NCBI GenBank assembly: GCA_021826485.1
Contig: JAKAZX010000001.1
Coordinates: 1-33,293, forward strand
Direction of reading: 5' to 3'
Source of the DNA: Pseudomonadota bacterium
Lineage (GTDB): Bacteria; Pseudomonadota; Alphaproteobacteria; Acetobacterales; Acetobacteraceae
Length of the DNA stretch: 33,293 nucleotides
Shown: one piece after another, positions 1 through 33,293 of the stretch
How positions within the stretch are numbered: the stretch's first letter is position 1
How the letters are laid out: each line of letters begins with the position of its first letter
Notes under the pieces: model-generated
Database searches by the model: none
What the model saw: the letters and a program-made list of their open reading frames with translations, nothing else
What the model was told of the DNA's origin: nothing
Made by a program: the position numbers and the translations under genes

Positions 1-1
1 A

Positions 2-2260
2 GTGATGACGCCCGAAACCGCCGCGACACTGGGGATCGCGATTTCCTATCAGCATCCGGCGCTGCTGGACGATCTTTCGGTGCTGGAGAATCTGCGCGTG
101 GCGCTGCCCGCGAAGCTCTTTGCCGGCCGCCCGGTCCGCGAAACGGCGCGGGACATCCTGCGAACCATGATGCTGGACGTGCCGCTGCGCGCCCGTGGCG
201 ATTCGCTGACGGTGGCGCAGAAGCAGTTGCTGGAAATCGCCAAGGCGCTGGCGATCCGGCCGAAAGTGCTGATCCTGGACGAGCCGACCGCCTCGCTCGA
301 CCAGGAATCGACCGACATCCTGTTCCGCCGTATCCGCGAGGTGGTGCAGGCCGGCACGTCGGTGATCTACATCACTCATCGCATGGCCGAACTACGCCAG
401 ATCGCCCAACGCGTGACGGTGCTGCGCGACGGACGCGTCCAGGGCAGCGGGATGGTGCGGGACGTGACCGACCAGCATCTGCTGGGCATGATCGTCGGCC
501 GCACCCTCGGCTCGGCGTTTCCGCCCAAGGCTCCGGCAGGGCCGGCGGACGTGGTGCTGAAAGTCACGGGACTAAGCGGCCGGCGCTTTCACGACGTCGG
601 TTTCGAGGTCGCGCGCGGGCAGATCCTCGGCGTCGCCGGGGTGGCCGGCAACGGCCAGTCCGATCTGATGCGGGCGCTGGCGGGGCTGCAACCGTCGGAC
701 GGCGCGGTCGCGCTGAACGGGAAGGTGCTGACGCCGCGCGACCTGCTGCGGCACGCCGCCTTCATGCCCTCGGACCGGCATGCCGAGGGACTCGCTGCGG
801 GACTGACGGCGCGGGAGAATGCGGCGCTGGCGTCGTTGCCGAAATTCGCGACGAACGGTCTGGTCAGCCGCACGCGGGAAGTGGCGCAGGTCGGCGCGGC
901 CTTCGGCGCGCTCGCCGTCAAGGCGTCGTCGATCGATGCGCCGGTGCTCTCGCTGTCTGGCGGCAACCAGCAGAAGGTCGTCATGGCCCGCACGCTGCTG
1001 TCGGAGCCGGGGCTGATCGTGGCCGACGAGCCGACGCAGGGCGTCGATGTGGGTGCGCGGGCAGAAATCTATCGCATCCTGCGCGAAGTCTCGGCCAAAG
1101 GCACGCCGGTGATCGTCAATTCCTCCGACGCGGCGGAGCTGGAGGGGTTGTGCGACACGGTGATCGTGCTGTCGCGGGGCCATGTCGTGGAAACCCTGGC
1201 CGGTGCCGAGGTCGTCGAGGCGCGCATCGTCGCCGCCGCGGTGGGGGCCGAGACGCAGGCCGCCCATGGCGCCCCCGCTGCCGCGCCGCGCAACGGCTGG
1301 CGCCATTTCGTGCAGGCCGACAATGCGCCGGCAATCCCGCTGACCCTGGTGATCGTGGCGCTGGCCCTGTTCGGCTACAGCCAGAACCCGAACTATCTCT
1401 CGGCGTTCAACCTCGCCAACATCCTGGCACTGGCGGCCGCGCTCGGCTTCTTCGCGCTGGGACAGACGATCCCGCTGCTGCTCGCGGGCATCGACCTTTC
1501 GGTGGGGCCGCTGGCGGGATTGCTGGTGGTGATCGCGTCGTTCTTCATCAATGACGGGCAGAGCGTGGCGACGATCGCGGCGGGCTTTGCCCTGATGGCG
1601 GGCGGCGCGCTGGCAGTCGGCACAATCAACGGGCTGCTGATCCGCTACGCGAATTTCACGCCGATCGCGGCGACGCTTGCGATGTATATCGGCCTGCAGG
1701 GATGCAGCTTCCTGCTGCGCGACGGGCCGGGAGGCTATATCAACAACGACATCGTTGCCGTCATCAATGCGCAGATCGGCCCGCTGCCGGTCGCGCTGAT
1801 CGCGCTGGTGGCAGTCGCCGTGATCGGCGAGATTGCGTTGCGGCGGCTGCGGGCCGGGTGGCGGCTACGTGCCACCGGGTCGGACGAGGACGTGGCGCGC
1901 CGCATCGGCGTGCCGGTCGATCGCACCATCGTGCTCGGCTATATCGGCGCCGCGCTGCTGACCGCCGCCGGCGCGATCATGCTGATGGCGCAGATCGGCG
2001 TGGGCGACCCGCGGCAGGGCGTGAACTATACGCTGTCGAGCATCACGGCGGTGGTGCTGGGCGGCACCAGCCTGCGCGGCGGCCGGGGAACGTTTCTGGG
2101 CACCGTGCTGGGCGCGCTGCTGCTGACGGAGGTGCTGAACATCGTCGCCTTCATCGGCCTGTCGCAGACGTATCAGTACGTCTTCCAGGGCGCACTGATC
2201 CTGACCGCGGCGGTGTTGTATTCCACCGTGCGCGGCCGCGCCGCAGCGACGGCGGCCTGA
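2..2260 (+). CDS. CUT2 (ribose/monosaccharide-type) ABC importer. One polypeptide carries two nucleotide-binding domains fused to a BPD_transp_2-type permease. The 5' end is truncated by the window edge.
   Basis: Uninterrupted ORF in frame 2 with GC-rich third positions. NBD1 shows the Walker B VLILDEPTASLD. NBD2 shows the signature LSGGNQQKVVMARTL and Walker B LIVADEPTQGVDVGA. From about nt 1330 it becomes a multi-span hydrophobic RbsC-like permease (GIDLSVGPLAGLLVV, LGGTSLRGGRGTFLGT). The first residues align roughly 75 aa into RbsA-type ATPases, so the start lies upstream of the window. Confidence 0.85.
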   Translation: MMTPETAATLGIAISYQHPALLDDLSVLENLRVALPAKLFAGRPVRETARDILRTMMLDVPLRARGDSLTVAQKQLLEIAKALAIRPKVLILDEPTASLDQESTDILFRRIREVVQAGTSVIYITHRMAELRQIAQRVTVLRDGRVQGSGMVRDVTDQHLLGMIVGRTLGSAFPPKAPAGPADVVLKVTGLSGRRFHDVGFEVARGQILGVAGVAGNGQSDLMRALAGLQPSDGAVALNGKVLTPRDLLRHAAFMPSDRHAEGLAAGLTARENAALASLPKFATNGLVSRTREVAQVGAAFGALAVKASSIDAPVLSLSGGNQQKVVMARTLLSEPGLIVADEPTQGVDVGARAEIYRILREVSAKGTPVIVNSSDAAELEGLCDTVIVLSRGHVVETLAGAEVVEARIVAAAVGAETQAAHGAPAAAPRNGWRHFVQADNAPAIPLTLVIVALALFGYSQNPNYLSAFNLANILALAAALGFFALGQTIPLLLAGIDLSVGPLAGLLVVIASFFINDGQSVATIAAGFALMAGGALAVGTINGLLIRYANFTPIAATLAMYIGLQGCSFLLRDGPGGYINNDIVAVINAQIGPLPVALIALVAVAVIGEIALRRLRAGWRLRATGSDEDVARRIGVPVDRTIVLGYIGAALLTAAGAIMLMAQIGVGDPRQGVNYTLSSITAVVLGGTSLRGGRGTFLGTVLGALLLTEVLNIVAFIGLSQTYQYVFQGALILTAAVLYSTVRGRAAATAA

Positions 2261-3997
2261 TCAGGCGGCAAGCGTATCCCGCGGCGTCGCACGCTCGCGG
2301 ATGCAGCGATACGCGGCAGCCTCGGCATCCGCCAGGGCGCGCTTCGGCGGCTTGTCTTCGAAGACGGCCGCGAACACCTCGTTGCCGAGGATGCGCTCGA
2401 TCTCGATATACTCGCGCACCGGGGGCCGGGACCAGGTGTTCAGTTCATTGCGCCGGGCCATGCGGTCCACGAAGCTGACGATCGGCGAGGAGGCGAGCGC
2501 CTCCGGATCGGCGCAGACGGAGAACCGCGGCGCGACGGGGAAGCCGTTCTTGACGTGCGCCTTCATCGCTTCGGGCGACGCCATCCAGGCGATGGCATTG
2601 ACGATCTCGCGCTTGCGGTCGGCGCTCACATAGGTCGGGATGGTCAGCAGGAAGCCCCCCACGGGCGCCGTCGCCTGGCGTCCCTTCAGCACCGGCGGCG
2701 TCAGGTAGGTCACCCGCCGCTTCACGCGCGAACTCAGCTCGTGTTCCAGCCGCGCGGCGCGCATGGTCCACGCGTAGCTCATCGCCGCGTGGCCGGACAT
2801 GAAGCAGTCCAGGTTGCGCTCGGCATCGAACGTCTCGACCCCCGGTGGCGAGACCTCGGCCAACTGGCGCATGTAGTGCAGCGCCGCCAGCCCCTCCTCG
2901 CTGTTGATGCGCAGTTGCAGGTTCTGCGTGTCCAGGGCATCCAGCCAGTTCTCCGTCCGGCGCGGCAGTTCCAGCACCGAACCCTGCGAGGAGGCCAGGA
3001 AGAACATGAAGGCGTGCGCGATGGTCATGCCCCGCGCGCCATTCCAACTGATGCCGTACTGCTGGCGCTCGGGCCGGTGCAGCGCGCGGGCGGCGGCGAT
3101 CGTCTCCTCGAACGTCCGCGGATACGCGAGTTGCGCCGCCTCGAACAGATCGCGGCGCGCGGTGAGGATTTCCACCGTGCAGTAGATGGGAATCCCGTAT
3201 TGCCGCCCGTTCCATCGCCCGGTGGCCCAGACCGAGGGATGGAAATCCAGCGGATTGATCGGGACATGCGGCAATACGCCGTCCAGAGGTGCCAGCAGCC
3301 CGGCATCGGCGAACCGGCCGAGCCAGGGCATATTGACGGCGACCACGTCATAGGCCGTTGCGGGGTCGCTCAGCGCGATTTCGGCCTGCGTCAGCAATTC
3401 CGGCAGCGGGCGCAGATCGAAGCTGCTCTTGCGGCCGATATCGTTGCGAAAGTCCGACCACATGTTGCGCATGCTGGCGAAGTAATTGTCGTCGTGCAGC
3501 AGGAAATGGAGGTTTCGGAGGGCGGCGGAGCTGATCTCGCCACCCTGCAGCGGCGCGATGATGTGGGCAGCGAAATACGAGCCGCCGAAATAATACTCGT
3601 CGGTCTCGGCACCCGATCGCAGACCGAAGGTCTTCGCGAGGTGCGCCTTCACCTTCGTCGCATAGTCGATGAACTCGTTCACCAGCCGGTCGCTGGGGAC
3701 AAGGAAGCAGGTCTTGTGCTTCGGCCCGCGCGGCACACGGTCGATCAGCCCCTTGTCGATCATCCGCGTGATCAGCCGGTTGCCGGTTCCCCAGCTTGCC
3801 TTCGACAGCTCGATCATCGTCGACATATCGACCGGCCGCTGCTGCAGATGGCTGTCGATCAGCTCCAGCACCATGTTCCAGTAGATGTCGGGCTTCGCAT
3901 CCGGGATGCCGGCATCGAAGGGCTGGCGAATCTTGCGCAGGAAGTCGATCACGCGCGACAGCTCGTGGTCGGACAGGTTTCGGGTCGATCGTGTCAT
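2261..3997 (-). CDS. Putative cytoplasmic transcriptional regulator: N-terminal MarR-like winged-helix domain fused to a family-1 extracellular-solute-binding-protein (SBP_bac_1-like) domain. No signal peptide.
   Basis: ATG at 3997-3995 is preceded by the SD GGGAGGGAGGG (4001-4010 on the + strand). The N-terminus YWNMVLELIDSHLQQRPVDMSTMIELSKASWGTGNRLITRMIDKGLIDRVPRGPKHKTCFLVPSD has the MarR wHTH pattern. The remaining ~450 aa carry sugar-SBP hallmarks (YDVVAVNMPWLGRFADAGLLAPLDG, WNGRQYGIPIYCTVEILTARRDLF). The upstream part of the 765-aa track ORF overlaps the neighbouring gene in another frame and is Arg/Gly-rich shadow sequence. Confidence 0.8.
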   Translation of the reverse strand: MTRSTRNLSDHELSRVIDFLRKIRQPFDAGIPDAKPDIYWNMVLELIDSHLQQRPVDMSTMIELSKASWGTGNRLITRMIDKGLIDRVPRGPKHKTCFLVPSDRLVNEFIDYATKVKAHLAKTFGLRSGAETDEYYFGGSYFAAHIIAPLQGGEISSAALRNLHFLLHDDNYFASMRNMWSDFRNDIGRKSSFDLRPLPELLTQAEIALSDPATAYDVVAVNMPWLGRFADAGLLAPLDGVLPHVPINPLDFHPSVWATGRWNGRQYGIPIYCTVEILTARRDLFEAAQLAYPRTFEETIAAARALHRPERQQYGISWNGARGMTIAHAFMFFLASSQGSVLELPRRTENWLDALDTQNLQLRINSEEGLAALHYMRQLAEVSPPGVETFDAERNLDCFMSGHAAMSYAWTMRAARLEHELSSRVKRRVTYLTPPVLKGRQATAPVGGFLLTIPTYVSADRKREIVNAIAWMASPEAMKAHVKNGFPVAPRFSVCADPEALASSPIVSFVDRMARRNELNTWSRPPVREYIEIERILGNEVFAAVFEDKPPKRALADAEAAAYRCIRERATPRDTLAA

Positions 3998-4023
3998 GTC
4001 CCTCCCTCCCGCGCGTGGCGGTG

Positions 4024-4941
4024 TCAGGCGTTCATGTCGAGCCCGCACGCCATGCGCATCCACTCCACCAGCGCGAAGAAGTCCTTCTCCGCATAGCCGG
4101 CATTGGCCGCCGCGGTATACTGTTGCAGGATCAGGTTGGTGGCGAACATCGGCACGTGCTGGGTGCGCCCGGCCTCGGTGATCAGGGTGAAATCCTTGCG
4201 CATCTGCACGACGGAGAAGGCGGGGCTGAAATCGCGCTGGGCGATCATGTCCTGCTTGTAGCGGATCAGCGGCGAGGCGACGGCGCTGTCGGCGATCACC
4301 GACATCATCTGCTGGTCGCTGAGACCGCCGGTCGCGCCGAGCGCCAGCGCCTCCGCAAGGATAGCGGACGTGGCGCCGACCAGCGTGTTCAGCACCAGCT
4401 TCATGTAGCGCGCCTCCTCCCCGGGACCGAGGAAGAATTTCTGGGTAGTGAGCAGGTCGAGGAACGGGGCGGCCGTTTCCCATGCCGCGGCGTCGCCGGA
4501 GGCAAGTGCCGTCAGCGATCCCGCCCGCGCCAGCGCGGTGCTGCCGGAAATCGGGCACCGCAGATAGCCCACGCCGCGGCGGGCAAGGTCGTCCGCCACG
4601 CGCCGCGATACGTCGGGGGAAACGGTGCTCATCTCGACCAGCACCGCGCGGGCGCTGACGCGGGTGAGGAAATTGCCGCGCTCCTCGGCGCTGTACACCA
4701 CCTCCTGCAGAACGGCGTCGTTCGGTATCGTGGAGAAGATCAGGCCACAGTTTGCCGCGAGGTCGCCGGCCGTGGCCGCCACCTGCGCACCGCGCGCAAC
4801 CAGGCTGGCCCGGTTCTCGGCAACTGGGTCGCAGATGGTCAGCCGATATCCCGCCTCCAGTAAGCGCGTTGCCATCGGGTTGCCCATTTTCCCTACGCCG
4901 ATCCAGCCGATGCCAGCCCCGATGCCCTCAGCCTTTGCCAC
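4024..4941 (-). CDS. NAD(P)-dependent beta-hydroxyacid dehydrogenase (3-hydroxyisobutyrate / tartronate-semialdehyde reductase family)
   Basis: Rossmann motif IGWIGVGKMGNPMATRLLEAGYRLTICD near the N-terminus and a 6PGDH-like C-terminal helical domain. The ORF opens at a TTG (5019). I prefer the GTG at 4941, which has AGGGG six nt upstream and puts the GxGxxG motif at the usual distance from the start. Start is uncertain (4941 vs 5019). Confidence 0.8.
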   Translation of the reverse strand: MAKAEGIGAGIGWIGVGKMGNPMATRLLEAGYRLTICDPVAENRASLVARGAQVAATAGDLAANCGLIFSTIPNDAVLQEVVYSAEERGNFLTRVSARAVLVEMSTVSPDVSRRVADDLARRGVGYLRCPISGSTALARAGSLTALASGDAAAWETAAPFLDLLTTQKFFLGPGEEARYMKLVLNTLVGATSAILAEALALGATGGLSDQQMMSVIADSAVASPLIRYKQDMIAQRDFSPAFSVVQMRKDFTLITEAGRTQHVPMFATNLILQQYTAAANAGYAEKDFFALVEWMRMACGLDMNA

Positions 4942-5010
4942 GACGAACCCCTGGATGATTGCCCTGCGACCCCGCAGACTACCTGCCCGCAACCCCCTGC
5001 GCGAGCGTGA

Positions 5011-5029
5011 TTCATCCAAACTGGATGAA
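5011..5029. promoter_or_regulatory. Perfect 8-N3-8 inverted repeat TTCATCCA-AAC-TGGATGAA in a divergent promoter region. Candidate operator.
   Basis: Read directly from the sequence. The arms are exact reverse complements. It lies in the locally AT-richer gap between the minus-strand dehydrogenase/wHTH-SBP pair and the plus-strand ADH operon. A second small inverted repeat AAATT-GGGG-AATTT follows at 5028-5041, and a half-site-like TTCATTCA at 5064-5071. Confidence 0.45.
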
Positions 5030-5193
5030 ATTGGGGAATTTGCACAAGACCGCTCTGCTAGAGTTCATTCATACCGAGGCTATCTCGGGGAGTGGGGGCG
5101 CCCGATCGTCCGCCGCACGGTTGAATTGCGCGTGATCGCGTCCGGCCGCCCCGCCCTGTCGGATAATGCCGCGGAACCGGAGAGGACACGACC

Positions 5194-6261
5194 ATGCGCG
5201 CCGTTCGCTTCCACGCTGCCCGGGATATCCGTGTCGAGGACGTTGCCCCGCCACCGGATGCTCTGGGCGCGGACGATGTGCTGATCGAACCGTTCTGCAC
5301 CGGCATCTGCGGCACCGACCTGCACGAATACGTCGCGGGCCCGATCGTCACCCCGGTGGCGCCCCATGTGTTCACCGGCGCCACCAACCCGCAAATTCTC
5401 GGACACGAGTTTTCCGCCCGGGTCAAGAAGGTGGGAGCGGCTGTCCGCCACGTGACGCCGGGCGACCGCATCTCCATCCAGCCGCTGCTGTTCCCGCGCG
5501 ACGACTATTACGGCAAGCGCGGGCTGTATCACCTGTCGCCGAAAATGGGCTGCGTGGGACTGAGCTGGGCCTGGGGCGGGATGGCGGAGCAGGCGGTGAT
5601 CAAGGACTACAATGCCCAGCCGATCCCCGATGCCCTGACCGATGAGCAGGCGGCGATGATCGAGCCGGCGGCGGTGGCGATGTACGGCGTGGACCGCGGG
5701 GGCGTGCAGGCCGGTTCGACCGTGCTAATCTCGGGCGTGGGGCCGATCGGCGCGCTGACGGTGCTGGCGGCCAAGGCTGCCGGAGCGGCGCTGATCATTG
5801 TGGCCGAACCGAACCCCAACCGCCGCCGCATGATCGCGGAGATTGCGCCCGGCGTCGTTACCGTCGATCCGCGGTCACAGGATTTGCAGGAGGTCGTGCG
5901 CGATCTGACCGAAGAAGGCGTGGGCGTCGATGTGGCCCTCGAATGCGTCGGGCTGGAGGCGTCGCTGAATGCATGCTCGAACGCGGTGCGGCGCCAGGGC
6001 CGGGTGGTGCAGGTTGGCCTGCACGTCAAGCGCGCCAGCATCGATGCCATGCAATGGGCGCTGAAGGACCTGACGCTGGAGGCAACCTGGTGCTACCCGG
6101 TGCAGGTCTGGCCGCGCATCGCCCGGCTGATCGCCTCCGGCGCCTTTCCGGTGGAAAAGGTGATCACCGCACGCATCGATGCGGCCGACGTCGTGGCGAA
6201 GGGGTTCGAGGCACTGCTCGACCCCGCCGGGAATCATCTCAAGATTCTCGTGCGGACCTGA
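5194..6261 (+). CDS. Zn-dependent medium-chain alcohol/polyol dehydrogenase (2,3-butanediol / sorbitol dehydrogenase-like)
   Basis: ATG preceded by GGAGAGGA. Catalytic zinc motifs CGTDLHEY and GHEFSARV. Rossmann motif SGVGPIGALTVLAAKAAGA. Confidence 0.9.
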   Translation: MRAVRFHAARDIRVEDVAPPPDALGADDVLIEPFCTGICGTDLHEYVAGPIVTPVAPHVFTGATNPQILGHEFSARVKKVGAAVRHVTPGDRISIQPLLFPRDDYYGKRGLYHLSPKMGCVGLSWAWGGMAEQAVIKDYNAQPIPDALTDEQAAMIEPAAVAMYGVDRGGVQAGSTVLISGVGPIGALTVLAAKAAGAALIIVAEPNPNRRRMIAEIAPGVVTVDPRSQDLQEVVRDLTEEGVGVDVALECVGLEASLNACSNAVRRQGRVVQVGLHVKRASIDAMQWALKDLTLEATWCYPVQVWPRIARLIASGAFPVEKVITARIDAADVVAKGFEALLDPAGNHLKILVRT

Positions 6262-6417
6262 GCTTCTGGCGACCGGTGCCGCTTCCGGGGCGGACCGCGT
6301 CGTGCCGCACGGCGGCGGATTGACCATCGGGTTGGAAATCTGCATGGCACAGCGCAGTTTATGCGCCGATGGAGCGGGCCTGGGCCGGGATGCGGCCGGA
6401 ATGAGAAGGGACCATTG

Positions 6418-7257
6418 ATGAGGTACTTCACTGAGGCGAATTCGATCGAGGTGGTGAATGCCCGTATCGACGATTCCGCATCGCCGCGACTCCGCCAGGT
6501 GATGACCGCGCTGGTCCGGCACCTCCACGATTTCGTCCGGGAGGTTGAGCTGACGCAGGAGGAGTGGGACATCGCCATCGATTTCCTGACCAGGACCGGC
6601 CAGATGTGCAGCGAGCAGCGGCAGGAGTTCATCCTTCTGTCCGACGTCCTCGGCGTCTCCATGCTGACCGATGCGATCAACAACCGCCGCCCGCCGGGCG
6701 CCACCGAAAACACGGTCTTCGGACCGTTCCACGTCGCCGATGCGCCGATGCGGCAGATGGGCGACAGCATCACCCTGGACGGCAAGGGCGAGACCTGCCT
6801 CTATGTCGGCCGGGTGCTCGATCTGGACGGCAATCCGGTCGCGGGGGCGCATATCGACGTATGGTCGGACAATGCCGAGGGCTTTTACTCCGTCCAGCAG
6901 CCCGGTATCCAGGAGAAGTGGAACAACCGCGGCATTTTCGTGACCGGGGCGGACGGGAAGTACGAATTCATCGGCATCAAGCCCGTCAGCTACCCGATCC
7001 CGGACGACGGCCCGGTGGGCAAGCTGCTTGCGGCACTGGGACGCCATCCGCACCGTCCGGCGCACATGCACTTCCTGGTGACGGCGCCCGGCTATCAGCG
7101 GCTCGTCACGCATACGTTCGTTGGGGACGATCCGTGGATCGAGTCCGATGCGGTCTTCGGCGTGAAATCGACCTTGATCGCGCCGTTCGAGAAGGTGCGC
7201 GACGGCCGGACGGCGTGGCGTTCCCACTATGACTTCGTGCTGACACCCCTGGGATAG
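6418..7257 (+). CDS. Intradiol ring-cleavage dioxygenase, hydroxyquinol 1,2-dioxygenase / catechol 1,2-dioxygenase family
   Basis: ATG at 6418 follows GAGAAGGG. The N-terminal dioxygenase_N-type helix region is SPRLRQVMTALVRHLHDFVREVELTQEEWDIAIDFL. The C-terminal core carries the His-x-His iron ligands in HRPAHMHFLVTAPGY and Tyr-containing segments (NAEGFYSV, KPVSYPIP). Confidence 0.88.
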   Translation: MRYFTEANSIEVVNARIDDSASPRLRQVMTALVRHLHDFVREVELTQEEWDIAIDFLTRTGQMCSEQRQEFILLSDVLGVSMLTDAINNRRPPGATENTVFGPFHVADAPMRQMGDSITLDGKGETCLYVGRVLDLDGNPVAGAHIDVWSDNAEGFYSVQQPGIQEKWNNRGIFVTGADGKYEFIGIKPVSYPIPDDGPVGKLLAALGRHPHRPAHMHFLVTAPGYQRLVTHTFVGDDPWIESDAVFGVKSTLIAPFEKVRDGRTAWRSHYDFVLTPLG

Positions 7258-7363
7258 TCGTCCCGCTGCGGCCGGCGGATCGCGACATTGGGTGAAGCTG
7301 GCGCCGGCCGCCGGCGTCAATGATGGCGCCGCGTGATCTGTGGCAGGGAGGTTCCAGGGAGCG

Positions 7364-8317
7364 ATGCCAATCCGCGTCGGTGTCGTCGGGACGGCCTATT
7401 GGGCCCGCGAAGTGCACGTGCCGGGCCTGTTGCAGGCGGGCGGCATGGACCTCATCGGCGTATGGGGGCGCAACGCGACGATCGCCGGCGAGGTGGCGGA
7501 GCGCTACGCCATTCCCAGCTTCCCGACTTTCGAGGCAATGCTGTCCGCAGTCGACGCGCTGACCATAGCGGTCCCGCCGGAGGTGCAGGCCGAACTCGGC
7601 ATGCGCGCGGCGGCGGCCGGCAAGCACGTGATCTTCGAGAAGCCGTTGGCAACGAGTGCGGCCGCGGCACAGGCCATTGCCGACGAAATGGCGCGCCAGC
7701 GGCGCACAGGGCTGGTGTTCTTCACCCGCCGCTTCGACCCGGCGACGGCTGCCGCGATCGATGCCGCGCGGGGTCGTGCATGGCAGCGCGCGAATGTCGT
7801 GGTGCATTCGTCGGCACTGACCGGTGATACCCCGTACATCGATTCGGCCTGGCGGAAGCAGCGTGGCGCACTGTGGGACATCGGTCCGCATGTGCTGTCC
7901 ATGCTGATCCCGTTGCTCGGACCTGTCGATCATGTCTCCGCCGAGGTTCATCCGGACGGTGGCTGCATGCTGCGCACCGTGCATCGGGATGGTGCCAGCG
8001 CCCAGGCATCCCTGACGCTGCGCGCGCAACCGGGCACCGAACAGACCCGCTACCACTTCGTCTCGCCCACGGACGAGTTGGCATTTCCCGAGGGCGAGAG
8101 CGACCGTGCGGCGACGTTCCGCCGGGCCGCTGAGGTGCTTGCCGCGATGATCGCGGCCGGTGAGGTCACCCATGATTGCGATGTGCGGTTCGGCGCCACC
8201 GTCGTCAGAGTGCTGGAAGCGGCAGAGGAAAGTGCAAACCGGGGCGCGCCGGTTGCAATCGGGGCCGATCAGGCGGCTACCATGTCCCGCGGAACTGCGG
8301 CGGACGCTTTTCGATGA
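7364..8317 (+). CDS. Gfo/Idh/MocA family NAD(P)-dependent oxidoreductase
   Basis: N-terminal Rossmann IRVGVVGTAYWAREVH and the family EKP motif in KHVIFEKPLATS. ATG at 7364 is preferred (GGGAGG 12 nt upstream). A GTG at 7340 is an alternative. The 3' end overlaps the convergent crotonase gene. Confidence 0.85.
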   Translation: MPIRVGVVGTAYWAREVHVPGLLQAGGMDLIGVWGRNATIAGEVAERYAIPSFPTFEAMLSAVDALTIAVPPEVQAELGMRAAAAGKHVIFEKPLATSAAAAQAIADEMARQRRTGLVFFTRRFDPATAAAIDAARGRAWQRANVVVHSSALTGDTPYIDSAWRKQRGALWDIGPHVLSMLIPLLGPVDHVSAEVHPDGGCMLRTVHRDGASAQASLTLRAQPGTEQTRYHFVSPTDELAFPEGESDRAATFRRAAEVLAAMIAAGEVTHDCDVRFGATVVRVLEAAEESANRGAPVAIGADQAATMSRGTAADAFR

Positions 8318-9077
8318 AGGCGGTCATGCCCTCCCGGCGATCCGGCGACTCCGCGTTGCGCCAGATCGAGTCGCGCTCATAGGCGATGCCGTTTTCCAGC
8401 GTTGCGCCGACCGCGACGCGAATGCATGCTTTGGTCAGCCGCACGGCGATCGGCGCACGCGTGGCGATCAGCGCGGCGACTTCCACGGCACGCCGCACCG
8501 TGTCGGCCGGATCGCAGATTTCGACGACATAGCCGAGCTGCCGGGCGGTCTCGGCGTCGATCGGGTTGCCGGTGAACAGCATGTATGCCGCGAACGCGGC
8601 GCCGACCTTGCGCGGCAGGCGCTGCGTTCCGCCATCGCCGGCCATCCCGCCGATCTTCACTTCCGGCTGGCCGAACATCGCGTTGGTGCCGGCGATCACG
8701 AAGTCGCAGACCATCGCGAGTTCATTGCCCGCACCGAAGGCGATACCGTTCACCGCAGCGATAAGCGGCTTCGGGAACTGCTCGATGCGCCGCCACGCTG
8801 CCACCCGGCGCGGGTTGTTGGACGTTCCGGCGGTGCCACGGGCCACCATCTCGCGGATGTCGGCGCCAGCCGCGAAGGCGTCGATGCCCCCGGTGAGGAT
8901 CACGCAGCGAATGGTATCGTCTTCGGCGGCCGCATCCAGCAGACGCCCGAGTTCGATGATCATCGAGCTATGAAGCGCGTTCTTCTTCTCGTCGCGGGCG
9001 AACCGGATCAGCAGGACATGGGCCGCCGCCCGTTCCGAAAGCACGTGGCCGCTCAGATCCTCCTCGTCACTTGCCAT
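8277..9077 (-). CDS. Enoyl-CoA hydratase/isomerase (crotonase) family protein
   Basis: Crotonase oxyanion-hole segments ILTGGIDAFAAGADIREM and AAVNGIAFGAGNELAMVCDFVIAG. Starts 5 nt after the stop of the upstream CoA-transferase. Confidence 0.9.
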   Translation of the reverse strand: MASDEEDLSGHVLSERAAAHVLLIRFARDEKKNALHSSMIIELGRLLDAAAEDDTIRCVILTGGIDAFAAGADIREMVARGTAGTSNNPRRVAAWRRIEQFPKPLIAAVNGIAFGAGNELAMVCDFVIAGTNAMFGQPEVKIGGMAGDGGTQRLPRKVGAAFAAYMLFTGNPIDAETARQLGYVVEICDPADTVRRAVEVAALIATRAPIAVRLTKACIRVAVGATLENGIAYERDSIWRNAESPDRREGMTAFIEKRPPQFRGTW

Positions 9078-9082
9078 GCACC

Positions 9083-10288
9083 TTATCCCCGTCCACGCTC
9101 CATGCCCGGATCGTCGGCGGCGCGCACGACGCCGCGCTGCACGAGCGATTCGATCCGTTCGTCCGCAAGCCCAAGTTCCCGCAGGACTTCCCGCGTGTGC
9201 TCGCCGATGCGCACCGATTGGACCCGCAGCGGCGGCACCTCGCCGTCATAGCGGACGGGGTGATTGACGAGCGTGACCGGCACGCCGTTCAGATCAACGT
9301 GGCGGAACACGTCCATCGCTGCGGCCTGCGGATCGTCCGCCACGTCGTCGAAACTGTAGACCCGGCTGTACCAGATCCCGGCAGCGTCGAACGCCCGCTC
9401 CACCTCGGCAAAGCGGCGCGTTGCCATGACGGTGGCAAATACCTGCGAATAGCGGTCGCGCTCGCGGAACCGATCGACATCCACCAGGGCACGCAACACA
9501 TCGCTGTCCAGCGCTTCGGCGACCTTGGCCGGATCATTCACGGACATCGCGATCTCGGCATCGAGCATGCGATAGATTCCGTATGGAGCCTGATGATACC
9601 AGGTGGCGAGATGCGCCTCGCGGTCGAACACGGCGTTGCCGGGACGCTGCGACAGATAGACGGTGAGCGGTTCCGTCTGGATGTCGAGGCCGGCGGTGAA
9701 GAGCGAGCTTTCCACCAGGGTGCCGCGACCAGTCTTCAGTTTCTTGACGTAGGCCGCGACGATTCCCATCGCGAGCAGCGCGCCGCCATGCTGGTCGACG
9801 ATGGCGGAGCCGACCGCCTTGGCGCCGTGGATGCCGGTGGCATGCGCGAGACCGGTCCGTGCCTGGATGATGATGTCCTGTGCCGGTCGCGCCACCATCG
9901 GCCCTGTCGTGCCCCAACCGGTGCCGCTCGCGTAGATGATGTCCGGCTTGCGCTGGCGCACCGCTTCGTAGGAAAGGCCGAGCCGCTCCATCACGCCGGC
10001 CCGGTAGTTCTCCACGACCACGTCGGCCGTGTCGATCAATGAAAGCACGATCTCGCGCCCTTCGGCCGATTTGAGGTCGATCGCGATGCAGCGCTTGTTG
10101 CGGAACGCGCAGAGGTAGAGACCGCTGGCGTCTCCGAAATGCGGCCCCGCCCAGCGCCGAGCCCGCTCGCCCTCGATCGGCTCGATCTTGATGATGTCGG
10201 CGCCCATGTCGCCGAGATACTGGGTGCAAGCCGGCCCTTGCAGAACATGGCAGAAGCTGACCACCCGCATGGAATGCAACATGTCCAT
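9083..10288 (-). CDS. Family III CoA-transferase (CaiB/BaiF/Frc-like)
   Basis: N-terminal MRVVSFCHVLQGPACTQYLGDMGADIIKIEP plus VVENYRAGVMERLGL, typical of class III CoA-transferases. ATG at 10288 (MDMLHS...), with 10282 as an alternative. The upstream part of the 446-aa ORF is Pro/Arg-rich and not family-like. Confidence 0.88.
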   Translation of the reverse strand: MDMLHSMRVVSFCHVLQGPACTQYLGDMGADIIKIEPIEGERARRWAGPHFGDASGLYLCAFRNKRCIAIDLKSAEGREIVLSLIDTADVVVENYRAGVMERLGLSYEAVRQRKPDIIYASGTGWGTTGPMVARPAQDIIIQARTGLAHATGIHGAKAVGSAIVDQHGGALLAMGIVAAYVKKLKTGRGTLVESSLFTAGLDIQTEPLTVYLSQRPGNAVFDREAHLATWYHQAPYGIYRMLDAEIAMSVNDPAKVAEALDSDVLRALVDVDRFRERDRYSQVFATVMATRRFAEVERAFDAAGIWYSRVYSFDDVADDPQAAAMDVFRHVDLNGVPVTLVNHPVRYDGEVPPLRVQSVRIGEHTREVLRELGLADERIESLVQRGVVRAADDPGMERGRG

Positions 10289-10426
10289 CTCACGAAGGTC
10301 CCGGCGACGACGCGATGCCCCGGTGGAGTGTGCGGCGTCGCGACCCGGCAGCGGAGTTGGTGCCGGCGAGCATGGTCGGGCGGCCGACGGGCATGCCAAA
10401 TCCTGCAAACTTCCAGGCCTCAAACA

Positions 10427-10440
10427 TGAAACCGCTTACG
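10427..10440. promoter_or_regulatory. LacI/GalR-type operator-like 14-mer TGAAACCGCTTACG
   Basis: Fits the general LacI-family pattern TGnAAnCGnTTnCA at all but the last position. It lies in the divergent gap between the CoA-transferase operon and the LacI gene. It shares 10 of 14 positions with the better site at 18206-18219. Its own dyad symmetry is only partial. Confidence 0.3.
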
Positions 10441-10595
10441 CGTGCTGTCAAGCTTTTGCCCGCCACGCTGGCCATGTCTTGGGCAAGCCGCTCTTATACG
10501 GCAGATTGCTGACGCCACAACGCTGGCGGGATCCTCCGTAATAGCTTACAGAAGGGCGCGACGCCGCGCGTGATGCCGATTTGGAAGCGAACCCG

Positions 10596-11720
10596 ATGAG
10601 ATCGGAGACCCCCGACGATTCCGGGCTGGCGGTTGTCGCTCCTGTCGAGCAGGGCGGCGCCGTCCAGCGGCGCCGCGTGCGCAAGGCGACGGCGGTGACC
10701 GTCAGGCTCGATGACGTCGCGCGGCATGCGGGCGTCTCCACCGCCTCCGTCTCCCGCGCGCTCAATACGCCTGATCTGGTGTCTCCCGTCCTGCGCGAGC
10801 GGGTCACCAAGGCGGTGCGCGAGCTGAACTGGGTGCCGAACGGGGCGGCGAAGGCGCTCGCCTCGCTCCGCACGCGCACGGTCGGGGCAATGATTCCGAC
10901 CCTCGGGCATCAGAACTTCGCACTGCTGATCGAGACACTGCAGCGCGAACTTGGGAAGGCGCGCTATACGCTCCAGATCGGCTGCGTGGAGAATTCGGCG
11001 GAGCTGCGCCTGCAACAAGGCCTGAAGATGGTCGAGCAGGGAGTCGAGTTCCTCGTGCTTGTCGGTGAGGCGCAGCCGCCGGTGCTGTTCGAGTTGCTGA
11101 GCAGCCGCAAGGTCGGCTTCGTCATCACCTACACCAGCGGCAAGGAGCGTCCGGAGTGCTGCATCGGCTTCGACAACTATGATGCGGCGTCGCGCATCAC
11201 CGGCCACCTGCTGGAGCTGGGGCACACGATCTTTGCGATGATCGCCCAGCCGGACGTGATGAACGACAGGATCCAGCAGCGCGTCGCCGGCGTCCGCGAC
11301 CGGCTCGCGCAGGCCGGGATCGCGATCCGCCCGCAGCACTTCACCCGCGCGGACAGCCGCTCGATCGAGAGCGGTCGCAGCGGCATGCGGACGATTCTCG
11401 CTGCCGCGGGCGACCGGCCGACCGCGCTCATCTGCGCCAACGACTACCTTGCCAGCGGCGCGCTGATCGAGGCGAAGGCGCGCGGACTTGCGGTGCCGGA
11501 GGACCTCAGCGTGGTCGGCTTCGACGACACCGACATGTCGGCGCATCTGGAGCCGCCATTGACCACGATCAGGGTACCCAGCCGCGAGATGGGGGAGGAA
11601 GTCGCGCAGCATATCCTGCGCGTGCTGGAGCAGGGGATCACCCGTCTGCCCCCTCCGCTCGAAGCGAGGCTCATCATCCGCGGGAGCACGGCGTCGCCGG
11701 GACGTGCGCACAGGGGCTAG
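10596..11720 (+). CDS. LacI family transcriptional regulator
   Basis: HTH segment VRLDDVARHAGVSTASVSRALN followed by a periplasmic-binding-protein type I sensor domain (ALICANDYLASGALIEAKARGLAVPEDLSVVGFDD). ATG at 10596. The ORF opens at a TTG at 10581. Confidence 0.9.
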   Translation: MRSETPDDSGLAVVAPVEQGGAVQRRRVRKATAVTVRLDDVARHAGVSTASVSRALNTPDLVSPVLRERVTKAVRELNWVPNGAAKALASLRTRTVGAMIPTLGHQNFALLIETLQRELGKARYTLQIGCVENSAELRLQQGLKMVEQGVEFLVLVGEAQPPVLFELLSSRKVGFVITYTSGKERPECCIGFDNYDAASRITGHLLELGHTIFAMIAQPDVMNDRIQQRVAGVRDRLAQAGIAIRPQHFTRADSRSIESGRSGMRTILAAAGDRPTALICANDYLASGALIEAKARGLAVPEDLSVVGFDDTDMSAHLEPPLTTIRVPSREMGEEVAQHILRVLEQGITRLPPPLEARLIIRGSTASPGRAHRG

Positions 11721-13429
11721 CGTCCATCGATGATCATGTCGGCGATCCGTTCGGCCAGCATGATCGTCGGCAGATTGATGTTGGCGCACGGGATCACCGG
11801 AAAGATCGACGCATCGACGACGCGCAGTCCGGCAACGCCATGGACCCGCCCCGCCGTATCGGTGACCGCCATGCGGTCGTTCGCCGCGCCCATCCGGCAC
11901 GAACAGGACGCGTGCCAGACGCCGACCGCGGCGCGGCGGATGAAGGATGTCAGTGCGTCCTCATCGCGCTGCAGCGCCGCAAGCGATGGCCCCTCGAGCA
12001 CCAGCTTCCGCAGCAGGGCGCGTCGCACTCCCGCCGGCCCGTCCAGCAGCCGTGCCAGCACCGTCGTGATCGTCCGGTTCTTCGCATTGATCGCCGCCAC
12101 CTGCCGGACCTTGTCGCTGTAGCTCGCCGGGAACGGGTCGGCCACCACGCCGCGCAGCTCCGGCCGCGCGAACAGGGTCGCGAAGCGCTGCATCGCCCCC
12201 ACCAGGCGCTGAAGGTCGCGGCTGTCGGACAGCAGGTTGAAATCGACGATCGGCATGTCTCGCCAATCGGATGATTGCAGGCGCACGGATCCGTCCTCGG
12301 AATACGTCTTGTTCACCCACATGTTGAACGTGGCGATCTGGTCGCCGATGGCATGCCAGGCGGACTTGGTCGCGATGGTCGCGCCCATGTCTCCGGCGGG
12401 CACCCCATCGAGGCCCGAGGAGAAGCGCAGGCCGAGGAACAGGTGTCGCCGGTTGCGGCCATTGATGCGCGCCCACGGCATCACGAAGGCGGCGATCGCG
12501 ACGGACGGGTGGTCCATCAATCGCCGGCCGACGCCGGGCCGATCCGCGCGGACCGGAATGCCGAGCGCGCGCAATTCGGGTGCCGGGCCGATTCCCGCGC
12601 GCAGCAACTGCGCCGGCGACTGGATGGCGCCGCTGCTGAGAATCACCTCCCCGGCGCGGATGGCGATCTGTTCGCCGGGACGGGGCTGGATCACCGCGCC
12701 GATGCAGCGCTCACCTTCGAAGCGGAGCGCGGTCACGATCGTGCCGGTCAGGACCGTCAGGTTCTCGCGCAGCCGCGTCGCCGGGTCCAGATAGGCGATC
12801 GCCGTCGAGACGCGGCGGTCATCGAGGTTGGAGATCGCGACGGGATAGTACCCGTCCGCGAATATGCCGTTCTGGTCCGGCCGGTATTCGAAGCCATCGG
12901 CCAGCAGGGCGGCGGCCATTGCCTTCGTATGCTCCGGCCATCGATCGGGCCAGATCCGCCTGATCGGAATCGGGCCGTCGCGACCGTGCAGCGGGCCGTC
13001 GAAGTCCATGTCACGCTCGAGCTTGCGGAAATACGGCAGCACCGCATCCCAGTTCCAGCCCGCGGCGCCGCGATCCTCCCATTCGTCGTAATCGCCGGGC
13101 GCGCCCCGGTTCGCCAGTTGGCCGTTGATGGAGGAGCCGCCGCCCAGCACCCGGGCCTGCTCGTATTTGCGCAGCCGGGGTCGCACGTCCGGGCGGTTGT
13201 GAGGGATGGCCTCGGTGGTGACCTCAAGCTCCGTCCAGGTGAAGCGCGGATTGAGATAGGCGGTGCCCGGAAAGCTGTCGAGGATCGCCGGCGGCACGGC
13301 GCCAACGGGCGTGTCCTCTCCGGCTTCGACCAGCAGTACCCGGTGCCCGCTCCGTGCCGAAAGTCGGTTGGCCAGGACCGCGCCGGCGGAGCCGCCGCCG
13401 ACGATGATCGTGTCGAATTCCGTATTCAT
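11717..13429 (-). CDS. GMC family FAD-dependent oxidoreductase (choline/alcohol dehydrogenase-like)
   Basis: N-terminal FAD motif FDTIIVGGGSAGAVLANRLS. C-terminal GMC active-site region GVWHASCSCRMG...VVDASIFP. Starts 6 nt after the upstream ATPase stop. Confidence 0.92.
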   Translation of the reverse strand: MNTEFDTIIVGGGSAGAVLANRLSARSGHRVLLVEAGEDTPVGAVPPAILDSFPGTAYLNPRFTWTELEVTTEAIPHNRPDVRPRLRKYEQARVLGGGSSINGQLANRGAPGDYDEWEDRGAAGWNWDAVLPYFRKLERDMDFDGPLHGRDGPIPIRRIWPDRWPEHTKAMAAALLADGFEYRPDQNGIFADGYYPVAISNLDDRRVSTAIAYLDPATRLRENLTVLTGTIVTALRFEGERCIGAVIQPRPGEQIAIRAGEVILSSGAIQSPAQLLRAGIGPAPELRALGIPVRADRPGVGRRLMDHPSVAIAAFVMPWARINGRNRRHLFLGLRFSSGLDGVPAGDMGATIATKSAWHAIGDQIATFNMWVNKTYSEDGSVRLQSSDWRDMPIVDFNLLSDSRDLQRLVGAMQRFATLFARPELRGVVADPFPASYSDKVRQVAAINAKNRTITTVLARLLDGPAGVRRALLRKLVLEGPSLAALQRDEDALTSFIRRAAVGVWHASCSCRMGAANDRMAVTDTAGRVHGVAGLRVVDASIFPVIPCANINLPTIMLAERIADMIIDGR

Positions 13430-13435
13430 CGACGG

Positions 13436-14182
13436 CTAAGCCACATGGCCGCCGAGGAAGGCGCGGTGCAGCACGTCATTCCCGACCAGCTCCGGCGACG
13501 TCGCCTCATGCACCATGCGTCCCGTCTCCATCAGATAGCAGCGGTCGGAATGCGCCAGCGCCTTGTCGAAAAGCTGTTCGATCAGAAGAATGGCGACCCC
13601 CTGACGGCGCAGTTGCGCCATGACGGAAAGAATACGGTCGACGACGATCGGTGCGAGGCCCAGTGACGGTTCATCGAGAATGAGCAGGCGCGGCTGGGCG
13701 ATCATTCCCTGGGCGACCGCAAGAATCTGCTGCTGTCCGCCGCTCAGCCCGGCGGCCGGCTGGTGGCGCTTGTCGGCGATCTCGCTGAACACCCCGTAGA
13801 TGTCGGCCAGATGCGAGCGTGTCGCGCGCTGCCCGGCGGCGGCCGCGGCGACCGTCAGATTGTCCTCCACCGTCAATGACGGGAAGACGCGGTGGCCTTG
13901 CAGCACCTGGATCAGCCCGGCGCGAACGAGCGCGCGCGGGGAGGACAGCGTCACATCCGCGCCGGCGAAATGCACGCTTCCCGCGCGCTTCGGCAGCAAC
14001 CCGGAGAGTGCGCACACGGTGGTGCTTTTGCCGGCGCCGTTGCGGCCCAGGATGCTGACGAACTCCCCGCGGCCGACATGAAACGTGACGCCGTGGAGAA
14101 CCTCCGCCTTGCCGTACGCCGCGACCAAGCCGTTGACGGCGAGCAGGGGGGAGGGATCCGGTGCTTCGCGCATCGCGCTCAT
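13436..14182 (-). CDS. Branched-chain-amino-acid-type (HAAT) ABC transporter ATP-binding protein, LivF-like
   Basis: Walker A GRNGAGKSTTV, signature LSGGQQQILAVAQGM, Walker B LLILDEPSLGLAP. Confidence 0.9.
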   Translation of the reverse strand: MSAMREAPDPSPLLAVNGLVAAYGKAEVLHGVTFHVGRGEFVSILGRNGAGKSTTVCALSGLLPKRAGSVHFAGADVTLSSPRALVRAGLIQVLQGHRVFPSLTVEDNLTVAAAAAGQRATRSHLADIYGVFSEIADKRHQPAAGLSGGQQQILAVAQGMIAQPRLLILDEPSLGLAPIVVDRILSVMAQLRRQGVAILLIEQLFDKALAHSDRCYLMETGRMVHEATSPELVGNDVLHRAFLGGHVA

Positions 14183-14188
14183 TGCGGT

Positions 14189-14962
14189 TCACGCACCGAG
14201 ATAGACCTTGACCACGTCCGGATGGGTCCGGACGGCATGCGGTGCGCCGGAGGCGATGATCCGCCCGAGGTCGAGCGTGGTCACGCAGTCGCACGTGCGA
14301 AAGACGAAATCGGTGTGGTGTTCCACCAGCAGCACGCCGATGCCGGCATCGCGCATGGTGGCGATGATGGTGCCGAGATGCGCGATCTCCGTCACCGTCA
14401 GGCCGCCTGCGGGCTCGTCGAGCAGGATGAAGCGCGGCTGCATGCAGAGCGCGCGGGCAATTTCCAGCACGCGTTGCGCGGAATGGCCCAGCGTATCGGC
14501 CCTCTGGCGCGCAACGCGCCCCAGCCCCACACCGTCCAGCAGCGCGGTCGCCCGTTCGCGGATGGCGCGAGCCTCCCGGCGCGGCCGGGGCAAATCCAGT
14601 GCGGACTCCATGAAGGTGGAGCGCACCTGATGCCAGCCGCCGAGCATGACATTGTCGAGCACGGAAAGGCTGCCGAGCAGCCGCGGGGTCTGGAATGTGC
14701 GCGCGATGCCAAGCTCCGCACGGCGCGTGACGCCGACATGGGTCAGGTCGATATCGCCGAGCGCGATCCGGCCTCGATCGGCGGCGTAGAAGCCGGACAG
14801 CAGGTTCAGCAGCGTCGTCTTGCCGGACCCGTTCGGCCCGATCAGCCCGTGGATCTGCCCCGGTTCCACGGACAGGGAGACGTCGCCGACCGCGACGACA
14901 CTGCCGAAGCGGCGGGTCACCGCGTCGGCCATAAACATCGGTCGCGCGGCGGTCGCCGTCAT
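14189..14962 (-). CDS. HAAT ABC transporter ATP-binding protein, LivG-like
   Basis: Walker A GPNGSGKTTLLNLLSG, Walker B FILLDEPAGGLT. The ATG at 14962 overlaps the permease stop as ATGA. The rest of the 625-aa track ORF is an out-of-frame read through the permease gene. Confidence 0.88.
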   Translation of the reverse strand: MTATAARPMFMADAVTRRFGSVVAVGDVSLSVEPGQIHGLIGPNGSGKTTLLNLLSGFYAADRGRIALGDIDLTHVGVTRRAELGIARTFQTPRLLGSLSVLDNVMLGGWHQVRSTFMESALDLPRPRREARAIRERATALLDGVGLGRVARQRADTLGHSAQRVLEIARALCMQPRFILLDEPAGGLTVTEIAHLGTIIATMRDAGIGVLLVEHHTDFVFRTCDCVTTLDLGRIIASGAPHAVRTHPDVVKVYLGA

Positions 14963-15966
14963 AGGCGGGTGATCGCCTCGTGCAGCCGCCCGAGATCCGG
15001 CCCGGTTCCGGTTGCGTCGGAGGTGCCGGCTTTCGGCCCCGAGCCGATCCTTGCCGCCAGTTCTCCGAAGCCGCCCGGGATCAGCAGGACGACGGCGAGC
15101 AGGATCGCGCCGTAGAAGAATGTCCCGTATTTCTGCAGGGAACCGACCAGTTCCGGGATCAGCGCAAGCAGCACGGCGCCGATGAACGGGCCGATGATCG
15201 ACCCCCGGCCGCCGATGATGATCGAGACGAAGAAATAGAGGCCGAGATTGAACGTGAAGGCGTCCGGCGTGATGTAGCTCTGCGACGTGGCGAACAGCCC
15301 GCCGGCAATGCCGGCAGAGAATCCGCTGAACACGAACACGATCAGCTTGGTGCGGGCCGGCGGAATGCCGAGCGACAGGGCGGCGATGCGGCTGTCGCGC
15401 ACCGCCATCATGCGCCCACCCCACATAGAGCGGGCGAGATTCCAGCAGAGCCAGGTGACGAGCGCGCCGATGAGCGTGACGAGGGTGTAGAATCCGTCGG
15501 GGCTGGCGAATGGCGCGGGGAAGGTGGGTGCCGCCATGCCCACACTGCCATTCGTCAGCCAGCCCTCGGCAAGGGCGAGTTCGCTGACGATCAGTCCGAA
15601 CGCCGTCGTCACCATCGCGAAGTAGAACCCCGGCAGCCGCAGCGACGGCAGACCGAGCAACAGGCCGATCGACGCGCAGAGCACGCCGCCCGCGAGCAAT
15701 GCGAGATAGCTGTTCCAGCCTACCGTGCCGGCGAGGATCGCGAAGGTGTACGCCCCGATGGCAAGCAGGCCGATATGGCCGATGGACAATGTGCCGGTGT
15801 AGCCGACCAGCAGGTTCAGCGTCGCGATCAGGATCCAGTAGACGCCGATGACGGTGGCGACGTGAACGTAATAGAGATTGCCGGTCAGCGGCGGAACCAG
15901 GACGGTGAGCGCGATCGCCGCGGCGGCAATGGTTTGGGGGCGGCGCTGGCCGGCAGGTCCGACCAT
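14959..15966 (-). CDS. HAAT ABC transporter permease, LivM-like
   Basis: Polytopic hydrophobic protein with the LivM-like segment LLVGYTGTLSIGHIGLLAIGAYT. Its ATG shares one base with the LivH-like stop (TGATG). Confidence 0.88.
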   Translation of the reverse strand: MVGPAGQRRPQTIAAAAIALTVLVPPLTGNLYYVHVATVIGVYWILIATLNLLVGYTGTLSIGHIGLLAIGAYTFAILAGTVGWNSYLALLAGGVLCASIGLLLGLPSLRLPGFYFAMVTTAFGLIVSELALAEGWLTNGSVGMAAPTFPAPFASPDGFYTLVTLIGALVTWLCWNLARSMWGGRMMAVRDSRIAALSLGIPPARTKLIVFVFSGFSAGIAGGLFATSQSYITPDAFTFNLGLYFFVSIIIGGRGSIIGPFIGAVLLALIPELVGSLQKYGTFFYGAILLAVVLLIPGGFGELAARIGSGPKAGTSDATGTGPDLGRLHEAITRL

Positions 15967-16823
15967 CAGACATCCCGCATGAGCGGGCGCCCGAACAACC
16001 CCTGCGGTCGTGAGACCAGGACCAGGGCGAGCAGACCGATCGCGATGGTCTTCTGGTATTCGGCACCGAAGAAGTGGGAGGTGAACGCCGTCAACAGTCC
16101 CATCACGACGCCGCCGACCATTGCGCCGAGGCTGCTGCCGATGCCGCCGAGGGCCGCGGCGATGAAGCCGGCAAGCGATAGCGTCGTGCCCAGGTTGAAG
16201 TCTGCGAAAGTGAGCTGGCCGGCGGCGAAGCCCGACAGCGCGCCGAGAGTGCCGGCCATGACGAAGCTGAGTGTCCGCACGCGCCCGGTGTCGAGCCCGC
16301 GCGCGCGGGCGGCGAAATCATCCTCCGACACCGCGACGAAGATCTTCCCGAGCAGGGTATGCCGGTAGAAGATTTCGAGGCCACCCGCCATGAGGGCCGC
16401 AGCGATGATCGGCAGCCAGTATTTCTGATCGAGCAGCCCGCCGCGCTGCTGGGCGAACAGGTGGGGAAACGGCGTCGGATCGGTGCCCCACCACAGGCCC
16501 ATCGCTTCCTGCACCATGATCGCGAGGGCGAGGGTGCTGAGCACCCAGAGATGCTGGTCCGAACTGACCAGCACGCGGCGCACGGCAAGCAACTCGGTCG
16601 CGTAGCCGAACAGTGCGCCGACCAGCAGGCACCCGAGCAGTCCCGCCCAGATCGGCCAGTGGAGTCCGAGGATCAGGAACGCGCCGATGATGCCGCCGAC
16701 CATCGCGAAATGCCCGGTGCCGAAGCTGAGCACTTTCGCGGTCGAATAGGTGACGTTGTAGACGATCGCCGTCATGCCATACAGCGCACCGAGGGCAAGC
16801 CCGCTGATCAGGACGAGAAGCAT
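15966..16823 (-). CDS. HAAT ABC transporter permease, LivH-like
   Basis: Polytopic hydrophobic protein. The N-terminus ISGLALGALYGMTAIVYNVTY matches the LivH pattern. GGGAGG lies immediately upstream of the ATG. Confidence 0.88.
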   Translation of the reverse strand: MLLVLISGLALGALYGMTAIVYNVTYSTAKVLSFGTGHFAMVGGIIGAFLILGLHWPIWAGLLGCLLVGALFGYATELLAVRRVLVSSDQHLWVLSTLALAIMVQEAMGLWWGTDPTPFPHLFAQQRGGLLDQKYWLPIIAAALMAGGLEIFYRHTLLGKIFVAVSEDDFAARARGLDTGRVRTLSFVMAGTLGALSGFAAGQLTFADFNLGTTLSLAGFIAAALGGIGSSLGAMVGGVVMGLLTAFTSHFFGAEYQKTIAIGLLALVLVSRPQGLFGRPLMRDV

Positions 16824-16831
16824 CCTCCCGG

Positions 16832-18055
16832 CTAACCGGCGCCCCCCGCCGGTGCCGCCTCAAACCCGCCATTCGGATGGAGCGAGTTCGCGGCGACCAT
16901 GACCATGCCGTCGTCGGGGAATCCGTCGTGATCGGTCGGCGAGAAGTGGAACGGGCCATAGGGCAGATCGATCGTGGGGATCGATTCCAGCGCCTGCTTC
17001 ACCGCGACCGTGTCCACCGTTCCGGCCTTCCGCACGCCGGCGGCGTAAATCATCGGGATGTTGTAACCTTGCAGCATGGCGTAGATTCCGGCTGCCATGA
17101 ACGGCCCCACCTCGGACTTGTAGCGGTCGAGGAAGGTCTGCGTGGCCGGCGGCAGATTGCCCTTCGCGTCCAGCACGGAGTTGGCGTAGGCGGGGCTGTA
17201 GACATTGGCCCAGTAGGCGCGGCTGGTCAGCAGATTCGCGACCTGTTCCTGCAACACAGCGGGGATCGCGATGACCGGGACATTCCAGTTCTGCTGGCCG
17301 CGGGCGTTCAGGACGCGCGCCAGGAAGCCGGTGGAATTCGACCAAAGATGCACCACGTCGGCGCCGGCATCGCGCGCCTTGTTGATCTCATCGGTCATGT
17401 CCGGCTGCCCGATATCGGCATTCACCCGGTAGACGGGCGTGACGCCCGCCGCCTTCAGCACGTGCTCGACGCTCTGCATGGCGAGCACGCCGAATCCCGA
17501 ATTGTCGTTGATGATCGCGACCTTGCGGCGCCGCAGGCCGTCCAGCGTGTATTTCACCGAGACGGTGAACCATTGTCCCGCCTTGTTCAGGCAGCGGAAC
17601 GCATAGGGGTACTTGACCGGGTCGATGAGCTGATCGACCGACCCGCTGATGATCTGGATCTTCTTCGCGGCCGTCACCACGCCGAGCGTAGGCAGCACCT
17701 CGCCGCTGTTGGTGGGGCCACCGATCATGTCCACATCGTTGTTGAACAGCAGCTCCTTGGTGAAGCTCACGGCCTTGGTCGGCTCCGCGGCCGAATCGCG
17801 GGTGATCGCCTCGAGCATGCGGCCGAGCAGTCCGCCGCCCGCGTTGATTTCCCCCAGCGCCTTCTGGAAGCCGAAATTGATTGCCTGCGCGTTGGTGGCA
17901 AATGCGCCGGTCAGCGCGACCACGAAGCCCAGCTTGATAGGGGCGGATGCCGCGCGGGCGGATCGGATGGCCGGCATCGCGAGCGGTGCCGCGGCGGCGG
18001 CGATCAGCAGGCTGCGGCGCCCGAGGGCGGATGAGTGCAGCCGCGTGACGATCAT
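16832..18055 (-). CDS. HAAT-family periplasmic substrate-binding protein (Leu/Ile/Val-binding-protein fold, Peripla_BP_6-like) with a Tat-like signal peptide
   Basis: Signal region LGRRSLLIAAAAAPLAMPAIRSARA followed by IKLGFVVALTGAFA, typical of LivK-type SBPs. The ATG at 18055 sits about 8 nt from the SD GGAGGAG. An ATG at 18061 is the alternative. Confidence 0.85.
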   Translation of the reverse strand: MIVTRLHSSALGRRSLLIAAAAAPLAMPAIRSARAASAPIKLGFVVALTGAFATNAQAINFGFQKALGEINAGGGLLGRMLEAITRDSAAEPTKAVSFTKELLFNNDVDMIGGPTNSGEVLPTLGVVTAAKKIQIISGSVDQLIDPVKYPYAFRCLNKAGQWFTVSVKYTLDGLRRRKVAIINDNSGFGVLAMQSVEHVLKAAGVTPVYRVNADIGQPDMTDEINKARDAGADVVHLWSNSTGFLARVLNARGQQNWNVPVIAIPAVLQEQVANLLTSRAYWANVYSPAYANSVLDAKGNLPPATQTFLDRYKSEVGPFMAAGIYAMLQGYNIPMIYAAGVRKAGTVDTVAVKQALESIPTIDLPYGPFHFSPTDHDGFPDDGMVMVAANSLHPNGGFEAAPAGGAG

Positions 18056-18205
18056 GGCCATCTCCTCCGGCGAACCCGGCCGGCGTCTTGGCAGCGCCGA
18101 CTTACAGAAATCGCTTTCATTGAACTAGGCCACCGATCGCCGGTGGTCAATAGCGAATAGCCGAAAGGGTGTGCGAACCGGCTTCCGCCGGGTGTCAGCG
18201 CGTGA

Positions 18206-18219
18206 TGTAAGCGCTTATT
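18206..18219. promoter_or_regulatory. LacI/GalR-type operator-like site TGTAAGCGCTTATT (core TAAGCGCTTA is a perfect 10-bp palindrome)
   Basis: Read directly from the sequence. It matches the LacI-family operator shape TGTAAnCGnTTACA in 12 of 14 positions. It lies in the divergent gap, 74 nt upstream of the DHDPS-like ATG and about 150 nt upstream of the Liv-type SBP start. Confidence 0.45.
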
Positions 18220-18292
18220 GACCGCCCGACGGGAAGGGTATCTAGTGGCGCGCTGTCGGAACGCGGGCATCGCCCGGGCGGGGAAGAAACGC

Positions 18293-19249
18293 ATGCAGGC
18301 GCAGTTGAACTCCGGCGTCATCGCGGCGCCGGTGACTCCGTTCAGGGCGGATGGCGCGGCGGACTGGCCGACGTTCGACCGCTACATGGCCCAGGTGGCA
18401 GCGGGCGGGGCGCGGGCGATCGCCGTCAACATGGCGGCGGGCGAAGGCGGCTCGCTGGAACCGGACGAGCAATTGGAGGCGATCCGTCGGGCGCGTGCCG
18501 CGGCGGGCGGCGCCTGCCCGGTGATCTCCGGCGTGCTTTCGACCTACACGGCCGGCGCGCGCAACGTCGCCCGGCGCGCGGTCGATGCCGGGGCGCAAGG
18601 CATCGTGATCTTTCCCGCGCTGCCGACATTTATCTCCAAGCCCGTCCCGGTGTCGATGATCGCCGACTATCATGCCGCCATCGCCGAGGTGGTGGACGTG
18701 CCGGTGATCGCATTCCAGACGGCGAATGCGGCCTACCCGCCAGGCACGCTGGCCGCACTGGCCAGGATCGGGCGCCTGGTGGCGATCAAGGACGCCGCCT
18801 TCGACGTCGACCGCACCGTCGAGCTGCTGGAGGAAGCCGAGCCTACCGGCATCAGCGTGCTGACGGGCAATGACACCTTCATCCTGGAAGCGATGCTGAT
18901 GGGCTGCGCCGGCGCGCTGATCGGATTCGCCGGGACGGCGACGGCGCAGCTCGTGCGCATGCACGACCTCGCCACCGCCGGCAAGATCACCGAGGCGTAC
19001 GGCATCTGGAACCGGCTGGCGCCGCTGGCGCGCGTGTGCTGGCGTGCGCCGCTGCGCGATTACCGCGTGCGGATGAAATACGTCCTGATGCGCCAGGGCG
19101 TCATCCCGGACATGACGGCGCGCGCACCGCAGCCGCCGCTGAGCGACCGGGATCGCGCCGATCTCGACCGGGTGATCGCGAAACACGGATTGCTGAGTCC
19201 GGAGTTCCTGCCGGCACCGCCGGAATCGTGGATGCGCGCCGCGTCGTAG
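18293..19249 (+). CDS. Dihydrodipicolinate synthase / N-acetylneuraminate lyase family (class I aldolase-type) protein, divergent member
   Basis: N-terminal GVIAAPVTPF and the Schiff-base lysine context LVAIKDA. ATG at 18293 follows GGGGAAG. The upstream part of the 343-aa ORF is not family-like. Confidence 0.8.
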   Translation: MQAQLNSGVIAAPVTPFRADGAADWPTFDRYMAQVAAGGARAIAVNMAAGEGGSLEPDEQLEAIRRARAAAGGACPVISGVLSTYTAGARNVARRAVDAGAQGIVIFPALPTFISKPVPVSMIADYHAAIAEVVDVPVIAFQTANAAYPPGTLAALARIGRLVAIKDAAFDVDRTVELLEEAEPTGISVLTGNDTFILEAMLMGCAGALIGFAGTATAQLVRMHDLATAGKITEAYGIWNRLAPLARVCWRAPLRDYRVRMKYVLMRQGVIPDMTARAPQPPLSDRDRADLDRVIAKHGLLSPEFLPAPPESWMRAAS

Positions 19250-19275
19250 CGCATCGGGTGCGATCGGGGGTCGCG

Positions 19276-20307
19276 ATGCTTGCTCTCCGGAAACTGGCGC
19301 CGCAGCCGGGAGTCGCGCTGGTGGATGTCGCGCCGCCACCACCACCCGGCGCGGGTGAGGTGCAGCTTGCCGTCGCGGCGACGGGGATCTGCGGATCGGA
19401 TCTGCATATCGTTCACTGGTCGTCCGCCTATCATCACCTTCGCCCCTGCCTGCCGCTGACGCTGGGCCATGAATTCAGCGCCCGCATCCGCGCGGCCGGG
19501 CCGGGCACCGCGCTACAAGCGGGCCAGCGTGTCGTCGTCCGTCCCGCCGTTGCCTGCGGCGTCTGCGAGTCCTGTCGTGCCGGCGATCCGGATGGCTGCC
19601 GCAGCCGCAAGGGGATCGGCGTCATGCGCGACGGTGGCTTTGCCCCGGTGGTGAACGTTCCCGCCGTGAACTGCCATGTGCTGCCGGACATGCTTGACGA
19701 TCGCGTTGCGGCGCTGGCCGAGCCGCTGGCGATCTGTGCCAATGCGCTGGCGACGGCGGGGATGGCGCCTGGGATGCGCGTGCTGATCCTGGGGCCGGGC
19801 ACCATCGGCCAGGGGCTTGCGCTGTTGGCGCGCCGCGCCGGCGCCGCGGCGATTGCCGTTGCCGGCCATGACGACGGGCCGCGGCTGCGCCTGTTGCAGG
19901 AGCTCGGGTTCGCGCATTGCTTCGATCTGGCGGATGAAGGCGCGGCATCGCGGCTCGGCACGCTCGCCGGCGACGGCTTCGATGTGGTGTTCGAGGCGTC
20001 GGGCGCCGACGTGGCGGTGCAGCAGGGGCTGGACCTGCTTCGCAGCGCCGGGATTCTCGTCGCCGTCGGCATTCATGGCCGGCCGGCCTCCTTCGACGCC
20101 ACCCGGCTGGTGCGGCGGCGGCTTCAGATTCGCGGCACGTTCAGCGCACCGGAGCGCTTCTGGCCGGGCGTGCTGGAGGCGCTCACGGACGCACCCGACA
20201 TGTTTGGCCGGCTGATCAGCCATGTGCTGCCGCTGCGCGATGTCGCAGCGGCGATCGCGCTCGCCGAACGGCGGATCGCCTCGAAAATCCTCCTGATTCC
20301 CGCCTGA
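19276..20307 (+). CDS. Zn-dependent medium-chain dehydrogenase (threonine/sorbitol dehydrogenase-like)
   Basis: Motifs CGSDLHIV and GHEFSARI, the structural zinc Cys cluster CGVCESCRAGDPDGC, and Rossmann ILGPGTIGQGLALLA. ATG at 19276. The track ORF's 80-aa N-terminal extension overlaps the previous gene. Confidence 0.88.
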   Translation: MLALRKLAPQPGVALVDVAPPPPPGAGEVQLAVAATGICGSDLHIVHWSSAYHHLRPCLPLTLGHEFSARIRAAGPGTALQAGQRVVVRPAVACGVCESCRAGDPDGCRSRKGIGVMRDGGFAPVVNVPAVNCHVLPDMLDDRVAALAEPLAICANALATAGMAPGMRVLILGPGTIGQGLALLARRAGAAAIAVAGHDDGPRLRLLQELGFAHCFDLADEGAASRLGTLAGDGFDVVFEASGADVAVQQGLDLLRSAGILVAVGIHGRPASFDATRLVRRRLQIRGTFSAPERFWPGVLEALTDAPDMFGRLISHVLPLRDVAAAIALAERRIASKILLIPA

Positions 20308-20345
20308 TCCTTCGGGCACCCTCCGCTGCACAGGGGAGCGATTGC

Positions 20346-21437
20346 GTGCAACGCCTGAACGTCGCCATCGTTGGTTGCGGCTGGGTAGCCGGTACGCAGA
20401 TGCGCCAGGGATTCCGCGCGCTGCCGGACCTGTTCGATGTCGTCGCCTGCTGCGACATCATCCCGGAGCGCGCATCCGCATTCGCCGCCGCGCACGGCAT
20501 CGGGCGCGTGCGGACCGATCTCGCCGACATTCTCGCCATGACGGATGTCGATGTGGTCAGCATCTGCACGCCGCCGACGCAGCACCATCCGATGGCGCTC
20601 GCCGTGCTGGGCGCGGGCAGGCATGCGATCTGCGAAAAGCCGCTGACCGCCTCGCTCGCGCTGCTGGAGGAAATTCGCGCGGCGGAGGCGGCATCGCGCG
20701 GCCGGCTGATGCCGATTTTCCAGTACCGGTTCGGGCAGGGAATCTGGAATGTCCGCCAGGCGATCCGGTCCGGCGTGCTCGGCCGCGCCTATGTCGCTTC
20801 GGCCGAAACGGCGTGGAGGCGTGGGGCGGAGTACTACCAGGTGCCGTGGCGCGGCAAATTCGCGACCGAACTCGGCGGCGTGCTGCTGACCCAGTCGATC
20901 CACATCCACGACCTGCTGCTCTGGCTCATGGGGCCCGTCGCTGCGGTCAGCGCGTTCAGGACCACGCGGGTCAATCCGATCGAGGTGGAGGATTGCGCGG
21001 TCGCCAGCCTCCGGCTGGCGGACGGGTCGCTGGCGTCATTGACGGCAACGCTTGGATCGCTGCGCCCGGTGACACGCCTGCGCTGCTGCTTCGAGAATGC
21101 TGTGATCGAGCGCATTGCGTGCGATGAGGAGGCCATCCGGCCCGGGGACGAGCCGTGGACGGTGACGCCGCGCGACAAGGCGTCGGGGCGGGAGATTGCC
21201 GCCGTGATGCAGACGGCACCGAGGGTTCGGCCCGGCTTCGCCGGCCAGTTCGAAGCGTTCCACCGCGCGCTGGCGGACGACCTGCCGTTCCCGGTGACGC
21301 TCGATGACGCGCGCCGCTCGCTCGAACTGATTACCGCGATGTTCCGCGCGCAGGAGACCGGCTGCGTCGTCGAGCTGCCGATCGGGCCCGACTCACCCGG
21401 CTATCATGGCTGGCTGCCGGCACGGAACGGGCGATAG
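20346..21437 (+). CDS. Gfo/Idh/MocA family oxidoreductase
   Basis: GTG start follows GGGGAG. Rossmann LNVAIVGCGWVAG and the EKP motif in AICEKPLTAS. The 3' end overlaps the convergent DUF917 gene by 34 nt. Confidence 0.88.
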   Translation: MQRLNVAIVGCGWVAGTQMRQGFRALPDLFDVVACCDIIPERASAFAAAHGIGRVRTDLADILAMTDVDVVSICTPPTQHHPMALAVLGAGRHAICEKPLTASLALLEEIRAAEAASRGRLMPIFQYRFGQGIWNVRQAIRSGVLGRAYVASAETAWRRGAEYYQVPWRGKFATELGGVLLTQSIHIHDLLLWLMGPVAAVSAFRTTRVNPIEVEDCAVASLRLADGSLASLTATLGSLRPVTRLRCCFENAVIERIACDEEAIRPGDEPWTVTPRDKASGREIAAVMQTAPRVRPGFAGQFEAFHRALADDLPFPVTLDDARRSLELITAMFRAQETGCVVELPIGPDSPGYHGWLPARNGR

Positions 21438-22495
21438 TCCAGGTCATAGCCGAAATAGCGCGGGCCAATCAGTTCCAGGCCCGCGGGCGTGCGCCACAGC
21501 GGGGTGCTGGCGCAGGCGAGCGCCTTCAGGCGCAGCCCGTAGCGCAGCGAGTCCGCCGTCACCGGCGTGCCGCTTTCGGCGTCCAGCAGCGTGATCAGGT
21601 CGGGCGTCGTCACCAGCGGCTCGCCGTCGCGATAGGCGATCAGGAACTCGTTCTGGAACTGCAGGCGGAAGCGATGGTCCGCCCATTCCTCCACGCCCTC
21701 GAAATCCGCGGTGCCGCGGGCGAAGCCGCCGACGGTCCGCCGTTCCACGTCGCGCACGCGCCCGTGGAAGATCACGTCCGCGTCGAGGATGTCGGCGATC
21801 TCGGCCACCGGATCGCCATGCGTGGCCCGCGCCTGCCGCAGCCGGCTGCCGAGGCGCGCGCACAGGCCGAGCGTTCCGCGCACCACCGCGCGCTTCGCCG
21901 TCGCACCGTCCATCGGGTAGAAGGCGAGCAGCGCCGATCCGCCCATTTCCACCGTGGCCGCGCGCGCGAGCCGCTCGGTCCAGGCGTTGGAGATGGTGTC
22001 GAGCACGATGGAATTGCCCTTGTCGTCGCACAGCACCATCGGCGTCGCCGACACGCCATGCAGCGTGAACGTCACCATCTGCAACTCGGGATAGGCGCGA
22101 CCCATGCCGTCGCCATCCACCAGCGGCCGATCGGCGGCGGCCGCGACCACGAACGGGGTGGTGGAATTGATGCCGCCCGCCTCGCCGCACAGCACCGCGT
22201 CGATCCGGCGGCCGAGCAGCGCTTCCAGCTTGCGGAATGCGATGACCAGTTCGTCGCCCTGCGGCAGCTTCTCGGTCATCACCGTCGGCGCGCCCATCAT
22301 GCACACCGGGACGACCAGCGCATCATTGCCGAGGCTGTCGACATCGATCAGGCGGACCGGCCCGTGCTGCCGAATCGCCTGCTGCGCCATCAGCTTGCCG
22401 ATATACGGATCGCCGCCGCCGCCGGTGCCGAGGATCGCGCCGCCGATCGCGATGTCCTCAAGCTCCGCTGTGCCGATCATGCGGTCGGTGGTCAT
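21404..22495 (-). CDS. DUF917 family protein (paralogue B)
   Basis: N-terminal LGTGGGGDPY and central DGDGMGRAYPELQM, the hallmarks I associate with DUF917. The ATG at 22495 overlaps the upstream stop as ATGA. The longer 495-aa track ORF is an out-of-frame extension. Confidence 0.8.
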   Translation of the reverse strand: MTTDRMIGTAELEDIAIGGAILGTGGGGDPYIGKLMAQQAIRQHGPVRLIDVDSLGNDALVVPVCMMGAPTVMTEKLPQGDELVIAFRKLEALLGRRIDAVLCGEAGGINSTTPFVVAAAADRPLVDGDGMGRAYPELQMVTFTLHGVSATPMVLCDDKGNSIVLDTISNAWTERLARAATVEMGGSALLAFYPMDGATAKRAVVRGTLGLCARLGSRLRQARATHGDPVAEIADILDADVIFHGRVRDVERRTVGGFARGTADFEGVEEWADHRFRLQFQNEFLIAYRDGEPLVTTPDLITLLDAESGTPVTADSLRYGLRLKALACASTPLWRTPAGLELIGPRYFGYDLDYRPFRAGSQP

Positions 22496-23595
22496 GCTGC
22501 GGCTCCTTCGGCGGTAAGGGGACGGTAGACGAGGTCGGGATAGCCGAAGGCCGCGGGGCCAACGACCTTGAGCGCGGCGTGGGTTTTCAGCAGATCGTGC
22601 GCCGGCAGGCCGATCACCGCGACGCGCTGGCCGTAGCGGAGCATCTCCGTCGTGATCGGCTCCCCGGTATCGCGCTCCAGATTCATGATCAGGTCGGGCA
22701 CGATCACTGCGGGTTCGCCGTCGATCCACAGCACGAGATTCTCGTTCTGGATGGCGATCTCGGCCTGCGCGCCGGCCCAGGCATCGGCGCCGGCGATCAC
22801 CGCCTTGCCGCGCGCGAAGCCGCCAATGAGTTCGCGCCGCACATCGACGATCTTGCCGGTGAAGAACACGCGGGCATTGGCGGCGCGGCACACCTCCGCG
22901 ATCACGTCGCGCCGCCGGGCGCGCGCCTCCAGGATGGTGTGGCCGAGCGCGATCGCCTGCGTCACCGTGCCGGGCACCGCCGTCCGGCGCACGAAATCCA
23001 TCCGCATCGGGGCGATCGCGAAGCCCGCCGCGGCACCCATCTGCACCGTGGTGCCGCGGGCGAGAGTTTCCAGCCAGTACATGTCCAGCACCTGCTGGTA
23101 GACCACGACATTGCCCTTCTCGTCCGCCACCGCGGACGGCGCGGGCCTGGCGCCGTAGATCATGAAGGTGGACATCTGCACTTCAGGAAACGCGCGGCCC
23201 ATGCCGTCGCCGTCCAGCACCGGCAGGCCGGACTGCGCCGAGGTGATGACCGGCTCCATCGAATTCGCCCCGCCGATCTCGCCCGAGATCAGCGCGCCGA
23301 AGGTGACGCGGGACGCCGCCTCCACCGCGCGCAGCGCGCGCAGGCATTCGGCGCCTTCCTCGAACTTCTCGACCCCGACGACGGGGGCGCCGATGCCGCC
23401 GACGACGCCGACCGCGACATCGTCCGGCAGCGCATCCAGCGGCACGATGCGCACCTCGGCACCGGCACGCATCAGCGTGCGGGTGCGCAGCATGCCGACA
23501 TACGGATTGCCGCCGCCGCCGGTGCCCAGCAGCGCGGCGCCGATCGCGAGCGCGCGCAGGTCGCGTTCGGTGAGGATGTAGCCTTCACGCGACAT
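22492..23595 (-). CDS. DUF917 family protein (paralogue A)
   Basis: LGTGGGGNPY and DGDGMGRAFPEVQM. It aligns with paralogue B along its whole length. The ATG at 23595 (or GTG at 23604) overlaps the 3' end of the hydantoinase-like gene. Confidence 0.8.
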   Translation of the reverse strand: MSREGYILTERDLRALAIGAALLGTGGGGNPYVGMLRTRTLMRAGAEVRIVPLDALPDDVAVGVVGGIGAPVVGVEKFEEGAECLRALRAVEAASRVTFGALISGEIGGANSMEPVITSAQSGLPVLDGDGMGRAFPEVQMSTFMIYGARPAPSAVADEKGNVVVYQQVLDMYWLETLARGTTVQMGAAAGFAIAPMRMDFVRRTAVPGTVTQAIALGHTILEARARRRDVIAEVCRAANARVFFTGKIVDVRRELIGGFARGKAVIAGADAWAGAQAEIAIQNENLVLWIDGEPAVIVPDLIMNLERDTGEPITTEMLRYGQRVAVIGLPAHDLLKTHAALKVVGPAAFGYPDLVYRPLTAEGAAA

Positions 23596-25132
23596 GGAGT
23601 TCACCCACCGCCTTCACCCGCACCCGCGTCGCGTTGCCGGGCAGATAGGCCAGCGGCACGTCCTCGACATCGACGATCTCGATCGTCTCGGGCCGCGCGC
23701 CGGCGGCGATGGCGGATGCGGTGGCCTTCGCCTTGGCGTCGGCCAGTGCCGCATCGCGCGTCATCTCGGCGAGCGCATAGACGCGATCCACCTCGCCCGA
23801 CACCTGCGCGATCGCGGCGCCGACGGCATTGGCGACGGCGTAGTGCTCTGGCAGCACCACCTGCAATCCGGCGATCGGACCATCGACGAGGATCGAGCCG
23901 CCGCCGACCACGATCACCGGCAGCGGATCGGGCGACAGGCGCGACCGTTCCACGCAATCCTCCAGCATCGCGTTGATCTTGGCCTGTGCGCGCGTCAGCA
24001 GCCCGGCATCGAGATGGGCGACGCGGGACGGATCGCCGAGCACCGTGCGGCCGGCCGCCACTTCGATGTCGGTCGCGGTCAGCGTGGTGCCGCCAAAGAT
24101 CAGCGCCTCGTTGACGATCCGGTAGCCGACCGAGGTGGGGCCGACGGTGATGCCGCCGGGACCGTCCACGACGCGCGAGCCGCCGCCGAGGCCGATGGAG
24201 AACACGTCCGGCATGCGGAAATTGGTGCGCACGCCGCCGACCTCGACCGCGATCGTCGCCTGGCGGGGAAACCCCTTGTGCAGCGAGCCGACATCGGTGG
24301 TGGTGCCGCCGATATCCACCACGATGGCATCGGCGACGCCGGAGAGAAAGGCCGCGCCGCGCATCGAGTTGGTTGGGCCGGAGGCGAAGGTCAGCACCGG
24401 GAAGCGCTTGGCGAATTCGGCCTCCATCAGCGTGCCGTCGTTCTGGGTCAGGAAGAAGCGGCCGCGGATGCCGGCGCCGATGACGGCGCGGCCGAACGCA
24501 TCGACGACCTTGGCCGACAGGTCGCGCAGGCAGGCATTCATGATCGCCGCATTCTCGCGTTCCAGCAGGCCGATGCGACCGATCTCCGACGACAGGGTGA
24601 TGTGCGCGTCGGGCAGTTCGCGCGCGAAGATCGCCGCGGCCCGCTGCTCGCAATCGGCCGAGACGGGAGAGAACACGGCGGTGATGGCGATGGTGTCGAT
24701 GCCCTTGGCGCGGATGTCGGCGGCGATGCCGACCAGTTCGGCTTCGTCGAGCGGGGCGATCACGCGGCCGTCGAACTCGTTGCCGCCATGTGCGAGATAG
24801 GCGTGGTTGCCGATGGCATCGCGCAGGTCCTCGGGCCAGTCCACCATCGGCGGCAGCGATGCGGTCGCGGGCAGGCCCAGCCGGACCGCCGCCGTGCGGG
24901 CAAGATCGCGGCGCTGCACCACGGCGTTGGTGAAATGCGTGGTGCCGATCATCACCACGTCCACGGCCTCCGGTGCGAGCCGCGCGGCCTCCAGGATGCC
25001 GGCCAGTGCGGCGACGACGCCGGACATCACGTCCTCGGTGGTGGCGCGCTTCACCCCGGCGAGCACGCGGGAACCGTCCATGGCCACCGCATCGGTGTTG
25101 GTGCCGCCTACGTCGATGCCGATCCTGATCAT
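23585..25132 (-). CDS. Hydantoinase/oxoprolinase A-like ASKHA-fold ATPase (HyuA-type), 515 aa
   Basis: ASKHA phosphate-1 IGIDVGGTNTD, phosphate-2 VVDIGGTTTDV, and adenosine motif VIVVGGGSIL. The ATG at 25132 overlaps the upstream ATPase stop as ATGA. Confidence 0.85.
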   Translation of the reverse strand: MIRIGIDVGGTNTDAVAMDGSRVLAGVKRATTEDVMSGVVAALAGILEAARLAPEAVDVVMIGTTHFTNAVVQRRDLARTAAVRLGLPATASLPPMVDWPEDLRDAIGNHAYLAHGGNEFDGRVIAPLDEAELVGIAADIRAKGIDTIAITAVFSPVSADCEQRAAAIFARELPDAHITLSSEIGRIGLLERENAAIMNACLRDLSAKVVDAFGRAVIGAGIRGRFFLTQNDGTLMEAEFAKRFPVLTFASGPTNSMRGAAFLSGVADAIVVDIGGTTTDVGSLHKGFPRQATIAVEVGGVRTNFRMPDVFSIGLGGGSRVVDGPGGITVGPTSVGYRIVNEALIFGGTTLTATDIEVAAGRTVLGDPSRVAHLDAGLLTRAQAKINAMLEDCVERSRLSPDPLPVIVVGGGSILVDGPIAGLQVVLPEHYAVANAVGAAIAQVSGEVDRVYALAEMTRDAALADAKAKATASAIAAGARPETIEIVDVEDVPLAYLPGNATRVRVKAVGELHVA

Positions 25133-26031
25133 CTGTCCGATACTTCGCTGTGGTTCGGTGGGTCCGTTGCCAGCCCGGCGAGGAGCTGGTCCGCCGTCGC
25201 AACCTCGCCGCCGATCATCGGCAACGGCGGGCGCATCGCCGCCTCCTCCGGCGAGATCACCGGGACGGAGGCGAGCAGGAGGCGGGTATAGGGGTGGCTG
25301 GGGGTGGTGAAGACATCCGCGGTCGGTCCGCTCTCCACCAGCCGGCCGCGATACAGCACGCCGACGCGCTGGGCGAAATTGCGCATCAGGCTGAGATCGT
25401 GCGAGATGAACAGATAGGTGAGATCGAGCCGCCGGCCGAGATCGATCAGCAGGCCGATGACGCGCGCCTGCACGGAGACATCCAGCGCCGAGGTCGGCTC
25501 ATCGAGCACGACCAGCTTCGGTTCGACCGACAGCGCCCGGGCGATCGCCACGCGCTGCTTCTGCCCGCCGGACAGTTCGTGCGGATATCGCGCGGCGAAA
25601 TCGGTGGGCAACTGCACCGTGGCCAGCAATTCGTCGATGCGCTCGGCGCGGCGCTGCCGGGCGAGGCCGTGGGCGGCCAGCGGCACCGCCAGCGACTGGC
25701 CGACGGTGCGGCGCGGATTGAGCGAGGAGCCGGGATTCTGGAACACCATCTGCACCATGCGGCCGAACGCCCGCGTGCCGGCGGTGGCGGCGATGTCCGC
25801 GCCGTCGAGCAGGATGCGCCCCTCGCTCGGCGGCGTCAGGCCGAGGATCATGCGCGCGATGGTGGATTTCCCCGATCCGCTCTCTCCCGCGAGTCCGTAG
25901 ACCTCGCCACGGGCGATCGTGAGCGACACGCCGTCCACCGCGGTCATGGTCTCGGTGCGGCGGCCGAAGGCATTGCGCAGCGGAAACCGCTTGACCACGC
26001 CGTCGAGTGCAAGGATCGGCGGCTCGCTCAC
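25129..26031 (-). CDS. Peptide/opine/nickel-type (PepT) ABC transporter ATP-binding protein, DppF/OppF-like
   Basis: Walker A GESGSGKSTIARM, signature LSGGQKQRVAIARAL, Walker B LVVLDEPTSALD. The GTG start overlaps the upstream stop (GTGA). Confidence 0.9.
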   Translation of the reverse strand: MSEPPILALDGVVKRFPLRNAFGRRTETMTAVDGVSLTIARGEVYGLAGESGSGKSTIARMILGLTPPSEGRILLDGADIAATAGTRAFGRMVQMVFQNPGSSLNPRRTVGQSLAVPLAAHGLARQRRAERIDELLATVQLPTDFAARYPHELSGGQKQRVAIARALSVEPKLVVLDEPTSALDVSVQARVIGLLIDLGRRLDLTYLFISHDLSLMRNFAQRVGVLYRGRLVESGPTADVFTTPSHPYTRLLLASVPVISPEEAAMRPPLPMIGGEVATADQLLAGLATDPPNHSEVSDR

Positions 26032-26882
26032 GTTTCGTCGTCCGTGCGGGCGAGGGTTGCGAAGCTGGTGCCGCCGGTCAGCCGCGGGACGCTCGCGATC
26101 AGGTTACGCGTATAGTCCTCGCGCGGCGCGGCGAACAGCGCCTGCGCCTCTGCCGCCTCGACGATGCGGCCGCGATGCATGACATGCACGTAGTGCGACG
26201 TCTCGCGCACCACGCCCAGGTTGTGCGTGATCATCAGCAGCGCCAGATGCTGCTCCTCGACCAGGTCCTTCAGCAGCTTGAGGATCTGCGCCTGGGTGGT
26301 GACGTCCAGCGCGGTGCCGGGCTCATCGGCGATCAGCAGCCGCGGCTGGGACAGCAGCGCCATTGCGATCAGCACGCGCTGCTTCATGCCGCCCGACAGC
26401 ATGATCGGATAGGACGCCGCCACCCGTTCGGGATCGCGCATCCGCACCTGCGCGAGCACTTCATGCACGCGCGCGCGCCGCCCGGCACGGCCGCGCTGCC
26501 GCCCCAGGCGACGGTCGGCGTATTTCAGGATGGTGCCCATCTGGTCGGCGACGGTGAACACGGGGTTCAGCGAACTCATCGGGTCCTGGAAGATCATGGC
26601 CATTGCCGTCCCGCGCAGCCGGTCGCGCTCGGCCCGGGATGCGCGCAGCAAGTCGCGCCCGTCGAACAGGATTTCGCCCGCGGTGACGCGCGCCGGCGGC
26701 TCGCGCAGCAGGCCCATGATCGCCTTCATCGTCACCGTCTTGCCGGAGCCGCTTTCGCCGACGAGTGCGACCTGCGAACGCTCCGGTACCGCGAGCGTGA
26801 CGCCGTGCAGGACGGCGTTCGTCCGCCCGTAGGTGGTGAACTCGACCGAGAGATTGCGCACGCTGAGGAGCGGCTCGGTCAT
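26028..26882 (-). CDS. PepT-family ABC transporter ATP-binding protein, DppD/OppD-like
   Basis: Walker [14 protein letters not shown], signature [15 protein letters not shown], Walker [13 protein letters not shown]. The ATG at 26882 overlaps the permease stop as ATGA. Confidence 0.9.
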
Positions 26883-27745
26883 CGCACCTCCTGCACGTCG
26901 AACACGTCGCGCAGGCCGTCGCCGAGCAGGTTGAAGCCGAGTGCCACGAACAGGATGGCGCAGCCGGGCAGCACCGACTCCCACCACTTCTCGGGCAGGT
27001 AGGCGGCGCCGGTCGCGACCATCGTGCCGAGATCGGGGGTGGGCGGACGGATGCCGAGGCCGAGGAAGGACAGCGACGCGCCGACCAGGATGACGAACCC
27101 CGCATCGAGCGAACACTTCACCACGATCGGCGGCAGGCAGTTCGGCAGCAGTTCGCGGAACAGGATATGCAGCGGCCCGGCGCCGACCATGCGCGCCGCC
27201 TCGATGTATTCCTGCGTGCGCAACTGGCGGGCGAGCGAATAGACCAGCCGCGCGTGCCACGTCCACCACAGGATCGCGATGGCGAGCATGGAGTGGAACA
27301 GGCTGGGCGACAGCACCGCGGCGACTGCGAGCGCCATCACCAGCGGCGGGATGGCGAGCGCGATATCGGTCGTCCGCATGATCGCGATCTCCACCCAGCC
27401 GCCGTAATAGCCGGCGAGCATGCCGAGGATGGCGCCGAACGGAACCGCGGTGCCGAGCACGACGACCACCAGCAGCAGCGAGACGCGGTAACCGAAGATC
27501 ACGCGCGTCAGGATGTCGCGGCCGACATCGTCGGTGCCGAACCAGTGCAGCGCCGATGGCGGCAAATGACGGGACCGGAAATCCACCACCGCCTTCACCG
27601 CGTTGGGAAACGGCGTGATCCAGGGCGCGAGGATCGTGGCGGCGATGCAGATCAGCACGATCGCCGCCCCGATCACCGCGGTGGGATTGCGGGAGAAGCG
27701 GTACCAGCGCAGATAGCCGGCGGACAGGCGGGGCGGCTCGCTCAC
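26879..27745 (-). CDS. PepT-family ABC transporter permease, DppC/OppC-like
   Basis: Polytopic protein with the EAA-loop region EYIEAARMVGAGPLHILFRELLPN. The GTG at 27745 overlaps the upstream stop (GTGA). The rest of the 617-aa track ORF is out-of-frame shadow sequence. Confidence 0.88.
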   Translation of the reverse strand: MSEPPRLSAGYLRWYRFSRNPTAVIGAAIVLICIAATILAPWITPFPNAVKAVVDFRSRHLPPSALHWFGTDDVGRDILTRVIFGYRVSLLLVVVVLGTAVPFGAILGMLAGYYGGWVEIAIMRTTDIALAIPPLVMALAVAAVLSPSLFHSMLAIAILWWTWHARLVYSLARQLRTQEYIEAARMVGAGPLHILFRELLPNCLPPIVVKCSLDAGFVILVGASLSFLGLGIRPPTPDLGTMVATGAAYLPEKWWESVLPGCAILFVALGFNLLGDGLRDVFDVQEVR

Positions 27746-28767
27746 GCGCGGGCACCACGGATGCGGATGCGCGGATCGACCAGGCCGACCAGCAGGTCGA
27801 TGACGAGATTGACGCCGACGAAGAACGCGCCCGAGACCATGACGACGCCCATGACCGCATTCAGATCCTTCTGCAGGATGGTGCGGATGCCGTAGGCTGC
27901 CATGCCGGGCCAGGAGAACACCAGTTCCACCACGAATGCGTTGCCGATCATCGACGCGAATTCCAGCCCCAGGATCGTCAGGGGCGCCACGAAGGATGGC
28001 CGCAGCGTGTATTTCAGCACCCGCAGCCAGTCGGGAATGCCGAAGGCGCGGGCGGCCTCGATATAGTCCTGGCTCATCACCTCCAGCATGGAGGCGCGGG
28101 TCAGTCTCGCCATCTGGCCCATCGTCGCCGCGGCCAGCGCGGTGGCCGGCAGCAGCAGATGGCGCAGCGCGTCGAGCGTGACAGCGAACCGGCCTTCCAG
28201 CAGCGAGTCGAGCGTGATCAGCCCAGTGATGTCGGCGTGGAACGGATCGGCCGGATCGAGCCGCCCGGTGGTCGGCAGCACATGCAGCACGTAGCCGGCG
28301 AGAAGTTGCAGCAGCAGCGCCAGGAAGAAGGTGGGCGTGACCGCGCCCAGGATCGCCACCAGCCGCGATGCGGTGTCGGGCCAGCGATCCTTCCAGCGGG
28401 CGGCGGCGATGCCGAGCGGCAGGCCGGCGGCGAGCGCGAGGAAGATCGTCGCCAGCACGAGTTCCAAGGTGGCAGCGAAGGATTCGCGGATATCGTCGGT
28501 CACCGCCCGCTCGGTGAGCAGCGACCGGCCGAGATCGCCATGCGACAGCGCGGCGACGAACAATCCGTACTGCGTGATCAGCGGCCGATCGAGCCCGAGC
28601 TTGTGGCGCAGGTCGGTCACCTGTTCCTGCGTCGCGGTTGGGCCGAGCGCCATCCGCGCCGGATCGCCCGGCACCGCGCGCGCGATCAGGAAGATGACGA
28701 CCGAAAGCCCCACCAGCACGAGCAGCGACCACAGCACCCGCCGCAGCAGGAACAGCAGGAATTCCAC
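27742..28767 (-). CDS. PepT-family ABC transporter permease, DppB/OppB-like
   Basis: The N-terminus LLRRVLWSLLVLVGLSVVIFLIARAVPGDP and the EAA loop DYIEAARAFGIPDWLRVLKYTLRPS are typical of DppB. GTG start at 28767. Confidence 0.88.
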   Translation of the reverse strand: MEFLLFLLRRVLWSLLVLVGLSVVIFLIARAVPGDPARMALGPTATQEQVTDLRHKLGLDRPLITQYGLFVAALSHGDLGRSLLTERAVTDDIRESFAATLELVLATIFLALAAGLPLGIAAARWKDRWPDTASRLVAILGAVTPTFFLALLLQLLAGYVLHVLPTTGRLDPADPFHADITGLITLDSLLEGRFAVTLDALRHLLLPATALAAATMGQMARLTRASMLEVMSQDYIEAARAFGIPDWLRVLKYTLRPSFVAPLTILGLEFASMIGNAFVVELVFSWPGMAAYGIRTILQKDLNAVMGVVMVSGAFFVGVNLVIDLLVGLVDPRIRIRGARA

Positions 28768-28786
28768 CGACCGCGCCGCCGGTCGC

Positions 28787-30355
28787 TCAGTTGCAGTTCC
28801 AGCTGTACAGCTTGAAGTCGTAGTCGAAGGATTGCATCGGGATGGCGCGGTAGTCGCTCAGGCACTTGTCCTCGGCATGCCGGACGGTCTGGGTTTCCAG
28901 GAACGCATCGGACTGCATGTCGACAAGCTTGTGCTGCAATTCCTTGTAGATCGCCACCTGCTGCGCCTTGTCGCCGGTGGCGCGGGCCTTGTCGATCAGC
29001 CCGTCGATCTCCGGGCTGTTCACCCATTCCAGCGAGGCCCAGGTGCCCGCGGCCTTGCTGTCATACTGGGTGAAGAACATCGAATCCGGGCTGGGATAGG
29101 TCGGGCCGAAGAACACCTCCGACACGTTCGGCGAGGTGTCGACCTTGGCGGCAAGCTGCGTCACCCGGTTCCACGGATCGGGCTGCGGCGTCACCTTGAA
29201 GCCCACCTGCTCCAGGTTCGACTGCATCAGCAGGGCGATATCCTCCTCGAACTTGGTGCCGGCGACGTATTGCAGCACCAGCGGGATATCCCCCTTGCCG
29301 GCATACTTGCTTTTCGCCACTTCGTCCTTGGCGCATTGCAGATCGAATTTCGGCTTTGGCAGGTCGTTCGCATGATAGTCGGCGAACACCTTGGGCAGCG
29401 GCCCGTCGAGCTCGCCGCCCGGCAGGATCGTGCTGCGGATGGTGTCGTAGTCGGTGGCGCAGGCGATGGCGCGGCGTATATGCACGTCGTCGGTCGGCGC
29501 CTTCTGGGCATCGAGCTTGAGGTAGAAGGCGGTTGCCGTGTCTTGCTTTGCGATCTTCATGCGCGGCATCTTGGCCAGCGCCTCGTAGGTCTCCGGCGCC
29601 TGGAACTGGCTGGTCATGGTCAGCTCGCCGGAAGCGGCGAGCGACTTCACGGTCGCTTCGTCGTTGGCGATGATCCAGTGGACCTGGTCGATCGGATGCG
29701 CCTTCCAGCCGCCGTAATAGTGCGGGTCGCGCACGATCGTCATCTGGCTGCCGCGATCCCAGCTTTTCAGCAGATAGCCGCCGGCGCCGGCGACACGGGT
29801 TGCCAGGTAGGTCTGGCCGTCGTCGCTGCCGGCATTGGCCTGCACGACCTTGGAATTGAGGATGAACACCGCCGGGACGGTGGCGAGGAACGGCGCGAAG
29901 GTCTTGGACAGGGTGAACTTGACGGTGTGGTCATCGACCGCGGCGACGGAGCCGGGCTTGAGCACGCCGGCGAACAGGTTGGCGGGTCCCTGGTTGATCT
30001 TCAGCAGCCGGTCGAAGGTGAACACCACGTCCTTGGCCGTCACCGGCGTGCCGTCGGAGAAATGCGCGTCGGGGCGCAGGTGGAAGGTCACCTCGCGGGC
30101 ATCGGCGGATACGTCCCAGCTTGCCGCGATCTCGGGCTTCAGGTTGCCGCTGTAATCGACCCCGACCAGCCCGTCGTACAGATTCACCGCCGCCATGTAG
30201 TCCGTGTAGTCGGAGATCTTGGAGGGGTCCACGGTGCTGAATATCTGCGACGTATTCATCGTCACCAGGGTCTCCGCCTCGGCGCGCGGCGCGGCGAATG
30301 CCGCAAGTGCTAGGATGCCGGCCGCTGCCGAATGCAACAATGCTTGCCTGACCAT
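28787..30355 (-). CDS. Family-5 periplasmic substrate-binding protein (DppA/OppA-like) with a Sec signal peptide
   Basis: ATG at 30355 follows AAGGA. Signal peptide MVRQALLHSAAAGILALAAFAAPRAEA. The SBP_bac_5 hallmark is FHLRPDAHFSDGTPVTAKDVVFTFDRL. Confidence 0.9.
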   Translation of the reverse strand: MVRQALLHSAAAGILALAAFAAPRAEAETLVTMNTSQIFSTVDPSKISDYTDYMAAVNLYDGLVGVDYSGNLKPEIAASWDVSADAREVTFHLRPDAHFSDGTPVTAKDVVFTFDRLLKINQGPANLFAGVLKPGSVAAVDDHTVKFTLSKTFAPFLATVPAVFILNSKVVQANAGSDDGQTYLATRVAGAGGYLLKSWDRGSQMTIVRDPHYYGGWKAHPIDQVHWIIANDEATVKSLAASGELTMTSQFQAPETYEALAKMPRMKIAKQDTATAFYLKLDAQKAPTDDVHIRRAIACATDYDTIRSTILPGGELDGPLPKVFADYHANDLPKPKFDLQCAKDEVAKSKYAGKGDIPLVLQYVAGTKFEEDIALLMQSNLEQVGFKVTPQPDPWNRVTQLAAKVDTSPNVSEVFFGPTYPSPDSMFFTQYDSKAAGTWASLEWVNSPEIDGLIDKARATGDKAQQVAIYKELQHKLVDMQSDAFLETQTVRHAEDKCLSDYRAIPMQSFDYDFKLYSWNCN

Positions 30356-30480
30356 CTGTTTGTCCTTTTCCCGTCCCCGCCAGCACCTTTGCCGCGTCCG
30401 CACGCTGCTGGTCCCGGACCGCGGCCCCGGCGCCCATGGTGCGCAGGGTTTCGCCGGCCAGCAATGCGGGAAAAGTCGAG

Positions 30481-30495
30481 GTTTTTGACAAAAAC
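30481..30495. promoter_or_regulatory. AT-rich perfect inverted repeat GTTTTTG-A-CAAAAAC between the LAL regulator gene and the importer operon. Candidate operator or promoter element.
   Basis: Read directly from the sequence. It has 7-bp exact arms in a strongly GC-rich background and contains TTGACA (+) / TTGTCA (-). It lies about 125 nt upstream of the SBP start codon and about 35 nt downstream of the regulator stop. Confidence 0.4.
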
Positions 30496-30529
30496 GTCTA
30501 GGTCCGGCGGGGCCCGCCGCCCCCCGGCC

Positions 30530-32893
30530 TCAGGACAGCACGCCGAGCGCCCGCGCCGCGTTGATCGCCTCCCGCCGCCGCCGGCAACCGAGTTTCCGGT
30601 AGGCGTTGCCGAGATGGTATTTCACCGTCGCCTCGGTGACGCCGAGCGCCTTGGCGATGAACTTGTTGGACCCGCCCTCGGCGATCATCAGCAGGACTTT
30701 CGACTCCCGCCTTGTCAGCCCGTTCTTCACCCCCGGCGGCGCCGCGGCGAGGCCGGCGAGGCCGAGCCGGCGCAGGATGGCGCGAGCGGGGGACGAGGCC
30801 TGCACGAAATCCCGCAGCCGGCGGTTGCCGAGCAGTTCGGCGAGGAAATATCGTTCCTCCGCCAGCGGCGCCACCGCGCCCAGCCGCGCCGCCTGTTCCA
30901 GCGCCGACAGCAGCAGCGCCCGGCAGCGCGACGGATCGCGCCGGTATCGGCTTACATAGGCAAGCCAGAGCTGGACTGCAATCTTCTGCCGGCCGGTGAG
31001 TTGCAGATTGGCGTGAATCTGCTCCAGCCGTTCGGCCAGCAGCGGGCGCGCCGGCGCCTCGAACGCCGACTGGCGCAGGCAGGCCAGCGCCAGCGCCACC
31101 TCGTCGCGCGCGTGCAGGCGGCCCAGGTCGCCCTGCGCCAGCACCGCCTCATGATCCGCCGCGCCCGCCAGCACCCGCAGCTTCTCCGCCGCCTCCTGCC
31201 AGCGGTTGCCGCTTTGCAGGATGATCGCCTCGCGGATGTTGATCATCGCTGCGAACTGGTGGGTGTGGATCTGATAGACCCGCCAGCGGTCGAGATAGCT
31301 GCGCGCCGCGAGCGTCGAGAAATGCTCGCTCAGCGCCTGGCTGCCGTAGTGCAGCGCGAGGTCGATCACCGTCGGCCAGATCTCGGCATGCGAGAAATCG
31401 TCGAACTCGGTGCTGAGGAAGCGTGCCAGCGGCTGCACCCGCCCGGCTTCGTAATCGACGCAGGCCTGCAGCAGCGCCAGCAGGCGGCTGTCGTTCGGGC
31501 TCGCATAGCCGACGGCGGCGAGATCGGCGGCGGCGGCATCGGCGAAGCGCCGCGCCTGCTGCGCGTCGCCCTGCAGCAGCCGCATCACCGACTGGTGCAG
31601 CCGGATGTAGAATTGCAGCATCGGCATGTCGGCGGCGGCATAGTGTTCCCAGGCGCGGATCGCCACGTCCTCGGCCTCGGCGAAGCGGCGGCGGCGGATG
31701 AAGAACTCCAGCATGGAGTTGTAGAACGAGCCGCGTTGCAGATGCGCGTCCGCCGGCAGTTCGCGGATCAGGCCGAAGATGCGCTCGAACAGGTCGTCGC
31801 TGACCAGCACGTCCTCGTAGATCAGCATCAGCACGCGGAAGAAGCGGAACTCCCGCGAATAGCGTCCGTCGGTGTCGAACACCGAATCCGCCGCCAGCGC
31901 CCGGTTGCCGAAATGGTCGGCGACGAGCTGGCGGGTGCGCGGCAGGTCGCCCCGCTTCAGCGCCTGCAGGCACCGCGCCAGCACCAGCGTCTCGTGGCGC
32001 TCGGCATAGTCGGGCGGGAACCCGGCGAGGATGCGCGCGAAGGCGCCGCCGCCGCACCGGTAGAAATAGAAGAACCCGTGCTGCTCCTTCAGGATCGCGA
32101 GCGCGGCATCGAGATGCCCGGCGCCCTGCAGGGCGGCGATCGCGGCGAGGGTGCGGCCCTGCGCGCGCAGCGCCGCGGCCAACGCCGCGGCGGTTTCTGC
32201 ATCGGCGATCCGGCGCGCGAAGTCCGCCGCATGGCCGCGCGCCAGATGCGGGCGCAGCGCCTCCGCCCGCAGTGCCGAAGGGGTGCCGGCGCGGATGGCC
32301 GGCGCCAGCGGCCCGGCATCGGCCAGCGACAGCGGTTCACCCTCGATGATCCGGCCGAGGGTGACGAAGTCCGCTGCCGGCAGCGCCGCCATCCAGTCCT
32401 CCGCCAGCACCGCCTCCAGCCGGGCGGCGTCGCGTCCCGTCTCGACGAAGCCGAGCAGCAACGGCCAGCCGCCGCTCGCGTCCATGATCCGCTCGGCGCG
32501 CCGGCGCGGCAGGCGGGCGGCGAGTTCGGGGGCGGTGAACAGCAGCGCGGCGGTGTCGATGACATGGGCGCGGCCATAGGCCACCGCGCGGTCGAGGCCG
32601 GGCAGGACCGCCTGCGGCCGTTTGGCCAGGATCAGGCGGTCCGCGCCGGCCATGAAGCGTTCCGGCAGCGGCCCCGGCGCCGCGTGCGGCGGCAGGTCCC
32701 ACAGCAGCGGCGCGCCGTCGCCCGGCGGGGCGGGCGGCGCGGTGCCCAGATGCACCTCCCGGCCGAGCCGGGCGGCGAGCTGGCGGAGCAGCACCGACTT
32801 GCCGCAGCCGGCTGGCGCCTCGATCAGCACGATCGGCTCCGGCCGCGCCAGGATGCGGGCGAGCAGGCCGTCGCGCGGCAGCTCGGCGGCCAT
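30530..32893 (-). CDS. Large ATP-binding LuxR-family (LAL / MalT-like) transcriptional regulator
   Basis: N-terminal P-loop IEAPAGCGKSVLL, a long helical repeat-like middle region, and a C-terminal LuxR HTH LTRRESKVLLMIAEGGSNKFIAKALGVTEATVKYHLGNAYRKLG. Confidence 0.88.
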   Translation of the reverse strand: MAAELPRDGLLARILARPEPIVLIEAPAGCGKSVLLRQLAARLGREVHLGTAPPAPPGDGAPLLWDLPPHAAPGPLPERFMAGADRLILAKRPQAVLPGLDRAVAYGRAHVIDTAALLFTAPELAARLPRRRAERIMDASGGWPLLLGFVETGRDAARLEAVLAEDWMAALPAADFVTLGRIIEGEPLSLADAGPLAPAIRAGTPSALRAEALRPHLARGHAADFARRIADAETAAALAAALRAQGRTLAAIAALQGAGHLDAALAILKEQHGFFYFYRCGGGAFARILAGFPPDYAERHETLVLARCLQALKRGDLPRTRQLVADHFGNRALAADSVFDTDGRYSREFRFFRVLMLIYEDVLVSDDLFERIFGLIRELPADAHLQRGSFYNSMLEFFIRRRRFAEAEDVAIRAWEHYAAADMPMLQFYIRLHQSVMRLLQGDAQQARRFADAAAADLAAVGYASPNDSRLLALLQACVDYEAGRVQPLARFLSTEFDDFSHAEIWPTVIDLALHYGSQALSEHFSTLAARSYLDRWRVYQIHTHQFAAMINIREAIILQSGNRWQEAAEKLRVLAGAADHEAVLAQGDLGRLHARDEVALALACLRQSAFEAPARPLLAERLEQIHANLQLTGRQKIAVQLWLAYVSRYRRDPSRCRALLLSALEQAARLGAVAPLAEERYFLAELLGNRRLRDFVQASSPARAILRRLGLAGLAAAPPGVKNGLTRRESKVLLMIAEGGSNKFIAKALGVTEATVKYHLGNAYRKLGCRRRREAINAARALGVLS

Positions 32894-32918
32894 CGGCGGG
32901 CCGATCCGCGGCCGGTCC

Positions 32919-33293
32919 CTAGCGGTCGGCGCGATGGTATTCGCGGTTCGGCATCATGTCGGTCGCCGCCGCCATGCGGTTCGACAGGTTGAAGAACGCG
33001 ACCACTTCCGACAGGTCGAAGATGGCGCGGTTGTCGAGGCCGTGCGCGCGCAGCGCATCGCGATCCGCCTCGTCCACCAGATGCAGCGCGGTGGTCAGCT
33101 TCCATGCGTAGTCCAGCATTGCCCGCTGGCGCGGCGGCAGGTGGGCAACGCGGTAGTTGAACGCCAGCATCTCGCCGAGTTCCGGATCGCCCGACAGCCG
33201 CCGCACCGCGGCACCGTGCGCGACCAGGCAGTAGTAGCAGCGGTTGGCCGAGGAGACGACGACGGCGACCATCTCGCGCTCCAGCTTGGAGAG
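32919..33293 (-). CDS. Carboxymuconolactone decarboxylase / AhpD-like family protein (peroxidase-related). 5' end lies beyond the window.
   Basis: CxxC motif in ANRCYYCLVAHG and the family-typical C-terminal region. The reading frame stays open to the last base of the window, so the N-terminus is missing. Confidence 0.75.
   Translation of the reverse strand, partial: LSKLEREMVAVVVSSANRCYYCLVAHGAAVRRLSGDPELGEMLAFNYRVAHLPPRQRAMLDYAWKLTTALHLVDEADRDALRAHGLDNRAIFDLSEVVAFFNLSNRMAAATDMMPNREYHRADR

What the first reader, a model, noticed from the sequence alone, without database searches (positions are those of the whole stretch)
2261..3997. Cytoplasmic fusion of a MarR-like winged helix to a full-size family-1 ABC solute-binding protein
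The protein starts directly with a wHTH domain (...STMIELSKASWGTGNRLITRMIDKGLIDRVPRGPKHKTCFLVPSD). There is no signal peptide or lipobox, so it must be cytoplasmic. The rest is a ~450-aa domain with the sequence character of periplasmic sugar SBPs.

LacI- and LysR-type regulators are known to use periplasmic-binding-protein folds as sensors. A MarR-type DNA-binding head attached to a complete SBP_bac_1-type module is not an architecture I know to be characterised.

It is co-transcribed behind a beta-hydroxyacid dehydrogenase (26-nt gap, strong SD). It abuts a CUT2 sugar ABC gene tail to tail and faces the ADH/dioxygenase operon. That makes it a plausible one-component sensor for a transported sugar or polyol-like ligand.
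Basis: partly seen in the sequence, partly recalled or inferred. Interest (0 to 1): 0.65.

Follow-up and report, generated by a model that had tools for sequence, protein, structure and literature searches.

The report
Cytoplasmic wHTH–sugar-binding-protein fusion regulator
This gene, labelled in databases as an exported sugar-transport binding protein, most likely encodes a cytoplasmic transcription factor that joins a MarR-like DNA-binding head to a maltose-binding-protein-type sensor, and it belongs to a conserved regulator family I could not find described.

Summary
Window 2261-3997 (-) encodes a 578-aa protein with no signal peptide, lipobox or membrane segment.

- **Head.** Residues 10-124 fold with high confidence (pLDDT 91) into a winged helix. 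All 50 best PDB structural matches are MarR-family regulators.
- **Sensor.** Residues ~160-570 are a complete SBP_bac_1 domain. The closest structure is the Agrobacterium SBP 5IAI (TM 0.88).
- **Conservation.** The fusion recurs in more than 100 alphaproteobacterial sequences, named by their sources as extracellular or sugar-transport solute-binding proteins, or as hypothetical. The head was detected only in front of an SBP_bac_1 domain.
- **Context.** In about 80 genomes the gene sits in one conserved cluster of several dehydrogenases, a YCII protein and a CUT2 ABC importer that has its own binding protein. It is the only regulator-like gene always present.
- **Operator.** It lies upstream of the operon in 79 of 87 loci. 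A relaxed pattern gives 87 matches, against 6-11 after shuffling.

Best reading: a dimeric one-component regulator, probably a ligand-released repressor, of this sugar- or cyclitol-like catabolic cluster. It is a new variant of the known "HTH plus periplasmic-binding-protein fold" theme. The ligand, DNA binding and the sign of regulation are untested.

The parts
2261..3997 (-). Gene for the 578-aa wHTH-SBP fusion protein (predicted one-component regulator)
   Evidence: ORF and translation. More than 100 full-length homologues at 60-100% identity. Pfam SBP_bac_1 and SBP_bac_8.
3626..3970 (-). N-terminal MarR-like winged-helix domain (aa 10-124): helices 10-30, 38-51, 58-64, 69-81 (putative recognition helix, invariant T71 and R74), beta wing 85-89 and 97-101 (invariant R90 and T96; K95 nearly invariant), helix 103-124
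   Evidence: AF2 domain model pLDDT 90.9. All 50 top Foldseek PDB hits are MarR-family regulators, best E 1.3e-4. Weak MarR, MarR_2, HTH_24 and HTH_IclR Pfam hits in this protein and in relatives. Invariant residues.
3518..3628 (-). Conserved connector (aa 124-160), including the near-invariant motif FGLRSG.ET.EYYFGGSYFA..II.P; structure not confidently predicted
   Evidence: Invariant columns in alignment A1. pLDDT 29-52 in the full-length model. The YYFGG motif is kept in distant subfamilies.
2288..3517 (-). Complete SBP_bac_1 (MalE-type, class II periplasmic-binding-protein fold) sensor domain, aa ~161-570
   Evidence: Pfam 83.9 bits. PDB sequence match to 5iai_A, E 3.4e-33, aa 168-563. Foldseek 5iai E 1.8e-26, target-normalised TM 0.88, followed by MalE3, 4rya and the trehalose/maltose-binding protein.
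3998..4023 (-). 26-nt intercistronic gap with the Shine-Dalgarno GGGAGGGAGGGA (4010-3999); implies co-transcription with the upstream dehydrogenase gene
   Evidence: Sequence read directly. The dehydrogenase-regulator gene pair is conserved in most related loci.
4024..5019 (-). NAD_binding_2 / beta-hydroxyacid dehydrogenase gene, first gene of the two-gene operon. The true start is probably GTG at 4941, not the TTG at 5019 that lies inside the palindrome.
   Evidence: Pfam NAD_binding_2 and NAD_binding_11. Sub-threshold L-threonate and tartronate-semialdehyde dehydrogenase-like NCBIfam hits. The start is inferred from the sequence.
5011..5029 (.). Predicted operator: perfect palindrome TTCATCCA-AAC-TGGATGAA in the divergent promoter region
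   Evidence: Only match in the 33-kb window, with 0.08 expected by chance. Exact inverted repeat. A homologous site with at most 2 mismatches lies 53-135 bp upstream of the operon in 79 of 87 loci, giving 65 distinct 25-mers. Across 1.53 Mb there are 87 matches, 37 exact, against 6-11 and 0 exact after block shuffling.
4951..4958 (.). Extra copy of the half-site (CTGGATGA), 70 nt from the palindrome and just upstream of the likely GTG start of the dehydrogenase gene; significance uncertain
   Evidence: Direct repeat D2. Not tested for conservation.
5194..7257 (+). Divergently transcribed predicted target genes: Zn-dependent alcohol dehydrogenase (5194-6261) and intradiol ring-cleavage dioxygenase (6361-7257)
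   Evidence: Pfam. The ADH355 orthologue is divergent from the regulator operon in most loci.
2..2260 (+). 3' part of a convergent CUT2-type ABC importer gene (two ATPase domains fused to a BPD_transp_2 permease). In related loci it is the last gene of the PRISE-YCII-GFO-ADH-permease-Peripla_BP_4-ABC operon, whose start lies beyond the window's left end.
   Evidence: Pfam. Synteny. In related loci with this split layout, a second operator copy lies 216-315 bp upstream of the PRISE gene.

Best explanation
The gene encodes a soluble cytoplasmic one-component transcription factor. An N-terminal MarR-like winged-helix domain is joined by a conserved ~35-residue connector to a complete MalE-type (SBP_bac_1) solute-binding domain, which acts as the ligand sensor.

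Inferred mechanism:
- The protein dimerises through the long first and last helices of the head domain.
- Its two recognition helices read the two half-sites of the palindrome AAATTTATCCR-N3-YGGATAAATT, whose centres are 11 bp apart, about one helical turn.
- In the window this site (5011-5029) lies between the regulator's own operon (dehydrogenase plus regulator) and the divergent ADH/dioxygenase genes.
- In genomes with the same split layout, a second copy lies upstream of the PRISE-YCII-GFO-ADH-CUT2 importer operon.
- Binding of a sugar-, polyol- or cyclitol-like ligand (the imported substrate or an early intermediate) closes the two lobes of the SBP domain. The connector transmits this to the heads and changes their DNA affinity.
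- By analogy with MarR-family proteins, the default guess is repression relieved by ligand.

What is shown: the domain composition, the lack of export signals, conservation of the fusion, its fixed association with the cluster, and a conserved palindrome at promoter positions. What is inferred: DNA binding by this protein, dimerisation, the ligand class, and the sign of regulation.
For: **Domains.** Pfam SBP_bac_1 scores 83.9 bits. PDB sequence and fold matches are to sugar SBPs, with 5IAI at target-normalised TM 0.88. The N-domain AF2 model has pLDDT 90.9 with MarR topology, and all 50 top Foldseek hits are MarR-family regulators, several solved with DNA. Relatives give MarR_2, HTH_24 and HTH_IclR hits, one of them above its gathering score. 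The weakest listed hits include a multi-wHTH MarR/TrmB-type protein.

**No export.** There is no hydrophobic N-terminus, lipobox or membrane segment.

**Fusion is conserved.** All 39 aligned homologues carry both domains, and many residues in the recognition helix and wing are invariant. Among 1.84 billion representative proteins, the head was detected only in front of an SBP_bac_1 domain; shorter hits that I checked are truncated copies of the same architecture.

**Not a transporter component.** No BPD_transp_1 (CUT1) permease lies nearby. The neighbouring CUT2 importer has its own Peripla_BP_4 binding protein.

**Regulon evidence.** It is the only regulator-like gene present throughout the cluster in about 80 genomes. 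The palindrome sits at a conserved position in 79 of 87 loci. About 75 of the 87 pattern matches lie in the promoter regions upstream of the regulator operon or the PRISE/importer operon. Shuffled controls give 6-11 matches.

**Distant subfamilies keep the geometry.** Members with 26-32% head identity have palindromes of the same layout upstream of their own genes: ATCCA-N3-TGGAT in L090, and ATATTCA-N3-TGAATAT before both paralogues in L092.
Against: - No experiment has been done. No member of the family is characterised in the literature I could search.
- The head does not reach the Pfam MarR cut-offs (14 bits against 24.6 and 27). Foldseek TM-scores are moderate (0.45-0.55) and rmsd is high.
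- The MarR C-terminal dimerisation helix alpha-6 is absent.
- Dimerisation was not modelled.
- The connector (aa 124-160) is highly conserved but poorly predicted, so the coupling mechanism is unknown.
- No sigma-70-like promoter was detected, so repressor and activator roles cannot be told apart.
- The related loci are phylogenetically linked, so site counts overstate independence.
- An unlinked transcription factor could in principle bind the palindrome.
- A LysR gene is adjacent in a few loci.
Confidence: 0.75

Rival explanations
1. It is an ordinary exported solute-binding protein of an ABC importer, as databases annotate it. On this view the N-terminal 'domain' results from a mis-called start or is an unusual pro-region.
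For: Public sources that name it call it 'extracellular solute-binding protein' or 'multiple sugar transport system substrate-binding protein'; a few say hypothetical. The C-terminal 410 aa are a bona fide SBP_bac_1 fold. An ABC importer gene is adjacent.
Against: No signal peptide, lipobox or internal start followed by a hydrophobic stretch was found. The first 125 aa are conserved at protein level in all homologues and fold confidently into a wHTH. The adjacent importer is CUT2-type with its own Peripla_BP_4 protein, and no CUT1 permeases are nearby. A strong Shine-Dalgarno precedes the ATG at 3997.
Confidence: 0.02
2. It is a cytoplasmic ligand sensor or chaperone that does not bind DNA itself. 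The wHTH-like head would mediate protein-protein contacts, for example with the importer's ATPase, with a pathway enzyme, or with a separate regulator. This would resemble AmiC-AmiR or NasS-NasT, where a cytoplasmic binding-protein homologue controls a partner. Another factor would bind the palindrome.
For: Cytoplasmic PBP-fold sensors that work through partners are established (AmiC, NasS; my own knowledge). Winged helices can serve as protein-interaction modules. The head misses the Pfam MarR thresholds. A LysR-type regulator is adjacent in some loci.
Against: No partner regulator is conserved with it, and the LysR gene is absent from most loci. The putative recognition helix and wing carry invariant polar and basic residues (T71, N73, R74, R90, T96; K95 nearly invariant). 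A palindrome with dimeric-wHTH geometry tracks the gene even in distant subfamilies that sit in other genomic contexts.
Confidence: 0.12
3. It is a transcription factor as proposed, but it acts as a ligand-dependent activator, in the manner of LysR-type regulators, rather than as a ligand-released repressor.
For: The operator centre lies 53-135 bp (median 105) upstream of the first aligned codon, and 216-315 bp upstream of the PRISE gene. These distances would also suit an upstream activator site. LysR-type regulators, the closest architectural analogues (wHTH plus class II PBP fold), are commonly activators bound in divergent promoter regions (my own knowledge).
Against: Most MarR-fold regulators are repressors (my own knowledge). 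Promoters and transcription starts are unmapped, so nothing here discriminates between the two.
Confidence: 0.3
4. It is an SBP-fold enzyme acting in the pathway, as thiaminase I or cyclohexadienyl dehydratase are, with the wHTH as an accessory domain.
For: SBP folds have been recruited as enzymes. Thiaminase I appears among the weak PDB sequence hits. The gene is embedded among catabolic enzymes.
Against: The best structural and sequence matches are all ligand-binding transport SBPs. An enzyme role would not explain the conserved DNA-binding-type head or the co-conserved palindrome.
Confidence: 0.03

Closest known systems
MarR-family transcription factors (e.g. Rv1404, HpaR, ZitR, SlyA, MepR, MexR)
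   Same: The head domain has the same winged-helix fold and helix order, alpha1-alpha2-alpha3-alpha4(recognition)-beta wing-alpha5. A palindromic site lies in the regulator's own divergent promoter region.
   Different: It does not reach the Pfam MarR or MarR_2 cut-offs. It lacks helix alpha-6. MarR proteins are ~140-aa single-domain proteins that bind ligand within the dimer interface; here a separate ~410-aa SBP domain is appended as the presumed sensor.
LysR-type transcriptional regulators (LTTRs)
   Same: Same logic and order of parts: an N-terminal winged helix, a connector, and a C-terminal class II periplasmic-binding-protein-fold effector domain. LTTR genes often sit in divergent promoter regions next to the catabolic genes they control (my own knowledge).
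   Different: There is no HTH_1 or LysR_substrate homology. The sensor is a full-size MalE-type SBP_bac_1 domain (~410 aa), not the ~200-aa LysR effector domain. The oligomeric state is unknown.
LacI/GalR and XylR(AraC)-type sugar regulators
   Same: Cytoplasmic one-component sugar sensors built from an HTH plus a periplasmic-binding-protein fold, regulating sugar transport and catabolism genes (my own knowledge).
   Different: Those use the class I fold (Peripla_BP_1/3/4) with a LacI or AraC HTH. This protein uses the class II SBP_bac_1 fold with a MarR-like wHTH.
ABC-importer solute-binding proteins of the CUT1 family (closest solved: 5IAI Arad_9887, 4RYA AVI_3567, T. maritima MalE3, T. litoralis TMBP)
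   Same: The sensor domain is homologous, with 26% identity and target-normalised TM 0.88 to 5IAI.
   Different: It is not exported, it carries a DNA-binding head, and it is not encoded with CUT1 permeases.
Cytoplasmic binding-protein-like sensors AmiC (amidase operon) and NasS (nitrate assimilation)
   Same: A transporter-type binding-protein fold is reused inside the cell as a small-molecule sensor for gene regulation (my own knowledge).
   Different: AmiC and NasS are separate polypeptides that act on partner antiterminators (AmiR, NasT). Here the sensor is covalently fused to a DNA-binding domain.
Other HTH + class II PBP fusions known only as Pfam architectures (YhfZ: HTH_41 + YhfZ_C; HTH_17 + PBP_like PF12727)
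   Same: An HTH is fused to a class II binding-protein fold in a cytoplasmic protein. This is recalled from memory as a lead and was not tested here.
   Different: Both domains belong to different families. As far as I know, those proteins are also largely uncharacterised.

Membership tests
SBP_bac_1 (PF01547) extracellular solute-binding proteins of CUT1 ABC importers | Profile-HMM match above the curated cut-off | tested here: met
   83.9 bits against a cut-off of 26, aa 202-479; SBP_bac_8 scores 64 bits.
SBP_bac_1 (PF01547) extracellular solute-binding proteins of CUT1 ABC importers | Two-lobed class II binding-protein fold similar to solved sugar SBPs | tested here: met
   Foldseek match to 5iai, E 1.8e-26, target-normalised TM 0.88; 958 PDB matches at E<=0.001, and the 50 listed are all solute-binding proteins.
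SBP_bac_1 (PF01547) extracellular solute-binding proteins of CUT1 ABC importers | N-terminal signal peptide or lipoprotein signal for export | tested here: not met
   Hydropathy maximum 0.37 (19-aa window) in the first 60 aa, no lipobox, and no hydrophobic stretch after any internal Met. SignalP itself was not available.
SBP_bac_1 (PF01547) extracellular solute-binding proteins of CUT1 ABC importers | Encoded with cognate BPD_transp_1 permeases and a MalK-type ATPase | tested here: not met
   In the window and in the eight close-homologue loci with domain calls, the nearby transporter is CUT2 (BPD_transp_2) with its own Peripla_BP_4 protein; tblastn shows the same cluster in about 80 more. One distant member (L091) does follow a CUT1 operon, but that operon has its own 419-aa SBP, which is unrelated in sequence.
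MarR family transcriptional regulators (PF01047 / PF12802) | Profile-HMM match above the curated cut-off | tested here: not met
   MarR scores 14.1 bits (cut-off 24.6) and MarR_2 scores 14.3 bits (cut-off 27). Relatives reach 22-24 bits for MarR_2, and one passes HTH_24.
MarR family transcriptional regulators (PF01047 / PF12802) | Winged helix-turn-helix fold with flanking long helices | tested here: met
   AF2 pLDDT 90.9, with helices 10-30, 38-51, 58-64, 69-81, wing 85-101 and helix 103-124. All 50 top Foldseek hits are MarR-family proteins, with probability 1.00 and TM 0.43-0.56.
MarR family transcriptional regulators (PF01047 / PF12802) | Homodimer formed by the N- and C-terminal helices (alpha1, alpha5, alpha6) | not testable with these tools
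   No multimer prediction was available. Alpha-6 is absent from the model, and a conserved connector follows alpha-5.
MarR family transcriptional regulators (PF01047 / PF12802) | Binds a (pseudo)palindromic operator, commonly in its own or a divergent promoter | tested here: inconclusive
   A conserved 8-3-8 palindrome lies in the expected place in 79 of 87 loci. Binding by this protein has not been demonstrated.
LysR-type transcriptional regulators | HTH_1 (PF00126) N-terminal domain and LysR_substrate (PF03466) effector domain | tested here: not met
   Neither family appears in the Pfam scans. It is an architectural analogue only.
LacI/GalR regulators | LacI HTH (PF00356) plus a class I Peripla_BP_1/3 domain | tested here: not met
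   Not found in the Pfam scans.

The most novel reading that the evidence does not exclude
This is the founding example of an unrecognised family of bacterial one-component transcription factors in which a full MalE-type transporter binding protein serves as the cytoplasmic sensor, fused to a divergent MarR-like head. The family has several subfamilies in different sugar-catabolic loci and is annotated as extracellular transport proteins. Here it controls a conserved, unnamed pathway that may funnel an imported sugar- or cyclitol-like compound to hydroxyquinol ring cleavage.
Probability: 0.55. Interest if true: 0.72.

Novelty: new variant of a known kind. Interest (0 to 1): 0.64.

Why it matters
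- **Annotation.** More than a hundred database entries that their sources call extracellular or sugar-transport binding proteins are probably transcription factors. SBP censuses and transporter reconstructions would miscount them.
- **Biology.** It adds a new combination, a MarR-like head with an SBP_bac_1 sensor, to the known ways in which bacteria recycle binding-protein folds as cytoplasmic sensors. It also comes with a ready-made predicted operator and regulon to test.
- **Engineering.** MalE-type SBPs are favoured scaffolds for engineered biosensors. A natural protein that couples SBP closure to DNA binding could serve as a template for turning SBPs of known specificity into transcriptional switches.
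- **Metabolism.** The regulator marks a widely conserved alphaproteobacterial gene cluster whose substrate is unknown. Identifying its ligand would be a direct route to the pathway's substrate.

Tried and rejected
- **Sequence-only assignment of the head.** Pfam on the whole protein and on aa 1-138, NCBIfam, and a profile search of PDB sequences gave only sub-threshold hits. The case rests on structure.
- **The 765-aa ORF starting at 4558.** Rejected. It overlaps the dehydrogenase gene in another frame, and homologues begin at the ATG.
- **A hidden signal peptide behind an internal start.** None found.
- **Stand-alone or differently fused copies of the head.** The shorter and intermediate-length hits that I scanned with Pfam are mostly truncated copies of the same fusion; two gave no Pfam hit, and one is a read-through with the upstream dehydrogenase. 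The shortest hits were not examined.
- **Sensor domain as a recent duplicate of a neighbouring transporter SBP.** In L091 the two share no detectable similarity.
- **Promoter and terminator scans** of 2100-5300 found nothing.
- **Rfam scan** of 1-9000 found nothing, so there is no sign of a riboswitch alternative.
- **Naming the pathway through NCBIfam.** Hits were sub-threshold only: IolM-, IolG-, L-threonate dehydrogenase- and catechol dioxygenase-like.
- **Seven literature searches** for a characterised wHTH-SBP_bac_1 regulator, plus a search for 'Arad_9887', found nothing relevant. A 2021 review of SBPs in signalling covers only extracytoplasmic SBPs. Two further pathway searches failed on term syntax.
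Full report
**1. The observation**

The minus-strand ORF 2261..3997 starts at ATG 3997 and encodes 578 aa. The stop codon of the upstream NAD_binding_2 dehydrogenase ORF is at 4026-4024, so the gap is 26 nt. That gap contains GGGAGGGAGGGA at 4010-3999.

The list of ORFs also shows a 765-aa version beginning at 4558. It overlaps the dehydrogenase gene in another frame, and none of the homologues extends that far, so I discard it.

The gene ends back to back with the + strand gene 2..2260. That gene is the 3' part of a CUT2-type ABC gene carrying two ATPase domains fused to a BPD_transp_2 permease. On the other side, the dehydrogenase-regulator pair diverges from a Zn-dependent alcohol dehydrogenase (5194-6261) and an intradiol dioxygenase (6361-7257).

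**2. The two domains**

*Sensor domain.* Pfam places SBP_bac_1 (83.9 bits, cut-off 26) and SBP_bac_8 on aa 202-505. The best solved relative by sequence is 5IAI, an Agrobacterium radiobacter ABC solute-binding protein (E 3.4e-33, aa 168-563). Trehalose/maltose- and sorbitol/mannitol-type binding proteins follow.

An AlphaFold2 model built on 39 homologues has mean pLDDT 78. Its C-terminal part superposes on 5IAI with target-normalised TM 0.88, and all 50 listed matches are solute-binding proteins. The sensor module is therefore a complete MalE-type (class II) binding-protein fold of about 410 residues.

*Head domain.* At sequence level the first 138 residues give only sub-threshold MarR and MarR_2 matches (E about 0.05), and NCBIfam gives nothing. 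A PDB profile search gives marginal TubR and MarR hits (E 0.1-0.4).

Modelled alone on 26 sequences, the domain reaches pLDDT 90.9. It has helices at 10-30, 38-51, 58-64 and 69-81, a beta hairpin at 85-89 and 97-101, and a long helix at 103-124. All 50 best Foldseek matches in the PDB are MarR-family regulators. They include Rv1404, a Variovorax MarR, HpaR and ZitR bound to DNA, SlyA, MepR and MexR. Probability is 1.00, best E is 1.3e-4, and TM is 0.43-0.56.

More distant relatives of the protein give MarR_2, HTH_IclR and HTH_24 hits at the same position, one of them above the gathering score. The head is thus a divergent MarR-like winged helix. It lacks the last MarR helix (alpha-6). In its place comes a connector (aa 124-160) that is almost invariant in the family (FGLRSG.ET.EYYFGGSYFA..II.P) yet is predicted with pLDDT below 40.

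**3. Location**

There is no hydrophobic N-terminal segment. The Kyte-Doolittle 19-residue maximum is 0.37 in the first 60 residues and 1.25 anywhere in the protein. There is no lipobox, and no internal Met is followed by a signal-like stretch. SignalP was not available. Within that limit, the protein is cytoplasmic.

**4. The fusion is a conserved family, not an accident**

A search of 5.8 billion proteins returned more than 100 full-length homologues, 566-617 aa long and 60-100% identical. They come from Acetobacteraceae-like, Rhizobiales and Rhodobacterales genomes and metagenomes. Sources that name them call them 'extracellular solute-binding protein' or 'multiple sugar transport system substrate-binding protein'; two entries are named hypothetical.

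In a 39-sequence alignment both domains are present throughout. Residues in the putative recognition helix (T71, N73, R74) and wing (R90, T96) are invariant, and K95 is nearly so.

I then searched the head alone (aa 1-140) against 1.84 billion cluster representatives. This found 127 proteins at E<=0.001. The long ones are nearly all 540-630 aa with the head at the N-terminus, and the ten scanned all carry SBP_bac_1. Of ten intermediate-length hits scanned, six are truncated copies of the same architecture and one is a read-through with the upstream dehydrogenase. One very weak hit is a multi-winged-helix MarR/TrmB-type protein, one shows only a weak SBP_bac_8 hit, and two gave no Pfam hit. Within HMMER's reach, then, this head occurs only in front of an SBP_bac_1 domain.

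**5. Genomic context**

I looked at six homologues in long contigs, then at 80 genome loci retrieved with the head-domain alignment and mapped by tblastn. They show one arrangement again and again.

- The regulator gene usually follows the NAD_binding_2 dehydrogenase gene.
- It lies beside the following set of genes: a 355-aa Zn-ADH, a PRISE-type SDR, a YCII protein, a GFO_IDH_MocA oxidoreductase, a 326-aa Zn-ADH, and a CUT2 ABC importer.
- The importer consists of a permease, a Peripla_BP_4 binding protein and a fused ATPase-permease.
- An intradiol dioxygenase is often present as well.

In most Rhodobacterales loci the whole set diverges from the regulator operon. In the window and its closest relatives, the ADH and dioxygenase diverge while the remaining genes converge on the regulator. 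The window itself begins inside the last gene of that convergent operon.

No CUT1 permeases are nearby, and the importer has its own binding protein, so the SBP_bac_1 protein is not needed for transport. No other regulator is conserved with the cluster. A LysR gene is adjacent in only a few loci.

**6. A conserved operator**

- Inspection of the equivalent intergenic regions of seven loci showed the same element.
- With the relaxed pattern TTNNTCCRNNNYGGANNAA and at most 1 mismatch, the 1.53 Mb of collected loci hold 87 matches, 37 of them exact. Block-shuffled sequence gives 6-11 matches and no exact ones.
- About 75 of the 87 lie in promoter regions: upstream of the dehydrogenase-regulator operon or, where the cluster is split, 216-315 bp upstream of the PRISE gene that heads the importer operon.
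- In 79 of 87 loci, a site with at most 2 mismatches lies 53-135 bp (median 105) upstream of the first aligned codon of the regulator's operon.
- The 65 distinct 25-mers give the consensus AAATTTATCC(A/G)-N3-(C/T)GGATAAATT.
- The half-site centres are 11 bp apart, which fits a dimeric winged-helix protein.

The loci are related, so these counts are not independent events. However, the surrounding intergenic sequence is otherwise diverged.

**7. Distant subfamilies**

Members with only 26-32% identity in the head sit in other or modified contexts.

- P0165 (L090) lies next to a similar cluster that also has Fe-ADH and dioxygenase genes. It has AAATCCA-cct-TGGATAT about 40 bp upstream of its start.
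- In an AT-rich genome (L092), two paralogues flank a CUT2 importer. Each has ATATTCA-N3-TGAATAT upstream.
- P0179 (L091) follows a CUT1 ABC operon and a GMC oxidoreductase. Its sensor domain is not detectably similar to that operon's own SBP.

Palindromes of the same geometry, seen in two of these three contexts, link the motif to the protein family rather than to one pathway. T71 and R74 remain invariant across these subfamilies.

**8. Most likely function and mechanism**

Taken together, the protein is best explained as a one-component transcription factor.

- The MarR-like heads of a dimer read the palindrome in the divergent promoter region. In the split layout they would also read a second site before the importer and catabolic operon.
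- The SBP domain binds the imported compound or an early intermediate and closes.
- The invariant connector transmits this change to the heads.

By analogy with MarR proteins, I favour repression relieved by ligand. An LTTR-like activator mode is a real alternative, because promoters could not be located. No riboswitch or other Rfam element offers a competing control mechanism.

The ligand is unknown. The nearest solved SBPs belong to the sugar and polyol group. From memory, and not checked here, 5IAI and 4RYA were solved with polyols. The cluster enzymes have only sub-threshold resemblance to inositol and inosose dehydrogenases, L-threonate dehydrogenase and catechol-type dioxygenases.

The recurring intradiol dioxygenase and YCII protein, and in L090 an Fe-ADH of the maleylacetate-reductase type, suggest a speculative idea. 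A sugar- or cyclitol-like substrate might be converted to hydroxyquinol and then cleaved.

**9. Comparison with known systems**

In function, the protein works like the large class of regulators that reuse binding-protein folds as cytoplasmic sensors: LysR-type (winged helix plus class II fold), LacI/GalR and XylR (HTH plus class I fold), and the unfused sensors AmiC and NasS.

It is not a member of any of them. It has no HTH_1/LysR_substrate or LacI/Peripla_BP domains. It fails the MarR HMM cut-offs while sharing the fold. It meets the sequence and fold criteria of SBP_bac_1 but fails the export and CUT1-operon criteria that define a transport SBP.

The literature I could search revealed no characterised winged-helix-SBP_bac_1 regulator. 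A dedicated 2021 review of SBPs in signalling treats only extracytoplasmic SBPs acting on membrane receptors. A 2022 census notes only generically that SBP profiles also hit sensor domains of regulators and some cytosolic proteins. Absence from an open-access library is not proof of novelty.

**10. Verdict**

This is a real, conserved and mis-annotated fusion, with good comparative evidence for a cognate operator and regulon.

It is a new variant of a well-known design principle rather than a new principle. DNA binding, the ligand, the oligomeric state and the sign of regulation remain to be shown.

| Claim | Confidence |
|---|---|
| Cytoplasmic wHTH-SBP fusion | about 0.95 |
| It is the regulator that binds the palindrome | about 0.75 |
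| Ligand-released repression specifically | about 0.5 |

Noticed in passing
window 2-2260 (+); L001 11737-14262 and equivalents: The CUT2-type importer's ATPase (two ABC_tran domains) is fused to a BPD_transp_2 permease in a single ~830-840 aa polypeptide. This fusion is conserved in most of the related loci.
   Followed up: partly
window 4024-8317 plus the region beyond the left end; L001 5889-19858: This is a conserved catabolic cluster that NCBIfam cannot name. It holds two Zn-ADHs, a PRISE-type SDR, a YCII protein, a GFO_IDH_MocA oxidoreductase, a beta-hydroxyacid dehydrogenase and a CUT2 importer, often with an intradiol dioxygenase and, in L090, an Fe-ADH. A possible route runs from a sugar- or cyclitol-like compound to hydroxyquinol cleavage; this is speculative.
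   Followed up: partly
window 3518-3628 (-), aa 124-160 of the protein: The connector between the two domains is nearly invariant across the family (EYYFGGSYFA motif, kept even in distant subfamilies) but is predicted with pLDDT below 40. It may become ordered only in the dimer or on DNA, or it may be the signal-transmitting element.
   Followed up: no
window 4951-4958: An extra copy of the operator half-site (CTGGATGA) lies 70 nt from the palindrome, 10-17 nt upstream of the likely GTG start (4941) of the dehydrogenase gene. It could be chance or an auxiliary site.
   Followed up: no
L092 5996-7696 and 13587-15281: An AT-rich genome carries two paralogues of the fusion protein flanking one CUT2 importer. 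Each has its own ATATTCA-N3-TGAATAT palindrome upstream.
   Followed up: partly
P0195 (508 aa): One database protein joins the C-terminal part of the NAD_binding_2 dehydrogenase to the fusion protein. It is probably a read-through or frameshift artefact across the short intercistronic gap.
   Followed up: no
window 8160-33293: The rest of the window is ordinary metabolic and transport content: a family III CoA-transferase, a GMC oxidoreductase, a LIV-type ABC system, a DHDPS-family protein, another ADH and GFO pair, two S-Me-THD (DUF917-like) genes, hydantoinase A, an Opp/Dpp-type ABC operon, and a 787-aa LuxR/GerE-type regulator at 30530-32893. GC rises to 0.76 at 32-33 kb.
   Followed up: no

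Follow-up and report, generated by a model that had tools for sequence, protein, structure and literature searches.

A truncated HyuA-type ATPase linked to DUF917 proteins: a putative ATP-driven enzyme for small ring-shaped amides

In Agrobacterium, the catabolism of agropinic acid involves an AgaA-type family-5 substrate-binding protein and a HyuA/HyuB-like lactamase. The gene cluster described here lies in a window of 33,293 nucleotides, one contig of a metagenome-assembled genome, and resembles this opine lactam catabolism in that a family-5 substrate-binding protein (SBP) and a Dpp-type importer are coupled with a hydantoinase-family ATPase. The closest PDB relative of the SBP is AgaA, the agropinic-acid binder (6hlx, 129 bits), barely ahead of OppA at 123 bits, a margin too weak to name the ligand. 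The pTi loci, however, encode full-length HyuA and HyuB, whereas the window encodes a short HyuA-type protein (HyuA-short) and DUF917 proteins, and an opine oxidoreductase is not among the genes conserved around the module in 80 related loci.

With the ATP-dependent lactamases and hydantoinases of the HyuA/HyuB family (caprolactamase CapAB, 5-oxoprolinase OplAB/OPLAH, N-methylhydantoinase HyuAB) and the acetone and acetophenone carboxylases, HyuA-short shares the Hydant_A_N and Hydantoinase_A domains and both ASKHA motifs, and its gene, as in the pTi HyuA/HyuB pairs, directly adjoins that of its presumed partner. Unlike members of that family, it occurs without HyuB, is about 190 C-terminal residues shorter, falls in a separate sequence cluster and has a partner, DUF917, of unrelated fold. 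The DUF917 proteins of the window in turn share two Pfam domains with the (S-methyl)thiohydantoin desulfurases (NF058532, NF058529), but score only 98-116 bits on the desulfurase models (cut-offs 440-450), are about 27% identical to the enzyme encoded on Agrobacterium tumefaciens pAtA6 and have no urocanase-like gene adjacent; HyuA-linked DUF917 is always beside HyuA-short, which the desulfurase cluster lacks. A literature search found no paper assigning a pathway to this gene set, in keeping with its initial annotation as an uncharacterised system.

Gene cluster, importer and regulator

By Pfam identities and sequence reading, eight genes are tightly packed on the minus strand at 21404-30355. 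The arrangement is as initially annotated, with five 4-nt stop/start overlaps, one overlap of 11 or 20 nt and one 19-nt gap; the eight-gene unit is thus correct as far as it goes, but the full unit has nine genes, the LuxR-type regulator gene included.

30530..32893, minus strand: LuxR-type regulator, 787 aa; N-terminal P-loop APAGCGKS and C-terminal LuxR/GerE helix-turn-helix, MalT/LAL-like
30475..30503, minus strand: AT-rich element ACCTAGACGTTTTTGTCAAAAACCTCGAC in the regulator-SBP spacer; inverted repeat GTTTTTG/CAAAAAC
28787..30355, minus strand: family-5 periplasmic SBP, 522 aa; Pfam SBP_bac_5, 7.4e-70
27742..28767, minus strand: DppB/OppB-type permease, 341 aa; Pfam BPD_transp_1 and BPD_transp_1_N
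26879..27745, minus strand: DppC/OppC-type permease, 288 aa, GTG start; Pfam BPD_transp_1 and OppC_N
26028..26882, minus strand: DppD-type ABC ATPase, 284 aa; Pfam ABC_tran and oligo_HPY
25129..26031, minus strand: DppF-type ABC ATPase, 300 aa; Pfam ABC_tran and oligo_HPY
23585..25132, minus strand: HyuA-short, ASKHA ATPase, 515 aa; Pfam Hydant_A_N, 1.2e-38, and Hydantoinase_A, 7.8e-32
22492..23595, minus strand: DUF917a, 367 aa from ATG (alternative GTG start 23604); S-Me-THD_N, 6.2e-53, and S-Me-THD_C, 2.5e-64
21404..22495, minus strand: DUF917b, 363 aa; S-Me-THD_N, 3.5e-62, and S-Me-THD_C, 1.6e-65

The junctions, taken from direct sequence reading, are the following.

SBP to DppB/OppB-type permease: 19-nt gap (SBP stop 28787, GTG start 28767)
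DppB/OppB-type to DppC/OppC-type permease, minus strand: GTGA at 27742-27745
DppC/OppC-type permease to DppD-type ATPase, minus strand: ATGA at 26879-26882
DppD-type to DppF-type ATPase, minus strand: GTGA at 26028-26031
DppF-type ATPase to HyuA-short, minus strand: ATGA at 25129-25132
HyuA-short to DUF917a, minus strand: overlap of 11 nt (ATG start 23595) or 20 nt (GTG start 23604)
DUF917a to DUF917b, minus strand: ATGA at 22492-22495

Public gene calls use the ATG at 23595 as the start of DUF917a. The overlapping junctions support a single transcript, though they are unremarkable in themselves: 4-nt overlaps are common in the operons of this 68% G+C genome, and a Liv-type ABC operon nearby has them too. 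Pfam E-values of 1e-25 to 1e-70, orthologues of about 80% identity in Devosia, Labrys, Rhizobiaceae and Paracoccaceae, and a gene order shared with Devosia sp. FKR38 and with M. japonicum pMLa indicate that the open reading frames of the cluster are genuine genes and not chance. In the window the module is flanked by GFO/IDH/MocA, Zn-ADH and DHDPS genes, none of which occurs in any of the 80 related loci. The SBP scores under all NCBIfam equivalog cut-offs and is 40% identical to that of an equivalent module on Haloferax volcanii pHV3.

The regulator gene, 175 nt upstream of the operon, is probably transcribed on its own. Its product matches Pfam GerE (3.6e-17, residues 726-778) and, weakly, an nSTAND NTPase, and a large LuxR gene adjoins the module in Devosia FKR38, on M. 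japonicum pMLa and in 18 of the 80 related loci. The element ACCTAGACGTTTTTGTCAAAAACCTCGAC occurs once in the window (0 expected by chance) and is kept in alignments with the Devosia and M. japonicum spacers, the rest of which have diverged, which makes it a candidate operator or promoter element.

HyuA-short and the DUF917 proteins

HyuA-short aligns with residues 1-487 of a 678-aa canonical HyuA, the C-terminal ~190 residues being missing, and its Hydantoinase_A match spans profile positions 1-174 of 291. The phosphate-binding motifs DVGGTNTD (at residue 7) and DIGGTTTD (at residue 273), which agree with those defined for CapA (PMC8453981), and a conserved Lys are invariant or nearly so in a 42-sequence alignment used for invariant columns, and the ATPase looks functional. 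Among plasmid homologues, members of the short family are at least 44% identical over 99-100% of the query and canonical HyuA proteins at most 31%; judged by sequence, HyuA-short is a distinct truncated subfamily. The initial label of a HyuA-only ATPase is therefore apt in that there is no HyuB partner, but this is not a plain lone HyuA.

DUF917, currently named S-Me-THD in Pfam, is not wholly uncharacterised: distant stand-alone members match the NCBIfam (S-methyl)thiohydantoin desulfurase models. One of these, from A. tumefaciens pAtA6, reaches 555 bits, where the cut-off for S-methyl thiohydantoin desulfurase is 450, and its gene adjoins that of an S-methyl thiourocanate hydratase, with no HyuA close by. 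From such family members it appears that DUF917 is a catalytic fold by itself. None of 114 HyuA-linked DUF917 proteins reaches E<=1e-90 against these models, so the chemical analogy may not transfer; moreover, since the named desulfurases lie in clusters without HyuA, DUF917 may need no activated intermediate. DUF917a and DUF917b are 42% identical, and DUF917a retains every family motif. The AlphaFold2 model of DUF917b (pLDDT 79, pTM 0.83) has a single significant fold match in the PDB, 2O3I (TM 0.80), with which the window proteins have in common the fold and the motifs GxGGGG, E-x-GG, D-x-D-G-x-G-R-A-x-P and Q-N-E. This structure is an unannotated structural-genomics entry and the only DUF917 of solved structure. 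No HyuB chain or HyuB-like fold was found among the Foldseek matches, and the HyuB-type metal tetrad is not detectable in DUF917.

Linkage and natural fusions

The absence of HyuB from the window, claimed initially, was borne out twice: no open reading frame carries a Hydantoinase_B domain in Pfam, and tblastn with the bona fide HyuB of pTi_CFBP2516 gave no match in any frame of the 33 kb. The gene-neighbourhood count across genomes, proposed with the same annotation, covered 72 loci in which HyuA-short has at least 1.3 kb of sequence to either side, from Alpha-, Beta- and Gammaproteobacteria, Chloroflexota, Actinomycetota and Bacillota. A DUF917 gene lies within about 600 nt of HyuA-short in all 72, on the same strand and within 400 nt in 70 and within about 600 nt in the other two, a linkage as tight as is usual for subunits of one enzyme. 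DUF917 lies downstream in 55 of the 72, the commonest order. Two DUF917 genes per HyuA, as first noted, hold for the window but are not general: blocks have one copy in 35 loci (as do the fusions described below), two in 25 and at least three in 10, with 1 to 5 copies per HyuA-short, and the M. japonicum locus has lost DUF917a.

The same module is also found on Haloferax megaplasmids, and a Lactiplantibacillus plasmid carries a minimal set, PucR-NCS1 permease-DUF917-HyuA. An NCS1 permease (cytosine/purine, uracil, thiamine, allantoin family) is near the module in 23 loci and a Dpp-type ABC transporter in about 18; other recurrent neighbours are an Asp/Glu/hydantoin racemase (7 loci), a PucR regulator (7) and a nitroreductase (4). 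These neighbours fit small cyclic amides, and a preprint of 2023 had already, on independent grounds, pointed out DUF917, hydantoin racemase and peptide transporters in the surroundings of cyclodipeptide-oxidase-like genes.

Among the best 150 representatives at the 50% identity level, 57 are fusions of HyuA-short and DUF917 of 835-2715 aa; each has Hydant_A_N, Hydantoinase_A and S-Me-THD domains, and Hydantoinase_B is absent from all of them. Ten were looked up by name, of which eight proved eukaryotic and two were nameless; the named ones and the near homologues belong mostly to marine invertebrates and protists. For the Acanthaster fusion, close homologues that carry a name are found in echinoderms, amphioxus, molluscs, cnidarians and Trichoplax. 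In the eukaryotic proteins (for instance those of Acanthaster planci, XP_022083172, Branchiostoma, Haliotis, Trichoplax and Anaeramoeba), which are labelled 'uncharacterized protein / hydantoinase', an N-terminal half 50% identical to HyuA-short of the window is followed by one DUF917, which is also the commonest bacterial gene order; they differ from the window in being one polypeptide with a single DUF917, a linker of about 43 residues and no transporter context. The Acanthaster fusion, a eukaryotic protein modelled in place of the window proteins and judged on pTM and pLDDT, gave a pLDDT of 86.6 and a pTM of 0.87 over 1007 residues (AlphaFold2, 44 sequences). Because such a pTM would otherwise be hard to reach with a disordered 43-residue linker, the two modules seem to pack in a defined way, and a defined HyuA/DUF917 interface is predicted for this protein.

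Proposed function and alternatives

We consider it somewhat probable, largely by analogy with the hydantoinase family, that the locus is an uptake-and-conversion module in which HyuA-short and DUF917 form an enzyme that would open an imported cyclic amide with ATP. DUF917 could instead be the sole catalyst, a cofactor-free hydrolase, with HyuA-short acting as an ATP-dependent activase, reactivase, chaperone or gate (cf. GlmL/MutL-type proteins and BcrAD/HgdC). Stand-alone DUF917 enzymes do occur without HyuA, HyuA-short has secondary Pfam and NCBIfam matches to MutL/GlmL and BcrAD_BadFG, and dehydratase activators and a corrinoid reactivation factor are among the weaker ASKHA matches of the fusion in Foldseek. 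However, the MutL and BcrAD matches are under the Pfam cut-offs, no partner with a radical or redox cofactor is in evidence, and by far the best matches in sequence and structure are substrate-phosphorylating subunits (N-methylhydantoinase, acetone carboxylase beta, acetophenone carboxylase, caprolactamase alpha); an accessory role seems unlikely. It is likewise improbable that the two are consecutive, physically independent pathway enzymes, for example an ATP-dependent step and then hydrolysis of a different bond, with no stand-in for HyuB: the linkage, found in all 72 loci and across six or more phyla, is stricter than that of usual pathway neighbours, transporters and regulators are swapped around a constant pair, the pTM of the fusion suggests rigid packing, and the loss of the canonical HyuA C-terminus coincides with the change of partner. 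Synteny and fusion would nonetheless be equally expected of such enzymes, and 1 to 5 copies of DUF917 are unusual for a complex of fixed stoichiometry.

The nucleophile is not fixed by any of the data, the HyuA family takes in the acetone and acetophenone carboxylases, among the best structural matches, and caprolactamase requires bicarbonate (PMC8453981), all of which would suit a non-hydrolytic ATP-dependent reaction such as carboxylation, amidine formation (ammonia attacking a phospho-imidate) or ATP-driven isomerisation. The setting is catabolic, however, with importers, substrate-responsive regulators and a location on plasmids in soil and food bacteria, no enzyme that would process a carboxylated product further is conserved, and the named DUF917 members are hydrolytic, which leaves such chemistry distinctly unlikely. 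As the HyuB search here covers one contig of a metagenome-assembled genome, an ordinary HyuA/HyuB enzyme with its HyuB encoded elsewhere and DUF917 genes as unrelated passengers was also considered. This is close to refuted: a HyuB lies within 10 kb in only one of the 80 related loci (tblastn), 7.6 kb off and in a separate canonical HyuAB pair with full-length HyuA, HyuA-short is sharply separate and lacks the canonical C-terminal region, and all fusions examined join DUF917 and never HyuB. The initial proposal that DUF917 replaces HyuB holds for a linked partner, on the 72 loci and 57 fusions; for catalysis the replacement is something we infer, the two folds being different.

For the preferred reading, a self-contained uptake-and-conversion module, we infer that the proteins form a complex in this bacterium and that the reaction depends on ATP, proceeds by phospho-imidate chemistry and opens a ring, as well as the class of substrate. 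The MalT/LAL-like LuxR regulator would control the operon, probably via the AT-rich element, and the Dpp/Opp-type ABC importer would take up a small peptide-like or N-heterocyclic compound, whose cytoplasmic conversion would fall to a non-canonical enzyme of truncated HyuA-type ASKHA ATPase and DUF917. HyuA-short may use ATP to turn a ring amide or ureide carbonyl into an O-phospho-imidate (lactim phosphate), a step also proposed for CapA, OplA and HyuA; DUF917, in the place of HyuB, would then catalyse the attack of water on the activated carbon, so that the leaving group is lost and the ring opens. DUF917a and DUF917b probably form a heteromer here, the minimal unit elsewhere presumably being one HyuA-short and one DUF917. 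The product is presumably some ordinary metabolite, for instance an amino acid or a dipeptide, given that the module has no other dedicated enzyme conserved at its side. More generally, the pairing points to a putative, widespread ATP-driven enzyme for small ring-shaped amides. A parallel may be seen in the named stand-alone DUF917, which would displace a sulfur leaving group at C2 of (S-methyl)thiohydantoin; the desulfurase name implies H2S or methanethiol as that group.

Layout of the module and its upstream region

On the minus strand of the window (68% G+C), Pfam searches on the window ORFs place eight genes between 30355 and 21404, with the gene for a large regulator directly upstream. 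Five of them encode the complete set of parts (5/5) of a PepT importer of the Dpp/Opp/Nik type, one a truncated HyuA-type protein (hereafter HyuA-short), and two encode proteins with the S-Me-THD domains, which is Pfam's present name for DUF917 (DUF917a and DUF917b).

30530-32893, minus: 787-aa regulator with a C-terminal GerE/LuxR domain
30475-30503, minus: AT-rich 29-mer ACCTAGACGTTTTTGTCAAAAACCTCGAC, inside the 175-nt spacer from the LuxR-type regulator gene to the SBP gene
28787-30355, minus: family-5 SBP of the importer
Rest of the importer, minus: two BPD_transp_1 permeases (one with OppC_N) and two oligo_HPY ATPases
23585-25132, minus: HyuA-short, 515 aa, Hydant_A_N + Hydantoinase_A
22492-23595 (or 23604), minus: DUF917a, S-Me-THD_N + S-Me-THD_C
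21404-22495, minus: DUF917b, S-Me-THD_N + S-Me-THD_C
Five 4-nt junction overlaps, minus: GTGA at 27742, ATGA at 26879, GTGA at 26028, ATGA at 25129, ATGA at 22492

The initial annotation had described an operon of eight tightly packed genes, and both this layout and its junctions proved accurate, every junction having been read on the sequence. Apart from the five 4-nt overlaps, there is a 19-nt gap behind the SBP gene, and the genes for HyuA-short and DUF917a overlap by 11 nt if the latter begins at the ATG at 23595, as in public gene calls, or by 20 nt with the GTG at 23604. The overlaps argue for a single transcript, although they are not in themselves unusual: the neighbouring Liv-type operon also has overlapping junctions and such arrangements are commonplace in this genome. 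The operon architecture is ordinary and the transporter generic. At the other end of the module, the last 34 nt of the DUF917b gene (21404-21437) are shared with the 3' end of a convergent gene for a GFO/IDH/MocA oxidoreductase (20346-21437, plus strand), which leaves no space for a terminator between the two.

The helix-turn-helix of the regulator scores 62 bits against the GerE/LuxR model of Pfam (cut-off 23.5), and its residues 26-33 form a Walker-A-like APAGCGKS, with a Pfam nSTAND match of 20 bits that falls below the cut-off of 34. A large LuxR gene also stands beside the module in Devosia sp. FKR38 and on plasmid pMLa of M. japonicum, and a related LuxR gene family was found in 18 of 80 related loci. 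The 29-mer in the spacer combines the inverted repeat GTTTTTG/CAAAAAC with the repeated CCTAGAC/CCTCGAC and can be abbreviated as ACCTAGAC...CCTCGAC. It is kept in two Devosia loci (L005 and L008) and, in a variant form, in the M. japonicum locus (L007), while the remaining spacer has diverged, and it is a plausible candidate for an operator or promoter element. Upstream of the module, no riboswitch or other RNA element matched at Rfam gathering scores.

The short HyuA and its genomic partners

HyuA-short scores 133 and 111 bits for Hydant_A_N and Hydantoinase_A, both over the cut-offs, and carries the phosphate motifs DVGGTNTD and DIGGTTTD, whose columns are invariant or nearly so throughout the short family. 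At 515 aa it departs from the full-length HyuA architecture (about 680-700 aa, with a C-terminal region): its alignment with a canonical 678-aa HyuA from a Ti plasmid is confined to residues 1-487, and its match to the 291-position Hydantoinase_A profile spans just positions 1-174. Homologues encoded on plasmids are either of the short type, with at least 44% identity over the whole query, or canonical HyuA proteins with at most 31% identity over part of it, and by this measure the short family is set sharply apart from canonical HyuA.

The absence of a HyuB gene, which the initial annotation had claimed for the window, was borne out in two ways: Pfam detected no Hydantoinase_B domain in any of the sizeable ORFs, and a six-frame tblastn of the window with the HyuB whose gene adjoins that of the canonical HyuA of pTi_CFBP2516 gave no matches. 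These results led us to reject a HyuB concealed in the window or joined to another ORF. Over the 80 related loci, with flanks of up to 10 kb, the same tblastn gave a single match (L049), where the HyuB gene adjoins a separate full-length HyuA located 7.6 kb from the short one.

These 80 loci were obtained by a profile-guided scan with one genome per species, and span Alpha-, Beta- and Gammaproteobacteria, Chloroflexota, Actinomycetota and Bacillota. The synteny count was restricted to the 72 loci in which the short HyuA gene has 1.3 kb or more on either side. A DUF917 gene on the same strand lies within 400 nt of it in 70 of them, and in the other two one lies within about 600 nt. By copy number of DUF917 in the contiguous block, 35 loci have one, 25 have two, 9 have three and 1 has five. 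The proposal of the initial annotation that a DUF917 pair stands in for HyuB is partly supported: the linkage between short HyuA and DUF917 is constant (72/72 loci), but a pair is not general, with a single copy in 35 loci. Two Chloroflexota loci (L019, 7555-16946; L022, 7976-16963) have five to six DUF917 paralogues around one short HyuA, with a Dpp-type transporter adjoining. In three Rhizobium/Agrobacterium loci (L023, L026 and L068, at about 14400-17050), the SBP gene of the first module is followed directly downstream by a second, diverged pair of DUF917 and short HyuA (52% identity), so that two such enzymes are encoded side by side.

The same module is found on plasmid pHV3 of Haloferax volcanii (L006, 1432-12098), where three DUF917 genes surround a short HyuA, accompanied by genes for an SBP, two permeases and two ATPases, with 40% (SBP) and 51% (HyuA) identity to the window proteins; such a copy on a haloarchaeal megaplasmid implies that the entire module was transferred between domains. 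On a Lactiplantibacillus plasmid the set is minimal, with four genes for a PucR regulator, an NCS1 permease, DUF917 and short HyuA. The nine-gene cluster on M. japonicum pMLa has a complete DUF917b and a DUF917a reduced to a 77-aa remnant (10538-10771), which suggests either that the module can do without DUF917a or that the cluster is in decay. A DDE transposase gene lies about 0.9 kb downstream of this remnant.

The two proteins also occur as one. With the short HyuA as query, an exhaustive HMMER search over 1.84 billion cluster representatives (50% identity) found 986 relatives at E<=1e-30, that is, about 1,000 clusters at 50% identity. Among the best 150 representatives, 57 are 835-2715 aa long, and all 57 join Hydant_A_N and Hydantoinase_A to S-Me-THD; none of these 57 fusions has a Hydantoinase_B domain. 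Ten were looked up by name, of which eight were eukaryotic and two nameless. Those close homologues of the Acanthaster planci fusion that carry a name belong to echinoderms, amphioxus, hemichordates, molluscs, cnidarians, Trichoplax, a brachiopod, a priapulid and a sponge, and protist fusions to Anaeramoeba, Pelomyxa and Ancoracysta. These animal and protist fusions measure about 1000 aa, are almost all annotated as "uncharacterized protein" and occur as tandem paralogues in several species (Haliotis, Gigantopelta). An AlphaFold2 model of the Acanthaster fusion, built from a 44-sequence alignment, reached a mean pLDDT of 86.6 and a pTM of 0.87, with a disordered linker of 43 residues (538-580); a pTM of this value over the whole chain implies that the predicted interface between the HyuA and DUF917 parts is confidently placed. 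In Foldseek searches its N-terminal half matched the ATP-binding subunits of N-methylhydantoinase, of acetone and acetophenone carboxylases and of caprolactamase, and its C-terminal half matched only 2O3I, with no HyuB chain.

The putative role of DUF917

Both DUF917 proteins of the window score 179-220 bits per S-Me-THD domain (PF06032 and PF20906; cut-off 27), are 42% identical to each other and keep the family motifs GTGGGGxPY, GExGGxNS, DGDGMGRAxPExQM, GGFARG and QNE, which are also present in 2O3I, a structural-genomics entry and the only solved member of the family. The invariant core of 114 HyuA-linked DUF917s includes D129, G132, R133, P136 and E283. The AlphaFold2 model of DUF917b (pLDDT 79, pTM 0.83) likewise found only 2O3I in the PDB (Foldseek E=7.6e-19, TM 0.80) and nothing resembling HyuB. 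With DUF917b and the C-terminal half of the fusion both confined to this match, the idea of a remote HyuB homologue was rejected: as a partner, DUF917 is unrelated to HyuB and not a diverged form of it.

Some DUF917s do have assigned names. The two NCBIfam equivalog models for (S-methyl)thiohydantoin desulfurase (NF058532 / NF058529) have cut-offs of 450 / 440 bits, against which DUF917a scores 98 and 86 bits and DUF917b 116 and 88 bits. As a positive control, a stand-alone DUF917 on A. tumefaciens pAtA6 scored 555 bits for S-methyl thiohydantoin desulfurase (cut-off 450) and its neighbour 976 bits for S-methyl thiourocanate hydratase (cut-off 880), at a locus without a short HyuA. None of the 114 HyuA-linked DUF917s reaches E<=1e-90 to the desulfurase models, and they form, by their scores, a subfamily apart from the desulfurases. 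The window contains no urocanase-like ORF, which is present at the control locus; together with the NCBIfam cut-offs, this led us to reject the window proteins as thiohydantoin desulfurases of an ergothioneine-type pathway. The control locus itself (L090, 6896-13890) also has genes for a molybdopterin S/N-oxide reductase, a Zn hydrolase and a GST clustered with those for the desulfurase and the hydratase, and seems to serve the breakdown of an S-methylated compound of the ergothioneine type.

In caprolactamase and related enzymes, the ASKHA ATP site lies in the HyuA-type subunit, marked by DxGGTxTD (phosphate-1 motif) and DxGGT (phosphate-2 motif), and this subunit has been proposed to phosphorylate the lactim tautomer; a tunnel would then lead the intermediate to the HyuB-type subunit, whose metal site is where hydrolysis takes place (PMC8453981). 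On the basis of the near-invariant DVGGTNTD and DIGGTTTD, we propose that the short HyuA could carry out the same ATP-dependent activation, and that DUF917 could take HyuB's role in the second half-reaction, acting as an "imidate hydrolase" that would receive an O-phospho-lactim from the truncated HyuA kinase. The named DUF917s offer a chemically attractive analogy for this putative step. In S-methyl thiohydantoin, a thioimidate, C2 bears a good leaving group, and an O-phospho-lactim is the oxygen/phosphate counterpart of this compound; the desulfurase chemistry is presumably as the NCBIfam names and the literature on ergothioneine catabolism would have it.

We lean, with modest confidence, towards a complex of HyuA-short and DUF917 that would convert the imported compound at the expense of ATP, with DUF917 in HyuB's role. 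A sharper version is more tentative: a hand-off of a phospho-imidate followed by opening of the cyclic amide ring, in which DUF917 would give ATP-dependent amide activation a third and non-homologous way to complete its second half-reaction, the enzyme being distributed from bacteria and haloarchaea to marine invertebrates (there as a single fused protein), with small cyclic amides such as 2,5-diketopiperazines (cyclic dipeptides), pyroglutamyl-type lactams or unusual hydantoins as natural substrates. We know of no catabolic enzyme for small cyclic amides of this kind. DUF917 could instead be the sole catalyst and the short HyuA an ATP-dependent accessory, as the existence of stand-alone DUF917s and the sub-threshold MutL/BcrAD similarities of the short HyuA would allow, although we think this unlikely. 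The two proteins could also be consecutive and independent enzymes, an arrangement compatible with both synteny and fusion to which we give the same low credence, and it is more doubtful still that the chemistry is ATP-dependent and not hydrolytic. Hardly any weight is left for a HyuB encoded elsewhere, which is nearly excluded by the distinct short HyuA subfamily, by the tblastn over the related loci and by the fusions without Hydantoinase_B.

To our knowledge, ATP-dependent lactam and hydantoin hydrolases and carboxylases have been described so far only as assemblies of HyuA and HyuB. The locus is an ordinary representative of a large, conserved and uncharacterised system that departs from them in a defining feature, and whose enzyme pair extends over three domains of life, in soil, marine, gut and food bacteria, haloarchaea and animals. 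The pairing is visible in databases, usually annotated as "hydantoinase/oxoprolinase family protein" and "DUF917 domain-containing protein", and a full-text literature search found neither a functional study of it nor a paper recognising it as an enzyme. If the short HyuA truly works with DUF917, a large protein family would gain a testable function and a partner; a gene called "uncharacterized" in echinoderms, amphioxus, molluscs, cnidarians and placozoans would acquire a candidate role; and there would be a concrete candidate for the long-missing openers of stable small rings such as diketopiperazines, of relevance to nitrogen scavenging, turnover of signalling molecules and biocatalytic lactam hydrolysis. 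Compact modules of regulator, importer and enzyme, such as that of the window or the four-gene set of Lactiplantibacillus, make the question directly testable.

Neighbouring genes and substrate class

Around the constant core of short HyuA and DUF917, the genes that are exchanged among the 80 loci are mostly transporters and regulators.

Genes found beside the short HyuA/DUF917 core (80 related loci)
NCS1 permease (cytosine/purine, uracil, thiamine, allantoin family): 23 loci
Dpp-type ABC system: about 18 loci
Large LuxR regulator: 18 loci
PucR regulator: 7 loci
Asp/Glu/hydantoin racemase: 7 loci
TonB receptor: 6 loci
Nitroreductase-family gene: 4 loci

The SBP remained far below the cut-offs of all NCBIfam models of transporters with known substrates (DppA, OppA, NikA, GsiB, CntA and others), the best score being 118 bits for a cut-off of 947. 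Its top PDB match is AgaA, which binds agropinic acid, barely ahead of OppA; with scores almost equal, naming a ligand from the SBP was rejected. A 2023 preprint on cyclodipeptide oxidases reports DUF917, hydantoin racemase and di/oligopeptide transporters around CDO-like genes of the non-CDPS type, and calls DUF917 uncharacterised, possibly a hydantoinase. Taken together, these observations point to a probable substrate class of small cyclic amides or ureides, often chiral and resembling hydantoins, lactams or diketopiperazines.

The genes for the GFO/IDH/MocA oxidoreductase, a Zn-ADH and a DHDPS that flank the module in the window have no homologue at 1e-20 in the 80 related loci, and their membership in the pathway, as in an opine-like route, was rejected for this reason (0/80). 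With no counterparts of these flanking genes, the module appears to be self-contained and would be expected to yield a common metabolite. The remainder of the window (1-20300) is a patchwork of genes for catabolism and transport, none of them linked to the module in other genomes, which includes:

13436-18061, minus: Liv-type ABC system
11717-13429, minus: GMC oxidoreductase
10581-11720, plus: LacI regulator
8277-10423, minus: family III CoA-transferase and enoyl-CoA hydratase
6361-7257, plus: intradiol (catechol/hydroxyquinol-type) dioxygenase
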